Shown here: positions 1-63,694 of the stretch, in pieces
Position numbering within the stretch: the first letter of the stretch is position 1
How the letters are laid out: each line of letters starts with the position of its first letter
NCBI GenBank assembly: GCA_964537905.1
Contig: CAZICU010000002.1
Span: 1-63,694, forward strand
Source: an uncultured Gammaproteobacteria bacterium
Lineage (GTDB): Bacteria; Patescibacteriota; Microgenomatia; UBA12405
DNA length: 63,694 nucleotides
Direction: 5' to 3'
The notes under the pieces: generated by a model
Seen by the model: only the letters and a program-made list of their open reading frames with translations
Told to the model about the DNA's origin: nothing
Database searches by the model: none
Program-made: the position numbers and the translations under genes

Positions 1-105
1 CGACGTAGCCTTGCGAAGGCGGGCCATTAGACTTTTTGTTAAGTATCTTTTGTTGACCGTCTGGGACAACGTTGGAACTTTCTTAAAAAAATAACAAAAT
101 ATAAA

Positions 106-672
106 TTACTTTGTTTTAAAGGCGTAAGGTATCCCTCCGTTATCAAATACACTTCCTCCTACTCTCACTCGATAATAATAAGTCGTCTTCGGTCTCAACG
201 AAGTCAATGTTAATCGATGATTAGTTGTTATTGAACCAGACTCTACTGCCATTAAGACCATACTAGCCGCAGTAGTACCATATTCAATTTTTCCTATTGA
301 TGGAGATTCAGAAATCCAGGTTATTGTTACAGATTTACCATCATCAGTAGGCATTGCGGTAATATTTATTGGCTCGACAGAATAGTAAGTATTTTTAGTA
401 TTAACATTAGCAGTTACACCTATACTAGTTACCCCAACACTATTAGTTGTTGGTAAAGTTGATGACATAATAACACTCCCATTGCAGTATTTAACTGCCA
501 AAGAATTAATAAATTTACATAAAGTTATACTTTCAGTACTTACTCCCAAAACATTTTTTTTCGAGGCACTTTCACTAATCTTTCTGTTTATTTGTAAAGT
601 TAACAACAAGAACGAAGAAAAAATAAAAGAGGAAACTAAGGAGATAGTTATTGTTTTCTTAATATAATTCAT
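106..672 (-). CDS. Secreted/membrane-anchored protein with a fibronectin-III-like (purple-acid-phosphatase N-terminal-like) domain
   Basis: 188-aa ORF. The N-terminus has a hydrophobic anchor (ISLVSSFIFSSFLLLTL). The C-terminal pattern VTITW..IEYG..HRLTLTSLRPKTTYYYRV is typical of FN3/PAP-N beta-sandwich domains. Confidence 0.5.
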   Translation of the reverse strand: MNYIKKTITISLVSSFIFSSFLLLTLQINRKISESASKKNVLGVSTESITLCKFINSLAVKYCNGSVIMSSTLPTTNSVGVTSIGVTANVNTKNTYYSVEPINITAMPTDDGKSVTITWISESPSIGKIEYGTTAASMVLMAVESGSITTNHRLTLTSLRPKTTYYYRVRVGGSVFDNGGIPYAFKTK

Positions 673-758
673 AATAAATGATGCAATAAAACCTTAAGTA
701 AGTCAAGTTCAATAAAAACCTTTTATCGAACCCTAAGGTATAAAGACATTTTTCATTT

Positions 759-902
759 CAACCAACTTTTCATTCATCCCAACCTTAAAAGTCGTACTCA
801 CGGACAGCAAAGCTGGACGTGAGATAATACGACTTTGGGTTGGGGTGAAATAAGACAGTCACAGGAATCTGCTCCCTGTTTATGGAGTCTATGGGTTGGT
901 TG
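759..902 (+). other. Highly structured non-coding region upstream of rep (candidate replication origin, att-proximal structure or ncRNA)
   Basis: An 8-bp closing stem pairs caaccaac (759-766) with gttggttg (895-902). It encloses a rod-like hairpin at 774-848 with 11+6+6 bp: tcatcccaacc/ggttggggtga, gtcgta/tacgac and ctcacg/cgtgag. A second imperfect hairpin lies at about 852-888. Confidence 0.35.
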
Positions 903-1047
903 GTATCACATTTTTATTTTTTTAATATGCTATTATGTATTTAAAGCAGTAGTGAATACGGTGTCATCCAAAAAAATATAAAATAAATCTAATTTCAAAG
1001 AAATTTTGCCAGATTTTTTTGTATTTTCATTCCTCCAAACATGAGAA

Positions 1048-1224
1048 ATGTATTCACCGTTAACTGTTAACAATCAAGAGAAAATAATTCGTGAGTTTTT
1101 CAAGCGTAAATATAACCTCAAATTAACTGATGAAGATTATTTAGAAATTTCCCAATCGCTTCACTTTTTAGGTAGAGCAATCTATAGATCTTTGCGATTC
1201 CAAAAAAAAGGAGGTGCAAAGTGA
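1048..1224 (+). CDS. Small hypothetical protein (58 aa) translationally coupled to rep; possible DNA-binding or accessory factor
   Basis: The ORF reads ATG..TGA and is below the 60-aa track cutoff: MYSPLTVNNQEKIIREFFKRKYNLKLTDEDYLEISQSLHFLGRAIYRSLRFQKKGGAK. Its TGA stop (1222-1224) overlaps the GTG start of rep (1221). Confidence 0.4.
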   Translation: MYSPLTVNNQEKIIREFFKRKYNLKLTDEDYLEISQSLHFLGRAIYRSLRFQKKGGAK

Positions 1225-2306
1225 AACAAAGTAACTTTTTCCCAGCCAAAAAGATAATAGAACCTAAAGAAATAAATAGGAAAGAAATTTTAGAAAAAGT
1301 TAATCAATACCTTGAAGCTTTCCGAACTGATGATAGCATCGCGCATCAGGAGGAAAGTAATATCATAGATTGTTCAGATAAAAATATCTTTCTACCTTAT
1401 CCACCTAACTCCTTATTATCCTTGACTCTTAATAGATCATCTCAACAGACCACTAATCAATATGACACTACCCTAAGTGAATATATTAAAACCATTAAAC
1501 AACAAATGAGAGATGAATTCTTTAGAATGTCTCCATATCCTTGTAATATCAGCAACAACAAAAAGTTTCTACTACGAATAGGGGAGAATGGTAAGTTAGA
1601 AGCAATTAAAGAAACTTTTGTTAAATGTAATTCTTGGACTTGTCCTCGTTGTGCTCCCATAAAAGCCAGAGCCATTAGTTATCAAATTAAAGATGTAGTC
1701 TTACTTAATAATCTTAATTGTTACCTAACTCTTACTCTCGATCCTAGTAAATTAAGTCCAGAAAACATCTTAGAATCTCGTACTCATAATATTATTACTA
1801 GTTACTTTAATCGCCTAATCACCACTATCAAAAGAAAGAAGTTTAATTATTTCAATGTTAAAAAGAATCAGCATTATCAATTTAATCTCAAAAATAGTGG
1901 TGAAAAACTTAAGTATATCTGGGTAATAGAATTTCAAAAAAATGGACTGGCGCATATGCATGTTTTATTAAATCAATTCTTACCTATAGAAGTCATCAGA
2001 GAAGCTTGGGTTCATATTGGTGGTGGACATATTATGTATATCGATAAAGTCGAGAACCTTAATGCAGTTTCTAACTATATAACCAAATATTTTTGTAAAG
2101 AATTTAATCCCAAAAATGAACAAAGATTAACCTTTAGATTTTTTGAAAAGAGATACTCTATCAGTCAATCATGCCAAAGATCACCTAAAATAACGCAAAA
2201 AATGTTCGACAAAGATACCGACAATTCAGAAATATTTGTTAAATTAAAGGAGATGGGATTATCTTTTCTTCGTGATAAACTTGATTATCCCCCTCAAAAC
2301 CTATGA
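1221..2306 (+). CDS. rep: Rolling-circle replication initiator (HUH endonuclease superfamily Rep)
   Basis: The motifs occur in canonical order. A Cys cluster CNSWTCPRC lies at residues 136-144. Motif I is YLTLTLD (168-174). The HUH motif is HMHVLL (245-250). The Tyr motif is YITKY (286-290). An AGGAGG Shine-Dalgarno site lies 6 nt upstream of the GTG start. Confidence 0.75.
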   Translation: MKQSNFFPAKKIIEPKEINRKEILEKVNQYLEAFRTDDSIAHQEESNIIDCSDKNIFLPYPPNSLLSLTLNRSSQQTTNQYDTTLSEYIKTIKQQMRDEFFRMSPYPCNISNNKKFLLRIGENGKLEAIKETFVKCNSWTCPRCAPIKARAISYQIKDVVLLNNLNCYLTLTLDPSKLSPENILESRTHNIITSYFNRLITTIKRKKFNYFNVKKNQHYQFNLKNSGEKLKYIWVIEFQKNGLAHMHVLLNQFLPIEVIREAWVHIGGGHIMYIDKVENLNAVSNYITKYFCKEFNPKNEQRLTFRFFEKRYSISQSCQRSPKITQKMFDKDTDNSEIFVKLKEMGLSFLRDKLDYPPQNL

Positions 2307-3781
2307 AGTATCTTGTATATCTAAGAAAATCAACAGAAGACACTAGTCATCAAGTTCAGTCTTTAGACACTCAAAAAAGAATTCTTTTAGAATTCGCTTC
2401 AAAAAATCCAGATATTGAAATAGTCGACATTATTACAGAAAGTCGTAGTGCTAAAGATGACGGTAATAGACCAAAATTTGATGATATGCTCAAACGATTT
2501 AAAAAAGGAGAAGCGGAAGGTCTTCTTGTCGCCCATATTGATCGTATTTCTAGAAATCTTATAGAATCAGGACTTATTCAAAAACTAAATGACCAAGGCA
2601 TTATAAAACAGATTCGTACTCCAGAAAGAATCTATTCTAACTACAATGATTTTTTTCTTTTAACTATAGAATTAGCCACTGCTACCCTTTATCCTCGTAA
2701 TCTTTCAAAAAGAGTTAAAGAAGGTATGATTTCCAAGGCTCAAAAAGGAGAGTATGTTTGTGGAGTTGGACCAATAGGGTATATCAATAATCACGGTACA
2801 CTCATTCAAGACTTATCCAGAGCCAAATATATTAAAGAAATTTTTAAAATGTATTCATCTGGTAAATACTCTTTAAAACAAATCAGTAATATTCTATATA
2901 CCAACGGTTTCAGAACTAGAGCTAATAAAAAAGTGTGTAAATCCAAAATTCATCAAATACTTAAAAATCCTATTTATTATGGTGTAACTACTTTTGACGG
3001 TATTCAATATAAAGGAAATTTTAAACCTATCATTAGTAAAAGTGTTTTTGATCTAGCTCAAGAAGTTCTAACAGGTAAAAACAGAGCTAAAAAATATCAC
3101 CATGAGTTTAGGTATAGAGAATTTCTTTTTTGTGATAAATGTGGTTGCAAAATAACTGCCACTATTAAAAAAGGTAAATTCAAATACTACTATTGCACCA
3201 ACGGTAAAGGAATTTGTGAAGAACATAAAAAATACCTTAATGAAAAAACAATTGAAAAAATTTTTCAAGAATTTTTTAGAAAATTTCAAATAGACCCTGA
3301 ATTAGCCACTATTTCTCTCAATAAATATATTGCTGATAAACAAGCTTCTAAAACAGACAAGAAATTTTATGAAGAAACTCTAAAAAAAGATTTAATTAAA
3401 AACGAAAAGAAGTTAGATAGATTAGAAGAACTTTATATGGAAAACCTTATTGAAAAAGATAGATACATAAAGAACAGAAATAAATTATTAAATGAAAATA
3501 TTTTAATAAAAGAAAATCTAAAAACTATAAATAACCATTCAAGCACTTTGGAACCGATAATAAAATTAAAAAATGAGCTAATTACCCTAGAAAATACATT
3601 TGTAAAAAATGATGATATTGGAAAATCTAATTTAATTAGATCAGTACTTTGGAACTGTACTATTTTTAAAGATAATATTCAAAAAATAAACCTAAAAAAA
3701 CCCTATTCATTATTTAATGGGATGCAAAAATGTCACGATTTAACAACTTGGTTGCTCCGTATGGATTCGAACCACAATTAG
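2303..3781 (+). CDS. Large serine recombinase (integrase)
   Basis: The N-terminal resolvase-type catalytic region is VYLRKSTEDTSHQVQSLDTQ. A recombinase domain follows (SLKQISNILYTNGFRTR..ILKNPIYYG). A zinc ribbon reads CDKCGC..YYCTNGKGIC, and a long coiled coil follows. The start overlaps the rep stop (ATGA). The last 33 nt lie inside tRNA-Gln. Confidence 0.9.
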   Translation: MKYLVYLRKSTEDTSHQVQSLDTQKRILLEFASKNPDIEIVDIITESRSAKDDGNRPKFDDMLKRFKKGEAEGLLVAHIDRISRNLIESGLIQKLNDQGIIKQIRTPERIYSNYNDFFLLTIELATATLYPRNLSKRVKEGMISKAQKGEYVCGVGPIGYINNHGTLIQDLSRAKYIKEIFKMYSSGKYSLKQISNILYTNGFRTRANKKVCKSKIHQILKNPIYYGVTTFDGIQYKGNFKPIISKSVFDLAQEVLTGKNRAKKYHHEFRYREFLFCDKCGCKITATIKKGKFKYYYCTNGKGICEEHKKYLNEKTIEKIFQEFFRKFQIDPELATISLNKYIADKQASKTDKKFYEETLKKDLIKNEKKLDRLEELYMENLIEKDRYIKNRNKLLNENILIKENLKTINNHSSTLEPIIKLKNELITLENTFVKNDDIGKSNLIRSVLWNCTIFKDNIQKINLKKPYSLFNGMQKCHDLTTWLLRMDSNHN

Positions 3782-3822
3782 TCGGTTCAGAGCCGACTGT
3801 CCTACCATTAGACGACAGAGCA
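3749..3822 (-). tRNA. tRNA-Gln (anticodon CUG)
   Basis: The reverse complement folds as a cloverleaf. The acceptor stem is TGCTCTG/CGGAGCA with a U1-A72 pair. The D arm is GTCT/GGAC. The anticodon stem is GTCGG/CCGAC with loop CTCTGAA. The T arm is TGTGG-TTCGAAT-CCATA. A CCA end is encoded. Confidence 0.9.
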
Positions 3823-3835
3823 GTAGAATTTCACA

Positions 3836-3865
3836 ATTATACTTCAGATGTTATAATTTAACCAA
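3836..3865 (-). promoter_or_regulatory. Candidate sigma70-type promoter for tRNA-Gln
   Basis: On the minus strand a TTGGTT -35 box (3860-3865) is followed by an 18-nt spacer and a TATAAT -10 box (3836-3841). The -10 box lies 13 nt upstream of the tRNA 5' end. Confidence 0.4.
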
Positions 3866-4030
3866 ATGCAAACCATCGAACAATTAATTCAAGAGTTAAA
3901 ATTAACTTCCCAACAAGCCGAAGGAGTCAAACAATATATGAACAGTCTTTTAGTCGAACTTCTCGAAAGTATTAAACAAGATCACATCAATAATTTTGAC
4001 GAAACTATCAATAATCTTAAAAATAGCTAA
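3866..4030 (+). CDS. Small hypothetical protein (54 aa)
   Basis: ATG..TAA ORF (MQTIEQLIQELKLTSQQAEGVKQYMNSLL...), below the track cutoff. A TATAAT box (3852-3857) lies 8 nt upstream, the same architecture as many genes in this window. Confidence 0.35.
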   Translation: MQTIEQLIQELKLTSQQAEGVKQYMNSLLVELLESIKQDHINNFDETINNLKNS

Positions 4031-4032
4031 TT

Positions 4033-4683
4033 TTAAAAAACATATCTTTCTTTTTCTCGTCCAATAGCTGTTGCTTCACCATGTCCCGAAAAAACATCTG
4101 TTTCTTCAGGTAATTTCATTAATTTTCTTAAACTTTCAAAAATTTTTTTTGTTGATCCATATTTAAAATCAGTTCTGCCTCTCAAATCTTTAAACAATGT
4201 ATCTCCAGAAAATAACAACCCTCCTTTTTCAATGGATGGCAGAGTTGATTTATAGTAAAGACATACCGATCCTGGTGTATGCCCCGGAGTTTTTATGACT
4301 TCTAATTTACTTTCTCCCAAAATAATTTCTTTAATTTTATCCAAATCTTTATCAATTTTTATTAAATTTGGAATTTGCTTTTCTAATTTTAAAAAATGTT
4401 TTGCCGTCTCATCTTGTCTGTCCAATATAAATTTATCTTTTGAACTAACATAAATTGGCACTTTATACATCAATTTTAAATCCAAAGCCGCCAAGGAATG
4501 ATCAAAATGTCCATGAGTCATAATCACTCCTATTAATTTAATTTTCTTACTTTCAATTTCTTCTGAAATTGCTATTCCATCATCAGCCGGATCAATTACC
4601 AATCCTTCTTTTGTCTTTTCATCCCAAACAATATAACAATTTGTCTCTAGTTGGCCTAAAACCAGTACTTCAAATTTAATCAT
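4033..4683 (-). CDS. MBL-fold metallo-hydrolase (glyoxalase II-like)
   Basis: Carries the THGHFDH metal-binding signature and a downstream GHTPGS motif. The 216-aa size is typical of the family. Confidence 0.85.
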   Translation of the reverse strand: MIKFEVLVLGQLETNCYIVWDEKTKEGLVIDPADDGIAISEEIESKKIKLIGVIMTHGHFDHSLAALDLKLMYKVPIYVSSKDKFILDRQDETAKHFLKLEKQIPNLIKIDKDLDKIKEIILGESKLEVIKTPGHTPGSVCLYYKSTLPSIEKGGLLFSGDTLFKDLRGRTDFKYGSTKKIFESLRKLMKLPEETDVFSGHGEATAIGREKERYVF

Positions 4684-4704
4684 AGGTTATAATAACTCAT
4701 AACT

Positions 4705-5445
4705 ATGAACGAAAACAAACCTGTCTCTAAAAGATTATTTATCGGCAGTCTACCTTATCGCTTTACCGAGGGTGAGCTTTTGGATTTATTTATTTCCCAA
4801 GGAAAAATTATTTCTATTCGCATTATGCATAATCGTTGGGGTAAAAGCCGTGGTATGGGTTATATTGAATATGAAAATTTAGATGATGCTATTCGTGCCA
4901 AAGAAAAATACCATAATTTTCATTTAGGTGATCGCAGTATTATTGTTGATTATGCTCAACCCGATCCATTTTTAACTCCCGAAGGGCAAGCTCGTCACCA
5001 AGAAGCCCTCGAAAAACATCCTAATCGTCGCCAGGCTTTAAATTATTTACCTCATCCAGATTCTGACATCTCCGAGTATCAAAATCGCCGTTTTCAGGCT
5101 CATACTAATTCCTCACCATCATCTTTTAATCATTCAGAATCTCGATCAGAATTTAACAAACCTTTTAATTCATCAGATTCACGGCGTTCTCGAAAATATA
5201 AAGGAGGTAAACCAGTATTTAATTCTTTAGGTAAATCACTTAATCGCAATACTACTGGTGAATATACCCCCAAATTTATTCCAGAAATAAATCCCAACAA
5301 AAAAAAATTTCGTCCTCGACCAGGGCAAAAACCTGAATATTTAGGTAGCTCTCCATTTCATGTCCGTTCTACTGTTTTTAAACAACGGGCTTTTGGATCA
5401 CGTGTCGGAGCCAAGTTTGCCGCCAAATCAAAGAAGGGGAAATAA
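4705..5445 (+). CDS. RNA-binding protein with an RRM domain and a long basic low-complexity tail
   Basis: The RNP-2 motif LFIGSLPY and RNP-1 motif RGMGYIEY lie in the first ~85 aa. They are followed by ~160 aa of Ser/Arg/Lys/Pro/Asn-rich sequence. Confidence 0.8.
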   Translation: MNENKPVSKRLFIGSLPYRFTEGELLDLFISQGKIISIRIMHNRWGKSRGMGYIEYENLDDAIRAKEKYHNFHLGDRSIIVDYAQPDPFLTPEGQARHQEALEKHPNRRQALNYLPHPDSDISEYQNRRFQAHTNSSPSSFNHSESRSEFNKPFNSSDSRRSRKYKGGKPVFNSLGKSLNRNTTGEYTPKFIPEINPNKKKFRPRPGQKPEYLGSSPFHVRSTVFKQRAFGSRVGAKFAAKSKKGK

Positions 5446-6567
5446 ATGTCATTAAATAGCAAAATAAAAGTTTCCCTTTTTAAGGGAAAAACCGGTTTAT
5501 CCGAAAAGGGTTTAGACATTCCAATCATCGCTCTCTCTCCTATGGATGGCATTACTGACGAAGCTTTTCGTTTGGTTCAGACCAAAATTGCTAAACCCGA
5601 TTTAATTTTTACTGAATTTGTTAGCGCTGAAGGTATTTCTCGCGGCGGCATCAAACTATACGATACTCTTTTATTTTCTTCCGAAGAACGTCCTATTATT
5701 GGTCAATTATTTGGTAAAGATCCTAACAGTTTTTACAAATCAGCCATTATCTTATCTGAACTTGGTTTTGATGGTATTGATATTAATATGGGTTGTCCCG
5801 CCAAAACCGTCACTCAACACGGCAGCGGTGCTGCTCTAATTAGTAAATCTGAATTGGCCGTTCAAATTATTCAATCTGCTAAGCAGGGGATTGATGATTG
5901 GTTTTCGGGTAAAGTCACAATTACTAACCTTGGTCTTAATCAAAAAACTTTAGATGTTATTAAACATAATCAAAATTATTCAAAGTTAAATTTTCCCTTT
6001 TTAAGGGAAAAACCTGAGCGAAGCGAAGGAAAGGGTTTAAAACCAACTCTCTCCGTCAAAACTCGTCTCGGTACCTCCGAACCAATTATTGAAACCTGGA
6101 TTCCAATTTTGTTAGCCCAACCAATTGATTTTTTAACTATTCATGGTCGAACTCTCAAACAAGCCTACGCTGGTCAAGCTGATTGGAGTGAAATTCAAAA
6201 AGTTGTTAATTTAGCCAAAGGTACGGGTATAAAAATATTTGGCAATGGTGATATTCAAAATCGTCAGCAAGGAATTGAATACTGTCAAAAGTATGGGGTT
6301 GATGGGGTACTAATCGGTCGTGCCGCTGGTGGTAATCCTTGGGTCTTTAATGATCATGTTGCCACACCACAAGAAAAATTTTCGGCTATGTTACTTCACG
6401 CTCAAATCTTTCAAGAAGTTTTTTGCAACCGCTGTTTTGATAGTCTTCGCAAACATTTTTTGCTTTATACTTCTGATTTTCCTAATGCAAAGTCACTCAG
6501 AATGAAACTTGTTAGATTAAACTCAGTCAAAGAACTTTTGTCCCTTGAAGATCAATTTCAAGATTGA
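5446..6567 (+). CDS. dus: tRNA-dihydrouridine synthase
   Basis: Carries the Dus family motifs PMDGITDEAFR, DINMGCPA, SVKTRLG and IHGRT. It contains two in-frame copies of a hairpin repeat (see the repeat features at 5471 and 5991). Confidence 0.85.
   Translation: MSLNSKIKVSLFKGKTGLSEKGLDIPIIALSPMDGITDEAFRLVQTKIAKPDLIFTEFVSAEGISRGGIKLYDTLLFSSEERPIIGQLFGKDPNSFYKSAIILSELGFDGIDINMGCPAKTVTQHGSGAALISKSELAVQIIQSAKQGIDDWFSGKVTITNLGLNQKTLDVIKHNQNYSKLNFPFLREKPERSEGKGLKPTLSVKTRLGTSEPIIETWIPILLAQPIDFLTIHGRTLKQAYAGQADWSEIQKVVNLAKGTGIKIFGNGDIQNRQQGIEYCQKYGVDGVLIGRAAGGNPWVFNDHVATPQEKFSAMLLHAQIFQEVFCNRCFDSLRKHFLLYTSDFPNAKSLRMKLVRLNSVKELLSLEDQFQD
5471..5513 (+). repeat. G/C-rich hairpin repeat, copy inside the dus 5' end (in frame)
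   Basis: The hairpin TTTCCC-TTTTTAA-GGGAAA carries the tail aaccggtttatccgaaaagggttt. The 23-mer tttccctttttaagggaaaaacc is identical to that of the copy at 5992. Confidence 0.7.
5991..6038 (+). repeat. G/C-rich hairpin repeat, copy inside mid-dus (in frame)
   Basis: The sequence is ttttccctttttaagggaaaaacctgagcgaagcgaaggaaagggttt. It translates as FPFLREKPERSEGKGL within a long insertion that precedes the conserved SVKTRLG strand. Confidence 0.7.
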
Positions 6568-6580
6568 TAAAGTTAAAGAT

Positions 6581-6979
6581 ATGCCAGACGAAAATCAAGT
6601 TCAAAATTTACTCAATATTGAATCACTTATAAATACCGCTACTGTTCGACTCGATGAAATTAGTCGTCAACTACATGAGCAAAAAAGTATGATTGATGCT
6701 CTTTTAGAAAATAATGCCGAATATCAAGAGATCGAAAAAGAATCCAAAAAACAAGCCAAGTTAAAAACTTCTGCTAAACAAAATGTTCTTAGTGCTCCCG
6801 AAGCCAAATCGACTCTCGACAAACTTAAAGAAAATCAAATTCAAGCCAAAGAATTAAAAATTGCTTTATCAGATTATTTAGCCCAATATGTGGCTCTTTC
6901 TGGTACCAATCAAATTGAAGGTCCAGACGGTGTAGTTCGTCAAATAATTTATACTGCCAAATTAGTAAAAACCAAATAA
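6581..6979 (+). CDS. Hypothetical coiled-coil protein
   Basis: The ORF has predicted helical, charged sequence. The ATG at 6581 is preferred over the TTG at 6545, which overlaps dus. Confidence 0.45.
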   Translation: MPDENQVQNLLNIESLINTATVRLDEISRQLHEQKSMIDALLENNAEYQEIEKESKKQAKLKTSAKQNVLSAPEAKSTLDKLKENQIQAKELKIALSDYLAQYVALSGTNQIEGPDGVVRQIIYTAKLVKTK

Positions 6980-6996
6980 TAGTTTATAATCCATCT

Positions 6997-7308
6997 ATGG
7001 CACAAAATATTTCTCAAAATGATTTCCAAAAAGAAGTTCTTGAATTCAAAGGTAAAGTTTTAGTCGATTTTTGGGCTCCTTGGTGTGGTCCTTGCCAAAT
7101 GCTTGGCCCAATTATTGAAGAACTTAGTCATGAGTTAACTGATGTCAAAGTTGTCAAAGTTGATGTTGATCAAGCCCAAGAACTTTCTGGTAAATATGGT
7201 GTTTCCGGCATTCCTACTGTTATGATCTTCAAAGATGGTCAACCAGTCGAAACTATTGTCGGTTTTCGTCAAAAACAGGATTACATTAATGCCATCGACA
7301 AGGCATAA
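6997..7308 (+). CDS. trxA: Thioredoxin
   Basis: The WCGPC active site is present, and the 103-aa size is typical. Confidence 0.9.
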   Translation: MAQNISQNDFQKEVLEFKGKVLVDFWAPWCGPCQMLGPIIEELSHELTDVKVVKVDVDQAQELSGKYGVSGIPTVMIFKDGQPVETIVGFRQKQDYINAIDKA

Positions 7309-7312
7309 TTAA

Positions 7313-8386
7313 ATGGATTTAAATCAACTCAAAACTTTTTTAGATTCTCAAAATCTTCCGCCGTTTCGTTTCCGCCAAATTGTTAAGAATTATTTTTCTG
7401 GTCGTTACTCTAATTTTGATCAGATGACTGATTTGTCCAAGGATTTACGTGCCAAACTTTCCCAAAAATTTTTTCTCTTGTCTGTTTCCGAAACAAAAAC
7501 TATCGGTGATAATTCAGTTCAAAAAACTCTCCTAAAATTATCTGATGGTCAATCAATTGAAACTGTTCTTATGGATTATGAAGATTGGATCACTGCTTGT
7601 GTCTCTTCCCAAGTTGGTTGTGCTCTTAATTGTCAATTTTGTGCCACTGGCAAAATGGGTTTCCAACGCAATTTAACTACTGACGAAATTATTGACCAGA
7701 TTTTATTTTGGAAAAATCATTTAAATTATAAAAATAATTCTCCCCGTCCTGTTAAGGGAGATGGAGGGTGTAGTTCCTCCCCTTGTCAAAGGGGAATGAG
7801 GGGATTTTTGGGAGGGTTTAGAGTCGTTTTCATGGGTATGGGTGAACCATTTTTAAATTGGGATAACTTGCTGGCCGCTCTTGAAATTATTAATTCACCT
7901 AGTGGTCTTAATATTGGTGCTCGCAAAATTAGTATTTCTACTGCTGGCATTGCTGATAAAATTATTGAATTTACTAATTTAGACACTCAAATTAATCTCG
8001 CTGTTTCTCTTCATTCTGCCAATCAAAAATATCGTGAGTCAATTATGCCTATTGCTCGGCAATATAATCTCGACGAACTCAAAAAATCTTGTTTGTATTA
8101 TGTCAATCACACCAACCGTCAATTATTTTTTGAATATGCTTTAACTAACCAAAATACTTCTCCAACGGACGCCAAATTATTAGCTGATTTTCTTCATTCT
8201 CATCGTTTATTTTTTCTTAATCTTATTCCTCTCAATCCGGTTGATGACGGTCTTATTCCCGCTACCAAAGATCAACAAAAACTTTTTATGAATTATCTCA
8301 ATCAATACAGAGTTGAATATTCTCTCCGAAAATCTTTTGGTCAATCTTATTCCGCTGCCTGTGGCCAACTCGTTACTAACAAATAA
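7313..8386 (+). CDS. rlmN: 23S rRNA/tRNA (adenine-C2)-methyltransferase RlmN (radical SAM)
   Basis: Carries the CALNCQFCATG radical-SAM cluster, the MGMGEPF motif and a C-terminal SAACGQL. An in-frame repeat-derived insertion lies at residues ~143-169. Confidence 0.9.
   Translation: MDLNQLKTFLDSQNLPPFRFRQIVKNYFSGRYSNFDQMTDLSKDLRAKLSQKFFLLSVSETKTIGDNSVQKTLLKLSDGQSIETVLMDYEDWITACVSSQVGCALNCQFCATGKMGFQRNLTTDEIIDQILFWKNHLNYKNNSPRPVKGDGGCSSSPCQRGMRGFLGGFRVVFMGMGEPFLNWDNLLAALEIINSPSGLNIGARKISISTAGIADKIIEFTNLDTQINLAVSLHSANQKYRESIMPIARQYNLDELKKSCLYYVNHTNRQLFFEYALTNQNTSPTDAKLLADFLHSHRLFFLNLIPLNPVDDGLIPATKDQQKLFMNYLNQYRVEYSLRKSFGQSYSAACGQLVTNK
7739..7820 (+). repeat. Two tandem G/C-rich hairpin repeat modules inserted in frame in rlmN
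   Basis: The first module is tctccccgtcctgttaagggagatggagggtg (CTCCC/GGGAG hairpin). The second is cctccccttgtcaaaggggaatgaggggatttttgggagggttt (CCCCTTGTCAAAGGGG hairpin). The same motifs occur at 17776, 20604 and 28100. Confidence 0.7.
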
Positions 8387-8469
8387 TTTTAAATTTTAAA
8401 ATTGATTAAAAATTAAAATTATAAATTAAAAATTAGATTATTACTCAATAAATAGGATATAATACCCTC

Positions 8470-9420
8470 ATGCTTATCGACGAAGTCAATATTACTATTA
8501 AAGGTGGTGACGGTGGAAATGGTATTGTCCATTTTTATAACGATGCTTTCCGCCCCAAAGGTGGCCCAGATGGGGGAAATGGTGGCGATGGTGGTTCTGT
8601 CTTTTTCGAAGGTGTTTCAGATATTTCCAAATTAAATCAATTTCGTCATGCCAAAGTTTATGCCGCTCAACCTGGTCAACCAGGAGATCGCAACAATCGT
8701 ACCGGCAAAGGTGGTGACGATTTAATTATCCAAGTCCCTGTTGGTACTGTGGCCATGTATGACAACGGTACTTCTATCGAAGTTACTCAAGTCGGCCAAA
8801 AAGTTCTCATGGCTCGTGGTGGTAGCGGTGGTAAGGGTAATTACATGTTCCGTTCATCTACTAATCAAACACCTCAAGAACGAGAATTAGGTTACAAATG
8901 TACTCCTAAAAAACTTTTCTTACAACTCAAACTTATTGCTCAAATTGGTTTAATTGGATTACCCAATGCTGGTAAAACCAGTTTATTAAATGAACTTACT
9001 TCGGCTAATGCCAAAGTAGCTAATTATGCTTTTACTACCCTTGAACCAAATTTAGGAGTTACCAAAAGCGGTCTAATTATTGCCGATATTCCTGGTCTTA
9101 TCGAAGGTGCTGCTGACGGCCGTGGATTAGGCGTTAAGTTTCTCAAACATATTGAAAGGACTAGTTTATTAATTCATTGTGTTTCGGCCGAATCACTTGA
9201 TCCCCTAAAAGATTATCAAACAATTCGTCAAGAACTTAGTAATTACAGTTCTGTTTTATCTCAAAAACCAGAAATCATTGTTCTTACTAAATCAGATATT
9301 TTAAACGATAAAGAAATTAAATCAATTCAAAAGAAAATCGGCGCTAAAATAATTACCTCTATCATCGATACTGATAGTATCAAAAAACTTAGTGACTTAA
9401 TTTCTCAAAAATTAAGCTAA
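8470..9420 (+). CDS. obg: GTPase Obg
   Basis: The Gly-rich Obg fold reads GGDGGNG..GGPDGGNGGDGG. The G1 motif is GLPNAGKTS and the G3 motif is DIPG. Confidence 0.9.
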   Translation: MLIDEVNITIKGGDGGNGIVHFYNDAFRPKGGPDGGNGGDGGSVFFEGVSDISKLNQFRHAKVYAAQPGQPGDRNNRTGKGGDDLIIQVPVGTVAMYDNGTSIEVTQVGQKVLMARGGSGGKGNYMFRSSTNQTPQERELGYKCTPKKLFLQLKLIAQIGLIGLPNAGKTSLLNELTSANAKVANYAFTTLEPNLGVTKSGLIIADIPGLIEGAADGRGLGVKFLKHIERTSLLIHCVSAESLDPLKDYQTIRQELSNYSSVLSQKPEIIVLTKSDILNDKEIKSIQKKIGAKIITSIIDTDSIKKLSDLISQKLS

Positions 9421-9837
9421 AACTCTTTTTACTTTATTCCAATTTCTTTTAAGTTGATTTAATAGTTTTACTGCTCCATCTTTGGTTGTTTTAAAATCAC
9501 TTTTATATTCTTCTATAACATCTCCAATAATCATGGCGTACTTTTCTTTATCAATATCTTTACCGGCTGTTTTTACCTCAGCTACTTTACTCATTACTGC
9601 CGTTTTAATTTTTTTGTATTTATTTACTGCTTCTTCAGTTGCTTCTCCAAAAACTTCTTCTACTTTTGCTTTTGTGTCTTTTGCTCCAGTTTGAACTTCT
9701 TTACTTAGTTTAGCCAACATTTTAACTATATCCTCTCTAGTTTTTTTACCTGATTGTGGGGCTAAAAGCAATCCTCCTACAGCACCAACCGTCGCCGCTA
9801 ATAACCCCGTTAAAAAAAATTTTCCTGTTTTTGACAT
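9412..9837 (-). CDS. YtxH domain-containing protein
   Basis: The N-terminal segment FLTGLLAATVGAVGGLLLAPQSGKKTREDI is typical of YtxH. The rest is Lys/Glu-rich and helical. Confidence 0.7.
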   Translation of the reverse strand: MSKTGKFFLTGLLAATVGAVGGLLLAPQSGKKTREDIVKMLAKLSKEVQTGAKDTKAKVEEVFGEATEEAVNKYKKIKTAVMSKVAEVKTAGKDIDKEKYAMIIGDVIEEYKSDFKTTKDGAVKLLNQLKRNWNKVKRVLA

Positions 9838-9875
9838 TTTTATTTTAATTAAATAACACTTTAAGTCTAAAGGAA

Positions 9876-11696
9876 TTAAAAACTTCTGTCAATTAAATAT
9901 GTCCCATTTTGGGATTCTCTCAAATCAAATCCAAAAGCTCGACGGCTAACCGCTATTATTGGTGGTGCTTGAATTCTTTTAAAATAACTTAATTTAAATA
10001 GTTTCCATTTTTCTTCTAAATCATTTTTAAATTCCAATCTGTTTAAAAAATATTTTTTAATTAACCCCTCTTCTAATTTCATTTCTTTTTCAATTAATCC
10101 TTTATCGTACCATTCTAAAATTTCTTTTGGATCTTTTCTAAATTCTACCCAGGCTCTTACTAATTTATCGTGATAAGGATAAAGGATTGGATCGCCTTTA
10201 CCTTTGGTTACATCTTGTTTATCACTTAATTCTGCTGATGGTACTACTTCAAAAATTTCTTTTGGAATCAATTCTCTATTGTTAATTTTATTTATATATT
10301 TCGCCAGTTGATAAACTTCCCATTTATACAAATCAGCCAATGGGCAAATTGCCCCATTCATATCACCATAAAGGGTAGTGTAACCCAAAGCCATTTCTGT
10401 CTTATTACTATTATTAATTATTACCCCTTCAACTGCGGCTGCTACCCCTGCCAATATTCGGCTTCCTCTATCTCGTGCTTGAATGTTCTCAATTAAGAAA
10501 TCAGTTACATTTAAGCTATTTTCTTGTAATTCTTTGACTGTCAAATCAACTCCATTTTGAATCGAGATTATTTTATATTCAATTTCTAAATTATCAGCTA
10601 ATTTTTTTGCCGCATTTTTAGTTAAATCAGAATTAAATTTTGATGGCATATTCACTCCTAAAATTTTTTCTTTACCCAAAGCATTTACCAACAAACTTGC
10701 CGATACAGCTGAATCAATTCCACCACTGATTCCGATTACTGCTTTTTTAATTCCAGTTTGTTCAAAAAATTTTTTCAATCCATAAATCAATCCATCATAT
10801 AATTCTTCTGTATCTTTATAGCCTTCCGAAGCTTTGGCGAAGGAGACCTTTGTCTCGCCCAATTTTATTTCTAAAATATTTTCTTCATAAGGTCTTGCCG
10901 TTTTAATTATTTCTCCATCACGACTATAAATAGTCGAACTACCATCAAATAAAAAAATGTTTTTGCCATTATTTTGAATTCCCACATTGTTACAATAAAC
11001 AAAATTTATTGGATTTTTAGATAATAAATTTTTTATAATTTTATGTCTTTTATTATTTTTTTGCCATGTCCATGGTGAAGCTGAAATATTGATTATAATT
11101 TCCGACCTATTATCAGCCAAAATTTTTATTGGGTTAACAGTATAATTTTCAACCCACATATCTTCACACAAAGTTAACCCAATTTTAATTTCTTTTTTTC
11201 TTATTTTTAAATTAAATGGTTTTAATAATTTATTAATTTTTACTTCTTTTTCATTTGCTAATTTTTGCATTGAATAAAAATGTCTTTCATCATCAAATTC
11301 TCTATATTTAGGCATTAATGTTTTAAAAGTATATCCTCTAAAAACTCCGTTGCTTACCCATTTTTTATTTTGAGCTATAAATGCCGCATTATATTTTCTG
11401 ACTCTACCATCTTCGTCTACTTTTTCAAAATCAGCCAATACACTTCCCCAAATTACCGTTATTTTTTCACTTTCTTCTCTAATTTTTTCATTAATTTTCA
11501 CTAAACTTTTTATCAAACTTTCATTTTCCCATTCATCACCAAGTAAATATCCGCTAACCACCATTTCTGGAAATATCACCACATCATTTTTATTTTCCCT
11601 CGCTTCTTTAATTTTACGAATAATTTTTGCAAAGTTAATATCCGGTCTCCCCGCCACCACTTCCATCTGTACCACCGCAATTTTTATATCCTTCAT
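9876..11696 (-). CDS. nadE: Glutamine-dependent NAD+ synthetase
   Basis: The N-terminal CN-hydrolase domain carries FPEMVVSGY and LCEDMW. The C-terminal PP-loop is GISGGIDSAV. The start at ATG 11696 (MKDIKIAVVQ) is preferred because TATAAT (11704-11709, minus strand) lies 7 nt upstream. The ORF track begins at TTG 11717. Confidence 0.85.
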   Translation of the reverse strand: MKDIKIAVVQMEVVAGRPDINFAKIIRKIKEARENKNDVVIFPEMVVSGYLLGDEWENESLIKSLVKINEKIREESEKITVIWGSVLADFEKVDEDGRVRKYNAAFIAQNKKWVSNGVFRGYTFKTLMPKYREFDDERHFYSMQKLANEKEVKINKLLKPFNLKIRKKEIKIGLTLCEDMWVENYTVNPIKILADNRSEIIINISASPWTWQKNNKRHKIIKNLLSKNPINFVYCNNVGIQNNGKNIFLFDGSSTIYSRDGEIIKTARPYEENILEIKLGETKVSFAKASEGYKDTEELYDGLIYGLKKFFEQTGIKKAVIGISGGIDSAVSASLLVNALGKEKILGVNMPSKFNSDLTKNAAKKLADNLEIEYKIISIQNGVDLTVKELQENSLNVTDFLIENIQARDRGSRILAGVAAAVEGVIINNSNKTEMALGYTTLYGDMNGAICPLADLYKWEVYQLAKYINKINNRELIPKEIFEVVPSAELSDKQDVTKGKGDPILYPYHDKLVRAWVEFRKDPKEILEWYDKGLIEKEMKLEEGLIKKYFLNRLEFKNDLEEKWKLFKLSYFKRIQAPPIIAVSRRAFGFDLRESQNGTYLIDRSF

Positions 11697-11738
11697 TACC
11701 ATAATTATATCTGACAATCTGAATAGCTGATAGGCTGA

Positions 11739-12653
11739 CTAGCTTTCAATTTCTCTTTCTGGCCAATGTTTATCAATTTCTACTATCAATTCCAAAAAAA
11801 TTTTTCGTTCGGTCATTAGTTCTAATTCTTTGCGAGCATTATAGCCAATTTCTTTAATTTTTTTACCCCCTCGGCCAATAATCATTTTTTTATATCTTTC
11901 AGCTGTAGTTAAAATTACTGCCCTAATTACCAACATTTTTCTTTTGTCAGTAATTGAATCGACTCGGACATCTACCGAATAAGGAACTTCTTCTCTCAAA
12001 AACAAATAAGCTTTTTCTCGAATAATTTCTTGGACATAATCTTTTGAATTCATTCCCATCTTTGGCTTATTCCCGTTATCCATAATTTTTATATTATATT
12101 CAGTTTCTTTATTGATTTTTGCTGGTAATAATTCAAAAATCAAATTAATTAATCCTTTAATATTTTTATCTTTAATCGCACTTACACTGATTACCTTATC
12201 AAATTCATCTTCCAAATAGTTATATTCTGGTAAATGATCTTTTGAACCAGTAGCAATATCTATTTTGTTATAAACCAAAATTTTTTTTGCTTTTACTTTT
12301 CTCACCAAACCAATCACTTTATTTTCTTCTTCATTTTTAGGTCGAGAAATATCTACCAAGCATAAAATTACATCTGCCTGATTTAATTCTTTTGGTGCTT
12401 CCTGATTAATTCTTTTTCCCATTAAATCATCCACTTTGGCAATAATCCCTGGTGTATCACTAAATATAATTTGACCTCTATCGTCACTATAAACCACCCG
12501 ACTATTTTTTCGGGTTGTTTGGGGAAGGGGTGAAGTAATGGCTACTTTTTGCGACATGATCGCATTCAGTAGGCTCGATTTGCCAGTATTTGGCCGACCC
12601 ACCAATACTACCCTTCCAATTTTTGGTTTAATTACTTCAATTATTTTTTGCAT
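11739..12653 (-). CDS. era: GTPase Era
   Basis: The G1 motif is GRPNTGKSS and the G3 motif is DTPG. The C-terminal KH domain reads IGRGGKKIKEIG. Confidence 0.9.
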   Translation of the reverse strand: MQKIIEVIKPKIGRVVLVGRPNTGKSSLLNAIMSQKVAITSPLPQTTRKNSRVVYSDDRGQIIFSDTPGIIAKVDDLMGKRINQEAPKELNQADVILCLVDISRPKNEEENKVIGLVRKVKAKKILVYNKIDIATGSKDHLPEYNYLEDEFDKVISVSAIKDKNIKGLINLIFELLPAKINKETEYNIKIMDNGNKPKMGMNSKDYVQEIIREKAYLFLREEVPYSVDVRVDSITDKRKMLVIRAVILTTAERYKKMIIGRGGKKIKEIGYNARKELELMTERKIFLELIVEIDKHWPEREIES

Positions 12654-12684
12654 TCAGCATATTTTACCAAATTTTGCCATAAAA

Positions 12685-12712
12685 TTGACTTTTTAATAAA
12701 AAATATTACAAT
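12685..12712 (+). promoter_or_regulatory. Candidate promoter of the small ORF unit
   Basis: A TTGACT box (12685-12690) is followed by a 16-nt spacer and a TACAAT box (12707-12712). Confidence 0.4.
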
Positions 12713-12760
12713 ACAAAATGTTTTATAAATCAAAGCGATTTATTTTAAAGCAGAACCTTA

Positions 12761-12775
12761 AAATCATAAACTTAA
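12761..12775. repeat. Left arm of a perfect 15-bp inverted repeat flanking the small ORF
   Basis: aaatcataaacttaa is the exact reverse complement of 13102-13116. Confidence 0.85.
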
Positions 12776-12832
12776 AATTCAGTTCATTAGAACTTTTATA
12801 TAAAACATAATTTAAAAAAAGGAGTGATCATT

Positions 12833-13105
12833 TTGGAACAATCACCGTTATGTCTGTCACCTTTATTATTTATGTCAAAAGAGAAATTAGAAAGTTTTTT
12901 TAAAAAGGCATTTCCCGGTTTAGAAAAATACAAGGTAAACTACAAACAAGTCCAAAATATTCTGCGTATAACCTTTCTTTGGAAAAAGAAAAAAATAAAA
13001 ATCGATTTAGGAAAAGGAGGAGTTAATATTTTTAATAAAAATATAAGTAATTTTATTAAATTACGAATACAGAGACAATTACTTTTAGATATAAAATTCC
13101 ATTAA
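12833..13105 (+). CDS. Small Lys-rich hypothetical protein
   Basis: The ORF has an AAGGAG Shine-Dalgarno site at 12819-12824. The TTG at 12833 has 8-nt spacing from it. The track start GTG 12824 overlaps the Shine-Dalgarno site, and ATG 12872 is also possible. An intrinsic terminator follows. No domain was recognised. Confidence 0.3.
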   Translation: MEQSPLCLSPLLFMSKEKLESFFKKAFPGLEKYKVNYKQVQNILRITFLWKKKKIKIDLGKGGVNIFNKNISNFIKLRIQRQLLLDIKFH

Positions 13106-13116
13106 GTTTATGATTT
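13102..13116. repeat. Right arm of a perfect 15-bp inverted repeat flanking the small ORF
   Basis: ttaagtttatgattt overlaps the ORF stop codon (13103-13105). Confidence 0.85.
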
Positions 13117-13162
13117 AAAAAGAGATATGGTTTAAAACCATTTATTCCATATCTCTTTTTTT
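13117..13162 (+). terminator. Rho-independent terminator
   Basis: A 10-bp stem pairs agagatatgg (13121-13130) with ccatatctct (13147-13156). A run of seven T follows. Confidence 0.75.
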
Positions 13163-13241
13163 ACCTATATAAAATTTTTTTTGACAGTTGTAAACCATTT
13201 TTTTACAGGTAAAATAAAAAGACTATAAAAACATTTGACAC

Positions 13242-13268
13242 TTAGCAATGTCAATGATAGACTGCTAA
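13242..13268. promoter_or_regulatory. CIRCE-like inverted repeat overlapping the putative lon promoter
   Basis: TTAGCAATG-N9-GACTGCTAA compares with the CIRCE consensus TTAGCACTC-N9-GAGTGCTAA at 15 of 18 arm positions. It lies between TTGACA (13235-13240) and the lon ATG, and it overlaps a TAGACT -10 candidate (13258-13263). Confidence 0.4.
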
Positions 13269-13272
13269 ATAT

Positions 13273-15651
13273 ATGGAACAAAATCCACTAGAAACTACCA
13301 CCTTACAACCTGTTCGTAAAGTTCTTCCTTTGATTCCTTTACGTAATATTATTCTTTTTCCTTCAGTTGAGACTTCACTTTTTTTTGGTCGTAAAGAATC
13401 CATGAATTCACTTCTTCATTCTTATGATAATACTAACAAATTAGTCATTATTACCACTCAAAAAGATTCTCGAATCGATAATCCCAACTTAAATGATCTT
13501 TATAACGTTGGAGTTTTAGCCAAAATCGAACATGTTCTTCAAACTGATGGTAATCTTCATGCTATTGTCAAAGGTATTTCTCGAGTTAATATTGTCAATC
13601 TTCTTAAAACTGATCCCTTTTTTTTAGCCGAATATGTTGATTTACCGATTATTCCAGAATCTCTAACTGAAGTTCAACAATCCTCAGAAACTCTTTTAAG
13701 TCAACTTAAAAAAGCTTTTTCTTTAGGTCGTCAACTTGATTTACCGGCTATGATGCAACTTAGTAATGGTGTTTCTAGTAGTGATTTAGCTGATCAAGTT
13801 GCTTTTTCTCTTGATGCTAAAATGTCCGAAAAACAGGGATTACTCGAAACATTATTAGTTAGTCAACGTCTCAAAGCTGTCACTGAATTTTTAATTCAAG
13901 AAATGAAAATTGCCGAACTGGAACGTTCAATTGAAGAAAAAACTCAAGAAAAATTCAACACTGGTATTAAACGTAATGTTTTAGAAGAAAGAAAACGTCA
14001 AATTGAAAAAGAATTAAAACGTCTCGGTCAAAGTACCGGTGGTGAATTTGATGATTTAGAAAAACAAATAAAAAATCTTAATGTTTCCAAAGATATTCGT
14101 AAAAAACTTAAAAAAGAACTTGATCGACTTATGGAAATGGGATCAATGGCTCCCGAAGCTAGTTATATTAAAACTTATCTTGAAACCATAGTTGAGTTAC
14201 CTTTTAATAAATATTCCAAATCTGATGTTAAATTACCCAAAGCCACCAAAATTCTTGACGAAGATCATTATGGCATCAAAGATGTTAAGGAAAGAATTCT
14301 TGAATATTTAGCAGTTATTCAATTAAAAAATAAACTAAAAACCAAAAAAAATGAAGATGTTTCTGGTACTGCCAACATTCTTTGTTTTATTGGTCCTCCG
14401 GGTGTTGGTAAAACTTCATTAGGTAAATCCATTGCTAAAGCTCTTGGTCGTGAATTTGTTCGTGCTTCTCTTGGTGGTATTCGTGATGAGGCTGAAATTC
14501 GGGGTCATCGTCGAACTTATGTTGGCGCTATGCCTGGTCGAATTATTAAAGGTCTAAAAGAAGCTAAATCAATGAATCCTGTTTTTATGCTCGACGAAGT
14601 TGATAAAATTGGTTCTGATTATCGAGGTGATCCTTCATCTGCTTTACTTGAAACTCTTGATCCAGAACAAAACAGAGAATTCACCGATCATTACGTTGAT
14701 TTCCCGGTTGATCTTTCTAAAGTATTTTTTATCTTAACCGGCAACGATATTTCTACTATTCCTGGTCCTCTTCGTGATCGTTTGGAAATTATCAATTTTT
14801 CTGGCTACACTCTTGATGAAAAATTTAATATTGCCAAAAAATATTTAGTTAAAAAAGAGTTAAAAGCTAATGGTTTACAGTCAAAAGACATTGTCTCTAT
14901 CAAAGATGAAACTTTAAAATATGTTATTGAAAAATACACTCGTGAAGCTGGAGTTCGTAGTCTTGATCGAACTATTTCTTCACTTTTCCGCAAAGCCGCC
15001 AAAAAAATTGTTACTGATAAAAAAACTCCAATTGATTTAAACAATTCCCTTCTTCTTAAAAAATTCTTAGGTCCAGAAAAATTTTCTGCTACTCTTAAAG
15101 GTAAAAAAGACGAAGTTGGTGTTTCTACTGGTTTAGCTTGGACTTCTGTTGGTGGTGATATTTTGTTTATTGAAGTTAATATTATGCCGGGCCGTGGCCA
15201 ACTTATTTTAACTGGAAAATTAGGCTCTGTTATGAAAGAATCTTGTCAAGCCGCTTTATCTTTTGTTCGCTCTCAATCAAAAGAATTTGGAATTAAACAA
15301 GATTTTCATAAAATTGATATTCATATCCATGTTCCCGAAGGTGCCACTCCCAAAGATGGTCCCAGTGCTGGCGGTGCTATTACTACTGCTTTAGTTTCTG
15401 CTCTCAAAGGTGTATCTATTTCCAAAGAAGTCGGGATGACTGGTGAAATTACTCTTCGGGGAAACATTTTAGAGATTGGTGGTCTTAAGGAAAAATCCAT
15501 CGCTGCTCATCGAGCCGGACTCAAAACTATTTTTATTCCCCAAGATAATGCCAAATCTTTAGTTGAAATCCCCAAAGAAGTCAAAAAAGACATCAAATTC
15601 ATCCCTGTATCTCACTATTCCGAAATTTACAAAAAAATTTTTATTAAATAG
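13273..15651 (+). CDS. lon: ATP-dependent Lon protease
   Basis: Has an N-terminal LON domain, the Walker A motif GPPGVGKTS and the catalytic Ser motif PKDGPSAG. Confidence 0.95.
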   Translation: MEQNPLETTTLQPVRKVLPLIPLRNIILFPSVETSLFFGRKESMNSLLHSYDNTNKLVIITTQKDSRIDNPNLNDLYNVGVLAKIEHVLQTDGNLHAIVKGISRVNIVNLLKTDPFFLAEYVDLPIIPESLTEVQQSSETLLSQLKKAFSLGRQLDLPAMMQLSNGVSSSDLADQVAFSLDAKMSEKQGLLETLLVSQRLKAVTEFLIQEMKIAELERSIEEKTQEKFNTGIKRNVLEERKRQIEKELKRLGQSTGGEFDDLEKQIKNLNVSKDIRKKLKKELDRLMEMGSMAPEASYIKTYLETIVELPFNKYSKSDVKLPKATKILDEDHYGIKDVKERILEYLAVIQLKNKLKTKKNEDVSGTANILCFIGPPGVGKTSLGKSIAKALGREFVRASLGGIRDEAEIRGHRRTYVGAMPGRIIKGLKEAKSMNPVFMLDEVDKIGSDYRGDPSSALLETLDPEQNREFTDHYVDFPVDLSKVFFILTGNDISTIPGPLRDRLEIINFSGYTLDEKFNIAKKYLVKKELKANGLQSKDIVSIKDETLKYVIEKYTREAGVRSLDRTISSLFRKAAKKIVTDKKTPIDLNNSLLLKKFLGPEKFSATLKGKKDEVGVSTGLAWTSVGGDILFIEVNIMPGRGQLILTGKLGSVMKESCQAALSFVRSQSKEFGIKQDFHKIDIHIHVPEGATPKDGPSAGGAITTALVSALKGVSISKEVGMTGEITLRGNILEIGGLKEKSIAAHRAGLKTIFIPQDNAKSLVEIPKEVKKDIKFIPVSHYSEIYKKIFIK

Positions 15652-15653
15652 TC

Positions 15654-17423
15654 TTACATTTTTTCTACCGTTTCTATCCCCAATAGGTCTAGTCCGGTTT
15701 CAATTACACTAGCCGTAGTTTTAGTTAAAAATATTCTAAATACTTCTTCTTTTTGGTCAATTATTCTATTTTTAGCATAAAATTCATTATATTTTCTGGC
15801 TACCCCCAAAATATATTCGGCTATTACTGATGGTGAAAATCTTTCAGCCGCTTCAGTAATTTTTTCTTCAAATTTATAAAACTCTCTCACCAAAGCCATT
15901 TCATCTTGGTTAATATTTTCCGGAATATTATTAATATTTTTTTGTTCTTTAATCGTTGTTTTATTCAACACACTTTTACATCTAGTATAAGTGTATTGTA
16001 AGTATGGCCCCGAATCACCATCCAAACTCATAATCTTATTCCAATCAAAAATAACATCTTTTCTAGGGTCGGATACTAAATCACTAAATTTAATTGCTCC
16101 CAAAGCCACTACTTTTATCATTTCTTCTTTTTCCGTTGCTGTCAAATCTCTATTGACACTAGTTTTTTCGGCAATTTTTTTCGCCTCATCCATAGCCTTT
16201 TCAATTACGTCTGACAAGTGAATTGTGTCACCTTTTCTAGTCGAAAATTTTCCTGTCGGCCAACGAATTAACCCATGAGCCACATGTACCAACCCGCAGT
16301 TGCGGGTCCAACCCATCAACTTTGCTGTTTCAAATACTTGTCTAAAATGTAATTGTTGGTCAACACCCACTTCATAAACAATCAAATCTGGATTCCAATT
16401 TTCTATTCTATATTTAATTGTTGCCATATCTCTGGTGAAATATGTTGTCGTTCCATTTGACTTTTGCAACATTGCTGGTGGCATATTTGGTAGCTCGACA
16501 ATCATTGCTCCTTCACTTTTTTTTGTAATTCCTTTTGATTCAATTTCTTTCATTACTTCGGGTAACATTTCACTATAAAAACTTTCACCGTGAATAAAAT
16601 CTATCTGAACCCCTAAAATTTGATACACTTTTTCAAATTCCAATAAGGAAATATCAATACATTTTTGCCAAATTTCTCGGGCTTCTTTATCACCGTTTTC
16701 CAATTTGGCAAACCAATCACGACCTTCGTCAATCAAACTTTCATCAATTTCTGCCTCTTTATGAAACGCCACATAAAGTTTTTCCAAATCACTTATTGTT
16801 AATTTATTAATATCAAACTTATTTTCAAAAATCTGAAATCTAGGATCTGACATCTGACATCTAGATATTGCAGCTGTCAGTTTTCCATATTGCGTCCCCC
16901 AATCACCAATATGATTATCCCCAATACAATTCCACCCCAAAATTTTATACAGATTATAAATTGCCTGGCCAATATCTGTCGATCTTAAATGTCCAATTCC
17001 AAATGGTTTTGCAATATTTGGTGCCGAATAGTCAATCACCATAGTTTTGTTTTTACCGTATTCGCTCAATTTATTTCTAAATTCCACGTCATAATTTATC
17101 GTTTCTGCCTCTTCAATCATCACTTCCGGTTTTAAATAAAAATTTATAAATCCCGCCCCGGCTACTTCTATTTTTTTTATTAACTGACTATCTGATAAGG
17201 TGATAGACTGACAAACTAAATTAGCCAATTCTCTTGGATTTTTTCCATCCTGGTTGGCCAAAACCATGGCTATATTTGTTGAATAATCACCAAAATTAAT
17301 ATCACTTGGATGTTCCAATTTAATTTTTTCTTTATCTACTTTAAAACCACTATTCTCAACTGCTTTTAAGATAATTTGTTTTAAATCTTTTATTATTTTC
17401 ATTTTAAAAAACCTTTGATCCAA
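15654..17423 (-). CDS. argS: Arginine--tRNA ligase
   Basis: Class I signature region PNIAKPFGIGHLRST. The length and C-terminal anticodon-binding (DALR-type) domain layout fit ArgS. Confidence 0.95.
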   Translation of the reverse strand: MDQRFFKMKIIKDLKQIILKAVENSGFKVDKEKIKLEHPSDINFGDYSTNIAMVLANQDGKNPRELANLVCQSITLSDSQLIKKIEVAGAGFINFYLKPEVMIEEAETINYDVEFRNKLSEYGKNKTMVIDYSAPNIAKPFGIGHLRSTDIGQAIYNLYKILGWNCIGDNHIGDWGTQYGKLTAAISRCQMSDPRFQIFENKFDINKLTISDLEKLYVAFHKEAEIDESLIDEGRDWFAKLENGDKEAREIWQKCIDISLLEFEKVYQILGVQIDFIHGESFYSEMLPEVMKEIESKGITKKSEGAMIVELPNMPPAMLQKSNGTTTYFTRDMATIKYRIENWNPDLIVYEVGVDQQLHFRQVFETAKLMGWTRNCGLVHVAHGLIRWPTGKFSTRKGDTIHLSDVIEKAMDEAKKIAEKTSVNRDLTATEKEEMIKVVALGAIKFSDLVSDPRKDVIFDWNKIMSLDGDSGPYLQYTYTRCKSVLNKTTIKEQKNINNIPENINQDEMALVREFYKFEEKITEAAERFSPSVIAEYILGVARKYNEFYAKNRIIDQKEEVFRIFLTKTTASVIETGLDLLGIETVEKM

Positions 17424-17775
17424 CTGGTAAATCTTGATCTGGAATCAATAAACTCACTATTTCGGTAAGCACCCCTTGGCCATCCGTAGCTTCAGCGGAG
17501 GAGGCAAAAATCATTGCTTCTGATAATTCACCCATAATTTTTCTCGGAATTATATTGGTAACAAATACAGTTTTTTTACCAATCAAATCAGTAGGGGAAT
17601 ACCACTTTTTTATTCCTGAAAATACTGTTCTCAAATTTTCTTCACCAAAATCCACTTGCAGTCTCAGTAATTTTTCCGACCCTTCAACTTCTATGGCTTC
17701 TTTTATCTCACCAATCAAAAATTCTACTTTGGCAAAATCATCATATTTAATTTGATCCATAGCCAATTTTATCAT
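17404..17775 (-). CDS. tRNA-binding domain protein (CsaA/EMAP/MetG C-terminal type)
   Basis: The OB-fold signature reads KLLRLQVDFGEENLRTVFSGIKKWY..LIGKKTVFVTNI. The ATG at 17775 is preferred. The track start TTG 17790 lies inside a repeat element. Confidence 0.7.
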   Translation of the reverse strand: MIKLAMDQIKYDDFAKVEFLIGEIKEAIEVEGSEKLLRLQVDFGEENLRTVFSGIKKWYSPTDLIGKKTVFVTNIIPRKIMGELSEAMIFASSAEATDGQGVLTEIVSLLIPDQDLPVGSKVF

Positions 17776-17814
17776 CCCCCTCCTTGTCAAGGGAGGGGTC
17801 AGGGGTGGGTTTTT
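17776..17814 (-). repeat. G/C-rich hairpin repeat immediately upstream of the tRNA-binding protein gene
   Basis: The plus strand reads ccccctccttgtcaagggaggggtcaggggtgggttttt. On the gene strand this reads ..CCCCTCCCTTGACAAGGAGGGGG-ATG. It is the same family as 28100, 20604 and 7775. Confidence 0.7.
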
Positions 17815-17875
17815 GTGTTATTATTAGCTTACCCAGCCTATTATTAATTATTAATTTTTAATTCTTAATTAAATT

Positions 17876-19237
17876 ATGATCAATCTTGATCCTTCTATTT
17901 TTAAATCTTACGATATTCGGGCTGTTTACCCTGTTCAAGCTGACGAAGAATTAGCTGAAAAAATTGGCCGTGGTTTTGCTAAATATTTAAATTTTCCCCA
18001 AAAAGTTATTGTTGCTCGTGATGGTCGTCTTTCTGGGGAATCAATGAAAAAAGCTTTAATTGATGGTTTAACCAAAGTTGGAGTTAGTGTTATTGACATA
18101 GATTTAGCTTCCACTGATTCTTTTTATTATGCCTGTCAAACTCGTGATCTTCCCGGCATTACTGTCACTGCCAGTCATAACCCCAAAGAATATACTGGTT
18201 TCAAAATGGTAAAAAAAATTCCTGAATTATTATCTGGTGAGGCTGGAATCAAAGAAATTAAAGAATATATTCTAAACGATAATTTACCTACTGATTCTGT
18301 TAATCCAGGAATAATTGAGGTTCAAGATATTCGTCAGGAATTTGTTGATTATGTTTTATCTTTAATAGATATTTCTCAAATTAAAAATTTTAAGATTCAT
18401 GCTGATACCGCTAACGGTATGGTTGGTCCTTTCTTAAAATTAATTGATGATAAATTACCAACAGTTGAGATAATTCCTATGTTTTGGGAGATTGACGGTA
18501 ATTTTCCCAATCACGGAGGTGATCCGTTATTAGCCGAGAATAGAGTAGAAATTCAAAAAAGAGTTCCTTCTGAAGGGAGTGATTTTGGTATTATGTTCGA
18601 TCCGGATGGTGATAGATTTTTTACCATTGATAAAAAAGGTCGTTTTATTTCAGGTGATTTTTTAACTGCCATTTTAGCTGAATATTTTGTAAAAAAATAT
18701 CCAGGATGTAGTATTGTTTATGATATTCGTGCCTCCAAGGTAGTTCCAGAAACAATTCTCGCCGCTGGTGGAAAACCTCTTGCTAATCGTGTTGGACATA
18801 CTCATATTAAAGCCAGAATGAAAGCTGAAAATGCTTATTTTGGTGGAGAAGTTTCAGGACATTATTATTTTAAAGATTTTTTCTTGTGTGATACTGGTTT
18901 AACAACTTTCATTTATCTCTTAGATTTTCTTTCACATTCCGAAAAACCATTAGAAACAATAGTTGATGAAATGCTTAATAAGTATCATATTTCTGGTGAA
19001 ATCAACTCTAAAATTGAAAATGTTCCCGCTGTTTTAGAAAAGATTGAAGCAATTTATGGTCCAAAAGTTATTTCTCCTATCGAAAGAATGGATGGTATGA
19101 CTTTTGAAATGGGTCAATGGCGATTTAATATTCGTTCATCCAACACTGAACCACTACTTCGTCTCAATCTTGAAGCTACCAGTCAAGAATTAATGGAACA
19201 AAAAAGAGACGAAGTTTTGTCGATTATTAGAAATTAA
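17876..19237 (+). CDS. Phosphomannomutase/phosphoglucomutase
   Basis: Carries the phosphoserine loop TASHNPKEYTGFK, the Mg-binding loop FDPDGDR and the GEVSGH sugar-binding loop. Confidence 0.85.
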   Translation: MINLDPSIFKSYDIRAVYPVQADEELAEKIGRGFAKYLNFPQKVIVARDGRLSGESMKKALIDGLTKVGVSVIDIDLASTDSFYYACQTRDLPGITVTASHNPKEYTGFKMVKKIPELLSGEAGIKEIKEYILNDNLPTDSVNPGIIEVQDIRQEFVDYVLSLIDISQIKNFKIHADTANGMVGPFLKLIDDKLPTVEIIPMFWEIDGNFPNHGGDPLLAENRVEIQKRVPSEGSDFGIMFDPDGDRFFTIDKKGRFISGDFLTAILAEYFVKKYPGCSIVYDIRASKVVPETILAAGGKPLANRVGHTHIKARMKAENAYFGGEVSGHYYFKDFFLCDTGLTTFIYLLDFLSHSEKPLETIVDEMLNKYHISGEINSKIENVPAVLEKIEAIYGPKVISPIERMDGMTFEMGQWRFNIRSSNTEPLLRLNLEATSQELMEQKRDEVLSIIRN

Positions 19238-19276
19238 ATATTGGAAATTAGATATTGGAAATTAGGAATTTAATTT

Positions 19277-20476
19277 ATGTATCATCCGTCTTCCAAAATA
19301 TTAGATAATTATGCCGATGTTTTGGTAAATTTTGCTTTAAACAGTGGTTGCGGAGTTAAAAAAGGCGAAGTTGTTTTTCTTCAAGTTCCTGAATCAGCCA
19401 AACCTCTTTTGATTTCTTTGCAAAAAGCTGTTTTAAAAGCTGGTGCTCACGCTATTATTCAATATTTACCTGATGAAATGTCTCGTGAATTTTTTGAGTT
19501 AGCTGATGATGATCAGTTAAAATTTTTTCCAGCTACCTTTTTAAAAGGTCGGGTTAAACAAGCCGATCATTTTTTAATGATTTTGGCCGAAACTAATTAT
19601 CACGAATTAGAGGGCATTGATCCTAAAAAAATAATGGATCGAAATTTGGTTTTTAAACCATACAAAGACTGGCGTGATGCCAAAGAAAATAAAGGCAAAC
19701 TAACCTGGACTATTGGTATGTATGCCACTCCTGCTATGGCTAAAGAAGCCGGTCTTACTCTTAAAGAAGCCTGGCATCAAATTATTAAAGCCTGTTTTTT
19801 AGAATATAAAAATCCAGTTGAAAAATGGCAACGAGTTCAAGAAAAATCTACTCAAATTAGAAAAAAATTAAATAAACTAGAAATAATCAAAGTTAACATT
19901 AAAGCCCAAGATACTGATTTAAACATTACTATCGGGGAAAATCGTCAATGGCTAGGCGGCGGCGGTCGCAACATTCCTAGTTTTGAAATTTTTACTTCAC
20001 CAGATTGGCGCGGTACCAACGGTTATATTTATTTTGATCAACCGCTTTATCGTCAAGGTAATTTAATTAAAAATATTAAATTAACTTTTAAAGATGGCAT
20101 AATTGTCGATGCTCAAGCTGGTTATGGTGAAAAATTTTTAAAACAACTAATTAAAATTGAAAATTCCGATAAAATAGGGGAGTTTTCTTTAACTGATAAA
20201 CGTTTTTCTAAAATAACTAAATTTATGGCCGAAACCCTTTATGATGAAAATTTCGGTGGTCAATTTGGTAACACCCATATTGCTCTCGGTTCGGCCTACA
20301 AGGATACTTATTCTAAAAAAAATAACAAATTAAACCAAAAAGACTGGGAAGATTTAGGTTTTAATGATTCTGCTGTTCATACCGATATTATTGCCACCAC
20401 CGATCGCACTGTCACCGCCACTTTAAAAAATGGCAAAGAAATTATTCTCTATCAAAATGGGGAATTCAAAATTTAA
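19277..20476 (+). CDS. Aminopeptidase (M29 / AmpS-PepS family)
   Basis: The N-terminus (LDNYADVLVNFALNSGCGVKKGEVVFLQ) and the overall length are typical of M29 aminopeptidases. Confidence 0.75.
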   Translation: MYHPSSKILDNYADVLVNFALNSGCGVKKGEVVFLQVPESAKPLLISLQKAVLKAGAHAIIQYLPDEMSREFFELADDDQLKFFPATFLKGRVKQADHFLMILAETNYHELEGIDPKKIMDRNLVFKPYKDWRDAKENKGKLTWTIGMYATPAMAKEAGLTLKEAWHQIIKACFLEYKNPVEKWQRVQEKSTQIRKKLNKLEIIKVNIKAQDTDLNITIGENRQWLGGGGRNIPSFEIFTSPDWRGTNGYIYFDQPLYRQGNLIKNIKLTFKDGIIVDAQAGYGEKFLKQLIKIENSDKIGEFSLTDKRFSKITKFMAETLYDENFGGQFGNTHIALGSAYKDTYSKKNNKLNQKDWEDLGFNDSAVHTDIIATTDRTVTATLKNGKEIILYQNGEFKI

Positions 20477-20486
20477 ATATAAAAAG

Positions 20487-20536
20487 GCTCCCTTTCATCA
20501 AGGGGAGCTGTCGAACGAAGTGAGACTGAGGGGTTT
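20487..20536 (+). repeat. G/C-rich hairpin repeat (two-hairpin type)
   Basis: The hairpin GCTCCC-tttcatcaa-GGGGAGC is followed by tgtcgaacgaagtgagactgaggggttt. It is related to the copies at 26631 and 31805. Confidence 0.65.
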
Positions 20537-20571
20537 GATTAAGACGGCCAGTTCCAAATCTAAAAATCCTC

Positions 20572-20590
20572 ACCCTGCCATGGGCAGGGT
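20572..20590. repeat. Perfect 8-bp-arm palindrome
   Basis: The palindrome is ACCCTGCC-atg-GGCAGGGT, followed by an A-run. Confidence 0.6.
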
Positions 20591-20603
20591 AAAAAAAGAA
20601 TTT

Positions 20604-20633
20604 CCCTCCCCTTGGAGGGGTTAGGGGAGGGTT
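20604..20633 (+). repeat. G/C-rich hairpin repeat
   Basis: The sequence is ccctccccttggaggggttaggggagggt. It shares the CCCCT..AGGGG hairpin and the T(C/T)AGGGG(T/A)GGGT tail with 17776. Confidence 0.65.
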
Positions 20634-20642
20634 TATCTTAAC

Positions 20643-20671
20643 AAAAAAACTCCCCAATTAAGGGGAGTTTT
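20643..20671. terminator. Bidirectional rho-independent terminator between convergent genes
   Basis: The stem AAACTCCCC-aattaa-GGGGAGTTT is flanked by an A-run upstream and a T-run downstream. Confidence 0.7.
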
Positions 20672-20692
20672 AAAATTTAAATAAATTTATTT

Positions 20693-21175
20693 TTATTCTT
20701 GAGTTTCTTCTATTGGAGCCTCAACTTTTTTAACTTTTTTGATTTTTTTTACTTCCATTACTGGATTAATTTTTTGAGAATTCAAAATATTTAAAATCTT
20801 TTCAAGTTTTTGATTAATCATTTCCAATTCAGTTCTCGTGTTATCTTGTTGATAATCTTTTGTATCTCTAGTTTCAAATCGGCGATTATTTCCACCAAAG
20901 TCTCTATTACCACCAAAACTTCTTTCACTACCACCTTCACGTCCACTAGTTTTTTCAAAACAATTACTGCAATAAACTGGTTTTTCACCAGTTGGCATAA
21001 AAGGTAACTGACACTCTTTACCGCATTTATCGCAAACAGCATCGTACATTTGTCGATCATTTCGATTTCGATCAAATCCGCCTCTGTTGCCACCAAAACT
21101 TCGGCCTCGGTTTCCCCCGCCAAAACTTCTGTCGCTAAAATTTTTAAATCCACGGTCATTTCCAAAATTTTTCAT
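20693..21175 (-). CDS. CxxC-x17-CxxC domain protein with RGG-type Gly/Arg-rich repeats
   Basis: The motif reads CDKC-GKECQLPFMPTGEKPVY-CSNC with exactly 17 residues between the Cys pairs. It is flanked by FGGGNRGRSFGGNRGGF repeats. The ATG at 21175 is preferred to the track's TTG at 21211. Confidence 0.7.
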   Translation of the reverse strand: MKNFGNDRGFKNFSDRSFGGGNRGRSFGGNRGGFDRNRNDRQMYDAVCDKCGKECQLPFMPTGEKPVYCSNCFEKTSGREGGSERSFGGNRDFGGNNRRFETRDTKDYQQDNTRTELEMINQKLEKILNILNSQKINPVMEVKKIKKVKKVEAPIEETQE

Positions 21176-21219
21176 TATTTTTTTGTTAATTTTTTCTAAT
21201 TTAAAGACCAAGTATTATA

Positions 21220-22377
21220 TCAGATTTTTTTTTCAATTACTGGGCTTACTGTTGTTATTGGTGTAATTGTCAAAATTCCGTTGTTTTCAATAAACTTTTG
21301 AACCTCAGAAAAATCATTTTCACCTAATTTTGGGGATAAAATAAACTGACCCGTGCTTGCTTTGGTATTTTTTAAGACGTTTGCATCTGTTAAAGTTATT
21401 GAAATTATTTTATATTCCGACACTTCTGGTATTTTTATAACTAATTCACTCATTTTTAAAAAATCAATATCAGTTCTAATATGTTTTGTTAAAGTTTTAA
21501 CCGTTGGTACAATTTTAGAAATAAATCCAACATTTATAACTTTATCTCTGATAGCCGTTATTACTAATTTTTGTCTTTCTGATCGATTAAAATCCCCTCC
21601 ATCTATAGTTGAGTGTCTTGATCTAGTATATTTTAAAGCAGTTATTCCATCCATATGTTGAATTCCTTTATCAAAATGTAGATTTTCATATCTACAACTG
21701 AATTGTTGGTCTAATTTATCGCCCGACATTGTTGCTTCCAAAGATTTTATTTCTTCTTCTGATTTTCCACACAAATCATTAATATTTTCTTCAATTGGAT
21801 AATAAGGATCATTAAATTCTTTAATTAATTTAATATCGATTCCACCTAACGTATCAATAATTTTTACAAATCCATCAAAATCAATTATCGTAAAATAATC
21901 TGGTTTTATTCCAGTCACTTGCTCCACTACATATTTTGCCATCTGACCTCCACCCGCTTGGCCAGTAAATTCAGTTTTTTTATCAGGATATTTTTTATCA
22001 TCAAGACCTATTACATAAGCCTCATTAATTTTTCGACTCACATTTTCTGTTTCACTCACCGGAATTAGTACCCATAAATCACGAGGAATTGAAATTAATC
22101 TTACTACTTCGTCTCGTGGTCTAATTTCAGCCAATATAATCGAATCAGTTAAGTTTCCTCCCTCATGGATTCCTCCGCCATATCCCATTAACAAAATAGA
22201 GTAGGGAGCTAATGGATCAGGTGTTGGTGTTGCTGTCGGTGTTATATTAAAAACTTCATCTGATTTATTTATCTTAACTACCATTCGATTATAGTTTTTG
22301 TAAACTAATCCTAATGTTATTAATATAATCCATAAAATTACCACTCCAAACCACCATCCATTTATTTTTTTTCGCAT
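21220..22377 (-). CDS. LytR/CpsA/Psr (LCP) family protein
   Basis: Has a single N-terminal TM helix and the motifs LTDSIILAEI, SIPRDLWV and YTRSRHSTIDGGDFNRSERQ. Confidence 0.8.
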   Translation of the reverse strand: MRKKINGWWFGVVILWIILITLGLVYKNYNRMVVKINKSDEVFNITPTATPTPDPLAPYSILLMGYGGGIHEGGNLTDSIILAEIRPRDEVVRLISIPRDLWVLIPVSETENVSRKINEAYVIGLDDKKYPDKKTEFTGQAGGGQMAKYVVEQVTGIKPDYFTIIDFDGFVKIIDTLGGIDIKLIKEFNDPYYPIEENINDLCGKSEEEIKSLEATMSGDKLDQQFSCRYENLHFDKGIQHMDGITALKYTRSRHSTIDGGDFNRSERQKLVITAIRDKVINVGFISKIVPTVKTLTKHIRTDIDFLKMSELVIKIPEVSEYKIISITLTDANVLKNTKASTGQFILSPKLGENDFSEVQKFIENNGILTITPITTVSPVIEKKI

Positions 22378-22432
22378 GATCTAGAGTATATAACAAAAGT
22401 TTTTTATTTTCTTTTGCTACACTATTCTTATC

Positions 22433-23650
22433 ATGTCAAAACCATTAGTTGTCTTTACCTACGCTCCCACAGGGCTAGGTCATATTCGAGTTACTAATGC
22501 TCTTCGAGACGGTATTCCAGATAATTTTAATTCCCTTATATTTTCACCCAATGATCCCAGTATTGAATATATCCATCGATTAGGCAGTTTAAATGTTGTT
22601 GCCAGACATATTATGGAATGGTTTCAAGGCGGTTCTCCTCAAAGAGTTTTTACTTATCTTTATCGTAAGTTTTTAAAATCTAATCCTGAAAATATTTTTT
22701 CCGAATTAACTTCTCTTATTAAATCTTTAAATTCATCTCCTTCCAGAATAATTATTGTTGCCACTCATTTTGGATTAGCTTACCAGATTGGTATGCTCAA
22801 ACCACTATTAGAAAAGGAATTTAAGGTTGATATTAAATTAGTTGTTCAAATCACTGACGATTCTCCTCAATATATTTGGTACGTTGATGTGGCTGATTTA
22901 ATTATTGCTCCTAGTCAATATACTGTTGATGAATTACAAAAATATGGGCGTAGTGCCAAACTAAAACCAGTTAAATTTTTAGTTGTTGACTATCCAGTCA
23001 GTCCTTGTTTGGCTAAACAATTAGCACCAGATCAAATCACTCAAAGATTAGATCAATATAATCCTCAATCAAATTCTCCCATAAATATTATGATTCCTAT
23101 TTCAGGGGCTGCTGTCGGAACTAATTTTTTTATTAAATTAACTGAAAAACTTCATAAATTATCCAGTCGATATTTTTTTCATATTGTTTGTCGTCAAGCT
23201 CCATTTACTGATAATTTTATTATTAATATAAGAACCAAAAAATATCTTAATTTATATACTGCAGAAAGTTATCAAAATACAGTTGATTTGTATGATAATA
23301 TTTATCAAAAAAATGTTATTGCTGCCGAAATTACCAAACCTAGCGAACAAGCATTCAAAGCTTTATTAACAAATGATTCTATCGGTGGTTCTTTTTTGTT
23401 TTTTGCTACTCCAATTGGTCGTCAGGAATATGATAATTTAAATTATCTTCACCGAAATGATTTACTTTCTCCGTATGGTAGGGGAGTTTTATTGCCTTAT
23501 GGTAGCCATAATGTCGCCAAATTTATTCATCAATTTTTTATCAACGGTACTTTGTATAATAATTTCAAAATTTTACAAAAAACAAAAAATCAAGAAGTTG
23601 ATACAGTTTCAGATTTTTGGCAAGCAATCATCAAAGAGTATCAGTTGTAA
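22433..23650 (+). CDS. Hypothetical protein (possibly a GT-B-type glycosyltransferase)
   Basis: Only the N-terminal VVFTYAPTGLGHIRV (G-x-G-H) is reminiscent of MGDG-synthase/MurG-like glycosyltransferases. No firm motif was found. Confidence 0.35.
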   Translation: MSKPLVVFTYAPTGLGHIRVTNALRDGIPDNFNSLIFSPNDPSIEYIHRLGSLNVVARHIMEWFQGGSPQRVFTYLYRKFLKSNPENIFSELTSLIKSLNSSPSRIIIVATHFGLAYQIGMLKPLLEKEFKVDIKLVVQITDDSPQYIWYVDVADLIIAPSQYTVDELQKYGRSAKLKPVKFLVVDYPVSPCLAKQLAPDQITQRLDQYNPQSNSPINIMIPISGAAVGTNFFIKLTEKLHKLSSRYFFHIVCRQAPFTDNFIINIRTKKYLNLYTAESYQNTVDLYDNIYQKNVIAAEITKPSEQAFKALLTNDSIGGSFLFFATPIGRQEYDNLNYLHRNDLLSPYGRGVLLPYGSHNVAKFIHQFFINGTLYNNFKILQKTKNQEVDTVSDFWQAIIKEYQL

Positions 23651-23744
23651 TCTTAAAATTTTAAATATGAATAAATTAGTTAACAATTATTTAAAAAAAA
23701 TAATTCAGACGAATTTAAAGAAAATTTAAAAGAATTGGAAATAT

Positions 23745-24089
23745 ATGTCAAAAATATATAATTGGGATACAAAGAAAGTCACTGAAGTTACTCTTAGTCC
23801 AGATATTATAAAAAAATATTTTTCAAAAAAGAAATATTCTTTAATTGATATTGAAAATATTTTTATTGATTCGTATAACGATTTTAAAAATAAAATTTTA
23901 AGAATAGATTATTTTTCCGAAATTTGCCAACAATTATGGTGGATTTTAGTGAAACAAAAAATAGAAAAGAATAAACTTGGGAATATTGTTTTAATGGCTT
24001 CAGAAATAAATTTTTATCTTAATTCGGATAATTTAGATATGGTTGATGATATTTTAAATGACGTTGAAGAATATTTACCAGATAAATAA
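23745..24089 (+). CDS. Hypothetical protein
   Basis: 114-aa ORF in a very AT-rich segment. No domain was recognised. Confidence 0.35.
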   Translation: MSKIYNWDTKKVTEVTLSPDIIKKYFSKKKYSLIDIENIFIDSYNDFKNKILRIDYFSEICQQLWWILVKQKIEKNKLGNIVLMASEINFYLNSDNLDMVDDILNDVEEYLPDK

Positions 24090-24149
24090 AATAATCTCAT
24101 ATAAAGGATAAAATTGTCATCTTGCGGAGTTATTTATTTTAGTGCAAAT

Positions 24150-24215
24150 AAAATTATATCAAAAAAGAAAATGTAATTATATCTATTTATTTTTGTATTC
24201 TTATAAGACTATATT
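24150..24215 (+). repeat. 66-bp exact direct repeat, copy 1 (5' flank of HNH-motif gene 1)
   Basis: The sequence aaaattatatcaaaaaagaaaatgtaattatatctatttatttttgtattcttataagactatatt is identical to 24896-24961. Confidence 0.9.
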
Positions 24216-24229
24216 AAATTAATTAATAT

Positions 24230-24709
24230 ATGTCAAAAGAAAGACAATCTCAATCAAAAGCAGGATATCACTCAAATAAAATGAGATTGTACGAAATATA
24301 CAACATAGAATATACAGATCGTAACTTTGATTGCCATCATATAGTTACTAAAAAAGACAAAAGAACCCATGTTGTTCCTTCTTATTTTAATCTTAATGAG
24401 ATTTCTAATTTACATCCTATAGATAAAAGATTACATAAATTAGTTACAAAAATCATCGAGGCATTAGATAATGGACAGGAAATAGATGTTCATGCAGAAA
24501 TTGAAAAAAAGATGAAATTAATTTCTGAAAAATCAGAAATTATCTCGAGAAAAACAGTTGAAGTTAATAATTCTGTTTATGATCATTCAAAAGAATTAAA
24601 CAATCAAGAAAAAATTGAATATATACGGTCATGTTTAGACGAAGAAAATTTAGACGAAAAGGCGTTAGCTTATTACTGTTCTGCTAGGCTCGATCTTGTC
24701 ACTAATTGA
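24230..24709 (+). CDS. Small HNH-motif protein, paralog 1
   Basis: The pattern DCHHIV..x..N(L)..P..x..H(KL) is consistent with an HNH/His-Me finger. It aligns with the ORF at 24971 along the N-terminal ~90 aa. Confidence 0.5.
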   Translation: MSKERQSQSKAGYHSNKMRLYEIYNIEYTDRNFDCHHIVTKKDKRTHVVPSYFNLNEISNLHPIDKRLHKLVTKIIEALDNGQEIDVHAEIEKKMKLISEKSEIISRKTVEVNNSVYDHSKELNNQEKIEYIRSCLDEENLDEKALAYYCSARLDLVTN

Positions 24710-24803
24710 TAAAATCAATTATTTTTTTTCTAAACTGTCATTATTACTCATGAATTAGTCAAAATCAGAAAATTAACCACCAAGATAGGGATTATTTAAT
24801 ATT

Positions 24804-24878
24804 TGGTGACCCTACGGAGAATCGAACTCCGATTACCAGGATGAGAACCTGACGTCCTAACCGTTAGACGATAGGGCC
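24804..24878 (-). tRNA. tRNA-Glu (anticodon CUC)
   Basis: The reverse complement reads GGCCCTA TC GTCT AACGGTTA GGAC G TCAGG TTCTCAT CCTGG TAAT CGGAG TTCGATT CTCCG TAGGGTC A CCA. It folds as a full cloverleaf. Confidence 0.9.
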
Positions 24879-24895
24879 TATTTATTGGAACAAAC

Positions 24896-24961
24896 AAAAT
24901 TATATCAAAAAAGAAAATGTAATTATATCTATTTATTTTTGTATTCTTATAAGACTATATT
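24896..24961 (+). repeat. 66-bp exact direct repeat, copy 2 (5' flank of HNH-motif gene 2, adjacent to tRNA-Glu)
   Basis: Identical to 24150-24215. On the minus strand it contains an extended -10 (TGATATAAT, 24899-24907) pointing at tRNA-Glu. Confidence 0.9.
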
Positions 24962-24970
24962 GAATAATAT

Positions 24971-25474
24971 ATGTCAAAAGAAAAACAACCTCAATTTAAA
25001 AAAAACAAATATTATAGTAATAGATTAAGAGCATTCAAAGCATATGGGATAAAAATTAATGATCCCGAATATAATTGTCACCATATAGTACAAAAAACTG
25101 ATTTAGAACAAGGATTAGTTCCGCATTATTTTGATATTGATGGTTTACCTAATTTATTTCCTATAAGGATAGATCAGCATGAACTACTTAACAAAATTAT
25201 TTATGCAGTAGATAATGATCAGGATATTAGTTGTTACTTAGATGAATGGAAAAAATTAGAAACAGATTCAAAAAAACCAAAAGTTGTTTCTAAAAAAACA
25301 ATTAATCATAAAACTATTATTCCAATACCACCAACCATTGATTTAACAAAAAAAAGTAAAAAAAAGCCAGAAAAACATCGTCAATCAATATTAGAAAAAT
25401 TAATCGATAAAGAAGCAGATGAATATTTGTCTTATTATCAATCTTCACTTAGAACTAATCTTGCCGAAATATAG
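24971..25474 (+). CDS. Small HNH-motif protein, paralog 2
   Basis: Carries NCHHIV..N..P..H. It shares the MSKE(R/K)Q start, the VP.YF motif and the KII.A.DN.Q motif with the ORF at 24230. Confidence 0.5.
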   Translation: MSKEKQPQFKKNKYYSNRLRAFKAYGIKINDPEYNCHHIVQKTDLEQGLVPHYFDIDGLPNLFPIRIDQHELLNKIIYAVDNDQDISCYLDEWKKLETDSKKPKVVSKKTINHKTIIPIPPTIDLTKKSKKKPEKHRQSILEKLIDKEADEYLSYYQSSLRTNLAEI

Positions 25475-25487
25475 TAAAATCAATTAA

Positions 25488-26624
25488 ATGGTATTTAAAA
25501 AATATAAAAACTATTTAAAACTAGTTTTATTAACTATATTTTCTTCATTTTTTTTCTGGCTGATTTTTTATTTTAATGTTCCCGGCAAAATTGGATTTAA
25601 TCATGTTTCTCTAGAAACTATTTTTGCTAATTACGATGGTCCTAATTATATGATTATTGCCAAATGTGGTTACAACAAAGATTGTATTGGTCCAAATTTT
25701 TCTTTACCTTTACCCTTAGAATATTATCCAGCTCATTTTCCTGGATATCCTCTTTTGATTAATTTTTTCAACAATTTTACTACTGGACCCAAAGCCATGC
25801 TTTTAGTCACTCTTTCTGGTTCTATTTTTTTAACTCTAATTTTATACGAATTTTTAAAACTATTTATAAAAGAAAAAAAAGCCTTTTGGCTAACAGTTTT
25901 ATTTATATTTTTTCCAGCTCGTTTTTTTGTTTTACGTTCTATTGGTGCTCCGGAAACTTGGTTTTTAGCTAGTATTATTGCTTCAATTTTCTTTTTCAAA
26001 AAAGATAAAATTTGGTTCTCTGCTATTTTTGCTGCTCTAGCTCAAACATTTAAAACCCCAGCCGTATTATTGGTTTTTTCTTATGCTCTTGTCGCTATTT
26101 ATGAATTAATTAAAACCAAGAAATTTTTACCTATTATAAAAAAATACTATCCCTATCTTTTAACTCCAATTACAATTTTATTAATCTTTTATCTTTATTA
26201 TCTTCAAACTGGAAATTTATTGGCCTATTTTCAAAGCGGGGATAATTTTCACTTAAATTACTTACCCTATTTAGTTTTTATTAGTACTAAATCATGGGTT
26301 GATAGTATTTGGCTCGAAGATATTATTTATATTTTTATTATCGCTATTTATGGTATTTATCGGCTTGTCAAAAAATATAAATTTGACATTGTTGTTATTT
26401 TTCCACTAGTCTTTACTCTGGCTACTCTTTTAGTAGCTCATCGCGATATTAGTCGTTATATTTCTCCTGTTTATCCATTTTTATTACTTGCCTTTCAAAA
26501 ATTTCTCAACAAAAAATCTATTAAATTCATCTTTTTGCTTTTATTACCCGCTATTATTCTTTATGGTATCAATTTTGTTTCTGGCAATACTACTCCTATT
26601 TCCGACTGGACCAATTATCTGTAA
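25488..26624 (+). CDS. Polytopic membrane protein, probable GT-C glycosyltransferase (PIG-V/GT39-like)
   Basis: Has about 10 predicted TM segments. The motif YPAHFPGYPLLI resembles the FFPLYP motif of PIG-V-like mannosyltransferases. Confidence 0.55.
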   Translation: MVFKKYKNYLKLVLLTIFSSFFFWLIFYFNVPGKIGFNHVSLETIFANYDGPNYMIIAKCGYNKDCIGPNFSLPLPLEYYPAHFPGYPLLINFFNNFTTGPKAMLLVTLSGSIFLTLILYEFLKLFIKEKKAFWLTVLFIFFPARFFVLRSIGAPETWFLASIIASIFFFKKDKIWFSAIFAALAQTFKTPAVLLVFSYALVAIYELIKTKKFLPIIKKYYPYLLTPITILLIFYLYYLQTGNLLAYFQSGDNFHLNYLPYLVFISTKSWVDSIWLEDIIYIFIIAIYGIYRLVKKYKFDIVVIFPLVFTLATLLVAHRDISRYISPVYPFLLLAFQKFLNKKSIKFIFLLLLPAIILYGINFVSGNTTPISDWTNYL

Positions 26625-26630
26625 ATACGA

Positions 26631-26678
26631 CTTCTCCATTTTTTAAGGGGAGATGTCCCGAAGGGACAGAGAGGTTTT
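26631..26678 (+). repeat. G/C-rich hairpin repeat (two-hairpin type)
   Basis: The sequence is cttctccattttttaaggggagatgtcccgaagggacagagaggtttt. Its first 27 nt differ at one position from the copy at 31805. Confidence 0.7.
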
Positions 26679-26722
26679 GTCTTAAATTATGTTTTCGTTT
26701 ATGACCGAAGGCCGGGTGGGTT

Positions 26723-27616
26723 TTAAGAGATATAAAATTTCCCGTCTTCTTCCGTCAACAAATCTTTCATCAACATCATCGATAGGGTAGTCGAAATTTC
26801 AGTGATATTCTTTTTAGTCACTTGACATAATTCATCACTAGTCATCGCCTCGTTTTCCAGCAAATCAATCATTATTCTTTCCAGATCCGACAAATTACTG
26901 TAATCTTTAAACAAATTTTCTTGAGTCGGTATGGCGATTTTATCTTCAAAAATATCCGAGCTTTGAGTTAAAATTTTTGCACTACCAGTTTTTATTAACC
27001 AATTTGTCCCTTCAGAAGTTTTGGAATTTATTGGTCCAGGTACTGCTAAAATTTTTCTTTTTTGTTCCAATCCAATTTTTGCCGTAATTAAACTTCCAGA
27101 TTTTATTCCCGCTTCAATCACTACAATCCCAATATTAGTCAAACCAGCCACAATTCTGTTTCTTTGAGGAAAACTCCAATTAGTTGCTTTGAAATTTGGT
27201 TCATACTCAGAGATTACTAAACCGTTATTTTTTAATATTTCCATATATAAATTATCATTATCTTTAGGACAAATTTCATTTAAGCCTCCACCTAAAACAG
27301 CCACTGTTTTACCTCCATATTCCAAACATTTTTTATGAGCCTCAGTGTCAACCCCATACATAAATCCTGAAACCACAGTTGATTTTCTAGAAACTATCTC
27401 TGGCATAATTTTATCTACTATGTCTTTACCGTATCGGGTAATTTGTCGACTGCCTACTATTGCTACTACTTTTTCAAAAATTTCTTCTTTCCATTCTCCT
27501 CGATAATAAAGTTTTTCTGGACAATTTTTAATTTCTCGTAAATTTATTGGGAATTTTTTTTTCTCAATAATTGTTATCGGCCATTTTTTCCATTCATTCA
27601 TCTTTTTTAATTTCAA
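26723..27616 (-). CDS. dprA: DNA-processing protein DprA
   Basis: The DprA Rossmann-like core carries VAIVGSRQITRYGK, GFMYGVDTEAHK and LGGGL. A C-terminal winged-helix-like tail follows. The start may be ATG 27601. Confidence 0.85.
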   Translation of the reverse strand: MKLKKMNEWKKWPITIIEKKKFPINLREIKNCPEKLYYRGEWKEEIFEKVVAIVGSRQITRYGKDIVDKIMPEIVSRKSTVVSGFMYGVDTEAHKKCLEYGGKTVAVLGGGLNEICPKDNDNLYMEILKNNGLVISEYEPNFKATNWSFPQRNRIVAGLTNIGIVVIEAGIKSGSLITAKIGLEQKRKILAVPGPINSKTSEGTNWLIKTGSAKILTQSSDIFEDKIAIPTQENLFKDYSNLSDLERIMIDLLENEAMTSDELCQVTKKNITEISTTLSMMLMKDLLTEEDGKFYIS

Positions 27617-27705
27617 ATTTTTAATTCTTAATTTTTAATCAAATCTAAATTTTAAAATTCAAATATTAAAAAATTCATTTAAAATTTTAAATTTAAAATT
27701 AAAAA

Positions 27706-28092
27706 TTAATATAAATTAGGGTAATGTTTTATGCTTTTAACCGTTTTATCTCCATTTAAAACTATGCAAACCGCATCAATTCTGTATTTCTCAAAATTTT
27801 TTACCGTTTCTTTTTCTAACACCAAAAACGATTCAGCTACTCGTCTAACTTTAGTTAATTTGTTTTTATTAATCATTTCTTCTGGGGTACCATATTTATC
27901 GCCAATTTTTAGTTTCACTTCCACAAACACCAACCAATCTTTATCTGACATAATAATGTCGATTTCACCCAACATATTAGAATAATTTGATTCTATTAAT
28001 TTAAATCCTTTTTTAATCAAAAATTCTCTGGCAATTTCTTCTCCCTCTCTGCCTTTTTTATAATTTTGTATTTTATTAAATTCTTTCATCAT
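27706..28092 (-). CDS. yraN: YraN family (UPF0102) endonuclease-like protein
   Basis: Carries GEEIAREFL..GEIDIIM..LVFVEVK, typical of YraN. Confidence 0.8.
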   Translation of the reverse strand: MMKEFNKIQNYKKGREGEEIAREFLIKKGFKLIESNYSNMLGEIDIIMSDKDWLVFVEVKLKIGDKYGTPEEMINKNKLTKVRRVAESFLVLEKETVKNFEKYRIDAVCIVLNGDKTVKSIKHYPNLY

Positions 28093-28099
28093 TTTTTTA

Positions 28100-28133
28100 C
28101 TTCCCCTCTTGTCAAAGAGGGGATTGAGGGGAG
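28100..28133 (-). repeat. G/C-rich hairpin repeat between comM and yraN
   Basis: The plus strand reads cttcccctcttgtcaaagaggggattgaggggag. On the gene strand this is CCCCTCTTTGACAAGAGGGG, ending ~12 nt upstream of the yraN ATG. Confidence 0.7.
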
Positions 28134-28141
28134 ATTGTTAT

Positions 28142-29677
28142 TTATTCATCATTTTTCACTCTATATTGCAACGCCTCAGCAATATGATTTTCTTTTATTT
28201 CATTACATTTATCCAAATCGGCAATTGTTCTGGCCACTTTTATTAATCGAAAATAAACTCTCGCCGACAAATTAAATTTGTTCACTGCTTGTTTCAGTAA
28301 TAAATTCGCTTCTCCTGTCAAATTAGCAAAATCTTTTAAATGTCTATTTTTCATATCAGAGTTACTGTGTATATGTTCTAGTTTTTTAAATCTTTCACTT
28401 TGAATTTTTCTTGCTGCCAAAACTCGTTTTTTAATTGATTCTGATTTTTCGTTATTATTATCACCCTTAGTTACCATTAAATTATTAACATCTACCGCTG
28501 GTACAATTAAATGTAAATCAATCCGATCCATAATTGGTCCAGACAATTTTTTTCGATAATTTAAAATTTGAAAACTACTACATTTGCACTCTTTTTTTGG
28601 ATCACCCAAATAGCCACACGGGCAAGGGTTAGCTGCTGCTACTAACATAAATTGAGCTGGGAAAGTCATTGATCCAGCTGCTCTGGAGATGTTTACTAAT
28701 CCATCTTCCAAAGGTTGTCGCAACGCCTCCAAAGAATTTCTCCCAAATTCCGGAAATTCGTCTAAAAATAATACTCCTCGGTGAGCTAAAGACACTTCAC
28801 CCGGTCGAGGATTACTTCCACCACCAATTAATCCCACTTGTGAAGTTGTGTGATGTGGTGATCTAAATGGTCTTTGACGAATCAATGATCCTCCAGGAGG
28901 GATATTTCCTGTAATTGAATAAATTTTAGTTACTTCTAGACTTTCTTTTTCCGTTAAATTAGGTAAAATTCCCGACATGGCTCTAGCCAACATTGTTTTT
29001 CCTGATCCTGGTGGGCCCATCATAAATACATTATGTCCGCCGGCGGCAGCAATTTCCAAAGCTCTTTTAGATTGTTCTTGGCCCAATACTTCAGCAAAAT
29101 CAAATTCTGGCATTATATCGCCTAGAATATCTTCTGTATCGACTTTTTTTAATGGCTCAATTAATTTTTCACCGCTTAAATGACGAATTAAATTTCTTAA
29201 ATTATCAACCGGGTATACTTCAATGTCACTTATAACACTTGCTTCATTAGCACTCATTCGGGGTACAAAAATTTTTTTTATTCCTTTTTCTTTTGCTAAT
29301 AATGCCAACAAAAATACTCCTCGAGTATGTCTCAGGCTTCCATCCAAAGATAATTCACCATAAAAATAAGATCTTTCTTGGGGCAAAACCAATTCACCAA
29401 TTGAGGCCAATATTCCCACTGAAATTGGTAAATCGTAGCAACTGCCATCTTTGGGTAAATCGGCTGGTGCTAAATTAATGGTTACTTTGGCATCAGGAAA
29501 CTGGATTTCACTGTTAATTATAGCTGTTTTAACTCTTTCTTTAGCTTCTTCCACCGCTTTACTAGCCAGACCCACAATTCCAAAACCTGGGAATCCTTTT
29601 TCAGCTACATTAACCTCAACTTCTATTTCAATTCCTTGTAATCCAGCGCTTGCTATTGACAAAACTTTTTGAAGCAT
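28142..29677 (-). CDS. comM: YifB/ComM family Mg-chelatase-like AAA+ ATPase
   Basis: Has an N-terminal Lon-protease-like domain, the Walker A motif GPPGSGKT, the Walker B motif VLFLDEFPEF and a C-terminal Mg-chelatase subunit ChlI-like region. Confidence 0.9.
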   Translation of the reverse strand: MLQKVLSIASAGLQGIEIEVEVNVAEKGFPGFGIVGLASKAVEEAKERVKTAIINSEIQFPDAKVTINLAPADLPKDGSCYDLPISVGILASIGELVLPQERSYFYGELSLDGSLRHTRGVFLLALLAKEKGIKKIFVPRMSANEASVISDIEVYPVDNLRNLIRHLSGEKLIEPLKKVDTEDILGDIMPEFDFAEVLGQEQSKRALEIAAAGGHNVFMMGPPGSGKTMLARAMSGILPNLTEKESLEVTKIYSITGNIPPGGSLIRQRPFRSPHHTTSQVGLIGGGSNPRPGEVSLAHRGVLFLDEFPEFGRNSLEALRQPLEDGLVNISRAAGSMTFPAQFMLVAAANPCPCGYLGDPKKECKCSSFQILNYRKKLSGPIMDRIDLHLIVPAVDVNNLMVTKGDNNNEKSESIKKRVLAARKIQSERFKKLEHIHSNSDMKNRHLKDFANLTGEANLLLKQAVNKFNLSARVYFRLIKVARTIADLDKCNEIKENHIAEALQYRVKNDE

Positions 29678-29750
29678 TAATAAAATTTAACACAAATTTA
29701 AAGGAAAATATTACCCAAATAAAACCCAAACTCATGATAAAATATAATCT

Positions 29751-31772
29751 ATGTCATTTAGTCTTCAATCCGAATACCAACCCTCAGGTGATCAACCTCA
29801 GGCAATTGCCAAACTTTCGGACAATATTATCTCTGGTGTTAAGCATCAAACCTTGCTCGGTGTTACCGGTTCTGGTAAGACTTTTACAGTTGCTAATGTC
29901 ATCCAAAATACTCAACTTCCAACTTTAGTAATTTCTCACAACAAAACTCTCGCCGGCCAACTTTATCAAGAGTTTAAAGAATTATTCCCTAACAACAAAG
30001 TTTCTTATTTTGTTTCTTACTATGATTATTACCAACCAGAAGCTTATATTCCCGCCTCGGACACTTATATTGCCAAAGAAGTTGATATCAATGATCGGAT
30101 TGATCGTCTTCGGTTAGAAGCTTCATCCAATCTTTTGTCGGGTGATGATAATATTGTCGTCGCTTCTGTCAGTTGTATTTACAACATTGGCGATCCAGTC
30201 GAATTTGAAAACATGACATTTTCTTTAGAAATAAATCATGAATATCCTCGTCGCCAACTTTTAGAAAGTTTTATTTCTCTTTTTTACACTCGTTCAGAAC
30301 TAGAATTCAAACGTTCCACTTTTCGGATTCGTGGTGGTAATATTGAAATCTGGCCATCTTATACTGATTCTTATTTAGTCCTAGAATTTTTAGGTGATAT
30401 GTTGACCAAAATTATTCAACGTCACCCTATGACCAGTAAGGAAGTTGTTTTAGAAAAGTTCAAACTTTTCCCCGCCAAACAATACGTCAGTGGCCATCGT
30501 GATCTTGATAAAATCTTTACCCAAATTCGTTCTGATTGTGACAAACAAGTTGCTATGTTTAAATCTCAAAATAAAATTCTTGAAGCTCACCGCATTCAGC
30601 AACGAGTCGAATACGATTTAGAAATGCTTCAAGAAACTGGTTATATCAACGGTATCGAAAATTATTCTATTTATTTTGATCAAAACCGAAAGCATGGCGA
30701 TCCTCCTTATACTTTAGTCGATTATTTTCGCCACTTATGGGGTGATAATTTTTTGACTGTTATTGACGAATCTCACGTTAGTGTTCCTCAAATTGGTGGT
30801 ATGTTTGCCGGTGATTTGGCTCGTAAAAAAAATTTAATTGATTTTGGTTTTCGTCTTCCATCAGCTCTTGATAATCGTCCTTTAAAATTTGACGAATTTG
30901 AACAGCGTCTGGCTAAAGTTATTTATGTTTCCGCCACTCCTTCAAAATATGAATTAGAGAAAAGTTCTAGCACATTATCACACCAGAGCACTAACTCTGG
31001 TATTGTCGAACAAATTATTCGTCCTACTGGTTTAGTCGATCCAGAAATTAGTATCCGATCTACCCTTAATCAAATTCCTAATTTAATCGAAGAAATAAAA
31101 TCTCGTGTTGCTAAAAAAGAACGAACATTAGTCGTTACTCTTACCAAACGTATGGCTGAAGATTTGGCGAATTTCCTTTCTGATCCAAATAAGACAGGTA
31201 CTAATTTAAAAGTTGCTTATCTTCATTCTGATATTGACACTCTTGAACGTTCAAAAATTCTCGATGATTTACGTTCCGGTAATTACGATGTTTTAGTTGG
31301 TATCAATTTATTACGTGAAGGTCTTGATTTACCCGAAGTCAGTTTAGTCGCTATTCTTGATGCTGATCAACAAGGATTCTTACGTTCAAAATCTTCACTC
31401 ATTCAAATCATGGGTCGAGCTTCACGTCATATTGCCGGTCAAGTTATTTTGTATGCCGATTCAGTTTCTGATGCTATGGATGGTGCTATCCGTGAAGTTA
31501 ATCGACGACGCCTTATTCAAGTTAAATACAATCAAGACCATAATATTACCCCTAGATCAGTGGTAAAATCTATCCGTCCTCAAATTCTTGAGGATCTCAA
31601 AAAAGATCCCAAAACTGATTGGGTTAAAATTGATACTTCATCACTTACTCCACCTCAGCGACAACGTCAAATTAAAGAACTCAAAAAACAAATGAGACAT
31701 TTGGCTTTTAATTTAGACTTTGAAAGAGCTATTCAAATTCGTGATCAAATCCGCGAAATTGAAAAATATTAA
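29751..31772 (+). CDS. uvrB: Excinuclease ABC subunit B
   Basis: Carries the Walker A motif GVTGSGKT, helicase motifs (DESH) and a C-terminal UVR domain (LDFERAIQIRDQIREIE). Confidence 0.95.
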   Translation: MSFSLQSEYQPSGDQPQAIAKLSDNIISGVKHQTLLGVTGSGKTFTVANVIQNTQLPTLVISHNKTLAGQLYQEFKELFPNNKVSYFVSYYDYYQPEAYIPASDTYIAKEVDINDRIDRLRLEASSNLLSGDDNIVVASVSCIYNIGDPVEFENMTFSLEINHEYPRRQLLESFISLFYTRSELEFKRSTFRIRGGNIEIWPSYTDSYLVLEFLGDMLTKIIQRHPMTSKEVVLEKFKLFPAKQYVSGHRDLDKIFTQIRSDCDKQVAMFKSQNKILEAHRIQQRVEYDLEMLQETGYINGIENYSIYFDQNRKHGDPPYTLVDYFRHLWGDNFLTVIDESHVSVPQIGGMFAGDLARKKNLIDFGFRLPSALDNRPLKFDEFEQRLAKVIYVSATPSKYELEKSSSTLSHQSTNSGIVEQIIRPTGLVDPEISIRSTLNQIPNLIEEIKSRVAKKERTLVVTLTKRMAEDLANFLSDPNKTGTNLKVAYLHSDIDTLERSKILDDLRSGNYDVLVGINLLREGLDLPEVSLVAILDADQQGFLRSKSSLIQIMGRASRHIAGQVILYADSVSDAMDGAIREVNRRRLIQVKYNQDHNITPRSVVKSIRPQILEDLKKDPKTDWVKIDTSSLTPPQRQRQIKELKKQMRHLAFNLDFERAIQIRDQIREIEKY

Positions 31773-31804
31773 AATATGAAATTCAAAAAATTACAAATTA
31801 AAGA

Positions 31805-31856
31805 CTTCTCCCTTTTTTAAGGGGAGATGTCGAAGCGAAGCAAGACAAAGAGGTTT
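31805..31856 (+). repeat. G/C-rich hairpin repeat between uvrB and uvrA
   Basis: The sequence is cttctcccttttttaaggggagatgtcgaagcgaagcaagacaaagaggttt. It ends 5 nt before the uvrA ATG. Confidence 0.7.
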
Positions 31857-31861
31857 TTCCT

Positions 31862-34534
31862 ATGTTAGATAAAATTATCGTCAAAGGAGCTCGAGAAAAT
31901 AATTTAAAAAATGTTTTCTTTGAGTTCCCTAAAAATAAACTCGTCGTGTTTACCGGTGTTTCTGGCTCCGGTAAATCTTCTATGGCTTTTGATACTCTTT
32001 TTGCCGAAAGTCAGCGTCGTTACGTAGAGAGCTTGTCTAGCTATGCTCGCCAATTTTTAGGCAACATGAAACGCCCTGAAGTTGATTTTATTGATGGTCT
32101 TTCTCCCTCTATTGCTATCAATCAAAAAGCTATTTCTCATAATCCTCGATCTACTGTCGGTACTGTTACCGAAATTTACGATTATCTTCGTTTGCTTTTT
32201 GCTCGGATTGGTCATCCTCATTGTCCCGAATGTGGTCGCGAAGTTTCTCCTCAGACAAGTCGCCAGATTGTCACCCAAATTTTAGATAATGCCTCAGGTC
32301 AAATATCAGCTTTAAATCTCTATCGATTTTTAGTTTTATCTCCCATTATTCGTGATAAAAAAGGTGACTTTAAAGGTCTTATTGAGAATTTAAAAAAGCA
32401 AGGTTATAAATGGATTCGCGTTGACAATCAAATCATCGATTTATATTCTGATTTCGGTATTGCCAAAACTAATAAACACAATATTGATGCCGTCATTGAT
32501 CGTGTTTCTATTAGTAAAGATAATCTCAAAGACATTAAATCAATTTATGATCGTCTTATTGATGATATTGAACAAGCCATGAAATTAGCCAATGGTTTGG
32601 TAATTACTGCTCAAATCACTGATACAGGATTTGATTTTCCCGACAATCCCAAAGATTTTATTGACACTTTATTTTCCGAAAATTTTGCCTGTCCTAACTG
32701 TAATATTTCACTTCCAGAAATCGAACCCCGTTTATTTTCTTTCAATTCTCCCCAAGGTGCTTGTCTTGAATGCAAAGGTCTTGGATCAAAATATCAGGTT
32801 GATCGATCAAAATTTCCCGAATGGCGGGCCAAAATGATGGAAAGTCGTTATGCTTCAGTTTCTTCTGATGCTATTCGTGAAGAACTCGAAAAATTTATGA
32901 TCAAAAGTGAATGCACTACTTGTCACGGTGCTCGTCTCAATCAAGACGCTCTTTCTATCCATATTTTAGGTCAAAATATTTATCAAATCACTCAATTACC
33001 CATCGAAAAATTAAATAGTTGGCTAAACCATCTTGATTCAGTCTTAACTAGCGACAAAGAAAAAGAAATTGTCACTCCTATCAAAAAAGAATTAGCCGCT
33101 CGAATTGAATTTTTGTTAGCTGTTGGTCTTGATTATTTAAGTCTCGATCGTGAAGCGGGTACTTTGTCTAGCGGTGAATCACAACGAATTCGTTTGGCTA
33201 GTCAAATTGGAACTGGTTTAACCGGTGTTCTTTATGTTCTCGATGAACCCACCATCGGTCTTCATTCTCGTGATAATGATCGTTTAATCGCTACTCTTCA
33301 AAAACTCAAAGATTTAGGTAACTCTTTAGTCGTCGTTGAACATGATGAAGATGTTATAAAATCTGCCGATTATATCGTTGATTTTGGTCTATATGCGGGC
33401 AAACACGGTGGTGAAATTATCGCTCAAGGTAGTCTTGATGATATAAAAAAGAATAAAGACTCTTTAACTGGTAAATATTTATCGGGTAAATTACAAATTA
33501 AAAATAATCTTGATTCAAATATAATTAATCCTGATTACAAAATCTCAATTAAAGGTGCCAGTCAATGGAATCTCAAACATGTTGATGTTGATTTTCCTTT
33601 AAATAAATTAATTTGTGTCACTGGTGTTTCTGGGTCAGGTAAGTCAACTTTGGTTCACGACACTCTTTATGGTGGTGTTCGCCAAGCTACTCTTGGAAGT
33701 TATTATGGTTTTATTGGTAAGTATGATGAAATTAAAGGTGCCGACAATGTTACTGATGTTTTATTAGTCGATCAGTCTCCCATCGGTCGCACTCCTCGCA
33801 GTAATCCGGCCACTTACACCAAAATTTTTGATGACATCCGCAAACTTATGGCTCAAACTATCGAAGCTCAAATTCGTGGTTTTAGTGCTGACAGATTTTC
33901 TTTTAATGCCAAAACCGGTCGTTGTCCTATTTGCCAAGGTCAAGGTCAAATCAAAATTGAAATGCAATTTTTACCCGATATTTATGTCACTTGTGATGAA
34001 TGTCATGGTACTCGATACAAAGAAGAAACTTTAGAAGTCGAATATAAAGGCAAAAATATTGCTCAAATTCTCAAAATGACTATTGATGAAGCTAGTGAAT
34101 TTTTCAAAAATATCCCCAAGCTAAAACGCATGTTGACCACTATTCAAGATGTTGGTTTGGGTTATTTAGAATTAGGTCAGCCATCCAATACTTTATCAGG
34201 AGGGGAATCACAACGTCTCAAAATTAGCCGGGAATTAGTTAAATTAGGTCGTGGCAAAATGCTTTATATTCTCGACGAACCAACCACTGGTTTACATTTT
34301 TATGATGTTGATAAATTAATTACTGTCTTACGAAAATTAGTTGATAAAGGTAATACTGTGGTGGTTATTGAACACAATCTTGATGTTATTAAAAATGCTG
34401 ATTGGATTATTGATATGGGTCCTGAAGGTGGTGATAAAGGTGGGGAATTAGTTGTCGCTGGTACCGTCAAAGATGTCATCAATTGTGATCGTTCTTACAC
34501 CGGCCAATACCTCAAAAAGAACATTTCTCCCTAA
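31862..34534 (+). CDS. uvrA: Excinuclease ABC subunit A
   Basis: Has two ABC modules (GVSGSGKSS / GVSGSGKST, and LSGGESQR twice) and Zn-finger Cys pairs (CPECG, CPNC..CLEC, CPICQG..CDEC). Confidence 0.95.
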   Translation: MLDKIIVKGARENNLKNVFFEFPKNKLVVFTGVSGSGKSSMAFDTLFAESQRRYVESLSSYARQFLGNMKRPEVDFIDGLSPSIAINQKAISHNPRSTVGTVTEIYDYLRLLFARIGHPHCPECGREVSPQTSRQIVTQILDNASGQISALNLYRFLVLSPIIRDKKGDFKGLIENLKKQGYKWIRVDNQIIDLYSDFGIAKTNKHNIDAVIDRVSISKDNLKDIKSIYDRLIDDIEQAMKLANGLVITAQITDTGFDFPDNPKDFIDTLFSENFACPNCNISLPEIEPRLFSFNSPQGACLECKGLGSKYQVDRSKFPEWRAKMMESRYASVSSDAIREELEKFMIKSECTTCHGARLNQDALSIHILGQNIYQITQLPIEKLNSWLNHLDSVLTSDKEKEIVTPIKKELAARIEFLLAVGLDYLSLDREAGTLSSGESQRIRLASQIGTGLTGVLYVLDEPTIGLHSRDNDRLIATLQKLKDLGNSLVVVEHDEDVIKSADYIVDFGLYAGKHGGEIIAQGSLDDIKKNKDSLTGKYLSGKLQIKNNLDSNIINPDYKISIKGASQWNLKHVDVDFPLNKLICVTGVSGSGKSTLVHDTLYGGVRQATLGSYYGFIGKYDEIKGADNVTDVLLVDQSPIGRTPRSNPATYTKIFDDIRKLMAQTIEAQIRGFSADRFSFNAKTGRCPICQGQGQIKIEMQFLPDIYVTCDECHGTRYKEETLEVEYKGKNIAQILKMTIDEASEFFKNIPKLKRMLTTIQDVGLGYLELGQPSNTLSGGESQRLKISRELVKLGRGKMLYILDEPTTGLHFYDVDKLITVLRKLVDKGNTVVVIEHNLDVIKNADWIIDMGPEGGDKGGELVVAGTVKDVINCDRSYTGQYLKKNISP

Positions 34535-36032
34535 TTTCCACTGTTGTTCTCCATCCGGTTTCCCATTTATCAATAGTACAATATTCTTTAAATTGATTTA
34601 GCCAACCAATATATAAATCTTTAGTTTCATAAATCAAAGCTATTTTTTTATTTTTACTTTCTTTAACATTTTCATAAAATTCATTTTGAGTTCTTATATA
34701 TTCTGGTACTTCAGTCAAACTGTAAGATACTTTATTTGGCATATAGCCATATTTTTTAGGTCCATACCACCAATATAAATATTGATTTGGGTAATCATAA
34801 ACTTCTGGTACATAATTATAAGCTTCAAAACCATCATTATTCATTTTTTCATAAACCCAATCAATACTTTTAATTAAATTAGCTAAATTTTTGGGATCAT
34901 CACTTGATTTTTGACCAATAAATTGCCATTGATCAATAGTTGTTAGGTATATATTTCTTATTAATAAAATTCCTACTAACAACCCCGCTCCTTTTTTAAA
35001 TTTATTTATATTAATCAATCCTATGGCTATCACAAAACAATACCAAATTCTCAAACTTTCCAAATACCAACTTTTTAATTGGTGATGATATATCGTTATA
35101 TAAAATATTAAGGCAAATAACCAAAAAGAAACAAAATAAACGCCATTTTTACGATATTTTTTATTAATTAAAATCAATCCGATTGCTAACAATAAAATTA
35201 TTAATCCAGCTCCATATGGACCAATAAATTGTCCTTCAAAAAAACCTCTCATTGTTTTTAAATGTGATAGAACCACTTCTTCAAAAGAAATTTTATCTCC
35301 CAATACATTATTACTACCTGTAAAGATTCCTATCAATAACTTTGTCATTTGAAATTTATTTTTAATTTCAAGTAATATTTGAGGTAAAAACCATGGCAAA
35401 GCCCCAATCAAAAAGTTTTTCCATGTTTTTGCTTTTTTGTTCAACACGACGATTATTATTGAAAATAGTAAACAAACTATTCCAAAAGCAGCTTCAAACT
35501 GAGTTAATAATGCACTAGTAACGCCCAAAAATAATACTGATTTTTTGTCTTTTTTTTCCAAAAAATTCCACAAAGCTACAAAAAAATAAACACTCAAATA
35601 TGTTGCCATATTGGCATTCCAAAAATATCTTGTCAAATTAAACATTTGTGGTGCCATTAAAAACAAAGTTCCAATCAAAAAACCTAAAGTTATATTTCTT
35701 TTTCGAAAATACCAAAAGACAAATCCTCCCGAAATTAAGAATAATAATATATTCCAATAAACCAAAGCTTGCGGATTACCGTTTCCTAACCAATAAGCCG
35801 GTAAATTTATATAATAATAAAATGGTCCCAATCGTAAACCATTAATCGAAGTTGTCGGTCCTAAAACAGCTAAATCTTTAAATTCACCTAAAGCTCTAAT
35901 ATCCAACATATCCCTAGCTTGATCATAAGTGTAAACCGTATTGTAATTTTTTGTTTGCAAAAACCTAATAAGGCCAGAAAAAAATAAAATCAATCCAAAA
36001 ATAATTGTTAAAATTTTTTCCTTTCTTTTCAT
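34512..36032 (-). CDS. Polytopic membrane protein, probable GT-C glycosyltransferase (ArnT/PMT-like)
   Basis: 506 aa with more than 10 TM segments, followed by a soluble C-terminal domain. Its 3' end overlaps the uvrA 3' end by 23 nt (convergent genes). Confidence 0.55.
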   Translation of the reverse strand: MKRKEKILTIIFGLILFFSGLIRFLQTKNYNTVYTYDQARDMLDIRALGEFKDLAVLGPTTSINGLRLGPFYYYINLPAYWLGNGNPQALVYWNILLFLISGGFVFWYFRKRNITLGFLIGTLFLMAPQMFNLTRYFWNANMATYLSVYFFVALWNFLEKKDKKSVLFLGVTSALLTQFEAAFGIVCLLFSIIIVVLNKKAKTWKNFLIGALPWFLPQILLEIKNKFQMTKLLIGIFTGSNNVLGDKISFEEVVLSHLKTMRGFFEGQFIGPYGAGLIILLLAIGLILINKKYRKNGVYFVSFWLFALIFYITIYHHQLKSWYLESLRIWYCFVIAIGLININKFKKGAGLLVGILLIRNIYLTTIDQWQFIGQKSSDDPKNLANLIKSIDWVYEKMNNDGFEAYNYVPEVYDYPNQYLYWWYGPKKYGYMPNKVSYSLTEVPEYIRTQNEFYENVKESKNKKIALIYETKDLYIGWLNQFKEYCTIDKWETGWRTTVEIREKCSF

Positions 36033-36054
36033 ACTTTCATTATATAATACCTAT

Positions 36055-37299
36055 GTGATTGATATAAGTCATCTCCCAGGTTTACCCGGTGTTTATATTT
36101 ATAAAAATTCTACCGGTAAAATTATTTATATTGGCAAAGCCGTTAATCTTAAAAAACGGGTTTCTCAGTATTTTCAATCCGACCAGGCTCTGGGTTACAA
36201 AACTGGTCATTTAGTTTCCGAAATTGCTGACATTAATTTTCATACTGTTGGTTCCGAAATCGAAGCTTTAGTTCTTGAATCTAGTCTTATCAAACAATAT
36301 CATCCCAAATTCAATTCTCAACTCAAAGATGACAAAAGCTATATTTATATCACTATTACCAAAGATAAATTTCCTCTCATTAAACCGGCTTTCAAATCTA
36401 CTCTCAATCAAAATGATATATTTTATGGTCCTTTTCCAGATAGTGCTTCAGTTAAAAGTCTTCTTAAAACCATTCGTCGCATTTTTCCTTATTATTCAAA
36501 AAAACATGAAATTAAACCTTGCCTTTATTGCCATCTTGGTCTTTGCCCAGGAGTTAATCCAGACCCCAAAGAATATCGAGCTAATATTTCCAAAATCAAA
36601 AAAATCCTTCATGGTCACTTCCATAAATTAATTTCCCAATTAACCAAGGAAATGAATCTTTTTTCCCAAGCCGAAAACTATGAATTAGCTAAAGTTCGTC
36701 GTGATCAAATCAATTCTTTAAAATACATTACTTCTGGTTGGCAAAACCTCAGTCATCTTTATCAAGAAATTGATTTTAAAGAAGATAAATATCAAAAAGC
36801 TTGTGATCAATTAGTTTTAACTTTATCGCCATATTTCCCCAAACTCAAACAAATTAATCGTCTTGAAGGTTATGATATTTCCAATTTGGGTTCTAAATTT
36901 TTTGTTGGAGCTATGACAGTTTTTCAAAATGGTAAAATCGACAATTCGGCCTATCGTCAATTTAAAATAAATTCAAAAGTTACCCCAGATGACCAATATA
37001 TGATCAAAGAAATAATTTACCGTCGTCTCAAACATCCAGAATGGGGGATACCTGATCTAATTGTTGTTGATGGTGGTAAACCCCAAGTTTCCGCCGCTAC
37101 TTCACTCACTAATATTCCTATTATCGGGCTAGCCAAAAGAGAAGAAACTATAGTTGTAAAAACAAAGGATTCGTGGCAAGAAATTAAATTATCAAATAAT
37201 TCTCCTTCTCTTCAACTTCTTCAGCAACTTCGCGATGAAGCTCATCGCTTCGCCAATCGCTACCGAAAACAACTTGTCAAAATTGATTTGAAAGGATAA
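36055..37299 (+). CDS. uvrC: Excinuclease ABC subunit C (short form lacking the C-terminal HhH2 domain)
   Basis: Carries a GIY-YIG domain (GVYIYKN..IIYIGKAVNLKKRV), a Cys motif CLYCHLGLCPG, a UVR domain (AENYELAKVRRDQINSL) and an RNase H-like endonuclease domain (EGYDISN..VVDGGKPQ..RDEAHRFANRY). It is 414 aa with a GTG start. Confidence 0.85.
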   Translation: MIDISHLPGLPGVYIYKNSTGKIIYIGKAVNLKKRVSQYFQSDQALGYKTGHLVSEIADINFHTVGSEIEALVLESSLIKQYHPKFNSQLKDDKSYIYITITKDKFPLIKPAFKSTLNQNDIFYGPFPDSASVKSLLKTIRRIFPYYSKKHEIKPCLYCHLGLCPGVNPDPKEYRANISKIKKILHGHFHKLISQLTKEMNLFSQAENYELAKVRRDQINSLKYITSGWQNLSHLYQEIDFKEDKYQKACDQLVLTLSPYFPKLKQINRLEGYDISNLGSKFFVGAMTVFQNGKIDNSAYRQFKINSKVTPDDQYMIKEIIYRRLKHPEWGIPDLIVVDGGKPQVSAATSLTNIPIIGLAKREETIVVKTKDSWQEIKLSNNSPSLQLLQQLRDEAHRFANRYRKQLVKIDLKG

Positions 37300-37302
37300 A
37301 AT

Positions 37303-38310
37303 ATGCCCATGTCCACCGCCGAAAAATTTATTCCAACAATTAACGAAAATCGTTTTAGTCTCTCAAAAGAGTATCTTAAAAATTGTGATTTAATTATTGA
37401 TTATGGTAATGAAAACCATCCTCGTCGTGATTTACATTTTTTTCCTAATGCCTTTTCTAGTAAAGTAATAAGTGACGATAGTTATAGAGTTAAACAAATT
37501 AAAGCAAGTTTTAATAAAATTAATTCCATTTCAAATCCAGACTATATAGAATGGATAAAAAATGGTAAAAAAATAAGTGAAGCATTAGAAATTATTATTA
37601 CTGACCAAATTAAATTTGGAAATTGGTTTGGTAATTATTCTTTACCTTTCAGAACTACCGAATATGACGATCTTGTAAATGGTGTTGATATTGTCGCCAA
37701 ATTTGATATTGAGAGAAATAATCACCAAGAAAGATTTTATTTATCTATTGATTCAACTAGTTACACCAATTCAGATCGGATTTCAGAAAAAATTAATCGT
37801 AATATTTCAAAATTGCTTTCAAATAATTTTGAAGTTAAGTATTATGAATCACCAACTCCTGGGAAAAATAATTTCTATCGGGGTAGATTAAAAAACACCA
37901 TTCCTGTCATCATTGGATTAGATTCTGCTCATACTGCAGAATTAATTAATCAATTTTCTAATTTTATTTCACTTCAAAGAATAATCAAAGATAACTCACC
38001 ACAATTAGATAATGAACACCTCTTTGTTTATCAAGAAGAATTTAAACAACTTAAACATAAATTGGAAACAAATCCGTGTCAATTAATTTTTTTAAAAGAA
38101 ATAAATTGTCAATTAAATATGTATTCTCGTATTTTAGCAAAAGAAAATGATAGTGAAATTAAACTTAGAATACCTACTATTGGAAAATTAAAAAAAGTAA
38201 TCAATGGTGTTATTCAAGAAAAAGAAGACATAATTAATTCTCCGGAAACGGAAAATTTTAAAAATACAGACACTGTTTATCGTTTGATTTGTTGTCCGTT
38301 ACAAAGATAA
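37303..38310 (+). CDS. Hypothetical protein (orphan), 3 nt downstream of uvrC
   Basis: 335-aa AT-rich ORF. No motif was recognised. Confidence 0.4.
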   Translation: MPMSTAEKFIPTINENRFSLSKEYLKNCDLIIDYGNENHPRRDLHFFPNAFSSKVISDDSYRVKQIKASFNKINSISNPDYIEWIKNGKKISEALEIIITDQIKFGNWFGNYSLPFRTTEYDDLVNGVDIVAKFDIERNNHQERFYLSIDSTSYTNSDRISEKINRNISKLLSNNFEVKYYESPTPGKNNFYRGRLKNTIPVIIGLDSAHTAELINQFSNFISLQRIIKDNSPQLDNEHLFVYQEEFKQLKHKLETNPCQLIFLKEINCQLNMYSRILAKENDSEIKLRIPTIGKLKKVINGVIQEKEDIINSPETENFKNTDTVYRLICCPLQR

Positions 38311-38318
38311 GTTAATTT

Positions 38319-38507
38319 TTAGAAATTTACTTTTTCAATACTTTTACGGATAAGATATTGATCTTCTTCTATTGCTCTTTCGTTTATTGGAAAACAATCT
38401 CCGTCTTCATGTCCATTAATTCCGACTAAATCTTCACGAAAAACATTTACGCCGTATTTAAGATCATCTGGAGTTAAAAATTCTTCATGTTCTGTTTTTA
38501 AATTCAT
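38319..38507 (-). CDS. Small acidic hypothetical protein
   Basis: 62-aa ORF with no recognised motif. Its coding status is uncertain. Confidence 0.25.
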   Translation of the reverse strand: MNLKTEHEEFLTPDDLKYGVNVFREDLVGINGHEDGDCFPINERAIEEDQYLIRKSIEKVNF

Positions 38508-38556
38508 TTTAAGATTTAATTATTAACCTATAATAATATTATACCATATCTGATCA

Positions 38557-40002
38557 TTACTGATCAAATTTTACCATCTTTCTAATATGTTCTTTTGCCC
38601 ATTGAGTTTTAACCACATCTAACCAATTTTTATTTACATTTATTTTTTTACCCAAAAGTACCTCCACTAAATCACCAGTTTTTAATTCATCATTTATTTT
38701 TGCCATAATTCCATTAATTTTAATTCCTTTACATCTATCACCGATACTAGTGTGGATTCTATAAGCAAAATCCAAAGCGGTACTTCCTTTTGGCAACTGA
38801 ATTGTGTCGCCTTTTGGCGTAAATACATAAACATAATTAGTTAAAACCTTAATTTGATAATTATTGATATTATTATCGCCTTTTTGCCATTTAACCAAAT
38901 CTTTGACCCACTCCATTCCTCGGCCATTTTCTTCCATTACTCCTTTTCCCATTTTATAGGCAATATGAGAAGCTGGTCCAAACTCATTAAATTCATGCAT
39001 TTCTTTAGTTTTAATTTGAATTTCCACAGTCATCTTATCTTTCCAGCCTATCGTTGTCTGAATTGATCGATATCCATTTGGCTTTGGTGCCGAAATATAA
39101 TCTTCAAATTCTTCTTGTATATATTTGTATTTAGCATGTAATAATCCCAAAACAGTATAACAATCAACCAAATTATCGGTTAAAACTCTAATTGCCACTC
39201 TATCTTTTACTTGGTAGCCTTCACCTTTCTTTTTTATTTTTAAATAAGTACTATATAAACTTTTAATTCTACCTTCAACAATAGCATTATTAATATTATT
39301 AATTTTTAAAATTCTTTCTACTTCATTTTTTATTAAATTAAGAGCTTTAATTTCATCTTTTTCTTTACCTTTAAAAGATTCTTGAATTTTTTTTGCTTCT
39401 TCAGGATAAAGAGTTCTAAAAGCAATATCCTCAATTCTTTTTTTAAAATAATGTAGTCCCACATATTCTGCCAATGGTCCGTAAACCCGCATAATATTTT
39501 TTGCATAAATTATTTGCCTTTCTTTAGGTAAATATTCAATAGTCATTGCATTATGTAATTTATCTACCAATCTTATAATTAAAACTCGAACATCATTGAC
39601 CGATGAAAAGAAAAACTTTCTGAATGTTTCAATATTAGTTTGGTTAATTTGTATTCCCTTTGTTTTGGTTTTAACTTCAGTCAAACCAGAAACTAAAAGA
39701 GCTACTTCATCTCCAAATTGTTCAGCAATATCATCAATTTTAATTTCAGTATCTTCAATTGAATCATGCAAAAGTGCCGCCACTATTGCTTCTTGACCAA
39801 TATTAAGTTGAGCTACAACTTTGGCAATCCAAACCGTATGAGAAATATATGGTTCACCCGAGTATCTTTTTTGTCCCTCATGAGCTTTAGCCATGAAATC
39901 ATAGGCTTGTTTAATTATTTTTTTGTCAAAATTTAAAGATTTGTCAACTATTGTCTCTAAACTTTGCCAATAATTATCAGAAAAAGATAAATCTAGTCCC
40001 AT
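38557..40002 (-). CDS. RelA/SpoT family (p)ppGpp synthetase/hydrolase (short, no ACT domain)
   Basis: Has an HD domain (LLHDSIEDT), a synthetase domain (NGYRSIQTTI) and a TGS domain (VFTPKGD..LPKGSTALDFAYRIH). Confidence 0.9.
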   Translation of the reverse strand: MGLDLSFSDNYWQSLETIVDKSLNFDKKIIKQAYDFMAKAHEGQKRYSGEPYISHTVWIAKVVAQLNIGQEAIVAALLHDSIEDTEIKIDDIAEQFGDEVALLVSGLTEVKTKTKGIQINQTNIETFRKFFFSSVNDVRVLIIRLVDKLHNAMTIEYLPKERQIIYAKNIMRVYGPLAEYVGLHYFKKRIEDIAFRTLYPEEAKKIQESFKGKEKDEIKALNLIKNEVERILKINNINNAIVEGRIKSLYSTYLKIKKKGEGYQVKDRVAIRVLTDNLVDCYTVLGLLHAKYKYIQEEFEDYISAPKPNGYRSIQTTIGWKDKMTVEIQIKTKEMHEFNEFGPASHIAYKMGKGVMEENGRGMEWVKDLVKWQKGDNNINNYQIKVLTNYVYVFTPKGDTIQLPKGSTALDFAYRIHTSIGDRCKGIKINGIMAKINDELKTGDLVEVLLGKKINVNKNWLDVVKTQWAKEHIRKMVKFDQ

Positions 40003-40025
40003 TACTAATTTTACCTCAGAATCAG

Positions 40026-40763
40026 TTAAATTTTTTCAGCAAAAACTAACAATCTTTGCCAGTTAGTTCCAATTGGCCAGCAAGTTTGTAATATTAAAAC
40101 TTCTTTTCCTTCTTCAGAATAATTTAAATATTCAGTTTCTTTTGATTTAATTATTTTTTTTGTATATACCCTATATATAAAAATTTCTTTCTTATAATTT
40201 ACAATAATTTCATCATTTTCTTTTAATTCTCCTAGTAAATAAAAAACTGGATTATCTCTAGCATCAATTATTTCTTGCTCACTTGAATGAGCAAACAAAA
40301 AGATAGTTTTATTTTGACCATCACCTGGAAAAGCTGATCCCAAAGCCTGAGCTACAGTATTATTTTTTAATGCCGTCAGATATTCTTTTTTACTGGAAAT
40401 CGAGATATCAGGTTCTATTTTTGCTTCAGCTCCTATTTTAGGAATAGAAATGAAAAATTCATCTGGTTCATTTATATCAATTAATGGTATTGGTGTTACT
40501 TTAACCACTACTTTGTTATTTTTAATTTCTTTAATTTTATTAGCCACCTGATCCTGATCAATTAATTTATAGTTTATCCAGCTTTTTATTATAGGTTCAT
40601 ATATGTATAGTATTCCTCCCAATGAAAATATTACTAAAATCGATCCAAAATAAAAAAATATTTTTTTCCACCACCTTGGGTTACTATAAATTACCCCCTT
40701 ATTTTTTTGTATCTTGACCTCTCTTTTACTAGGTGTTACTTTAAAAAAGTTGTTTAAAATCAC
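40026..40763 (-). CDS. Sortase family transpeptidase
   Basis: Has an N-terminal TM anchor, a conserved His (FLFAHSS), the catalytic Cys motif LILQTCWP and a downstream Arg (WQRLLV). Confidence 0.8.
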   Translation of the reverse strand: MILNNFFKVTPSKREVKIQKNKGVIYSNPRWWKKIFFYFGSILVIFSLGGILYIYEPIIKSWINYKLIDQDQVANKIKEIKNNKVVVKVTPIPLIDINEPDEFFISIPKIGAEAKIEPDISISSKKEYLTALKNNTVAQALGSAFPGDGQNKTIFLFAHSSEQEIIDARDNPVFYLLGELKENDEIIVNYKKEIFIYRVYTKKIIKSKETEYLNYSEEGKEVLILQTCWPIGTNWQRLLVFAEKI

Positions 40764-40901
40764 AACTAATTAAACCATTAATTTTCATTTGACAAAAGAC
40801 TTACCTTGACTTAATATAATTATTCATCTGTATTTCCCAAGCAGATTTTAATTAAAATTGGGAGTTTTCGTTAAATAGGACTAAATTTCAAGTCAAAAAA
40901 A

Positions 40902-41360
40902 ATGAATCAAAAAAATCTCCTAACCAAGGATGGACACCAAAAATTGACCGAACAGCTAATCGAACTCAAAAGAAAACAAGATCACTTAATCAGTCAAATT
41001 GAAGATGTTGCCCAACCAGACGAATCAGGTGAAGATGGCTTAGCTTCTCAATTAAAAGAAGAACTAGAAGTTACTAATAATCAAATTGAACAAATTGAAG
41101 AAACTTTAGAATCAAGTGAAATTATTAGCGATAAAGCTTCTTTTGATTCTATTCAAGTTGGTTGTAAAGTAAAAATCAAAATTTCTGCTGGAACCAAAGA
41201 ATTTTACATTGTTAATCAATTAGAATCAGATCCGACTGTTAATAAAATTTCTGATCAATCACCTTTAGGTAAGGCTTTGATTGGTAAAAAGATTAATGAC
41301 GAAATCGAAGTTAATGCTCCTGTTGGTAAAATAATCTACAAAATTGTTTCTATTAACTAA
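40902..41360 (+). CDS. greA: Transcription elongation factor GreA
   Basis: Has an N-terminal coiled coil (LTKDGHQKLTEQLIELK) and a C-terminal FKBP-like domain carrying ISDQSPLGKALIGKK. Confidence 0.85.
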   Translation: MNQKNLLTKDGHQKLTEQLIELKRKQDHLISQIEDVAQPDESGEDGLASQLKEELEVTNNQIEQIEETLESSEIISDKASFDSIQVGCKVKIKISAGTKEFYIVNQLESDPTVNKISDQSPLGKALIGKKINDEIEVNAPVGKIIYKIVSIN

Positions 41361-41389
41361 ATCAGACATGATTATAGTAAAATAATCTC

Positions 41390-42850
41390 ATGTCAGACGT
41401 AAAACTTAACGATCTTCAAAAACAACGTCAAGATAAACTTGAGAAAATGAAATCTCTTGGTCTTGATCAATATCCTCAGCCAAATTTATCTCAGAAATCT
41501 TCTATTTCATTGGCCAGAGACATGATGGATAAATCAGTCGAAGTAGCTGGTCGGATTATGTCACTTCGTGGTCATGGAAAAATTCTTTTTGCTGATTTAC
41601 ACGATCAAACAGGTAAAATTCAGCTTTTTTTTCAAGAAAAAATTCTTGGTGACAAAATGTCACAAACTAAACTTCTTGATTTAGGTGACATCGTTTCTGT
41701 TTGTGGTGAAGTTTTTAAAACTACTGCTGGAGAAACTACCATTAATGTTTACAAATTTGAAATTTTAGCCAAAAATTTACGACCACTTCCTGAAAAATGG
41801 CATGGTTTAAAAGATATTGAAGAACGTTATCGTCAGCGCTATGTTGATCTTATCGTTAATCCTGAAACTCGAGAAGTTTTTAAAACCAGAACCAGAATCT
41901 TAACTGAAATGCGTCGCTTTCTTGATGATCACGGTTTTATGGAAGTTGAAACTCCAGTTCTTCAACCAGTTTATGGTGGAGCTTCAGCTAAACCATTCGT
42001 CACTCATCACAATACTCTTGATATGGATATGTATCTTCGTATTTCCGATGAACTTTATCTTAAAAGATTAATTGTCGGTGGTTTTGAAAAAGTTTACGAA
42101 GTTAGTCGTGATTTCCGCAACGAAGGTGTTTCTCGTTTTCACAATCCAGAGTTTACTCAAATTGAATTTTATTGGGCTTATGTTGATTATCAAGTCTTAA
42201 TGCAATTTACGCAAGATTTGGTCAAAAAAATCATCCAAATGGTCAAAGGCAGCCTTAAATTTTCTTTTCAAGGCACTGAACTTGATTTCAGTAAACCCAT
42301 CGAAAGAATTACTTTTACTGATGTCATCAAAAAACATACTGGTATTGATATCGATCAAATTCGCACCGAAGAAGACTTTAAAAAAGCTTTAACTGATAAA
42401 AATCTTAAAGTTGATATGAAAGGAGTGGTTGGTCTTGGTGCTTGTTTCGACGCTCTTTACAAAGAACATGTCCGACCAAACATTATTGGTCCGGCCTTCA
42501 TTTGTGATTACCCCGCCGAAATGATCGCTTTAGCCAAACGCAAAGCCGATAATCCCACCAAAATTTCTTCATTCCAACTACTTATCTGTGGTACTGAATT
42601 CCTCAAAGCTTACAATGAATTAAATGATCCCAAAGATCAATCCGATCGTTGGCTCGATGAAGTTGCCCTCGAAAAGAAAGGTAATGAAACAGCTATGCAA
42701 TTCGATAGTGATTACATTCGGGCTCTCGAATACGGCATGCCACCAACTGCTGGTTGGGGTATGGGTATCGATCGCTTTACCCAACTTCTTACCGACCAAT
42801 CTACCATCAAAGACGTCATTCTCTTTCCAGCTATGAGAAAAGAAGAATAA
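41390..42850 (+). CDS. lysS: Lysine--tRNA ligase (class II)
   Basis: Has an N-terminal OB fold, motif 2 (FRNEGVSRFHNPEFTQIEFY) and motif 3 (GWGMGIDRF). Confidence 0.95.
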   Translation: MSDVKLNDLQKQRQDKLEKMKSLGLDQYPQPNLSQKSSISLARDMMDKSVEVAGRIMSLRGHGKILFADLHDQTGKIQLFFQEKILGDKMSQTKLLDLGDIVSVCGEVFKTTAGETTINVYKFEILAKNLRPLPEKWHGLKDIEERYRQRYVDLIVNPETREVFKTRTRILTEMRRFLDDHGFMEVETPVLQPVYGGASAKPFVTHHNTLDMDMYLRISDELYLKRLIVGGFEKVYEVSRDFRNEGVSRFHNPEFTQIEFYWAYVDYQVLMQFTQDLVKKIIQMVKGSLKFSFQGTELDFSKPIERITFTDVIKKHTGIDIDQIRTEEDFKKALTDKNLKVDMKGVVGLGACFDALYKEHVRPNIIGPAFICDYPAEMIALAKRKADNPTKISSFQLLICGTEFLKAYNELNDPKDQSDRWLDEVALEKKGNETAMQFDSDYIRALEYGMPPTAGWGMGIDRFTQLLTDQSTIKDVILFPAMRKEE

Positions 42851-42851
42851 T

Positions 42852-43442
42852 ATGAACAAAGAAACTTATAAATCAGCCATCAAAAAAACTCTCGAGAAAA
42901 ATATTTTTTATCATTCGTTGGCTCTTGAAGCCTGCATGGGTGGCATTTATGATTATCTTTCCCAAAATAATTTACTCAAATCAGATGAATTGTCTCGCGA
43001 AGATTGGACTTTAGCTGGCCTAATTCACGATATTGATTATGCCGGTGATTTCAAAGAATCTCACCCCAACAAAACCAAAGAAGCTCTCTCAAAATTTAAT
43101 CTAGAAATTTCTGATAATATTGATAAATTAGTTAAATCTCACGCTCCAAAAATTTCCGGAATTGAGCCCCAAACCCAAGCTCAATGGTCTATATTTTGTG
43201 CCGACAGTTTGACTGGTTTAATTGTTGCCGTTGCTTTTGTTTATCCTTCTCGAAAATTAGCTGATGTCAAAACTAGTTCAGTTCTCAAAAGATTTCTCAA
43301 AGAACCTCGTTTTGCCGCCGGCACTCGCCGCGACGAAGTTAAAATGTGTGAATTAGCTGATGGCCTAAATATTCCTCTGGAAAAATTTATCGAAATTTGT
43401 TTAACTTCCATGCAACAAATCTCCTCAGAGATTGGGTTATAA
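42852..43442 (+). CDS. HD-domain phosphohydrolase (COG2316-like)
   Basis: Carries H..LIHDIDY metal-binding residues. The 196-aa size fits. Confidence 0.7.
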   Translation: MNKETYKSAIKKTLEKNIFYHSLALEACMGGIYDYLSQNNLLKSDELSREDWTLAGLIHDIDYAGDFKESHPNKTKEALSKFNLEISDNIDKLVKSHAPKISGIEPQTQAQWSIFCADSLTGLIVAVAFVYPSRKLADVKTSSVLKRFLKEPRFAAGTRRDEVKMCELADGLNIPLEKFIEICLTSMQQISSEIGL

Positions 43443-43449
43443 TAAAACA

Positions 43450-43794
43450 ATGGCTATTGTTAAAATTGAAAATTTCCCAACAGAAGACGAATTTAAAAAA
43501 TTATCAGAAGAATTTGGAGAATATATAAAGTTAGTTGCCGATATTGAAAAAGAAATTTTGTATGGCGGTTCTCGTCTCCACGCTGATATTGAAAGTATTC
43601 TCTTAAAAGATGGGTCACTTCAAAATAATATTTGGGGTGGAGGTATAGATTTAAACTCAAAAAAAATAGATTGTTTTGCTGTTGCTAATATTCGAGCTGG
43701 TCTAAACCCAAGTACTGAGATTTTAGATCCAGTTATTCGTGAAAAATTTATAAAAATAGTTAAAAAATATTTTCCAGATTTTATTTATGGATAA
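43450..43794 (+). CDS. Small conserved-looking hypothetical protein
   Basis: The ORF starts MAIVKIENFPTEDEF... and contains ..YGGSRLHADIE..IWGGGIDL. The ATG at 43450 is preferred to TTG 43432, which overlaps the HD gene. Confidence 0.45.
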   Translation: MAIVKIENFPTEDEFKKLSEEFGEYIKLVADIEKEILYGGSRLHADIESILLKDGSLQNNIWGGGIDLNSKKIDCFAVANIRAGLNPSTEILDPVIREKFIKIVKKYFPDFIYG

Positions 43795-44044
43795 ATCAAA
43801 ACTTGAATTATTAAATGTGTGCACCGATCTTAAAAGAGCAGTTATACAAATTGTTAATAATAAAAATGATTCAATTTTTATTAAAAACATTTTAAAAAAT
43901 TATTCCAATTTAAAAAAAATTGATCCCAACATTTCTAAATTTATAGATATCAATTATTTAAAAAATAATTCAGATTCACCAAAAATTATGGCAGAAAATC
44001 TATTACTCCAATCTGTCCGATTACAACATTACTTAGGTTTTTAA
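43787..44044 (+). CDS. Small hypothetical protein
   Basis: 85-aa ORF that overlaps both of its neighbours by a few nt (operon-like). No motif was recognised. Confidence 0.35.
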   Translation: MDKSKLELLNVCTDLKRAVIQIVNNKNDSIFIKNILKNYSNLKKIDPNISKFIDINYLKNNSDSPKIMAENLLLQSVRLQHYLGF

Positions 44045-44607
44045 TGGAAAATAATATAATTCACACTGCTATTACCAAATCTGGCAAAACAATTTCTTTT
44101 CGTTATCCAACTATTGATGATGCTGAAATTTTAAAAAATTACATCAATAAAATTTCCGCCGAAAAAAGTTTTTTATTAATGCAAGGTGTTCAAAAAACTA
44201 TCGAGGATGAACAAAATTGGCTTAAGTCGTTTATTGAAAATAAAAATAAAAAAGTAATTATTTTAGCCATCGTCGACGAAAAAATAGTTGGTATTAGTGA
44301 TGTTGAATTAAAATCAGATGCCAAATGTCATGTTGGTTCTTTTGGAATTTCTATTGATATAGATTATCGTGGAGACGGAATTGGTAAAGAATTAATGGAA
44401 GTAGTAATCGAAGAATCGATCGAAAAATTAAATGGTCTAAAAATTATTGAATTAGAAGTTTTTGGCCAAAATAAAATTGCTCAAAATTTATATAAAAAAA
44501 TGGGTTTTATAGAATACGGTCGTTTACCAAAGAGTTTAAAACGCCGCGGAAAATTTGATGACGCCATCTTAATGTATAAAAAAATCAACAGATATTGTAA
44601 AATTTAA
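44044..44607 (+). CDS. GNAT family N-acetyltransferase
   Basis: The acetyl-CoA-binding motif reads YRGDGIGKELM and is followed by NKIAQNLYKKMGF. Confidence 0.8.
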   Translation: MENNIIHTAITKSGKTISFRYPTIDDAEILKNYINKISAEKSFLLMQGVQKTIEDEQNWLKSFIENKNKKVIILAIVDEKIVGISDVELKSDAKCHVGSFGISIDIDYRGDGIGKELMEVVIEESIEKLNGLKIIELEVFGQNKIAQNLYKKMGFIEYGRLPKSLKRRGKFDDAILMYKKINRYCKI

Positions 44608-44609
44608 TA

Positions 44610-45218
44610 TCAAAAAGAAGAAAGATAATTATATAAAATTTTTGATTTATCACTAGGTTTATATCCATAAGAATTGTCTATTCTTTCAGGATAATTTTTG
44701 AAGTCACATATTATTAGACGAATCTCTTTGTTGGGACTAATTTTTTTTACATCATCTCCAAAATATTTCAATGTTTCTCTTGATAAAATAATCAAATCAA
44801 AATTATCTTTCTGAATGTTTTTTAAAATACCATAAGGGAGTTCATTAACAGTAAAATAATCAAGGATGGCTTTAACCTTTTGTTCTTGCCCATAATAATA
44901 TGGTTTTTTTGTTTCAGGGATTTTCTGTTCTTGAAACCCTCGCTTAAAATCATTACAAACTTGTTGTCTTTTTACACAAAGAGCTTCATCCAGCAAACCA
45001 ACTACTGCTATTCCCTTCTCCTCACATTTATGGACTACTTTTTCAGAAAAATTTCCTATCATTTTTTGGCTGCATTCTATTCCGATTCTAGATCCAGATG
45101 GTAATTCATCTATTAATCCAACCAGGTTTTCACATAACTCAGGTATCAGTATGGGATGTTCAAAACTAGAATTAGTATCAACAACTCGAGTCTCAAAACT
45201 AGTCTCAATATTACTCAT
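44610..45218 (-). CDS. Hypothetical protein
   Basis: 202-aa ORF with no recognised motif. Confidence 0.4.
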   Translation of the reverse strand: MSNIETSFETRVVDTNSSFEHPILIPELCENLVGLIDELPSGSRIGIECSQKMIGNFSEKVVHKCEEKGIAVVGLLDEALCVKRQQVCNDFKRGFQEQKIPETKKPYYYGQEQKVKAILDYFTVNELPYGILKNIQKDNFDLIILSRETLKYFGDDVKKISPNKEIRLIICDFKNYPERIDNSYGYKPSDKSKILYNYLSSF

Positions 45219-45329
45219 ACTGGACTCATATTAACATAATTATTTTTTTAATGTAATTTCAAATTTTCAAACTTGCGATAAAATTACGGGATTTATTTTG
45301 ATTTCTTTTTGTTACAATAAAAGCATCAA

Positions 45330-46598
45330 ATGATTGATGTAAATTTACTCCGACAACAACCAGAACTCATCAAAACTGCGCTCAAAAATCGCCAAAAAGA
45401 TTCTACTCTGGCTGACAAAGTTTTAGATTTTGAAATTACTCGTCGAGAACTTTTGTCTCATGTCGAAAAACTTCGTGCCGATCAAAACTCTTTGACTCGT
45501 CAATTCAAAGGTAAACCTACTGATGAACAATTACAGGAAGCTACTCAAATTAAAAATAATCTTAAAGAAAAAGAAACCGCTCTCAAAGATTTGGAAGATA
45601 AACAAAATTTAATTTTAGAAGAAATTCCCAATATTCCTGCCGATGATGTCCCAATTGGTAAAGACGAATCCGAAAATATTATTTATAAAACTGTTGGTGA
45701 AGTTCCTAAATTTGATTTTCAACCACTTGATCATGCCGATTTGGGTGAAAAATTAGATATTATCGACATTAAAAAAGCCGCCCAAGTTTCTGGTTCTCGT
45801 TTTGGTTATTTCAAAGGTCAAGGTGCTGTTCTTGAAATGGCGGTTATGTTTTATGCTTTTCAAAAACTTATCAAAAAAGGTTTTATTGGCATGATTCCTC
45901 CAGCCATGGTCAAAAGTGCCAGTGAATGGAAATGTGGTTATGCTAGCAATAAAAATTTATTTAATGCCTATTATTCCGCACCTGAAGATGATTTAATTTT
46001 TATTTCTAGTTCCGAACACGCTGTCGTTCCATACCATATGGATGAAATTTTAGATGCTAGTAAATTACCCTTAAAATACGTCAATTTTTCACCATGTTTT
46101 CGTCGTGAAGCGGGGACTTATGGTAAGGATATGAAAGGTCTACTTCGAGTTCATTTTTTTAATAAAGTTGAAATGAATATTTTTACTCTTCCTGATTATA
46201 AAATTTCTGATGATATGTGTCTTGAAATGTTAGCCAACGAAGAAGAAATTATGCAAGATTTTGGTATACCATACCAAATCGTCAAAAATTGTACCGGTGA
46301 TTTACCTCAACCAAATCGTCGTATGTATGATATCAACTCTTGGTTTCCTGGTCAAAACGCTTATCGTGAAACTCAATCTTGTAGTAATTGTGGTGATTAT
46401 CAAGCTCGCCGTCTCAATACCAAAGTTAAAATTGATGGTAAAAACGAATTAGTTCATATTTTAAATGCTACTATGATTACTGATCGGGCTGTTTTGGCTA
46501 TTATCGAAAATCATCAACAAGCTGATGGTAGTATCATTATTCCTCAAGTTCTACAGCCCTTAACTAACTTCGACGTTATCAAACCTTCACAAAGCTAG
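45330..46598 (+). CDS. serS: Serine--tRNA ligase
   Basis: Has an N-terminal coiled-coil arm and class II motifs (CFRREAGTYGKDMKGLLRVHFFNKVE). Confidence 0.95.
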   Translation: MIDVNLLRQQPELIKTALKNRQKDSTLADKVLDFEITRRELLSHVEKLRADQNSLTRQFKGKPTDEQLQEATQIKNNLKEKETALKDLEDKQNLILEEIPNIPADDVPIGKDESENIIYKTVGEVPKFDFQPLDHADLGEKLDIIDIKKAAQVSGSRFGYFKGQGAVLEMAVMFYAFQKLIKKGFIGMIPPAMVKSASEWKCGYASNKNLFNAYYSAPEDDLIFISSSEHAVVPYHMDEILDASKLPLKYVNFSPCFRREAGTYGKDMKGLLRVHFFNKVEMNIFTLPDYKISDDMCLEMLANEEEIMQDFGIPYQIVKNCTGDLPQPNRRMYDINSWFPGQNAYRETQSCSNCGDYQARRLNTKVKIDGKNELVHILNATMITDRAVLAIIENHQQADGSIIIPQVLQPLTNFDVIKPSQS

Positions 46599-46605
46599 AG
46601 GAGCC

Positions 46606-46658
46606 ACCTTTACCCGCCGGAGTCCTGATTATCGGGACAAAGGCGGGCAGGTCTTTTT
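46606..46658 (+). terminator. G/C-rich compound stem-loop followed by a T-run (serS terminator)
   Basis: The outer stem pairs ACCT..CCCGCC with GGCGGG.AGGT and encloses GTCC-tgattatcg-GGAC. A CTTTTT run follows. Confidence 0.65.
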
Positions 46659-46694
46659 CAAATAAAATTTTTAATCTTCGGTATAATATAACCT

Positions 46695-49391
46695 ATGCTT
46701 GATTTCTTAAAAAATATTTTTGATGAAAATTCCAAAAGAATCAAATCTTATCAAAAGATAATTGAAAAAATTAATTCTTTCGAAGAAGATATTACTAAAC
46801 TCAATGATGAAGAATTATCTCAAAAAACCGATCATTTCAAAAAACTCCTTAAAAAAGGTAAAACATTAGATGATATTCTTCCCGAAGCTTTTGCAGTTGT
46901 TCGTGAAGCTGTCAAACGAACCATTGGTGAACGAGCCTATGATGTTCAATTGATGTCCGCCATTACCTTACATCAAGGTGCTATAGCCGAACAAAAAACC
47001 GGTGAAGGAAAAACTCATTCAGTTATTTTTCCCGCTTATTTAAATGCTCTTACTGGTCGAGGAGTTCATATAATTACTCCCAATGATTATCTTACTCGGG
47101 TTGGTACTGGTTGGTATCCTCAGGCTTTAAATTTGTTAGGTATTTCTACTTCCTGTTTAATTCATGAACAATCATTTTTACTCGATCCAAAATACACCGA
47201 CGAATCTGAAAAAATTGATAATCGTTTAGCTCATTTAAAACCAATTTCTCGTCAAGAAGCCTACCAAGCCGACGTAACTTATGGTACCAATAATGAATTC
47301 GGATTTGATTATCTTCGCGATCATATGGCTCCTCATCAAGATCAAGTGGTTCAAAGAGATCATTATTTTGCCATCGTCGATGAAGTTGATTTTGTTCTTA
47401 TTGATGAAGCCAGAACTCCTTTAATTATTTCTTCTCCCAACGATCAGCCCACTGATAAATATTATAAATTTGCTCAAATTGCCAAACAACTCCAATCAAC
47501 TGATTATGTAATTGATGAAAAGTCTCGTTCAGCCACTTTGTCAGAATATGGTATTCGTAAAGTTGAAAGAATTTTAAATGTCGGTAATTTATATGAAGAA
47601 TCTTTTGAAACTATTCATTATATTGAAAACGCTATCAAAGCCATTGCTTTATTCCATAAAGACAAAGATTACGTTATTAAAGATGGTCAAATAGTTATAG
47701 TTGATGAATTTACTGGTCGTTTAATGGATGGTCGTCGTTGGTCTGATGGTCTTCATCAAGCCGTTGAAGCCAAAGAAAATGTCACAGTTCAACGGGAATC
47801 TCAAACATGGGCGACTATAACTTTTCAAAATTATTTTAGACTTTATCAAAAACTTTCTGGTATGACTGGCACAGCCGCCACTGAATCTGAAGAATTTAAA
47901 AAGATTTATGATCTTGATGTCGTTTCTATTCCTACTCATCGTCCTCTTCAGCGTCTTGATCAACATGATTTAATTTTTAAGACTCAAAGAGCTAAATATG
48001 CCGCTATTGCTAATTTCATTGAAGAGAAATATAAAAATGGTCAACCAGTCTTAATTGGTACTACTTCTATTGAAAAAAATCAAATAATTTCTTCTTTACT
48101 TCGTAAAAAAGGCCTACCCCATCAAGTTTTAAATGCTAAAAATCATCGTTCTGAAGCAGAAATTATCGCCAAAGCCGGTAAAAAAGGCAGTATTACTGTG
48201 GCTACCAATATGGCTGGTCGAGGCGTCGATATTATTTTAGGCGGCCCGAAAGATGGTTTAACCAAAGATAAATGGCAAAAAGAACACGATGAAGTTCTCA
48301 AATTAGGGGGATTATGTGTTATTGGTACCGAACGTCACGAATCACGTCGAATCGATAATCAATTACGGGGTCGTGCTGGTCGTCAAGGTGATCCTGGTTT
48401 TTCTCAATTTTATATTGCTCTTGATGATGATATTATGCGTATTTTTGGTGGCGAAAAAATCAGTTCTCTTATGAGTCGGTTTAATATGCCAGAAGATACT
48501 CCATTAACTCATCCTTTAGTTTCCAAAGTTATTGAACAAATTCAAGTTAAAGTAGAAGGTTTTCATTTTGATGCTCGTAAAAATTTAGTTGAATATGATG
48601 ACGTTATTAATAAACAACGTCAAATAGTTTACAAACTTCGTGATCAAGTTTTATATCATCAAAAATTTTCTCCAGACAAAAATCAGGAAGTTGTTTTTAA
48701 ATATCTTTCTAATCAAATAAACAATTTGATAAATATCAATACTTCCTATGATAGTGGAAAAGCCGATATAGATAAAGCTATTTTAGAATTTATGGAAATT
48801 CTTCCTATAAATTCTAGTGATAAAAGTCAACTCAAAAAAGACTTAGAAAAAAGTAGTAATTCTTCAGAATTGCTTACTGATCTTCTAAAAAAACAATGGC
48901 AGTCTCGAGTCCAAATGTTTGGATCAGAAATTGCCAGTAGTATTTTAGCTTTTTCTGTTGTTTCCACTCTTGATCCACTTTGGGTGGAACATCTAACTAG
49001 ATTAGATAATCTTCGTGATAGTGTTCGCCTTCGTGGTTATGCTCAAAAAGATCCTTTAGTAGAATATCGCAAAGAAGGGTTTGAAATGTTCCAAAAATTA
49101 ATGGAGCAATTTGAGTACAATTTGGCTCGTAAACTTTTTCGTCTTGAACCTGTGGCTCCTCAAACTATAACTCCACAAAATGTTATCGAAGGTAGGGGAT
49201 CTGCTCTTGAAAATCAACCAGAATTAAATAATCAAGATAATAAAAACAATGAGTCTGGTAATAGTGAGCCTGTCGAACTACCACCGCTTCCTCAGCCAAT
49301 TAAAAAAGATCAAATTGTTGGTCGAAATGATCTTTGTCCTTGTGGTTCTGGTAAAAAATATAAAAAGTGTTGTTACCCAAAATTTGGGTAA
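46695..49391 (+). CDS. secA: Preprotein translocase ATPase SecA
   Basis: Carries the motor motifs AEQKTGEGKT and DEVDFVLIDEARTPLIIS, plus the C-terminal Zn motif CPCGSGKKYKKCC. Confidence 0.95.
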   Translation: MLDFLKNIFDENSKRIKSYQKIIEKINSFEEDITKLNDEELSQKTDHFKKLLKKGKTLDDILPEAFAVVREAVKRTIGERAYDVQLMSAITLHQGAIAEQKTGEGKTHSVIFPAYLNALTGRGVHIITPNDYLTRVGTGWYPQALNLLGISTSCLIHEQSFLLDPKYTDESEKIDNRLAHLKPISRQEAYQADVTYGTNNEFGFDYLRDHMAPHQDQVVQRDHYFAIVDEVDFVLIDEARTPLIISSPNDQPTDKYYKFAQIAKQLQSTDYVIDEKSRSATLSEYGIRKVERILNVGNLYEESFETIHYIENAIKAIALFHKDKDYVIKDGQIVIVDEFTGRLMDGRRWSDGLHQAVEAKENVTVQRESQTWATITFQNYFRLYQKLSGMTGTAATESEEFKKIYDLDVVSIPTHRPLQRLDQHDLIFKTQRAKYAAIANFIEEKYKNGQPVLIGTTSIEKNQIISSLLRKKGLPHQVLNAKNHRSEAEIIAKAGKKGSITVATNMAGRGVDIILGGPKDGLTKDKWQKEHDEVLKLGGLCVIGTERHESRRIDNQLRGRAGRQGDPGFSQFYIALDDDIMRIFGGEKISSLMSRFNMPEDTPLTHPLVSKVIEQIQVKVEGFHFDARKNLVEYDDVINKQRQIVYKLRDQVLYHQKFSPDKNQEVVFKYLSNQINNLININTSYDSGKADIDKAILEFMEILPINSSDKSQLKKDLEKSSNSSELLTDLLKKQWQSRVQMFGSEIASSILAFSVVSTLDPLWVEHLTRLDNLRDSVRLRGYAQKDPLVEYRKEGFEMFQKLMEQFEYNLARKLFRLEPVAPQTITPQNVIEGRGSALENQPELNNQDNKNNESGNSEPVELPPLPQPIKKDQIVGRNDLCPCGSGKKYKKCCYPKFG

Positions 49392-49474
49392 ATTTATTTT
49401 AATTTCCATTATTATCTAAATCGTACTATAATTAAATTTATCAAACTTAATCAAGTTATTTATTATAAAAAAAT

Positions 49475-50494
49475 ATGTTTAATGTCAAACGTTCAATTAC
49501 TAAATGTGATCCAGGTTTTACTTATGAAAGTGATTCAAATTTAACCTTAGCTTTGTCTCATGTAACTGAAATTGGAGCGATTTCTGCGGCTCATACAGCT
49601 GGCTTAGGAGATAAAGAAAAATCCGATTTTGAAGCTGTTAGTGCTATGAGAGATCTTTTTAATCGAATCGATTTTTGTGGTCGAATAGTTATTGGTGAAG
49701 GAGAACGTGATGAAGCTCCTATGTTATATATCGGAGAAAAAGTTGGTACAGGTAAAGGTCCTGAAGTTGATATTGCTATTGATCCTTTAGAAAATACTAA
49801 CGCTACTGCTGTTTTTGGACCTCGTGCTGTGTCCGTTTTAGCTGCTTCCGAAAAAGGTGGGCTATTCCATGCCCCAGATATGTATTTAGAAAAACTCATT
49901 GTTGGATCTCAATCTGCTGGTAAAGTTTCTTTAGATTTTCCGGTTGCTAAAAATTTAGAAATAATTGCCAAATCTTTAAATCGGGCTGTATCTGATTTAG
50001 TAATTGTTGTTTTAGACCGTGATCGAAATCAAACTTTGATTTCCGATATTAGACAAGCCGGTGCTCGGGTAAAACTAATTCCCGATGGTGATTTAGTCCC
50101 AGGAGTTGCTGTTTGTATGGGAGGTTCAGGTATTCATGCTGTTATGGGAATTGGGGCTGCTCCCGAAGGTGTTATTAGCTCTGCTGGTATTCGTTGTCTC
50201 AAAGGAGAGATGCAAGCTCGATTTTGGATTCGAGACGAAGCTGAAAAACAACGTTTAATTAAAATGGGTGGACAACCGGGTAAAATTTACACCCACAATG
50301 AATTAGCCAGTGGTAAAACTATTATATTCTGTTGTACTGCTGTTACTGATGGGGAACTATTTAAAGGAGTCAGATTCTTTGGTGGTGGTGCTCGGACTAC
50401 TAGCTTAGTAATGAGTACAAAATCTGGAAAAATTAGATTTATTGAAACTACTCATATATACGACAGAGACAAACTCGAATATCGTCTTAGTTAA
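49475..50494 (+). CDS. glpX: Class II fructose-1,6-bisphosphatase
   Basis: GlpX-type sequence: GEGERDEAPMLYIGEKVG, AIDPLENTN and PDGD. Confidence 0.9.
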   Translation: MFNVKRSITKCDPGFTYESDSNLTLALSHVTEIGAISAAHTAGLGDKEKSDFEAVSAMRDLFNRIDFCGRIVIGEGERDEAPMLYIGEKVGTGKGPEVDIAIDPLENTNATAVFGPRAVSVLAASEKGGLFHAPDMYLEKLIVGSQSAGKVSLDFPVAKNLEIIAKSLNRAVSDLVIVVLDRDRNQTLISDIRQAGARVKLIPDGDLVPGVAVCMGGSGIHAVMGIGAAPEGVISSAGIRCLKGEMQARFWIRDEAEKQRLIKMGGQPGKIYTHNELASGKTIIFCCTAVTDGELFKGVRFFGGGARTTSLVMSTKSGKIRFIETTHIYDRDKLEYRLS

Positions 50495-50520
50495 TTAAAC
50501 TTAATTTATTTAGTAAATAA

Positions 50521-52627
<2,107 letters not shown>

Positions 52628-52633
52628 TAATTC

Positions 52634-53071
52634 ATGGACTGTATTTTTTGCAAAATTATTAAAGGCGAAATTCCCTGTCATAAAGTTTATGAAGACGATA
52701 ATTTTTTAGCTTTTCTTGATATTAATCCAACTTCTCTTGGTCACACTCTTTTAATCCCCAAAATTCACTATCGTTGGGTTTATGATGTTCCTAATTTTGG
52801 TGAATATTGGCTAGTCGCTCAAAAAATAGCTCTAAATATTAAAAATTCGCCTTTAAATCCAGAATATATTAGTTTTCTTACCATGGGCAATGAAGTTCCC
52901 CACGCCCATATTCATATCATTCCTCGCTCATTAACCGATTCTATTCAACCAGTTCTTGGCAGTATTCCTCATCTCAAAATAACCAATGAAGACTTTGTAA
53001 AAATAGCCTTAACAATTAAAACTTCTAAATTTTCACCAGATAAATCAAACACGTCAGTCAAAAATACCTAA
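52634..53071 (+). CDS. HIT family protein
   Basis: Has the histidine triad HAHIHIIP and an N-terminal CIFCKI motif. Confidence 0.85.
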   Translation: MDCIFCKIIKGEIPCHKVYEDDNFLAFLDINPTSLGHTLLIPKIHYRWVYDVPNFGEYWLVAQKIALNIKNSPLNPEYISFLTMGNEVPHAHIHIIPRSLTDSIQPVLGSIPHLKITNEDFVKIALTIKTSKFSPDKSNTSVKNT

Positions 53072-53083
53072 CAATATGACAAA

Positions 53084-53237
53084 TACGTCATTGCAAACGA
53101 ATCCTTACGTCATTGCGATCCGCCAGCTGGCGGAGAAGCAATCTCATTAAAATTTATCCCTAACATTTCACTAATTCAATAAACATCGTCATTGCGAGGA
53201 ACAGTTACCATAGTGACGAAGCAATCTCATTGAGATT
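53084..53237 (+). repeat. Three copies of a CGTCATTGCGA...GAAGCAATCTCATT repeat
   Basis: A partial copy lies at 53084-53104. A full copy at 53106-53148 encloses the palindrome CCGCCAGCTGGCGG. A full copy at 53186-53237 encloses CGTCA..TGACG. Confidence 0.75.
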
Positions 53238-53265
53238 ATCATATCCTTTGACTTTGTAATATTTT

Positions 53266-55113
53266 TTAATTATTCGATCTTTTAGCTCTTACTCGGTCAA
53301 CTTTAGATAAAATTTTCTTTCTTAGTCTAATCTTTTGAGGCGTTACATCAATCAATTCATCTGAATTAATAAAATCCAAAGATTCTTCGATTGAATATTT
53401 GACTGCTGGAGCCAAAACGATATTATCATCATTACCAGCCGAGCGGGTATTAGTTAAGTGTTTTCCTTTACAAATATTTATTTCTAAATCTCCCTCTACA
53501 GGTCTCAAGCCAACTATTTGACCCTCGTACACTTGTTCATTTGGATCAATAAAATTAGTTCCTCGGTGTTGAGCCAAATCAAGTCCGAAAGATAAAGCTT
53601 TTCCAGTTTCAAAAGCAATCATCACCCCATTTCTTTCTTTTTTATTTTCTTCTTGCTTTAGTTCATAACCCAAAAATAAGGTATTAATCGAAACTGTTCC
53701 CTTTGTGGCTGAAATCAAAGCATTACGTAATCCCAAACCATTTCTTTCGCTAATTTTATAAGTCATTCTAGTTCCTGTTTTGTCGTCAGTTGTCATATCC
53801 AACATTTCTCCTTTTCGTTTTCCTAGTTCCGCTGTAATAGTTCCTACATATTCTTCTGGAGTAATAATAATCATTTCATTAAAAGGTTCATATACTTTAC
53901 CATCAATTGTTTTTAAAATTACTTCTGGTTTACCTACTTCCATAGCATAACCTTCACGGCGCAATTTTTCGATTAAAATGGCTAAATGTAATTCACCTCT
54001 ACCAGAAACTAATACTCTAATCGCATCATTTGGGTCATCTTCAATTTTTAACCCTAAATTAGTCTCTACTTCTTCGCTTAATCTGGCTTTAAGCTCACGA
54101 CTAGTTAAAAACTTTGCCTCGTCTTTGGCAAATATACCAGTGTTCGGTCCAAAACTCGCTTTAAGAGTTGGAGGGGTTATTTCGATCGAAGGTAAAGCTA
54201 CCTGACAATTAATATCAGTTAATGTTTGACCAATTTCTATTGCTGAAATTCCGGCTAAATATACTATTTCTCCTGACCCAGCTTCACTTACTTCTACTTT
54301 ATTAATTCCTTCATTAACATACATTCTTTCTACCCTAAAATTACCTTTAGTTTTTTGATCTGAACTAACCAAAGAAACTGACATTCCTTTACTAATTTTC
54401 CCTTTGTTTATTCTTCCCACCGCTAATTTACCTAAATACTCATTTTTTTCAAAATTAGATACTAACATTTGAAAAGGAGAATCAATATCCTTAACAGCAT
54501 TAGGTATAGTTTCTAAAATTTGTTCAAAAATAGGGCTAATATCAGCTTTTTCCTCTATATTTTCAGGCATTTGTTTAAATGCTTTGCCATCTCTACCAAT
54601 ACAATATATAGTTGGAAAATCGAGTAATTCTGGATCATCCACCAAAGATAAAAATAAATTTTCAGTATCAGCTAAAACTTTTTTAATCTGTTGATCTTTT
54701 CGGTCGATTTTATTAATAATCAAAATAACCTTTAATTTATTTTCCAATGCTCTTTTCAAAACAAATTTTGTTTGTGATAATGGTCCTTCAGCTGCATCTA
54801 CAATCAACAACACTCCATCAACCATATTTAATACTCGTTCTACTTCTCCACCAAAGTCAGCATGTCCTGGTGTGTCAACTATATTAATTTTAGTATTTCC
54901 ATAAAAAACTGAAGTATTTTTTGATAGAATTGTGATTCCTTTTTCTCTTTCCAAATCATTACTATCCATAATTCTTTCCATTGACATTTCATCTTGGTTG
55001 TCTCTAAAAGTATGAGTCTGTTTCAATAAAGCATCCACCAAAGTCGTCTTGCCATGATCAACATGGGCAATAACAGCAACATTTCGAATATCAGTCAAAT
55101 TAGGCATTCGCAT
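53266..55113 (-). CDS. typA: Translational GTPase TypA/BipA
   Basis: Carries [17 protein letters not shown] and NKIDR motifs and has an EF-G-like domain layout. Confidence 0.95.
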
Positions 55114-55195
55114 ATTCTACTACAAGATGAGATTATTTCAATCATTAAATGATAACAAATTATTCCAATATATAGACAATTTTGTATAATTATCT

Positions 55196-55975
55196 ATGTT
55201 AAAAAATAAAATATTTTTTATTCCAATTATTTTTATTGTTTTTATCACTTCTAGCCTTTTAATTTTAAAAAAATATTCCATCAACAAAATTGAAACAAAA
55301 ATCACTCAAACGGTTGAAAAAATTCAAGAAGTTAAAGAAACTATCAATCCTCAACCGACTAAAATTCTTTCTTCTGGCCTTCCTGATAAATATTTAATTA
55401 AAACTAATTTTATCCCTCAATCACCCGAAAAAAATTGGGATCAACCCTGGCAAGACGCTTGCGAAGAAGCTGCTCTTTTAACTGTTGATTATTATTATAA
55501 AAATATCACTTCTCCTGATTCTCAAACTATTAAAAATGATTTATTAAAAATGTTTGATTTTGAAACCCAACAATCTTTCACTCACGATATAAATATAAAA
55601 CAAATGTCTCTTGTAGCTCAACAATATTTAGGTTATTCAACAGAAATTCTTGATAATCCTAGCCTTGAAGATATCAAAGAATATCTTTCCCAAGGTATTC
55701 CTATAATTATCCCAGCTAATGGTAAAACTCTTTATCAAGAAAATAAACATTTCAAAGAAGGTGGACCTTATTATCATAATGTTGTCATTCTTGGTTATGA
55801 TGATACCAAACAAAAATTTACTGTTCATGATGTTGGTACTCAATTTGGATCATATTTTAAATATTCCTATTCTCTTCTCTTAAATAGTATTCATGATTTT
55901 CCTAATTCTCAAAGGAAAGAAGATATCGACCAAGGTGATAAAAAAATTTTAATTTTGTTACAATCTAAAGTATGA
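55196..55975 (+). CDS. Membrane-anchored peptidase C39-like domain protein
   Basis: Has an N-terminal TM helix. PQSPEKNWDQPWQDACEEAALL (candidate catalytic Cys) and a later H (YYHNVVILGYD) resemble the C39_2-type fold. Confidence 0.5.
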   Translation: MLKNKIFFIPIIFIVFITSSLLILKKYSINKIETKITQTVEKIQEVKETINPQPTKILSSGLPDKYLIKTNFIPQSPEKNWDQPWQDACEEAALLTVDYYYKNITSPDSQTIKNDLLKMFDFETQQSFTHDINIKQMSLVAQQYLGYSTEILDNPSLEDIKEYLSQGIPIIIPANGKTLYQENKHFKEGGPYYHNVVILGYDDTKQKFTVHDVGTQFGSYFKYSYSLLLNSIHDFPNSQRKEDIDQGDKKILILLQSKV

Positions 55976-56568
55976 ATCGAAAATTTAAATATCTCAGTTT
56001 AGTTATCGTTTCTGCCTTATTTATTTCTGGATGTACTACTAAATCCAATCAAGAACAAAATTTAGATCTAAATACTGTTCCTACTTCATCAGTTAGTACT
56101 CCTATTTCACCCTCAAAAACTATGACCAATCAAAATCCTGTTGTTTCTCTAAAAACAAAAGATGGAGAAATTTTAATTAAACTTTATCAAGATAAAACCC
56201 CCAAAACTGCGGCCAACTTTATCAAAAAAACCGATTCTGGTTATTATGATGGATTAACTTTTCATCGAGTTATTCCTGGTTTTATGGCTCAAGGTGGCGA
56301 CCCTACTGGTACTGGTATGGGTGGTGGTAAACAAGATTCTGAATTAAATAATATTCCTTTTGTTCGTGGTAGTTTAGGTCTCGCCCGAACTGCTGAAACT
56401 AAATTAGTCAGCAACGATAGTCAATTTTTCATTTGTTTCACCACCGAAGGTTGTCAACATTTAACTTCAGATTATGTTAATTTTGGTGAAGTAATTTCTG
56501 GTCTCGAAATTTTAGATAAAATCAATCAGGGCGATAAAATTATTAGTATTACTTCTAAAACTAAATAA
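55972..56568 (+). CDS. Peptidyl-prolyl cis-trans isomerase (cyclophilin type), lipoprotein
   Basis: Has the lipobox LFISGC and the cyclophilin core FHRVIPGFMAQGGDPTGTG. Confidence 0.9.
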   Translation: MNRKFKYLSLVIVSALFISGCTTKSNQEQNLDLNTVPTSSVSTPISPSKTMTNQNPVVSLKTKDGEILIKLYQDKTPKTAANFIKKTDSGYYDGLTFHRVIPGFMAQGGDPTGTGMGGGKQDSELNNIPFVRGSLGLARTAETKLVSNDSQFFICFTTEGCQHLTSDYVNFGEVISGLEILDKINQGDKIISITSKTK

Positions 56569-57011
56569 TGTTTAAAAAAATAATTTATATTTTTATTGGC
56601 ATTGGTTTGTTTCTTGGTCTTTTTTGGTATATGTCTCAACCACCCAAAGATCAATCAAATATTGATAGTAATCCCATTAATAATTCTAATATGGATAAAT
56701 ACCAAGATTATCCGGTTTATGACAATCCCGATCTTGTTTTTTTCTGGGGTAATGGCTGTCCTCATTGTGAAAATGTCGAAAATTGGATAAAAGATAATCA
56801 AGCTACTGAAAAAATAAAAATAAATTTTAAAGAAGTTTATTACAACAAAGAAAATCAAACAGATTTATCTAACATTGCCAAAGAATATTGTCCTGAAATA
56901 ATTTCTAATGGTGGCGTTGGTATTCCCACTGGTTTTGATTTTATTAATAAGAAATGTATTCAAGGAGATACTCCTCTAATTGAATTTTTATCTTCAAAAT
57001 TAGCCAATTAA
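56568..57011 (+). CDS. Membrane-anchored thioredoxin-fold protein
   Basis: Has an N-terminal TM helix and a CxxC motif (GCPHC) in a glutaredoxin/thioredoxin-like context. Confidence 0.6.
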   Translation: MFKKIIYIFIGIGLFLGLFWYMSQPPKDQSNIDSNPINNSNMDKYQDYPVYDNPDLVFFWGNGCPHCENVENWIKDNQATEKIKINFKEVYYNKENQTDLSNIAKEYCPEIISNGGVGIPTGFDFINKKCIQGDTPLIEFLSSKLAN

Positions 57012-57015
57012 TTTA

Positions 57016-57393
57016 ATGTCAAAAAAATCTAAGTCGCAAAGGATTACTTTCAAAAGTATTTTTCGTCTTGTTATTTTTCTAATTTTAGTTTATTTATTAA
57101 TTAATTGGTTTAGTCAAAAAGATTCATTATCTAATAATGATCCTACAGTTTTTATTGGTGAAACTGTTGCTTCTTCAAATGTTTTAGGTGTTATATATTC
57201 AAAACTACCTCAAGATAGTCGTTATCAGTTAGAAAATTTTAATCAAACTCAACTTGGAAATATTTTTTCTAATTCTTCAGAATTTATTAAATCAAAATTA
57301 AATGGTTTTCCTCAAAAGCAGATTAAAGAATTAAAAAAAGCAATTATCAAAAATATTTCTGATGATATGATAAGAAATATTGAAGAAAATTAA
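57016..57393 (+). CDS. Membrane-anchored hypothetical protein
   Basis: Has a single TM helix ([15 protein letters not shown]). No motif was recognised. Confidence 0.4.
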
Positions 57394-57395
57394 TT

Positions 57396-58475
57396 ATGTC
57401 TGATTTTTTAGAATTAAAATCAAAATTCGAAGCCATCAAAGTAAAATTAGCTTATCAAGCTAAAATTCAACAACTTTCTGATCTTGAAAAAGAATCCCAA
57501 AAACCCAATTTATGGGATAATCCATCATCTGCTCAAGAACTGCTTCAGTCAATTTCCTTTCTTCAGAAAACTATTCAGCAAATTCAAAAAATAGAATCAG
57601 ATATTCAAATCCTAAGTGAATTTATCGACCTTGATTCTCAAAATCCAGATCCATCTCTTCAAATTGAAATTCAAAATTCATTAACTAATTTAGAATCAGC
57701 CGTTTCTGAATTAGAAATTCAAACCTATCTTTCAGGTAAATATGATTCAAAAACAGCCATTCTTTCTATTCATTCAGGTCAAGGTGGTACCGAAGCCATG
57801 GATTGGGCTTCTATGCTTCAAAGAATGTATCTCAGATTTTTAGAACGTAAAGGCTGGAATTTTGAAGTTATTGATCTAACTCCCGGAGAAGAAGCTGGTA
57901 TTAAATCTGTTTATCTAAAAATTAATCATCCATACGCCTATGGTTATCTCAAAAGAGAATCAGGAGCTCACCGATTGGTTAGATTATCTCCGTTTAATGC
58001 TGATAATCTTCGCCAAACTTCATTTGCTAAAGTTGAAGTAACTCCTATTTTTGATTTTAATTCAACTGCCGAATTTAAAATTCCTTCAGAAGATATTGAA
58101 TTTTCTGCTTTTCGATCTGGGGGAAATGGTGGTCAAAATGTTAATAAAGTTTCCACTGCAGTTAGATTAGTTCACAAACCAACTGGAATTAGTGTTTCTT
58201 GTCAAAGTCAACGCGGTCAAGAACAAAATCGTCAATTGGCCATGCAAATGTTAACTTCAAAAATTTGGGCTATCGAACAAGAAAAGCAAAATCAAGAAAA
58301 AAAAGATTTAAAAGGAGAAAATGTTATTGCTGGTTGGGGACATCAAATTCGTTCTTATGTTCTTCACCCTTATAAAATGGTCAAAGATCTTCGTACTCGC
58401 TATGAAACTTCTGATACAACTGATATTCTTGATGGTAATCTCGATTTATTTATTCAATCTGAACTAAAACTATAA
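57396..58475 (+). CDS. prfB: Peptide chain release factor 2
   Basis: Carries the SPF tripeptide (RLSPFNA) and the GGQ motif ([10 protein letters not shown]). It is one continuous ORF, so no +1 frameshift is needed. Confidence 0.9.
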
Positions 58476-58476
58476 C

Positions 58477-59502
58477 ATGCCAAAATCAATTAAAATAATT
58501 TTTGTTTTTATCATATCTTTATTTGGGCTTTCTTTTTTATTTTTCAATATTGGACTTAATTTTTTGGCTAAAAAAGTTAATAAACCAACTGAATATTTAA
58601 AAAATTCTATTCAACAAGTTGTCCAAGAAAATTCATACCACCAAAAAGATAAAATTAATTTTATTCTTTTAGGTCTTGATGAACGACATGATTCTCTTGA
58701 AACAACTGAAACCACCGATACTATTATTTTTATTTCATTAAATTTAAAAACCGCTAAAACTACTCTTATTTCAATTCCTCGCGATCTTTGGTTTTATGAT
58801 CTTAATAGTAAGATTAACCAAATTTATCCTCAATCTTTGGCACAATCAGATAAATATTCTTATATTAAGACTAATTTTTCAAAACTTATTGGTCAAAATA
58901 TTGATCATGTAATTGTTTTAAATACTAATAATCTTATTAAATTTGTTAAATTATCTGGAGGTATTGATGTTTATTTAGAAAACGGCTTTATTGATAAACA
59001 ATATCCTAACCCTGATTACATAAAAGATCCCAAATCTGGTGTTCCTATTTATCAAACGGTCGAATTTAAATCCGGCGATATTCATTTAGATGAATCTAAT
59101 ATTACCGAGTTTGTTCGTTCTCGTAAGGGTGGTGATACTTTATCTCAAGGCGGAACTGATTTAGCCAGAATTCAACGTCAACAATTAGTCATTGATGCAT
59201 TAATTAAAAAATTTAAAGATGGTAAACTTATCACTTCTTTTAATCAAGCTTGTGAATTATATAAATTTTGGGATCAAGAACTTTCCAGAGATATTTCTGA
59301 TGTTCAAATAGCTCAAATTGCTATTAGTTTAATTCCTCAATTACCTAATTTTTCTTTAGATAAAAAAGAAATTACTATTGGAAATACCGCCAAAGATGGA
59401 TTAATTTATCACCCAAATAGTTTTATTAATAAACAATGGGTTTTTATTCCAGCCGATAAAGACTATAAATCTTTTCAACAATTTTTTTCTGATTCTATCT
59501 AA
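58477..59502 (+). CDS. LytR/CpsA/Psr (LCP) family protein
   Basis: Has an N-terminal TM helix and the motifs TDTIIFISL, SIPRDLWF and FVRSRKGGDTLSQGGTDLARIQRQQ. Confidence 0.8.
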   Translation: MPKSIKIIFVFIISLFGLSFLFFNIGLNFLAKKVNKPTEYLKNSIQQVVQENSYHQKDKINFILLGLDERHDSLETTETTDTIIFISLNLKTAKTTLISIPRDLWFYDLNSKINQIYPQSLAQSDKYSYIKTNFSKLIGQNIDHVIVLNTNNLIKFVKLSGGIDVYLENGFIDKQYPNPDYIKDPKSGVPIYQTVEFKSGDIHLDESNITEFVRSRKGGDTLSQGGTDLARIQRQQLVIDALIKKFKDGKLITSFNQACELYKFWDQELSRDISDVQIAQIAISLIPQLPNFSLDKKEITIGNTAKDGLIYHPNSFINKQWVFIPADKDYKSFQQFFSDSI

Positions 59503-59632
59503 ATCTATTGATAAATTTTTTACTTGATAACTTTCTAACTTTATAAACTGATTTTTGTTATACTGAACTATTATTAGTTTATTTATTAGTTTTAGTTATT
59601 CAACTAATTACTAATTTACTAATTAACTATAT

Positions 59633-60118
59633 ATGGATATTCCAAATTTATCTAATAATTCAATTAATTTACCTCAAAAATCTTTACAACTTCCTAATAA
59701 AACTCCAATATATATATATCCAATAATTATTATTGTGGCTGTTATTATTGGTTTTGGTGCTTCTCGTATTTTTCCTAGTCGAACTCAAAATGAGATTTCT
59801 AATCAAACCAATTCAATTGAAACCAAAGCCACTAAAATAATCGAAGGAGAAGAAATCAAACCGGGAATTTTATATGGTAATACTAACAAAACTTTTGCTG
59901 ATGGTGCCGCTGGAATCATCAAATCTGGTGGAATCAATGGCGAGGGGACACATACTCTCGAACGTGAAGGAGGGAAAACTCAAAACGCCGCTTTAACTTC
60001 ATCGGTAATTGATCTTGATCTCTTTATTGATAAAAAAGTTGAAGTCAAAGGAGAAACTAATAAGTCAAACAAAGTTGGTTGGTTATTGGATGTTGGTAGT
60101 ATAAAAATTATTGAATAA
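59633..60118 (+). CDS. Membrane-anchored hypothetical protein
   Basis: Has a single TM helix (IYIYPIIIIVAVIIGFGA). No motif was recognised. Confidence 0.4.
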   Translation: MDIPNLSNNSINLPQKSLQLPNKTPIYIYPIIIIVAVIIGFGASRIFPSRTQNEISNQTNSIETKATKIIEGEEIKPGILYGNTNKTFADGAAGIIKSGGINGEGTHTLEREGGKTQNAALTSSVIDLDLFIDKKVEVKGETNKSNKVGWLLDVGSIKIIE

Positions 60119-60120
60119 TA

Positions 60121-60837
60121 ATGAAAATAGTTTTTGATAAAGTCGATAAAAATTATGGTCTTATTAGCGCTCTAAAAGATATTAGTTTTAGTGTTGATCA
60201 AGGTGAATTTGTTTTTGTTATTGGACCATCAGGATCAGGTAAATCAACTTTATTAAAACTTATTTTAAATCAAATCAAACCAAGCAATGGGGTTTTAACT
60301 ATCAATGATATTGATCTTAATTTTGGCCAAAAAAAAGAAATTGATAAAGTTCGTCAAAAAATAGGAGTTATTTTCCAAGATTATCAACTTATAATGGATA
60401 AATCTGTCGAGGAAAATATTGCCTTAAGTTTAGATATTATTTCTTATCCAAAAGATAAGATATTTACCAAAATTGATGAAGTAATCAAACAAGTAAATTT
60501 AAACAGTCGTCGTTATCTTTTCCCTTCTCAATTGTCTGGTGGAGAACTTCAACGTGCCGCCCTTGCTCGAGCTTTAGCTATTGAACCAGAAGTAATTTTA
60601 GCTGATGAACCAACAGGAAATTTAGATATGGAAAATTCTTGGAATTTAGTCAAAATCTTAAAAGATATTAACGAAAAAAAAGGTACTACTATTATTATGA
60701 CTACTCACAATCAAGAAATTGTTGATTCTCTTAATAAAAGAAAAATTGAAATTAAAAATGGTGTTATTATTTTTGATTCTTCTAATCAGAAAAAAAATAA
60801 ACCAGTTAAAACCATTCATAATTCAAAAAAAACATGA
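60121..60837 (+). CDS. ftsE: Cell division ATP-binding protein FtsE
   Basis: Carries the Walker A motif GPSGSGKST, the signature LSGGELQR and the Walker B motif ILADEPT. ftsX follows. Confidence 0.9.
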   Translation: MKIVFDKVDKNYGLISALKDISFSVDQGEFVFVIGPSGSGKSTLLKLILNQIKPSNGVLTINDIDLNFGQKKEIDKVRQKIGVIFQDYQLIMDKSVEENIALSLDIISYPKDKIFTKIDEVIKQVNLNSRRYLFPSQLSGGELQRAALARALAIEPEVILADEPTGNLDMENSWNLVKILKDINEKKGTTIIMTTHNQEIVDSLNKRKIEIKNGVIIFDSSNQKKNKPVKTIHNSKKT

Positions 60838-61706
60838 ATTCCACCAAAATTACTTGGCATCATATTCGTCGATCACCATTTCAAAGCTTGATTGCTTTAA
60901 TTCTGATGACCTTTAGTTTTATTTTAATTTCTCTTTTTATTATCATTAGTAATGGTATTGCTGAAACACTGAAATATTTTGAAACCAAACCAGAAATTAC
61001 TATTTATATCAAAGATAATATTGATAATTCAATTTTGGAAAATTTAAAAAAAGATCTTTCTAATTATCAAGGTGTCAAAGAAGTTAGATATATTTCCAAA
61101 GATAAAGCTTTTGAAATATATAAACAACAAAACCAAGATAATCCTATGCTAACCGAAATGGTTACTGCAAGTATTTTACCGGCTTCTTTTGAAGTTACTG
61201 TTTCCGACCCCAAAATTTTAGAAGAAATTTATCAAAATTATGCCACTAAAAACGATATAGTTGATGAAATTATTTATCAAAAAGATATTATTAATACTTT
61301 ACTTGATTGGACCAATACCATCCGAAAAGGGGGGATAATTATTACTTTAATTGTTATTTTAATTACTTTTCTTTCAGTTTCTTCTATTATTGGCATGAAA
61401 ACTACCAATAGAAAAGATGAAATAAAAATTAGTCGTCTTTTGGGTGCTTCCAATTGGTATGTCAAAAAACCATTTTTACTTGAAGGTCTTTTTTATGGTT
61501 TTATTGGAAGTTTTATTGGATCAGTTTTTGTTTCTTTATTTTTTATTCTCAAGCGTCAAGCTATAAATTCTTTTTTTACTCCAATAAATTTTATTTCTGA
61601 TAATTTTACTCTCTACGCAATATTTATTTTATCTGAAGTATTTATTGGTTGTATCATAGGTCTTTTTGCTAGTTTTATTGGTGTCAAAAGGTATATTAAA
61701 TTTTAA
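60834..61706 (+). CDS. ftsX: Cell division permease FtsX
   Basis: Has four TM segments with a large first extracellular loop. It overlaps the ftsE stop. Confidence 0.85.
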   Translation: MNSTKITWHHIRRSPFQSLIALILMTFSFILISLFIIISNGIAETLKYFETKPEITIYIKDNIDNSILENLKKDLSNYQGVKEVRYISKDKAFEIYKQQNQDNPMLTEMVTASILPASFEVTVSDPKILEEIYQNYATKNDIVDEIIYQKDIINTLLDWTNTIRKGGIIITLIVILITFLSVSSIIGMKTTNRKDEIKISRLLGASNWYVKKPFLLEGLFYGFIGSFIGSVFVSLFFILKRQAINSFFTPINFISDNFTLYAIFILSEVFIGCIIGLFASFIGVKRYIKF

Positions 61707-61709
61707 AAA

Positions 61710-62819
61710 ATGTTTCAAAAAATTTTTTTTTATTTATTATTTTTAACGACTTTTGTATTTTTTTTAAATCCCAAACCTATTTTAAGTGAATCTCCTGAAG
61801 AATTACAAGATAAAATCAATCAATACTCCCAAAAATTAAATGAGCTTGGCACCGCCAAAAATACTTTAAATAATCAAGTTAAATATCTTGATTCTCAATA
61901 TCAACTCACTCTTCTCAAAATTACCCAAACAGAAAATTCTATTAATTTTTTAGAAAAGGAAATTGCTAACCTCGGTCTAGAAATTAGTAAGTTAGAAAAA
62001 GAAATCAATCAATTATCAGCTGTTTATATTCGACAAATAATCCAAAGTTATAAACTACAAAAAAAATACCCTTCGTTTGCCTATATTTTTTCCGATAATA
62101 TCAATACTTTTTTAGAACAACATCAATATTTTTCATCGATTCAAACCAATAGTAAACAAAATTTAATTGATCGAGAAACTATTCGTTATAATTATGACCA
62201 ACAAAAAACTACCAAAGAAAAAAAACAAATTGAACTGGAAACTTTACAAAAAACCTTAGCCTCCCAAAAAATTAGTCTTAATAATCAAAAAAATGAAAAA
62301 AATTATCTTCTCCAAGTAACAAAGAATGACGAAGCAAATTATATCAAACTTAAAGAGGCTGCTCAAAGAGAATTAACAGCATTAGTTAATGCTAAGTTTA
62401 CTGGAAAAAGAGAAGTAAAACGAGGAGAAATTTTAGGAATAATGGGTAGTACCGGATATTCTACAGGTGATCATCTTCATTTTAGTCTTTATAATCTCAA
62501 AGAATCAGAACTTGCATTATGGAATTATCGTAATGATATTGATCCTATTTCTTATATTGAAACTAATCGTTGGCCAATGAATGGAACTATTACTATTACT
62601 CAACAAAGAGGTAATACAGCATTTGCTCGATCAGCTTATGGAGACAACTTTCATCACGGTATTGATATGGTATCTAATAATACAGCTATCGTAGCAGTAA
62701 ATGACGGAGTTGCATATTTTTTTAGAAACGACAATGATCCTTATAACCATGGATATGGTAATCACGTCAAGCTTTTCCATAGTGATGGTAAAATGACTCT
62801 TTATTTACATATGAAATAA
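61710..62819 (+). CDS. M23 family metallopeptidase with an N-terminal coiled coil (EnvC-like)
   Basis: Has a signal/anchor and a long coiled coil. M23 motifs are GSTGYSTGDHLHFSLY and HHGIDM. It lies directly downstream of ftsEX. Confidence 0.8.
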   Translation: MFQKIFFYLLFLTTFVFFLNPKPILSESPEELQDKINQYSQKLNELGTAKNTLNNQVKYLDSQYQLTLLKITQTENSINFLEKEIANLGLEISKLEKEINQLSAVYIRQIIQSYKLQKKYPSFAYIFSDNINTFLEQHQYFSSIQTNSKQNLIDRETIRYNYDQQKTTKEKKQIELETLQKTLASQKISLNNQKNEKNYLLQVTKNDEANYIKLKEAAQRELTALVNAKFTGKREVKRGEILGIMGSTGYSTGDHLHFSLYNLKESELALWNYRNDIDPISYIETNRWPMNGTITITQQRGNTAFARSAYGDNFHHGIDMVSNNTAIVAVNDGVAYFFRNDNDPYNHGYGNHVKLFHSDGKMTLYLHMK

Positions 62820-62823
62820 TCAA

Positions 62824-62861
62824 AAATCCCCCACCTTTCGGTAGGGGATTTGTTGTATTTT
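62824..62861 (+). terminator. Stem-loop terminator after the M23 gene
   Basis: The stem is AAATCCCC-(c acc tttc ggt a)-GGGGATTT. T-rich sequence follows. Confidence 0.55.
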
Positions 62862-62899
62862 GTTTTACTACTAGCTACTAGCTATTCGCTATTGGCTAA

Positions 62900-63544
62900 T
62901 TAGAATCCTCTTATCTTTTTTCTCAAGATTAATCCAGAAATACCAAGTCCAATTATTCCCATAGTTTCTATTACTAAAACAAAAGCACCAGTTTCTGGTA
63001 ATACTACTGGAGCTTCAACAGTCACAGTGTTTCCAATGTAGTAAGTAGCACTATCTCTTTCATTAATTTCGTCAACACTAGCTAAAGCGACGTTAGTTTC
63101 TTTAGTTAAAGTATTTACTTCAGCTGCTTTATCAATTTTAGCTCTAATCAAAAATTCTTGAGAATGTCCTGCGTTAAGTTCATCAATAGTCCATTCAACT
63201 TTATTGTCAGTACTATTATAATTTCCTGGAGAAAAGACTAATTGTAAAAAAGGAGGTAAATTATCGGTTACTTTAATATTTTTCATATTAGTAGTTCCGG
63301 TATTAGTTACTTTAACCTTAAATTCAATTAAATCACCATTTTTAAAAACTTTTCTATCAGTTGAAATATTATCAATAAAATAAGACCAATCAAGAGCTCT
63401 AATTTTTTTATCTATTGATAATGTTTTTCGATTATCATCACTAGAATATGAATCAGCCTTAATAATCGTCGGTTTTAATAAAGAACCTACGACTAAAGCT
63501 CCCAAAAATAGACTTAATAATAATTTATTTTTCATTTGTTCCAC
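62900..63544 (-). CDS. LPXTG-anchored surface protein with a DUF11-like repeat domain
   Basis: Has an N-terminal signal peptide and a beta-sandwich motif (IEFKVKVTNTGTTNMKNIKVTDNLP). The C-terminus carries LPETG, a hydrophobic helix and an RKKIRGF tail. Confidence 0.8.
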   Translation of the reverse strand: MEQMKNKLLLSLFLGALVVGSLLKPTIIKADSYSSDDNRKTLSIDKKIRALDWSYFIDNISTDRKVFKNGDLIEFKVKVTNTGTTNMKNIKVTDNLPPFLQLVFSPGNYNSTDNKVEWTIDELNAGHSQEFLIRAKIDKAAEVNTLTKETNVALASVDEINERDSATYYIGNTVTVEAPVVLPETGAFVLVIETMGIIGLGISGLILRKKIRGF

Positions 63545-63694
63545 CTGCTAATTAACTATATTAATAATTAGTTATAGGACATTATATAAGCAAAAAACCT
63601 ATTTGTCAACTAAATCTAAATATTCACTAAACAATTTAGTTTTTGTTATACTCTTAATTAGTATGAATAAAAAAATCATCAATGAATTATCTGT

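Follow-up and report, generated by a model that had tools for sequence, protein, structure and literature searches.

Actinomycete integrative and conjugative elements (AICEs) such as pSAM2 integrate at the 3′ ends of tRNA genes, have clustered Int and Rep genes, and are copied as excised circles by a rolling-circle initiator. They are 9–24 kb in size, carry an FtsK-like Tra along with Xis and spread genes, and mostly employ tyrosine integrases and initiators of the RepSA family. The ssrA-specific islands of Dehalococcoides reportedly possess a site-specific module that targets the tmRNA 3′ end and is driven by a serine recombinase. In CPR/Patescibacteria, few mobile elements have been defined to our knowledge. 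The phiRSM phages encode a serine recombinase and have an attP that corresponds to the tRNA-Ser 3′ end, with a 13-bp core (PMC4471427). In the streptococcal integrative mobilizable elements (IMEs), rolling-circle-type initiators or relaxases are combined with either serine or tyrosine integrases, and the passengers are variable, restriction-modification and toxin-antitoxin systems among them; of the reviewed IMEs, those with serine integrases are reported within protein-coding genes, and those at tRNA 3′ ends have tyrosine integrases (PMC5704250).

The locus described here lies near the left end of the window, that is, the whole analysed stretch of 63,694 nucleotides. A preliminary description knew of no element class in which only an HUH Rep and a serine integrase are combined at a tRNA gene, but the combination has precedents in the phiRSM inoviruses and the streptococcal IMEs (PMC4471427, PMC5704250). 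In our judgement, the 3.7-kb segment 56–3754 is quite likely an integrative element with a specific target site, belonging to a CPR/Patescibacteria-wide family, inserted by its integrase and, once excised, replicated as a rolling circle by its Rep. The features of the locus are as follows.

52–3754, no strand: the whole integrated element including both GTTG copies; flanks match the empty-site contig L053
52–55, no strand: attL crossover core GTTG, with the host on the left and the element from 56; three-way comparison of attB (L053), attL and attR
55–79, plus strand: candidate P′ arm of attP, to which the integrase would bind, GACCGTCTGGGACAACGTTGGAACT; motif kept in contig L060, putative function
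106–672, minus strand: cargo gene, 188 aa, hydrophobic segment at the N-terminus, FN3-like / Pur_ac_phosph_N domain; Pfam PF16656, E 8e-10
773–849, plus strand: conserved imperfect hairpin of 77 nt, 5′ of the orf58-Rep operon; DNA fold and covariance-model matches
1048–1224, plus strand: orf58, a small basic conserved protein with a predicted helix-loop-helix and translational coupling to Rep; homologs and AlphaFold2
1221–2306, plus strand: Rep, an HUH endonuclease carrying a YxxxY pair of catalytic tyrosines and, N-terminally, a Cys cluster; PF23343, phrog_3419 and motifs
2303–3781, plus strand: large serine integrase, 492 aa, with the ORF spanning the crossover point; Pfam and PHROG matches, catalytic residues
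3751–3754, no strand: attR crossover core GTTG, equal to C71-A72-A73-C74 of tRNA-Gln; attB/attL/attR comparison
3749–3822, minus strand: tRNA-Gln(CUG), the integration target, intact; ARAGORN and Rfam, 59.9 bits

The boundaries of the element follow from the empty site in contig L053, where flanks 99.9% identical to those of the window are present but positions 56–3750 are missing and the tRNA-Gln is fused straight to the left flank, which gives the element a length of 3,699 bp with a single core copy counted (56–3754). Instead of the left end at 759 that had been assumed initially, the comparison places the junctions at 52–55 and 3751–3754, and the 188-aa gene on the minus strand and the entire intergenic region 673–1047 thus belong to the element. 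Identity between attL and attR is limited to the GTTG, with the adjacent bases unlike, and such a 4-nt core at tRNA positions 71–74 is as expected for a large serine integrase, where attP and attB share only a very short identity at the crossover. The attB can be reconstructed from attL and attR, and the presence or absence of the element is precise at this one site. The tRNA-Gln is genuine, but contrary to the earlier proposal the element does not terminate within the tRNA body: the crossover is at positions 71–74, beyond which only the integrase ORF continues for 27 nt into host tRNA DNA. Only the tRNA bases 3′ of C74 come from the element, which changes CAA to CCA. As the ORF spans the crossover, the last nine integrase codons (3755–3781) are antisense DNA of the host tRNA, and in the predicted circle the frame read across the junction gives the integrase an alternative C-terminus. 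The P′ arm motif GACC-N3-TGGGACAA-NN-TTGGAACT is also found at the left end of L060, which encodes a Rep 55% identical to the one described here, and the P arm is kept in L065, where the integrase is 77% identical.

Empty-site variants, which the preliminary description had suggested looking for at tRNA-Gln, were found in L053 and also in four related genomes (loci L123–L126 and L128); the genes do not form a conserved syntenic block in relatives. Rather than from excision, the empty sites could stem from strains in which the element was never present. One Logan contig, L002, corresponds exactly to positions 26–3780 and another, L001, stops at 3780; with Logan contigs presumably built at k=31, these ends would be the base-exact limits of allele-specific 31-mers if the empty allele shares those samples, and they fit a mixed population with the element both present and absent. 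A second host background is represented by L058, in which the left end of the element is 100% identical over 776 nt, accompanied by the 188-aa cargo gene, and is joined to a NUDIX flank that shares only 74% identity with the corresponding flank of the nearest relative. The occurrence of identical copies in two host backgrounds requires some transfer route and shows recent horizontal movement. Contrary to the earlier impression of an AT-richer block, the element has a GC content of 0.297 versus 0.313 ± 0.024 for windows of equal size, 31% of which are equal or lower, so a compositional sign of foreignness is absent. Of the integrated and excisable replicon proposed earlier, integration and mobility at tRNA-Gln are well supported by these comparisons, while we infer the rolling-circle replication of the excised circle, and with it the replicon label; neither a circular (attP) contig for any Rep+Int member nor a nick site was found among the loci examined.

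The three overlapping same-strand ORFs are arranged as described initially, with a GTGA overlap between orf58 and Rep and an ATGA overlap between Rep and the integrase, and the 361-aa Rep starts at a GTG preceded by an AGGAGG at 1209–1214. In profile searches, Rep matches Pfam PF23343 REP_ORF2-G2P with 44 bits (cut-off 27.8, E 2.9e-11), a domain present in 63 of the 67 Rep homologs, and phrog_3419, annotated as "rolling circle DNA replication initiation". Motif I, the HUH motif and the catalytic tyrosines follow in the order of the HUH rolling-circle initiators; H245/H247 and Y286/Y290 are invariant across 30 homologs, and the LTLTLDP and the CNSWTCPxC of the Cys cluster are nearly so. The AlphaFold2 model of Rep (pLDDT 81) yields weak Foldseek matches to Helitron, RepB, circovirus, geminivirus and SIRV Rep domains (probability 0.6–0.77, none with E<0.01), and no sequence match was found in the PDB. 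A weak likeness to the Helitron transposase is also seen in Pfam (PF14214, E 1.4e-4) and in the fold match to 7lcc (probability 0.72). The best phage matches are the Ralstonia inoviruses RSM1 and RS603, with 28% identity and an E of about 1e-4, while distant relatives occur on tiny plasmids of the rolling-circle type and on small contigs that are circular or concatemeric; the nearest characterised relatives are replication initiators of phages and plasmids. Rep might function as a relaxase in place of, or besides, initiating replication.

The assignment of the third ORF as a large serine recombinase is likewise sound. Its Resolvase (PF00239, 70.7 bits), Recombinase (PF07508, 60.8 bits) and Zn_ribbon_recom (PF13408, 26.5 bits with the cut-off at 25.3) domains all score over the Pfam cut-offs, and Y6, R8, the catalytic Ser10, D80, R81 and R84 are kept in 28 relatives, as are the zinc-ribbon residues Cys277, 280, 298 and 305; the nucleophilic serine, the Recombinase domain and the zinc ribbon of a large serine integrase are thus all in place. 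Together with the att sites, the integrase provides the element with its own integration and excision module.

Contrary to what was previously supposed, the element consists of more than Rep and Int, as the conserved orf58, the hairpin and a cargo gene are also present. The hairpin has a DNA fold of −27.3 kcal/mol (z −7.8), and covariance-model matches lie 5′ of orf58 or Rep in seven related loci, where each homolog folds by itself and the stem sequences are unlike. Compensatory changes are seen in three pairs, with the formal covariation count on the MAFFT alignment not decisive either way. Candidate functions of the hairpin are those of a replication origin and/or a promoter-operator, and given the promoter-like CGGACA-16-GATAAT within it, it may be no more than a promoter or operator. 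The orf58 is kept in at least 15 loci and its AlphaFold2 model has a pLDDT of 86.5; Pfam and fold searches gave no family or fold match and no homology was detected, and its candidate role is that of a copy-control or directionality factor. No recombination directionality factor was identified. The cargo product is presumably a secreted or surface protein. A 48-aa ORF at 835–981 starts with a TTG within the hairpin and has a polar, hydrophobic and then basic layout; PHROG searches gave no match to it, and its one relative, in L003, is weakly similar (E 3e-4). Capsid, transfer and partition genes, noted before as missing, were not detected in the element by Pfam and PHROG searches.

The order of Rep and Int followed by a convergent tRNA, which overlaps or abuts the integrase stop, is found in over 30 loci, of which almost all are from CPR lineages, with tRNAs for Gln, Ser, Asp, Glu, Gly and Arg as targets and the tRNA identity partly tracked by the integrase clades. 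In the recurrent layout [cargo]-hairpin-orf58-Rep-Int, the integrase ORF extends into the tRNA; the elements are 3.7–5 kb in size. In acidobacterial relatives, a tyrosine integrase replaces the serine integrase and the position of the tRNA is retained. The cargo in relatives consists of restriction-modification and toxin-antitoxin systems and a defence candidate (PDC-M36A), which suggests that the elements are miniature defence or adaptation islands. The host of the present element is a Shapirobacteria-like CPR bacterium, in agreement with the CPR-like host suspected at the outset, as the named RlmN matches are all from Candidatus Shapirobacteria. The family is apparently widespread yet undescribed; IMG/VR contains no members, the Rep relatives there being only 24–30% identical, and literature searches found no described mobile elements of CPR.

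In the proposed mechanism, the attP and the 3′ end of the integrase gene overlap, and the integrase would recombine this attP with the tRNA gene at its 3′ terminus, cutting at the central dinucleotide within the GTTG and leaving the tRNA intact. Excision would restore the 3.7-kb circle, on which Rep would nick an origin, possibly the hairpin, and the circle would then be copied by rolling-circle replication with the host helicase and polymerase. The orf58 protein, being translationally coupled to Rep, probably governs rep expression or the direction of recombination, while the variable slot to the left of the hairpin would hold cargo, here the FN3-like protein.

Several other explanations have to be weighed against the integrative replicon. 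The HUH protein could mainly be a relaxase of an integrative mobilizable element, acting at an oriT, perhaps the hairpin, with export of ssDNA via a helper apparatus and replication as a by-product. Relaxase-less MPF-FATA-type type IV secretion systems are common in Patescibacteria and exemplify such a helper, and the required transfer route between the two host backgrounds would be accounted for. Many streptococcal IMEs also have putative relaxases resembling rolling-circle initiators, some without a coupling protein (PMC5704250). However, no coupling protein, type IV secretion or FtsK/TraB-like translocase gene was found among the element ORFs by Pfam and PHROG searches, and the nearest characterised Rep relatives being replication initiators makes this explanation unlikely, even if it is the strongest of the alternatives. 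A defective or satellite ssDNA phage akin to the integrative phiRSM-type inoviruses, with coat and morphogenesis genes lost or borrowed from a helper, would agree with the inovirus matches of Rep, with the coat protein-like layout of the 48-aa ORF and with the tRNA-Ser 3′ end targeted by the phiRSM serine recombinase (PMC4471427). Against it, Pfam and PHROG searches recognised no Zot/pI-type ATPase or coat gene in the element or among the accessory genes of any of the family loci examined, which also speaks against membership in Inoviridae as a phiRSM-like prophage, and the 48-aa ORF has its TTG start in the hairpin, one weak relative and no PHROG match; together with the absence from IMG/VR and the island-like cargo, this renders a phage origin improbable.

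Alternatively, the two-tyrosine HUH protein could be a transposase that, like those of IS91, ISCR or Helitron, inserts beside GTTG, with the serine recombinase as a passenger or resolvase, and the two catalytic tyrosines, the weak Helitron likeness and the 4-nt junction sequence are in line with that. Yet the integrase ORF ends exactly at a tRNA 3′ end in more than 30 loci, a classic int-attP arrangement; the clades of the integrase partly follow the tRNA type, the acidobacterial integrase swap leaves the tRNA position unchanged, and the insertion is precise, at a single site and in a single orientation, so we regard transposition by Rep as very improbable. The IS91/Helitron type, where an HUH Y2 protein is the sole recombinase, does not describe the family, as Rep is in every case followed by a large serine (in Acidobacteria, tyrosine) integrase that adjoins the tRNA. 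An immobile, domesticated remnant could explain why the GC content equals that of the host and why no circular form was seen, but it is strongly disfavoured, to the point of being almost negligible, by the intactness of every ORF, the presence/absence differences among strains with 99.9% identical flanks, the identical copy in another host background and the contig ends consistent with a mixed population.

CPR/Patescibacteria constitute a large share of bacterial diversity and genetic tools for them are scarce. The Rep-Int family offers base-resolved att sites within 3.7–5 kb, a replication initiator and a large serine integrase directed to tRNA 3′ ends; large serine integrases can be applied directly to genome engineering when attP and attB are defined, and a CPR-native one could make these organisms genetically tractable. 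The family is also a testable candidate for the role of the relaxase-less type IV secretion systems in CPR bacteria. A rather doubtful extension, which we rate slightly below the mobilizable element, is that Rep-Int elements are the natural plasmid-like, self-integrating DNA of CPR and the divergent HUH protein is the "missing" relaxase with which those widespread systems could transfer DNA from cell to cell. If true, this would explain the spread of restriction-modification, toxin-antitoxin and PDC-M36A defence genes among episymbionts and would provide a ready toolkit of a replicon and a tRNA-targeting serine integrase for CPR genetics.

Among the known systems, the phiRSM1 and phiRSM3 inoviruses of Ralstonia share with the element a distantly related Rep (28% identity), a serine recombinase and a tRNA 3′ end as the target, whereas they are 9-kb viruses with coat and morphogenesis genes and the element lacks virion genes and resides in a CPR host. 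The phiRSM recombinase is also of the small resolvase/invertase type, in contrast to the large serine integrase of 492 aa, which has a Recombinase domain and a zinc ribbon, and the att core is 13 bp instead of 4 nt. The element resembles the AICEs in its tRNA 3′ end site and clustered Int and Rep but has no Tra gene, and a pSAM2-like AICE is not a fitting class, as the FtsK/TraB-like translocase is absent and Rep scores 15.8 bits against the RepSA family PF20199, far under the cut-off of 34. Like the IMEs of streptococci and other Firmicutes, it is small and integrated, encodes an integrase and a rolling-circle-initiator-like protein and has variable passengers; however, the IME initiators and relaxases belong to the Rep_trans, Rep_2 and PHA00330 families rather than PF23343, and the IME hosts carry known conjugative helpers. 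Compared to the reviewed IMEs with serine integrases, which use protein-coding genes, the tRNA target is unusual (PMC5704250). The Dehalococcoides ssrA islands differ in being large, in lacking Rep and in their phylum. Finally, small rolling-circle plasmids, such as the 846-bp pRQ7 of Thermotoga and small plasmids of Geobacillus and Halobacterium, are free and have no integrase or att site, but share the catalytic core of Rep, with 31–45% identity over 64–160 residues spanning the HUH and Tyr motifs.

The integrated element beside the tRNA-Gln occupies positions 56-3754 of the window, and its limits are defined by an empty site on L053, a Logan contig from another sample, on which the host MBL-fold protein located to the right of the tRNA (4033-4683) is identically encoded. 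L053 matches the right flank through the entire tRNA with 99.9% identity, and past the tRNA it runs straight into the DNA left of the window with 99.85% identity, the latter sequence being supplied by contig L001, which extends 1,940 nt beyond the window edge. By this comparison the element measures 3,699 bp, and the left boundary in the preliminary description, where the block was placed at 759-3822, has to be moved outwards; the full 375-nt intergenic region and the 188-aa gene beside it also belong to the element.

Features of the element and its target
106-672, minus strand: 188-aa gene with a hydrophobic N-terminus and an FN3-like/Pur_ac_phosph_N domain, inside the element boundaries
773-849: imperfect hairpin of 77 nt, folding with a stability far above that of shuffled sequence (z -7.8)
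1048-1224, plus strand: orf58, open reading frame
1221-2306, plus strand: Rep, 361 aa, GTG start, open reading frame with PF23343
2303-3781, plus strand: integrase, 492 aa, open reading frame with Pfam/PHROG domains
3749-3822, minus strand: intact tRNA-Gln(CUG), called by ARAGORN, Rfam 59.9 bits

Junction sequences (slash, junction point)
attB, empty site: ...GTATCTTTTGTTG/CTCCGTATGG...
attL, left junction: ...GTATCTTTTGTTG/ACCGTCTGGGACAACGTTGGAAC...
attR, right junction: ...TTAACAACTTGGTTG/CTCCGTATGG...

Comparison of attB, attL and attR places the crossover within the sequence GTTG, found at window 52-55 and 3751-3754 and corresponding to C71-A72-A73-C74 of the tRNA-Gln, while at the base preceding this core the element and the host differ. 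The tRNA-Gln is unbroken by the insertion, the sole change being that of the bases following C74 from CAA to CCA. Long direct repeats, in the form of a tRNA copy at the left end, were sought within the window and none was found, because a 4-nt core is sufficient for a serine recombinase; the left boundary was thus set by the empty-site contig and not by repeats. The integrase reading frame itself crosses the crossover point, ending with ...TTWL/LRMDSNHN before the stop codon in the integrated form, and in the predicted excised circle it would end with ...TTWL/TVWDNVGTFLKK. In the relatives the integrase stop codon likewise lies inside the tRNA (3743-3781 being the stretch concerned in the window). 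The 43-aa reading frame at 3730-3861 on the plus strand is antisense of the tRNA-Gln and almost certainly does not represent a gene.

At the left edge of the window (1-32 and 26 nt further left; L001 1914-1972) lies a fragment similar to the 5′ half of tRNA-Gln. It spans the D-arm to the anticodon loop, with 20 nt containing one mismatch plus CCATTAGAC, and is split by a 29-nt hairpin-forming insert; neither ARAGORN nor Rfam makes a call on it. The fragment was considered as attL and rejected, since it is present in the empty allele too, about 20 nt downstream of the 3′ end of the real tRNA. Its presence in both alleles therefore makes it a host feature, which may be a decayed duplicate or the scar of an older event.

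The insertion at the tRNA-Gln 3′ end is precise, with a 4-nt core, is polymorphic among near-identical strains and occurs in two backgrounds. Conserved synteny lacking empty sites was looked for as evidence against mobility, and empty sites were found in related genomes: the syntenic regions of L123-L125, L126 and L128, the last on a 906-kb scaffold, contain the tRNA-Gln(CUG) and neither Rep nor the integrase, with RlmN identities of 85%, 84% and 78%, respectively. All named RlmN matches are from Candidatus Shapirobacteria, and the host is therefore Shapirobacteria-like. The second background is seen in L058, a contig from a third sample set, where the left end of the element, 100% identical across 776 nt, has a NUDIX gene on the other side of the same junction point, in place of the flank of the window. 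In the nearest relatives a NUDIX gene also comes after tRNA-Gln, but it shares only 74% identity with this flank, and L058 therefore represents the same element in a different host background. Contig L002 covers exactly window 26-3780, and L001 also ends at 3780. Logan assemblies are built with k=31, and if the empty allele co-occurs in the samples, the first and last 31-mers specific to the occupied allele would be 26-56 and 3750-3780, with which the contig ends agree to the base; with this k assumed, the ends fit an empty allele in the same samples, which is suggestive, though not proof. Terminal overlaps expected of circular forms were found in 0 of 61 metagenome loci with a Rep and integrase member, and were confined to distant Rep-only contigs.

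The gene content of the module largely agrees with what had been read from it before. The three same-strand reading frames overlap at their stop and start codons (GTGA and ATGA), and the AGGAGG is present at 1209-1214. Rep matches the Pfam family PF23343 (REP_ORF2-G2P) with 44 bits against a curated cut-off of 27.8, as well as phrog_3419 'rolling circle DNA replication initiation'; a comparison with the PDB gave no significant match by sequence or by fold. In an alignment of 30 homologs the residues H245, H247, Y286 and Y290 are invariant and LTLTLDP and CNSWTCPxC near-invariant, in agreement with the proposal that the HUH and tyrosine motifs are conserved catalytic positions. The 492-aa protein is indeed a large serine recombinase, as it has Resolvase, Recombinase and Zn_ribbon_recom domains, all above cut-off; it matches phrog_95 'integrase' (E 7e-79), and its Y6, R8, S10, D80, R81 and R84 along with the ribbon cysteines are kept in 28 relatives. 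The reported AT-richness of the block did not hold up, the GC content of the element being 0.297 compared with 0.313 ± 0.024 in windows of the same size, and a compositional foreignness of the element was rejected on these grounds.

At least 15 loci have kept the small protein orf58, which shows the pattern ...KIRxxFKK...LSDxEIxEIxxSLxYLGRAIxR... followed by a basic tail and is confidently predicted to form a helix-loop-helix (pLDDT 86.5). Searches of Pfam, NCBIfam, PHROG and PADLOC, and of the PDB by sequence and fold, gave no match, and a database search found a single homolog. In pMV158 a small copy-control protein, CopG, is encoded upstream of repB, and the coupling of orf58 to rep would recall copy-control proteins of this kind, although orf58 could equally be a directionality factor.

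The DNA of the hairpin upstream of orf58 and Rep is conserved in the related loci L059 and L003, whereas the remainder of the spacer is not. A covariance model located counterparts in front of orf58 or Rep in L064, L063, L060, L018 and L010; each homolog folds on its own into a long hairpin with a different stem sequence, and all share an A-rich bulge, GA(T/A)AAAT, on the 3′ side. Three pairs are altered on both sides in the close set, while a covariation count on a MAFFT alignment of eight divergent hairpins, in which the register is ambiguous, gave no clear outcome; no Rfam family matched. As a Rep origin the hairpin is the strongest candidate, and given the promoter-like CGGACA-16-GATAAT within it, it may just as well serve as a promoter or operator. 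The DNA just 3′ of the hairpin (TTTATGGAGTYTWTGGG; 856-905) is conserved in L059 and L003. A 48-aa reading frame with a TTG start (835-981, plus strand) overlaps the 3′ arm and encodes a polar, then hydrophobic, then basic sequence; it was considered as a coat-like protein and rejected, one weak match being all that spoke for it.

The element belongs to a family with several tRNA targets. Homologs of Rep are found almost entirely in CPR lineages (Shapiro-, Woese-, Gottesman-, Roizman-, Ames- and Levyibacteria, WWE3 and Paceibacterota), and more than 30 loci from genomes and metagenomes show the arrangement [orf58]-Rep-Int, with the integrase reading frame reaching the 3′ end of a convergent tRNA or stopping a few bases away from it. 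Depending on the locus the target is tRNA-Gln (CUG/UUG), several Ser isoacceptors, Asp, Glu, Gly and probably Arg. The integrase clades agree partially with tRNA identity, with one Gln and one Ser clade, and near-identical integrases of one WWE3 clade are found at both Ser and Asp tRNAs. Short direct repeats across the tRNA 3′ end in L040, L007 and L018 suggest element sizes of about 4.1-5.3 kb, and the left-arm motif GACC-N3-TGGGACAA-NN-TTGGAACT is found again at the left end of L060. In the corresponding slot L059 and L060, which are most closely related to the element, have cargo of the defence type.

Cargo of related loci
L060, 157-1664: DNA methylase and Bsp6I-type restriction enzyme
L059, 487-2052: HTH protein and a 521-aa protein matching the PADLOC candidate system PDC-M36A
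L007: HigB-like/HTH pair
L003: methyltransferase

Many relatives have a gene of about 250 aa upstream of orf58 that is absent from the window. The conserved accessory gene of relatives, C4, gave no Pfam, PHROG or PADLOC match and does not occur in the window. In L018 (1424-6765) a perfect 17-nt direct repeat across the tRNA-Ser 3′ end would enclose a class II aminoacyl-tRNA synthetase gene (Asp/Lys/Asn type, 436 aa), which could be real cargo, or the repeat could have arisen by chance. On the WWE3 metagenome contigs L073 and L074 (about 6300-20800), and also on L023, several modules of integrase and orf58-Rep-Int follow one another in tandem, the first integrase lacking a tRNA immediately behind it, as if related elements had inserted serially at a single site. 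L004, L016, L070 and L075 have a complete integrase, at whose end ARAGORN found no tRNA; their target may be a divergent tRNA or a site of another kind. In Acidobacteriota/Terriglobia genomes (L024-L031) the gene behind a more distant Rep relative (29-36% identity) encodes a tyrosine integrase (PF00589), with a convergent tRNA (Val, Lys, Met, Ala or Asn) after it, and conserved small genes peculiar to these loci lie upstream; the loci are a parallel Rep and tyrosine-integrase family, and the Rep module has therefore been combined with both integrase types.

In the proposed mechanism the large serine integrase would recombine attB with an attP that presumably overlaps the 3′ end of the integrase gene itself, and rolling-circle replication, initiated by the Y2 HUH Rep and assisted by host enzymes, would copy the excised 3.7-kb circle, a scheme that orf58 would regulate. 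A replicon role of Rep is supported by its distant relatives, which reside on tiny rolling-circle plasmids (Thermotoga pRQ7 and small Geobacillus and Halobacterium plasmids), on inoviruses and on small circular or concatemeric contigs. The latter are L086, L097, L117, L084 and L087, metagenome contigs with Rep relatives at 23-27% identity and no integrase, which are small contigs (1.6-4.8 kb) with terminal overlaps or have two concatemer-like Rep copies, and probably represent free rolling-circle plasmids or single-stranded-DNA viruses.

The serious alternative, itself compatible with replication, is that Rep acts as the relaxase of an integrative mobilizable element, as streptococcal IMEs have putative relaxases resembling rolling-circle initiators (PMC5704250) and the T4SS clusters of Patescibacteria mostly lack a relaxase (PMC12102498). 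That the element is a defective or satellite inovirus is unlikely, as neither morphogenesis nor coat genes could be recognised in the family loci examined, and the family has no member in IMG/VR. An IS91/Helitron-like transposase function of Rep conflicts with the int-attP-tRNA arrangement, which does not vary, and with the exchange of the serine for a tyrosine integrase in Acidobacteria; the presence/absence polymorphism likewise contradicts a domesticated remnant.

The element thus represents a compact family of tRNA-targeting serine-integrase/Rep integrative elements in CPR bacteria, of which a literature search of incomplete coverage found no description; the finding of the preliminary description was real and its interpretation largely correct, but the boundaries and content it gave had to be corrected. 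AICEs similarly combine tRNA integration with a rolling-circle Rep, although their defining Tra translocase and RepSA initiator were looked for here and neither was found. Firmicute IMEs resemble the family in being small, in pairing an integrase with a rolling-circle-type protein and in carrying restriction-modification and toxin-antitoxin cargo, but their initiators are of different families, and the insertion sites reported for their serine integrases lie within protein genes (PMC5704250). The closest single precedent is the phiRSM1/3 inoviruses, which have a distantly related Rep (28% identity) and a serine recombinase with attP at the tRNA-Ser 3′ end (PMC4471427), but are viruses and use a small resolvase-type recombinase and a 13-bp core.

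Follow-up and report, generated by a model that had tools for sequence, protein, structure and literature searches.

We consider it quite probable that two 23-nt sequences lying within the tRNA-dihydrouridine synthase (dus) gene of a Candidatus Shapirobacteria genome are parts of a dispersed three-block repeat, which enters genes in frame as Rickettsia palindromic elements (RPEs) do and would spread via structure-dependent copying. The analysis covered the whole stretch of 63,694 nucleotides to which the gene belongs (hereinafter, the window), together with orthologous and homologous loci of other genomes.

Two repeat copies within the dus gene

The ORF 5446-6567 matched the Dus family of Pfam (PF01207, E=2.3e-53) as well as Dus chains from PDB (e.g., 1VHN), and the closest of its 7684 protein homologs belong to Candidatus Shapirobacteria, the uncultured CPR group of the source genome. 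Its catalytic and FMN-binding motifs (NMGCPAKTV, SVKTRLG and TIHGRT) are invariant across the Dus ortholog alignment. The 23-mer TTTCCCTTTTTAAGGGAAAAACC, which an earlier note on this DNA had located twice inside the gene, was indeed matched exactly at 5471-5493 and 5992-6014 and nowhere else, both times on the + strand; no further copy with up to three mismatches was detected in the window, where 0.01 matches are expected by chance. The G-rich tails following both 23-mers (AAAGGGTTT) were likewise found as described. The gene and the parts of its two repeat copies are as follows.

5446..6567, + strand: tRNA-dihydrouridine synthase (Dus) gene, a 373-aa ORF hosting two repeat copies
5466..5516, + strand: repeat copy 1 of the TTTCCC subfamily, coding for aa V9-L23 in the N-terminal extension of Dus
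5471-5478, 5479-5481 and 5482-5489, + strand: pyrimidine (Y) arm, loop and purine (R) arm of copy 1
5492-5503 and 5504-5513, + strand: hairpin-like linker and mirror tail, the 3' part of copy 1
5991..6039, + strand: repeat copy 2, TTTCCC subfamily, encoding aa F183-L198 in the loop preceding the strand SVKTRLG
5991-5999, 6000-6002 and 6003-6011, + strand: Y arm, loop and R arm of copy 2
6012-6029 and 6030-6038, + strand: linker (including GCGAAGC) and mirror tail, the 3' part of copy 2

The boundaries of copy 1, which passes the strict Y-R-R' three-block test, were set by sharp conservation edges against loci L142 and L134; 44-47 of its 48 nt are identical in the orthologous copies, with about 57% identity at 4-fold sites. 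Copy 2 shares 48-49 of 51 nt with loci L132, L138 and L139. Overall, the dus copies are 94-98% identical to the ortholog copies, whereas synonymous sites are saturated (4-fold identity of about 57%); since, in addition, the TTTCCC subfamily is dispersed, the dus repeats are not decaying relics.

The reading frame differs between the two identical 23-mers, gTT TCC CTT giving VSLFKGKT in one copy and TTT CCC TTT giving FPFLREKP in the other, and the repeat-encoded segments of Dus have the predicted translations VSLFKGKTGLSEK and LNFPFLREKPER. The start codon ATG 5446 stands immediately 3' of an upstream stop codon, and no in-frame ATG, GTG or TTG occurs from copy 1 to the conserved SPMDG motif, which bears out the assignment of copy 1 to an N-terminal extension lacking an alternative downstream start; thus copy 1 must be translated for strand beta-1 to be made. 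Dus homologs annotated from MDGITDE were suspected of hiding out-of-frame N-terminal elements and proved to be mis-called genes with a TTG start. Copy 2 had been placed in a long insertion just before SVKTRLG: its location is correct, but the insertion is not repeat-derived as a whole, as most of the approximately 49 residues that are extra in comparison with 1VHN form a segment conserved clade-wide and only the last 16-17 aa (183-198) are encoded by the repeat.

In the structure model, pLDDT falls below 50 for residues 1-22 at the N-terminus (copy 1) and for residues 182-195 between helix 166-178 and strand 201-206 (copy 2), in line with the surface-loop position anticipated earlier. Of the two sites, one is thus the N-terminus and the other a loop between helix and strand (alpha-beta) on that side of the TIM barrel which faces away from the active site, and the inserts are predicted to be translated as short disordered peptides of no function.

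Turnover of the inserts among Dus orthologs

Comparison of 113 Dus orthologs revealed the basal (bare) state of the loop in 32, about a third, and repeat-encoded peptides of several subfamilies in approximately 65, i.e., in more than half; closely related orthologs bear different repeat subfamilies at this one site. The loop insert is common to P0002, P0016, P0023 and P0027. The N-terminal insert is shared by P0019, P0022 and P0023; copy 1 at this position is present in only a few orthologs and missing from most of them. Neither insert occurs in any solved Dus structure compared. The alignment thus bears out the expectation of the earlier note that the repeat segments of dus are lineage-specific in-frame insertions, and such patterns of presence and absence suggest the "selfish" or "invading" character of the element. 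A separate REP-like palindrome, GTAG...CTAC, fills the same Dus loop in relatives.

Insertion into the loop was not clean, 9-15 nt of basal sequence being replaced. No clean pair of empty and filled sites was found at this position: AAAGACTTCT is common to the basal allele L001 and the element's left end, and an exact junction is not definable. The split nadE gene of L001, suspected of having been broken by an element, was dismissed in this respect, its junction carrying none.

Further copies in the window

Altogether ten repeat copies, all on the + strand, were recognized in the window, four of them coding (in dus and rlmN) and six intergenic. In addition to the dus copies these are as follows.

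7738..7820, + strand: two tandem short-form copies (7738-7769 and 7774-7820), in frame within the RlmN-like radical-SAM gene 7313-8386
17775..17815, + strand: short-form copy, CCCCTCC / GGAGGGG / TCA / GGGGTGG followed by TTTTT, between divergent genes
20488..20538, + strand: long-form canonical copy, 11 nt past the stop codon of an M29 peptidase gene (nhmmer E=9e-8)
20602..20636, + strand: atypical short copy, CCCTCCCC TT GGAGGGG TTA GGGGAGGG TTT, sharing the spacer with the 20488 copy
26630..26680, + strand: long-form canonical copy, right after the stop codon of ORF 25488-26624 (nhmmer E=3e-13)
28101..28136, + strand: copy of the short form, built as CCCCTCTT / AAGAGGGG / linker / GGGGAGAT and flanked by two minus-strand genes
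31804..31858, + strand: long-form canonical copy between uvrB (29751-31772) and uvrA (31862-34534) (nhmmer E=3.1e-13)

Resemblance of the dus tails to intergenic repeats, also claimed at the outset, holds for the copies at 20488, 26630 and 31804, which score E=9e-8 to 3e-13 with the canonical HMM. The dus copies reach only E~1 with this model and belong to a diverged TTTCCC subfamily. Strict three-block instances number 5 in the window against 0.2 expected. The gene 7313-8386 possesses the Pfam domains RlmN_N and Radical_SAM; the predicted peptide of its tandem copies is SPRPVKGDGGCSSSPCQRGMRGFLGGF, and the insert is missing from 5 syntenic relatives, which read NQKIYPQFVG at that position. 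The intergenic copy at 26630, when translated in frame 1, gives SPFFKGRCPEGTERF, a match to the insert that other Shapirobacteria carry in the Dus loop (P0008 and L006 were compared).

Element architecture and the triplex motif

The element, of which the two dus 23-mers are the hairpin parts, is a dispersed repeat of about 45-55 nt. Read along one strand, it consists in order of a pyrimidine arm, a short loop, a purine arm complementary to the pyrimidine arm in the Watson-Crick sense, a linker, a second purine arm and a T run. The second purine arm is the mirror of the first, with G opposite G and either A or T opposite A; in the copy at 17775, for instance, T stands in the third block where the mirrored purine arm has A. 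The initial description as a hairpin repeat with a tail falls short of this architecture, in which the tail mirrors the hairpin's purine arm. Linker lengths are bimodal, with a short form of 3-5 nt (window copies 17775, 28101 and 7774) and a long form in which the linker is itself a hairpin of 11-25 nt (both dus copies, 20488, 26630 and 31804). This linker hairpin is perfectly paired and at the same time hypervariable, with 91 distinct sequences in 130 copies and on average 5.8 consecutive base pairs from its ends, versus 1.6 after shuffling.

A test of 35 non-ascertained asymmetric cores gave 24 with a third block that is the mirror of the purine arm, against 13 in the direct register and 6 and 4 in upstream controls, the sequences compared being related and hence non-independent; the canonical set had been ascertained by the very pattern that fixed the tail. 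Opposite an internal A, the tail carries A in 48 cases, T in 29, C in 2 and G in none. Judging by its sequence, this layout is that of a class II (purine-motif) intrastrand DNA triplex motif of the BoxC/PIT/TM kind and not a simple palindrome, and covariation of the blocks points to folding of the element into a triplex. Both dus copies fit the layout (AAGGGAAA with AAAGGGTT), where the triplex would be weak because they are A-rich and contain only three G triads.

Distribution across genes and genomes

The motif recurs in other genes of the window, in intergenic DNA and in many other genomes. The canonical family occupies more than 119 loci in genome contigs across bacteria, namely in the CPR groups Shapiro-, Woese-, Peri-, Parcu- and Saccharibacteria and, among other phyla, in Bacteroidota, Synergistota, Chlorobiota, Cloacimonadota and Cyanobacteria; the TTTCCC subfamily was encountered in 17 metagenome loci, some of them outside dus. 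The proposal that an RPE-analogous family invades coding sequence here is upheld as regards behavior, but the family is not confined to one lineage. Within ORFs of at least 150 aa lie 40 of the 130 canonical copies (31%), of which 21 are sense and 19 antisense, and all ten repeat-bearing ORFs that were checked are real genes. Besides dus and rlmN, the in-frame hosts encode a TraG-like ATPase, UvrD/AddA, Rho, a Mur ligase, UvrB and a CCA-enzyme. Intergenic canonical copies display no preferred orientation relative to genes, and the copies as a whole no consistent gene-relative position, while orientation relative to the local GC skew is biased (81 vs 35); density of the element is very unequal among syntenic relatives. 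These data indicate that the element acts at the DNA level and is scattered either way round through the spacers and genes of compact CPR genomes.

Searches for a vehicle gave no result. Flanking direct repeats do not exceed the control (3.67 vs 3.64), leaving no sign of target-site duplications; no outer stem or terminal inverted repeats were found in the flanks, the inverted repeat being internal; no linked transposase, autonomous master copy or recurrent ORF family stands beside the copies, the commonest family occurring in 6 of 119 loci; and no RAYT gene was seen in the loci examined. Not a single copy was detected in 2.9 million viral contigs, and matches in plasmids were at chance level, none of them significant.

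Relation to known repeats

Intrastrand triplex motifs with the same three-block architecture have been described for bacteria, and for the TM elements of Escherichia coli the triplex was formed in vitro and not detected in vivo (PMC4666352). The element shares with BoxC/PIT/TM_ECO the pyrimidine arm, the complementary purine arm and the third purine arm obeying the class II triad rule (G.G-C, A.A-T, T.A-T), as well as multi-copy, dispersed and highly conserved occurrence, local sequence turnover between relatives and the lack of a linked transposase or of phage or plasmid association. It is, however, a different sequence family: the TM_ECO consensus CCCTCNCCC N3-6 GGGNGAGGG N3 GGGNGAGGG had no match in the window and 145 loci. 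ITxF searches for loops of 1-6 nt (PMC4666352) and Hoyne et al. (2000) for loops of 0-10 nt; linkers of the short form, with 3-5 nt, lie within these limits, whereas many copies of the present element, both dus ones included, exceed the 1-6-nt range of ITxF-type motifs with a second loop that is an 11-25-nt hairpin. Furthermore, TM_ECO elements were reported to be always intergenic and free of strand bias (PMC4666352), in contrast to the share of copies in ORFs and the bias against GC skew observed here, and the hosts are CPR and several non-proteobacterial phyla instead of E. coli.

As summarized by PMC10969869, RPEs (Ogata et al., 2000, 2002) are about 100-150 bp long and restricted to Rickettsia, and each of their sequence families (RPE-1..10) encodes a conserved peptide of its own. 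Measured against that summary, the present element is similar in being a short structured repeat found in frame in unrelated housekeeping genes of a reduced genome and also in intergenic DNA, with the encoded peptides at fold-compatible sites, and dissimilar in its length of about 50 nt, its occurrence across phyla, its use of several frames and both orientations, and its triplex-type mirror block. The likeness appears to be one of analogy and not of homology, and homology at the sequence level is not to be expected.

REP and REPIN sequences, which are mobilized by RAYT (PMC3116915), are also short, GC-rich, dispersed, non-autonomous hairpins without target-site duplications. Unlike them, the element has no conserved 5' GTAG and forms no inverted doublets, and REPs are extragenic (PMC3116915); beside our hairpins GTAG is absent, the flank logo reading A-(C/T)-T before TCTCC. 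A better analogue of REP is the separate GTAG...CTAC palindrome family of the relatives. GC clusters of yeast mitochondria are comparable as small GC-rich structured elements of an AT-rich compact genome, some copies of which are coding, but they are eukaryotic/organellar and differ in sequence and architecture (PMC4478555). The related "byp" elements are out of frame and bypassed by the ribosome, whereas the elements considered here leave the frame open. In heterocystous cyanobacteria, small dispersed repeats (SDR) 21-27 nt long were reportedly described by Elhai and co-authors in 2008; they are said to be likewise very small, mobile-looking, free of a transposase and found inside genes and other repeats, and we know of no triplex-type architecture reported for them. 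A literature search on MITEs of CPR/Patescibacteria, in-frame palindromes and the core sequence yielded nothing relevant.

Proposed mode of spread and alternative explanations

We propose that the purine-rich strand, when single-stranded during replication or repair, lets the element fold into a structure that stalls synthesis, and that gap repair or template switching may then copy in, convert or delete elements, with other copies serving as donors. Such a copy-in/conversion mechanism would account for the missing target-site duplications, for the recurrent turnover at one loop and for the homogeneity of copies. Inside genes, copies survive only where the frame is kept, no stop codon is introduced and the site is a permissive loop or terminus.

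Changes in the pyrimidine arm, the purine arm and the mirror third strand go together, and the linker is structured. This is the basis of a bolder reading, which we put forward quite tentatively, as its truth seems doubtful to us: that the element works as a triple helix of single-stranded DNA, the fold of which, and not its sequence alone, is selected across bacterial phyla and drives transposase-independent copy-in/copy-out in the course of replication or repair, thereby colonizing even essential protein-coding genes of minimal CPR genomes.

Spread by structure-dependent copying has to be weighed against mobilization in trans, in which the element would be a classical non-autonomous transposon (MITE or REP/REPIN-like) moved by a transposase encoded elsewhere in the genome, for instance by a HUH/Y1 enzyme of RAYT or IS200/IS605 type that recognizes single-stranded hairpins. 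A dispersed family with both orientations and subfamilies fits this explanation, as do the GC-skew strand bias, the lack of target-site duplications, which is compatible with single-strand HUH transposition, and the REP-like palindrome in the same Dus loop of relatives. Nevertheless, the usual marks of MITEs (terminal inverted repeats, target-site duplications, a transposase linked in the loci) are wanting in the element, and the first two argue against a DDE-type MITE; the 5' end without GTAG and the absence of inverted doublets are not those of REPs; the 119 loci show no linked gene family, viral contigs and plasmids are devoid of significant matches, and a model based on the hairpin alone leaves the mirror third block unexplained. 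We therefore regard trans-mobilization as rather unlikely, yet worth serious consideration. High conservation of the element could instead reflect selection for a host function and not copying between sites, the repeat being a beneficial DNA motif needed at a certain density, such as a sequence for uptake or recognition, a site at which replication or recombination pauses, or a plasticity hot spot. Nucleotide conservation far above that of synonymous sites, conserved blocks common to several phyla, covariation of the three blocks and the strand bias against GC skew all agree with such a function, and Holder et al. (2015) speculate that triplex motifs play an adaptive part in instability (PMC4666352). 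At the same time, about one third of Dus orthologs dispense with the insert and close orthologs carry different subfamilies at one site, position relative to genes is inconsistent, density differs strongly among syntenic relatives, and the PIT/TM elements of E. coli have been tied to no function, all of which makes a host-beneficial motif improbable.

Two explanations at the level of gene products are less probable by far. With their GC-rich stems and trailing T run, the hairpins, three of which in the window stand directly after stop codons, resemble an RNA element (a terminator, attenuator, riboswitch-like switch or mRNA-stability hairpin) with a regulatory role in dus. Predicted RNA folds are moderately stable, with weak z-scores of -0.7 to -2.3; base triples are not modeled by ViennaRNA. 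In the fold of the copy at 20602, pairing joins the Y arm to the distal block. The terminator/attenuator reading was rejected, since orientation is independent of flanking genes, antisense copies make up half of those within genes (the window copy at 28101 is likewise antisense to local transcription, both of its neighbors lying on the - strand), and the distal purine block is a mirror and not a direct second purine arm, hence no Watson-Crick competitor for the pyrimidine arm. Purine-motif triplexes are moreover reported not to form in RNA (PMC4666352), and Rfam contributed no family: at gathering thresholds only two tRNAs were recognized in the window, and a search of seven loci at E<=1 gave a single weak match to whalefall-1 (E=0.1). 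An RNA-level function is accordingly very unlikely. That the inserts are a genuine selected feature of Dus (a linker or interaction peptide), or a simple intragenic duplication coincidentally similar to intergenic repeats, hardly deserves credence: the frame is kept and the insert is common to several species, but one 23-mer yields unrelated peptides in two frames, the same nucleotide element resides in intergenic DNA and unrelated genes, many close orthologs and all solved Dus structures lack it, conservation is at the nucleotide level with third codon positions included, and the segments are disordered in the model.

Significance

To our knowledge, in-frame colonization of essential genes by repeats was previously thought to be almost specific to Rickettsia. 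The present data show that it is common in CPR/Patescibacteria, where more than half of the Dus orthologs of one clade bear such a peptide at one loop, and occurs in other phyla as well, and they indicate that structured "junk" DNA is tolerated there as protein sequence, as far as predicted translation indicates, with consequences for annotation, ortholog alignment, phylogenomics and for the acquisition of loops by proteins of minimal genomes. Bacterial intrastrand triplex motifs have, so far as we are aware, been known since 2000 without a demonstrated structure or function in vivo. The family described here offers dozens of subfamilies with three covarying strands and natural tail mutants, among them the G-to-A tail variant of L003, making triplex formation in the cell testable, and the sharing of its blocks by several phyla with no phage, plasmid or transposase linkage raises the question of how it spreads. 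If the element does prove to be a functional triple helix, covariation would for the first time furnish evolutionary evidence of the formation and importance of intrastrand DNA triplexes in vivo, and the element would represent a new class of mobile element.

Repeat copies within the dus gene

As the earlier note had reported, there are exactly two occurrences of the 23-mer TTTCCCTTTTTAAGGGAAAAACC within the 63.7-kb window (5471-5493 and 5992-6014, + strand; chance expectation 0.01), each followed by a G-rich tail. Both occurrences lie inside ORF 5446-6567 (373 aa), which encodes a tRNA-dihydrouridine synthase (Dus; Pfam PF01207, E=2.3e-53, with matches to solved Dus structures, e.g., 1VHN). 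Contrary to what their identical nucleotide sequence might suggest, the two 23-mers differ in reading frame (VSLFKGKT in one, FPFLREKP in the other). ATG 5446 adjoins the upstream stop codon, and no in-frame ATG, GTG or TTG exists between the N-terminal copy (copy 1) and the conserved SPMDG motif, in agreement with the initial reading; therefore, copy 1 must be translated if barrel strand beta-1 is made. Of the long insertion noticed before SVKTRLG, ~49 residues indeed exceed 1VHN, but only the last 16-17 are repeat-encoded (copy 2), the remainder being conserved in all relatives. A conserved ~30-aa segment at aa ~152-180 (WFSGKVKITDLGLNQKTLDVIKRNQKYS, two short helices), common to all Shapirobacteria Dus and absent from 1VHN, is not repeat-derived, and the repeat hot spot is located at its C-terminal edge. 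The dus region of a same-species locus (L003:1672-2793, Logan SRR27197511) is identical to window 5446-6567 but for one G-to-A substitution that turns GGG into GAG in the copy 1 third-strand tail (G22S), a natural tail mutant.

Variability and position of the inserts in Dus proteins

The closest Dus proteins (70-88% identity) belong to Candidatus Shapirobacteria (CPR/Patescibacteria). In the alignment of 31 orthologs the catalytic motifs are invariant, while a sharply bounded hypervariable stretch extends from '..KYS' to 'KPTLSVKTRLG', accompanied by an optional N-terminal extension. Among 113 parsed orthologs, 32 possess a basal loop of 12-13 aa, 16 a loop of 16-17 aa, and ~65 a loop of 18-33 aa with recognizable repeat-encoded peptides; the peptide types comprise SPFVKGRCPEGTERF, SPSSRGDVDLSTKGF, LPVKGGARRAEGF and FPFLREKPEQSEGKGL. 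The five proteins nearest to the window Dus display five different loop states. At the DNA level, the loop inserts of three other loci (L005, L006, L007) belong to the same type of element as do the intergenic repeats of the window, one of which (26630), if translated, would yield SPFFKGRCPEGTERF, a near-exact match to the Dus-loop insert of ortholog P0008. This mosaic of loop states, together with the match to intergenic repeats, indicates that the inserts are lineage-specific, as had been supposed, recurrent and derived from a DNA repeat.

The AlphaFold model built from the ortholog alignment (mean pLDDT 76, pTM 0.81) has pLDDT <50 in only four segments, two of them being residues 1-22 (copy 1 occupies 9-23) and 182-195 (copy 2 occupies 183-198), so that both inserts map to low-confidence segments, at the N-terminus and in an alpha-beta loop between helix 166-178 and strand 201-206; the earlier note had expected surface loops. 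By established topology, the alpha-beta loops of a TIM barrel are on the side away from the catalytic strand ends, and it is there that the copy 2 loop would lie.

A second loop family, with the peptide VETHHDASL, is encoded by the palindrome GTAGAGACGCATCATGATGCGTCTCTAC, which is REP-like (GTAG...CTAC ends), unrelated to the triplex-motif repeat discussed below, dispersed in relatives and absent from the window. It occupies the same Dus loop in many orthologs (L004:10496-10523, L009, L045, L046, L127, L129, L134, L135, L142). Dus annotations starting at MDGITDE are mis-called in L144:1456-1503 (P0080) and 12 other homologs; for L144, a TTG in frame and 45 nt farther upstream restores the normal N-terminus, MINFITKHPIIALSPMDG. 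Several MAGs titled 'uncultured Gammaproteobacteria bacterium' (L001/L045, CAZLCB; L005/L084, CAYRYK; and alike) carry a Shapirobacteria-type Dus, 86-88% identical, and the same gene order as the window; their organism labels are evidently wrong.

Copies in the window

Ten copies were detected in the window by regex, HMM and structure-based scans, all of them on the + strand; strict three-block instances numbered 5 vs 0.2 expected from Markov simulations.

Repeat copies in the window (short form, linker of 3-5 nt; long form, hairpin linker of 11-25 nt)
5466-5516, +, dus N-terminus, long form
5991-6039, +, dus loop, long form
7738-7820, +, rlmN, two tandem copies (7774-7820 short form)
17775, +, intergenic, divergent genes on either side, short form
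20488, +, intergenic, long form, canonical
20602, +, intergenic, short form, atypical
26630, +, intergenic, long form, canonical
28101, +, intergenic, antisense to both neighbours, short form
31804, +, intergenic, uvrB/uvrA spacer, long form, canonical

In the rlmN-like radical-SAM gene (ORF 7313-8386), the tandem copies are read in frame as SPRPVKGDGGCSSSPCQRGMRGFLGGF, a peptide immediately preceding the GMGEP motif; the insert is missing in 5 syntenic relatives, which have NQKIYPQFVG at that place.

Other structures were observed in the window. The 216-nt spacer 20477-20692 holds three GC-rich structures (copy 20488, hairpin CCCTGCC-ATG-GGCAGGG at 20573-20591 and atypical copy 20602) and, on the minus strand at ~20640-20667, a hairpin CTCCCC-TTAATT-GGGGAG with a T run. 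A partial element (26697-26722; hairpin GACCGAAGGCC with tail GGGTGGGTTTT, without the first hairpin) lies ~20 nt downstream of the full copy 26630. A tandem array of 14-15-nt ACTTTCTACTTTAT-like units (52511-52628) is situated in the spacer between ORFs 51491-52510 and 52634-53071, and a 75-nt direct repeat (24145-24219 and 24891-24965, 97% identical) is present on either side of tRNA-Glu (24804-24878), each copy directly upstream of a small ORF (24230-24709, 24971-25474). In three relatives, the gene for NAD synthase and the GTPase gene downstream of it (MMR_HSR1/KH_2 domains) are separated by 0.8-1.1 kb with no called gene (L001:16091-16872, L004:16107-17252, L005:16144-17057), the gap being only ~20-35 nt in the window (11717-11739) and in L007.

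Architecture of the element

The order of parts is common to all copies: first a pyrimidine arm (e.g., TCTCCCCTT), then, after a loop of 3-8 nt, its purine complement (AAGGGGAGA) and, beyond a linker, a second block of purines (AGAGGGGTT) with T's after it. Linker lengths are bimodal (3-5 and 11-25 nt), and the long-form linker is a perfect yet hypervariable hairpin: the 130 canonical copies listed contain 91 distinct linker sequences and 62 distinct stem-and-loop combinations, with a mean of 5.8 consecutive base pairs from the ends vs 1.6 after shuffling.

The second purine block repeats the purine arm in mirror order, not as a direct copy. Among 35 asymmetric purine cores left unfixed by the search pattern, a perfect downstream mirror was found in 24 and the direct register in 13 (upstream controls, 6 and 4); mirror/direct instances were 30/7 for GGGAGA, 7/1 for GGAGGGG, 7/1 for GGGGGAG, 5/0 for GAGGGGGA and 5/0 for GAGGGG. 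The tail base opposite an internal A of the purine arm is A in 48 cases, T in 29, C in 2 and G in 0. This pattern conforms to the triad rule for antiparallel purine motifs (G.G-C, A.A-T, T.A-T), as do the dus copies (AAGGGAAA with AAAGGGTT). An alternative-hairpin (attenuator) model is excluded, because a mirror block is no competitor of the purine arm for Watson-Crick pairing with the pyrimidine arm.

Potential intrastrand triplex elements are known in bacteria, notably the BoxC/PIT/TM_ECO repeats of E. coli (Hoyne et al., 2000; Holder et al., 2015; PMC4666352). TM_ECO (consensus CCCTCNCCC N3-6 GGGNGAGGG N3 GGGNGAGGG) is highly conserved, always intergenic, without strand bias and not associated with transposons, phages or plasmids; it is linked with local genomic instability, and its triplex formed in vitro, none being detected in vivo (PMC4666352). 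The architecture of the present repeats is already described for bacteria; however, their sequence is different (the TM_ECO pattern gave 0 matches in the window and in 145 loci), their second loop is often a hairpin, beyond the 1-6-nt loops searched by Holder et al. (PMC4666352), they reside in other hosts, and they are present in coding sequence.

Distribution and orientation in other genomes

The canonical pattern TCTCC N6-10 AAGGGGAGATG N10-28 ARRGGTTTT matched at least 119 stretches in one-genome-per-species contigs. The hosts among the matches listed are many Shapirobacteria, also Woese-, Peri-, Parcu-, Falkow- and Saccharibacteria, and, on long contigs, Bacteroidota, Synergistota, Chlorobiota, Cloacimonadota, Cyanobacteria, Margulisbacteria and one Firmicute. 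The diverged TTTCCC subfamily, to which both dus copies belong, turned up at 17 metagenome loci, among them the Dus N-terminus and Dus loop of other species, several intergenic sites, the C-terminus of an unrelated ~150-aa protein and the N-terminus (LSLFKGKT; L137:1941-1962) of an ORF with the LAGLIDADG-like motif LAGFVDGEGSF, a putative homing-endonuclease gene. The two copies in dus therefore belong to a dispersed subfamily and are not a local duplication. The motif family recurs outside dus, in other genes and in intergenic DNA of the window, where the earlier note had already seen similar tails, and in other genomes. In a Bacteroidetes MAG (JACAAZ010000019; L097:1599-1940), four canonical copies stand in tandem with a period of ~100 nt, each embedded in a repeated ~56-nt spacer.

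Among the matches listed, 40 of 130 canonical copies fall within ORFs of at least 150 aa (21 sense, 19 antisense), and the intergenic ones have no preferred orientation with respect to the genes beside them. All ten copy-bearing ORFs checked are bona fide genes (TraG-like ATPase, UvrD/AddA, ATP-grasp enzyme, Mur ligase of a Synergistaceae MAG, Rho, PFOR, UvrB of a Saccharibacterium, CCA enzyme and two O-antigen ligases). The copies show an orientation bias with respect to local GC skew (81 vs 35 among 116 copies listed from other genomes); the ten window copies are all on the C-rich + strand, the GC skew of which is negative throughout.

Possible turnover and origin of the copies

Where an ortholog has a copy of the same subfamily at the corresponding site, that copy and the one in the window are 94-98% identical (loop 48-49/51 nt, N-terminus 44-47/48 nt) with sharp edges, the rest of dus being ~80% and four-fold degenerate sites ~57% identical. 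Combined with the mosaic presence and absence, this identity suggests either continuing copying or conversion among the copies or strong selection on the nucleotide sequence; passive decay does not fit. Features expected of a classical transposon are absent: the copies have no target-site duplications or outer inverted repeats, no ORF family recurs beside them at the 119 loci listed, 2.9 million viral contigs contained no copies, and plasmids gave no significant match. At the Dus loop the insertion is not clean, as ~9-15 nt of the basal sequence have been replaced, and one 'empty' allele has 10 nt in common with the left end of the element. Trans-mobilisation of an HUH-type element appears rather unlikely, and we consider a selected host DNA motif improbable. 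An RNA element is very improbable, since the orientation data, the genic copies and the absence of a match among Rfam families count as evidence for a DNA-level element; purine-motif triplexes are reported not to form in RNA (PMC4666352). A genuine protein feature can practically be dismissed, its ancestral origin being ruled out by the ortholog states and the intergenic DNA counterparts.

The best-supported reading, drawn from sequence patterns, is that the element is a variant of intrastrand triplex-motif repeats, a putative triplex; the earlier description of a structured, dispersed repeat stands, and that of a simple palindrome or hairpin does not. The purine-rich strand would fold while single-stranded, the fold could disturb replication or repair, and template switching or gap repair might then gain, convert and lose copies. 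Such a mechanism, which we infer indirectly, would account for the lack of duplications, the hot spot, subfamily replacement at one site and copy homogeneity.

Both parent concepts, in-frame repeats of the Rickettsia palindromic element (RPE) type and BoxC/PIT/TM triplex motifs, are known. The literature searched contains no report of their combination, of the hairpin-linker form or three-strand covariation over dozens of subfamilies, of cross-phylum distribution, or of one Dus loop repeatedly occupied in more than half of a clade. The proposal of an RPE-like family invading coding sequence was essentially right as to behaviour: on the best-supported interpretation, the protein-coding genes of a reduced genome are colonised by a structured, dispersed repeat, which is predicted to be translated and which permissive sites tolerate in frame.

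Follow-up and report, generated by a model that had tools for sequence, protein, structure and literature searches.

Results

An in-frame insert in rlmN

The window, by which we mean the whole 63,694-nt stretch of DNA analysed (GCA_964537905.1, contig CAZICU010000002.1, positions 1 to 63,694, forward strand), belongs to a metagenome-derived genome of a tiny-genome (CPR) bacterium that GTDB places in Patescibacteriota, Microgenomatia, UBA12405. At 7313–8386 on the plus strand lies rlmN, an intact open reading frame of 357 aa for the 23S rRNA/tRNA A-C2 methyltransferase. Its product matches the Pfam families RlmN_N and Radical_SAM, and the PDB matches are RlmN and Cfr. The residues of the CxxxCxxC cluster motif (C103, C107 and C110) and the catalytic cysteines C96 and C350 are all present and occupy invariant alignment columns. 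The Radical_SAM match of insert-bearing (filled) RlmN alleles is flagged 'faint' or 'weak'.

Downstream of the cluster motif, the protein runs from W133 through KNHLNYKNN into an extra segment and then to RVVFMGMGEP. A reading of this DNA from its letters only (hereafter the sequence-only reading) had proposed an in-frame insertion of about 27 residues at this point, richer in G and C than the gene around it. Both statements hold: the segment, SPRPVKGDGGCSSSPCQRGMRGFLGGF, comprises exactly 27 residues (S143–F169) encoded by 81 nt (7739–7819), and its G+C content is 53%, against 33% for the rest of rlmN and 31% for the window. Among the 120 best RlmN homologues, 118 are 329–334 aa long, the exceptions being a 344-aa protein (P0001) and a 290-aa fragment, and all 18 aligned orthologues of 329–334 aa read W-NQKIYPQFVG-R at the site and lack the segment. 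The 81-nt stretch is therefore an insertion. An alignment of orthologues, the check that the sequence-only reading had proposed, thus finds 27 additional residues between CxxxCxxC and MGMGEP; the idea that they occupy a variable loop was not borne out, as the loop length is the same across the 18 aligned empty-site orthologues.

The identical 357-aa protein is encoded on four contigs assembled independently from four different SRA runs, and the P0001 allele, which has one module of the insert only, recurs in JGI, ENA and Logan data, where at least 13 contigs carry it. Among the related contigs, L010 is mosaic, and its breakpoint falls some 55 nt upstream of the insert.

The PDB alignments of RlmN stop at residues 131/133 and restart at 170/171, and an AlphaFold2 model built from a 20-sequence alignment has a helix at 123–141, coil at 142–169 and a strand at 170–173. 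From this topology we infer that the insert is surface-exposed, the structure model itself being poor (pLDDT 56). With its frame open and its catalytic residues kept, the insert-bearing gene presumably yields a functional enzyme with a Gly/Pro/Arg-rich surface loop.

Two copies of a three-arm motif

The insert consists of two neighbouring copies of a dispersed short repeat, the first decayed and the second intact. The repeat unit, read on one strand, consists of a 5' pyrimidine arm (Y, approximately CCCCTCCTT), a complementary purine arm (R, AAGGAGGGG) and a 3' mirror arm (H, GGGGTGGTT), in which G stands opposite G of the purine arm and A or T opposite A.

Module 1 (7739–7775, plus strand), the decayed copy, encodes SPRPVKGDGGCS and fits the motif weakly, with 6-nt arms (Y CTCCCC, 7740–7745; R AGGGAG, 7755–7760; H GAGGGT, 7764–7769) and a first loop of 9 nt; the sister allele has it intact, as tctCCCCGCCCtgtcaaGGGAGGGGttaGGGGAGGGttt. 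Module 2 (7776–7805, plus strand) is intact, with Y CTCCCCTT at 7777–7784, the loop gtca, R AAGGGGAA at 7789–7796 and H GAGGGGAT at 7798–7805, and is read as …SPCQRGMRG…, in a frame unlike that of module 1. Hence, the two tandem modules of the sequence-only reading survive as two adjacent copies, but not as like repeats, since module 1 has decayed, the modules stand in different frames relative to the element and the starts of their loops (TGTTAA and TGTCAA) are separated by 34 nt. Directly after module 2 comes a trailing TTTT-GGGAGGG-TTT (7806–7819, plus strand), the final 10 nt of which recur unchanged at the 3' end of the single-module allele's H arm; module 2 therefore sits inside or immediately next to the older module, with ambiguous breakpoints. 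On the other side of the insert is a remodelled A/T-rich flank (7712–7738, plus strand), whose nine codons KNHLNYKNN replace the ancestral NQKIYPQFVG. Its sequence is common only to the single-module allele and occurs nowhere else in the window or in any of the loci, which rules out that it is part of a longer repeat. Its derivation from the ancestral sequence by indels or frameshift was also rejected, as the alignment score was no better than that of shuffles.

Other copies in the window

The sequence-only reading had listed the module 2 motif at 17776, 20604 and 28100, and copies are indeed found there, all between complete, distinct genes. The first (17777–17810, plus strand) has the form CCCCTCCTT-gtca-AGGGAGGGG-tca-GGGGTGGGT and adjoins the start of a minus-strand tRNA_bind gene; it is kept at the same site in the related locus L001 and absent in L011. 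The second (20603–20634, plus strand), TCCCTCC-cctt-GGAGGGG-tta-GGGGAGG(GTTT), separates two convergent genes. The third (28101–28135, plus strand), TTCCCCTCTT-gtca-AAGAGGGGAT-t-GAGGGGAGAT, has co-varying arms and fills the 49-nt spacer between a comM-like and a yraN-like gene. A further, decayed copy, CCCTCCtttttcaatGGATGGcagagttgattt (4219–4251, plus strand), lies antisense in a metallo-beta-lactamase-fold gene (4033–4683, minus strand), where it encodes STLPSIEKGG; this site holds an intact copy in L001 and a copy of a different subtype in L011. All window copies are on the plus strand.

Such a set of copies is not expected by chance. A three-arm scan of the window (at least 7 triplets, at most 1 mismatch) returned 4 copies where 0.05 were expected, a number reached in none of 100 Markov shuffles, and the degenerate module 1 at 7740 was also recovered when 6-nt arms were allowed, so that the Y-R-H order is found at 7740, 7777, 17777, 20603 and 28101. 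The 16-mer CCCCTTGTCAAAGGGG, with at most 3 mismatches, occurs 3 times in the window against 0.36 expected. At Rfam gathering thresholds, the whole window gave two tRNAs only and no RNA family at the motif copies.

Architecture and covariation of the arms

The copies at 7777, 17777, 20603 and 28101 have Watson-Crick pairing between Y and R, with at most one mismatched triplet in a stem of at least 7 nt, and stay within a stem of 6–15 nt and loops of 1–6 nt (their loops are 4 and 1–3 nt). Module 1 pairs in this way with 6-nt arms only, and its 9-nt first loop exceeds the loop range. The third arm is an antiparallel mirror that would form G·G:C and A·A:T or T·A:T triplets, as in class II. Such T·A:T triplets would also extend the triplex and so account for the conserved 'TCAA' and the trailing 'TTT'.

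Related loci were retrieved with one exact pattern, and open reading frames were called mechanically; the counts given for them thus describe this sample of loci, among the matches listed. The 926 kb of related and retrieved loci contain at least 227 motifs. Outside the search pattern, the 3' arm obeys the mirror rule at no fewer than 7 of 8 positions in 39 of 185 Y-R hairpins, as compared with 1 in the upstream control; in a tally of the hairpins listed, 21 fit the mirror rule only and none a direct repeat only. All three arms change together, as in TTCTCCCC/GGGGAGAA/AAGAGGGG and CCCCGTCT/AGAAGGGG/GGGGAAGA. By its arm sequences, the family is of the class II purine-motif, potential intrastrand triplex architecture, as is E. 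coli BoxC/PIT/TM_ECO, and this three-arm Y-R-mirror motif takes the place of the palindromic element that the sequence-only reading had assumed.

ViennaRNA, which models hairpins only, predicts DNA hairpins for the motif; their z-scores are weak (−0.5 to −3.3), because shuffled C-run/G-run sequences fold too. A canonical G-quadruplex pattern (four G-tracts of at least 3, loops of at most 7 nt) is present at 17777, in the rlmN copy of L001 and in module 2 plus its tail; the 28101 copy has two G4 tracts only and lacks the pattern. As four G-tracts do not occur in all copies, the G-quadruplex was ruled out as the family-defining feature. A promoter reading, in which the loop is TTGACA on the other strand, was also discarded: the loops vary, and no -10 element lies at the right distance.

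Copies inside genes and replication-strand polarity

Long open reading frames hold 23 of the 60 pattern-retrieved and 9 of the 36 bystander copies. A quarter to a third of the copies in Shapirobacteria-type genomes are in frame inside real housekeeping genes, and Pfam-confirmed carriers include MiaA, RadA, a MiaB-like enzyme, DnaX, LigA, TsaD, a GT1 glycosyltransferase, a CCA-adding enzyme and Wzy_C. At these intragenic sites, some orthologues carry a copy and others do not. The sequence-only reading had likened the insert to a Rickettsia palindromic element, and the comparison is apt insofar as numerous housekeeping genes of related genomes carry this repeat in frame. It had also named two findings that would speak against its proposal, namely the same RlmN peptide encoded by unrelated DNA and absence of the motif elsewhere; neither was encountered.

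The copies are strongly oriented. With the replication strand inferred from GC skew alone, the G-rich strand in CPR loci is the negative-GC-skew strand for 90 of 103 copies (55 of 61 loci, p about 5e-11). Intragenic copies have the same polarity whether they are sense (16/17) or antisense (19/19) to the gene, and most of the exceptions in mixed-orientation loci are partners of inverted pairs. Thus, in about 90% of copies the G-rich strand lies on the C-rich (lagging-strand sequence) strand, whatever the direction of the gene. The motif occurs in several phyla, its identity is kept across genomes of 28–69% G+C, sequence subfamilies are common to unrelated taxa, and relative to genes it is read in at least 5 of 6 frames and in both orientations. 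A search of 2.9 million viral contigs with the motif pattern gave 0 matches. Since identity is maintained over such a range of base composition and in many frames, and since orientation tracks the replication strand and not the gene, we infer that the motif acts as DNA, rather than as RNA or peptide.

Recombination of the filled patch

Outside the insert, the window protein is nearest to empty-site alleles, from which it diverges by 7.2%; by backbone, the other filled allele comes about 14th in order of closeness and is the nearest neighbour in 0 of 500 bootstraps. Despite this distance, the two filled alleles have the unique flank and module 1 in common, and this conflict between backbone phylogeny and the distribution of the filled patch implies that recombination was involved. 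Three-taxon site patterns show a weak local excess only for a recent transfer of the patch, the backbone distances being clearer. Between filled and empty sites the flanking sequence has been replaced, and the difference is not a clean insertion: target-site duplications and clean empty sites were found neither at rlmN nor in the metallo-beta-lactamase-fold gene nor at the site upstream of tRNA_bind, and the filled/empty comparisons showed no terminal inverted repeats, such as a MITE would carry. A metagenome-wide search for intermediate alleles with the flank and the Y arm yielded two more contigs, both with a single module. The earlier description of the element as mobile or recombinogenic is therefore upheld for recombination but not for active mobility, given the lack of target-site duplications and terminal inverted repeats.

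Discussion

The repeat at rlmN has a known three-arm architecture, but its intragenic, in-frame location and its strand polarity differ from those of the E. coli repeats. BoxC/PIT (potential intrastrand triplex) sequences, which are the TM_ECO repeats of E. coli, were described by Hoyne et al. 2000 (as cited in PMC4666352) and Holder et al. 2015 (PMC4666352). TM_ECO oligonucleotides form a triplex in vitro by CD and NMR, with a Tm of 70–82 °C, and the class II purine-motif intrastrand triplex is a structural class in the ITxF database, whereas in vivo DMS footprinting in E. coli detected no stable triplex (PMC4666352). The CPR motif and TM_ECO have in common the one-strand order of pyrimidine arm, purine arm and mirror (reverse-Hoogsteen) arm, G/C-rich arms of 7–10 nt, a short second loop (frequently TTA), a G that recurs in the pyrimidine arm across from an A of the purine arm ('type A mm'), occasional inverted pairs, and a copy number and site occupancy that vary among close relatives; for neither is a mobilising enzyme known. 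However, the TM_ECO consensus, CCCTCNCCC-N3-6-GGGNGAGGG-N3-GGGNGAGGG, is not matched by the window and CPR copies, which represent another sequence family of the same class. CPR arms such as CCCCTCC(TT)/(AA)GGAGGGG/GGGGTGG(TT) have one interruption instead of two, and A/T extensions (…CCTT / AAGG… / …GGTT) that TM_ECO lacks. In E. coli K-12, all 23 TM_ECO copies are intergenic, with a leading-to-lagging ratio of 13 to 10 as counted from Table 1 of PMC4666352. In contrast to this exclusively intergenic location without strand bias, a quarter to a third of the CPR copies lie in genes and some 90% have one replication-strand orientation.

Other short repeats resemble the CPR motif in part. Rickettsia palindromic elements (RPE), reportedly described by Ogata and colleagues in 2000, are simple palindromes of about 100–150 bp and are not known outside Rickettsia. 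Like the CPR motif, they form a repeat family in a small A/T-rich genome, lie in frame in many unrelated, often essential genes, and add a peptide at tolerated positions while the gene stays intact. The CPR motif differs in its length of 30–40 nt, its three arms with a mirror repeat and its presence in several phyla, a comparison made by description only. GC clusters of yeast mitochondrial DNA occur occasionally in frame in coding sequence (var1), and related hairpin elements exist in fungal mitochondria; we know of no replication-strand polarity for the yeast clusters. They are organellar and have hairpin rather than triplex architecture. As portrayed in PMC4478555, these mobile clusters are, like the CPR motif, short structured G/C-rich elements that spread in a compact, very A/T-rich genome; RPE are mentioned in PMC1779305 and PMC1166351. 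REP/BIME elements, which go with RAYT transposases, and IS200/IS605 elements share with the CPR motif a hairpin base, a length of 20–40 nt and a high copy number. According to PMC3733652, REPs are extragenic and have as their hallmark a GTAG or CGTC tag at one end. REPs also lack a third mirror arm. No tag is consistent across 122 aligned CPR copies; GTAG precedes module 2 only.

Taken as a whole, the findings are probably best explained by two adjacent copies of a triplex repeat that act at the DNA level, in a patch shuffled by recombination, with propagation or retention dependent on the replication fork. In such a scenario, one copy would first have inserted, in an ancestor or a donor allele, into the segment that joins the MGMGEP strand to the first helix following the Fe-S cluster motif; homologous recombination would then have shuffled the filled patch between related lineages. 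Within the window lineage, the first copy may have decayed, and a second copy of another subtype may have landed in or beside it. Propagation or retention would depend on a folded single-strand structure at the replication fork, and copies that present the triplex-forming strand as the exposed lagging-strand template would either never be made or be purged. As these genomes have almost no intergenic space, surviving copies would often sit in tolerant protein loops.

An alternative that we regard as unlikely is a non-autonomous single-strand DNA transposon of the REP/RAYT or IS200/IS605-like kind, pasted by a HUH (Y1) transposase acting in trans into the lagging-strand template, which would create the polarity. 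The IS200/IS605 family does show replication-strand bias owing to single-strand transposition, and the strong orientation bias, the hairpin core, the presence/absence polymorphism between orthologous sites and the subfamilies common to unrelated taxa would all suit such an element. However, the 122 aligned copies have no conserved cleavage tetranucleotide or tag at their ends, viral contigs gave no match, and a transposase explains the hairpin but not the co-varying mirror third arm. Nor has a mobile-element link been found for E. coli TM_ECO (PMC4666352).

It is rather improbable that the insert has been kept for its peptide, with the repeat as raw material and a Gly/Arg-rich (RGG-like) loop, …VKGGVRGGF… or …QRGMRGFLGGF…, aiding RNA binding. 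A basic, glycine-rich peptide in an RNA-binding enzyme whose frame is open in two alleles and many samples is in keeping with such a role, but elsewhere the same element is read in other frames or on the other strand as unrelated peptides, e.g., PSLSREGLGVG and KPTPNPSLDKEG, the module 1 peptide has already drifted from GGVRGGF to GDGGCSS, and all other orthologues listed manage without the insert.

We give very little credence to a local origin, by replication slippage or tandem duplication within rlmN, in which the likeness to the intergenic copies would be that of generic G-rich hairpins. Although the modules are adjacent, G-runs slip readily and the breakpoints are ambiguous, the orthologues have no G/C-rich seed at the site, and the modules, offset by 34 nt, differ in subtype and frame and each match subtypes found elsewhere. 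Moreover, duplication cannot yield a mirror repeat, and mirror-only hairpins outnumber direct-only ones by 21 to 0. Equally hard to credit is a signal, either a polar, KOPS- or Chi-like sequence that a translocase recognises (GGGGAGGG conforms to the KOPS consensus of E. coli, GGGNAGGG) or an mRNA hairpin or G-quadruplex that switches translation. The strong polarity, a density of about 1 copy per 13 kb in the window, the four G-tracts of many copies, and the two intergenic copies that adjoin start codons and give Shine-Dalgarno-like purine runs on the other strand would fit such signals. Yet the G-rich arm lies on the lagging-strand sequence, opposite to the strand placement of KOPS and Chi, and a translocase site needs neither hairpin nor mirror arm. 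With 17 sense and 19 antisense intragenic copies, orientation does not depend on transcription, and transcripts of half of the copies would therefore be G-rich and those of the rest C-rich; the paucity of G4 tracts in the 28101 copy and the lack of a matching Rfam family also speak against a role in RNA. Finally, an assembly or binning artefact or a decaying pseudogene, which the metagenomic origin of the genome and the mosaic L010 might suggest, has a negligible chance of being right in view of the recurrence of both filled alleles in separate assemblies, the open frame, the preserved catalytic residues and an insert length that is a multiple of three.

Whether these bacteria truly form an intrastrand triplex at the replication fork, and whether propagation or survival of the triplex repeat depends on it, as the three-way covariation and the polarity of roughly 90% would then signify, is a more tentative matter, and we consider it possible but somewhat doubtful. 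The existence of intrastrand triplex repeats (BoxC/PIT/TM) has been recognised since the 1990s, and we know of no function, mechanism of spread or evidence of folding in vivo for them. The CPR genomes offer three handles that together make the working of triplex repeats testable: the covariation of the mirror arm, a strong polarity relative to replication, and many dated insertions where orthologous sites are filled or empty.

There are also practical consequences. Triplex-motif inserts depress domain scores, for example that of Radical_SAM in filled RlmN alleles, and the recurrent Gly/Pro-rich peptides that they encode could mislead the annotation and alignment of CPR proteins. At the same time, the repeats illustrate how new protein loops originate in minimal genomes. 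If the proposed role of the triplex is true, these repeats would be a structure-defined class of self-propagating elements without a gene of their own, in genomes nearly devoid of spacer DNA they would be a systematic source of new loops in essential proteins (RlmN, TsaD, MiaA, LigA, RadA, DnaX and others), and comparative genomics would thereby provide evidence that DNA triplexes have a role in vivo, which experiments in E. coli did not detect.

Results

The rlmN gene (7313-8386, plus strand) is an ORF of 357 aa with RlmN_N and Radical_SAM domains, whose closest relatives among the best 120 homologues are proteins named Candidatus Shapirobacteria in their sources (CPR/Microgenomates lineage). 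Downstream of W133 come KNHLNYKNN, SPRPVKGDGGCSSSPCQRGMRGFLGGF (S143-F169, nt 7739-7819), and RVVFMGMGEP, in this order. The sequence-only reading had placed here an in-frame insertion of about 27 residues, richer in G/C than the remaining gene, and both statements are borne out. In a 20-sequence alignment covering the loop before MGMGEP, the segment is missing from all 18 orthologues of 329-334 aa, which have W-NQKIYPQFVG-R at its position, and the G+C content of the 81-nt insert is 53%, versus 33% in the rest of rlmN (31% in the window). The length of 329-334 aa holds for 118 of the 120 best homologues, the exceptions being a 290-aa fragment and P0001 (344 aa), an RlmN homologue with one module only (peptide SPRPVKGGVRGGF, coding DNA tctCCCCGCCCtgtcaaGGGAGGGGttaGGGGAGGGttt). 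JGI, ENA, and Logan data contain this single-module allele on 13 contigs or more, with activated sludge among the sources, and the identical 357-aa protein was recovered on contigs of four independent SRA runs. On the basis of the ortholog lengths and alignment, the single-module allele, and the four-run recovery, the insertion is a genuine and derived one that keeps the reading frame.

Every catalytic cysteine is retained in the window protein, as C96, C103/C107/C110, and C350 are invariant alignment columns. Alignments to solved RlmN/Cfr structures break at residues 131/133 and restart at 170/171, a gap spanned by 9-14 residues in the solved proteins, and in a poor AlphaFold2 model (pLDDT 56) the insert is a coil that follows helix 123-141 and precedes strand 170-173. 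The connectors from helix to strand in radical-SAM barrels are found on the face opposite the cluster and the SAM site. The insert would lie on that face, a position that would explain why it is presumably tolerated.

The repeat unit consists of a C-rich arm, a complementary G-rich arm, a short loop, and a second G-rich arm that is the first in reverse order. The element is therefore more than the hairpin repeat described earlier and not simply palindromic, since the second G-rich arm mirrors the first. Class II purine-motif intrastrand triplexes combine a pyrimidine, a purine, and a reverse-Hoogsteen arm through G*G:C, A*A:T, or T*A:T triplets (Holder et al. 2015, PMC4666352); in E. coli they were first noticed as BoxC and later named PIT elements and TM_ECO (PMC4666352). 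By these sequence rules, the window repeat has the same architecture. A motif scanner written to the rules of PMC4666352 returned exactly 7740, 7777, 17777, 20603, and 28101, all on the plus strand, together with two weak 6-nt matches; four copies have at least seven triplets, versus 0.05 expected from Markov shuffles. The arms read CTCCCCTT / AAGGGGAA / GAGGGGAT at 7777 (module 2 of the insert), CCCCTCCTT / AGGGAGGGG / GGGGTGGGT at 17777, and TTCCCCTCTT / AAGAGGGGAT / GAGGGGAGAT at 28101. The related motifs previously noticed at 17776, 20604, and 28100 are all present, between complete, distinct genes. A decayed copy at 4219 (plus strand) lies within, and antisense to, a metallo-beta-lactamase-fold gene; at this position the related locus L001 has an intact copy, and L011 another subtype.

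The intergenic motifs at 17777-17810 and 28101-28135 both adjoin minus-strand start codons: that of a tRNA_bind gene at the first site and, 8 nt away, that of a UPF0102/yraN-like gene at the second. As the complement of their pyrimidine arm reads AAGGAGGGGG or AGAGGGGAAG beside these start codons, it may serve as a Shine-Dalgarno sequence for the minus-strand genes.

The window holds other repeats as well. At 52509-52628, the spacer between a stop codon and the next ATG is occupied by about 17 tandem heptamers (ACTTTCT / ACTTTAT / ACTTTTT). A second G/C-rich family at 53085-53215 has three copies of CGTCATTGC(G/A)A, one surrounding the palindrome TCCGCCAGCTGGCGGA, followed by GAAGCAATCTC; similar fragments lie at the window start (1-30) and at about 31829-31845. 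A pair of small paralogous genes in tandem (24230-24709 and 24971-25474, region 24145-25474) shares a CHHIV (HNH-like) motif and flanks a minus-strand tRNA gene (24807-24878); a duplicated region lies upstream of each gene, 97% identical over 75 nt and 84% over the following 45 nt.

Scanning one genome per GTDB species with the pattern TCAAGGGAGGG-N2-5-GGGDGGGTTT gave at least 119 loci, from 53 assemblies among the matches listed. The majority of the listed loci belong to Shapirobacteria and other Patescibacteria, and the others to Gastranaerophilales (Melainabacteria), Sphingomonadales, Bacteroidota, and some high-G+C MAGs. Several TPA MAG records titled 'uncultured Gammaproteobacteria bacterium' bear Shapirobacteria-type genes at 30-44% G+C, e.g., L011 (identical to L118, CAZLCB010000001.1) with a Shapirobacteria-type rlmN; these NCBI titles are probably placeholders or errors. 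In a Melainabacteria MAG (Avigastranaerophilus loci within L015-L132, e.g., L098 141-300), a longer conserved unit, which can recur in tandem with a period of 81 nt, has the motif as its core, and in Novosphingobium and Porphyrobacter (Sphingomonadales loci, e.g., L055 and L075) it lies within a conserved unit of about 100 nt.

As a guard against circularity, the third arm was examined in 185 pyrimidine/purine hairpins of candidate phyla radiation (CPR) loci, none matched by the retrieval pattern. The mirror rule held at seven or more of eight positions of the 3' tail in 39 of them, versus 1 in the upstream control, and in our own tally from the hairpin lists the mirror rule alone fits 21 hairpins and a direct repeat alone fits 0. 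The arms vary widely among copies, yet co-vary three ways (TTCTCCCC/GGGGAGAA/AAGAGGGG; CCCCGTCT/AGAAGGGG/GGGGAAGA; CCCTTGCC/GGAAAGGG/GGGTTAGG), and the conserved TCAA and trailing TTT are the A:T extension of the triplex (…CCTT / AAGG… / …GGTT). Because duplication or template switching cannot generate a mirror repeat, this covariation is an argument for selection on the folded three-strand structure itself.

Discussion

How the two modules came together in rlmN can be partly read from the alleles. A simple in-frame tandem duplication is unlikely, as the modules belong to different subtypes, differ in frame relative to the element, and have loop starts 34 nt apart. Module 1 is a decayed match of the single-module allele, and the final 10 nt of the insert (GGGAGGGTTT) are identical to the third-arm end of that allele, so that module 2 must have landed inside module 1 or directly next to it; several breakpoints fit the alignments. 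In both filled alleles the replacement extends to the nine codons preceding the repeat, where a unique A/T-rich sequence stands instead. Without residues 132-169, the nearest proteins to the window RlmN are the empty-site alleles P0002 and P0003 (7.2% divergence), with P0001 about 14th in backbone distance and nearest neighbour in 0 of 500 bootstraps. The relationships of the filled patch and of the gene backbone thus disagree, reflecting recombination between lineages or a long-lived polymorphism. TM_ECO sites have been linked to local genomic instability (PMC4666352). A contig of the same study (L010, 249-2110) matches the window at 100% identity as far as about 7660 and then continues with empty-site sequence, without the insert; downstream its gene order is changed, with an additional gene (291 aa) separating rlmN from obg. 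This contig represents either a recombinant strain or a chimera.

Within 926 kb of related and retrieved loci, 56 of 227 motifs lie inside long ORFs. For CPR loci the counts are 23 of 60 pattern-retrieved copies and 9 of 36 bystanders; as random intervals give 0.58 by the same criterion, genes are still under-hit about two-fold. Host ORFs confirmed as real by Pfam are MiaA, RadA, a MiaB-like radical-SAM enzyme, DnaX, LigA (two copies), TsaD, a GT1 glycosyltransferase, a CCA-adding enzyme, and Wzy_C. At each of two sites in TsaD, some orthologues have the motif and others lack it; MiaA has one site with the motif in all four species and another with it in only one or two. As host genes read the element in at least five frames (PLLVKGGVRGGF, PSLSREGLGVG, PPCQ…, KPTPNPSLDKEG, NPPLTPPL…), the identity of the repeat appears to lie in the DNA and not in the peptide. 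We found no report of intragenic triplex motifs or their strand polarity in the literature, which we covered incompletely, and this is absence of evidence only.

The G-rich strand, carrying the pyrimidine, purine, and mirror arms in that order, is the negative-GC-skew strand in 90 of 103 copies in CPR loci, and in 55 of 61 when one copy is taken per locus (p about 5e-11). Composition does not explain this bias, since skew was taken from flanks with motifs masked and the motifs themselves are G-rich. Among intragenic copies the bias holds for 16 of 17 sense and 19 of 19 antisense to the host gene, so that orientation tracks the replication strand and not transcription. All window copies are on the plus strand, whose skew is negative throughout. 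Minority-orientation copies in mixed-orientation loci are mostly members of close inverted pairs; such pairs on opposite strands occur in CPR loci, for example at L016 5104/5156, L028 3338/3370, L073 5501/5543, and L108 4002/4038. The leading strand is usually richer in G than in C. From this rule and the negative skew, we infer that the triplex-forming strand has the lagging-strand sequence, i.e., it is the template for continuous synthesis and rarely the exposed lagging-strand template. Melainabacteria show a weak trend in the opposite direction, with skew near zero.

In architecture, the closest known system is BoxC/PIT/TM_ECO of E. coli. Both share a TTA second loop, an odd G opposite a purine-arm A, and close inverted pairs. 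However, the window and CPR arms do not fit the TM_ECO consensus, which makes them the same structural class and a different sequence family. With oriC placed near 3.93 Mb and dif near 1.59 Mb in E. coli K-12, our own count from Table 1 of PMC4666352 gives 13 leading and 10 lagging copies, no bias, in contrast to the strongly polar CPR copies; moreover, all 23 K-12 copies are intergenic (PMC4666352), whereas the CPR repeat is often intragenic. Rickettsia palindromic elements (RPE) are closest in behaviour within genes, and yeast mitochondrial GC clusters in ecology (A/T-rich compact genomes).

The proposal of a mobile or recombinogenic, RPE-like element stands in part: in-frame intragenic copies and the discordant patch favour it, while no transposon signatures were found at the filled and empty sites compared. 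A search of 2.9 million viral contigs found no viral copies. PIT elements stall polymerase in vitro (PMC4666352). We propose that the element may act as folded single-stranded DNA at the replication fork, and its orientation would come from the purging of copies that would block lagging-strand synthesis, or from a strand-specific copying step.
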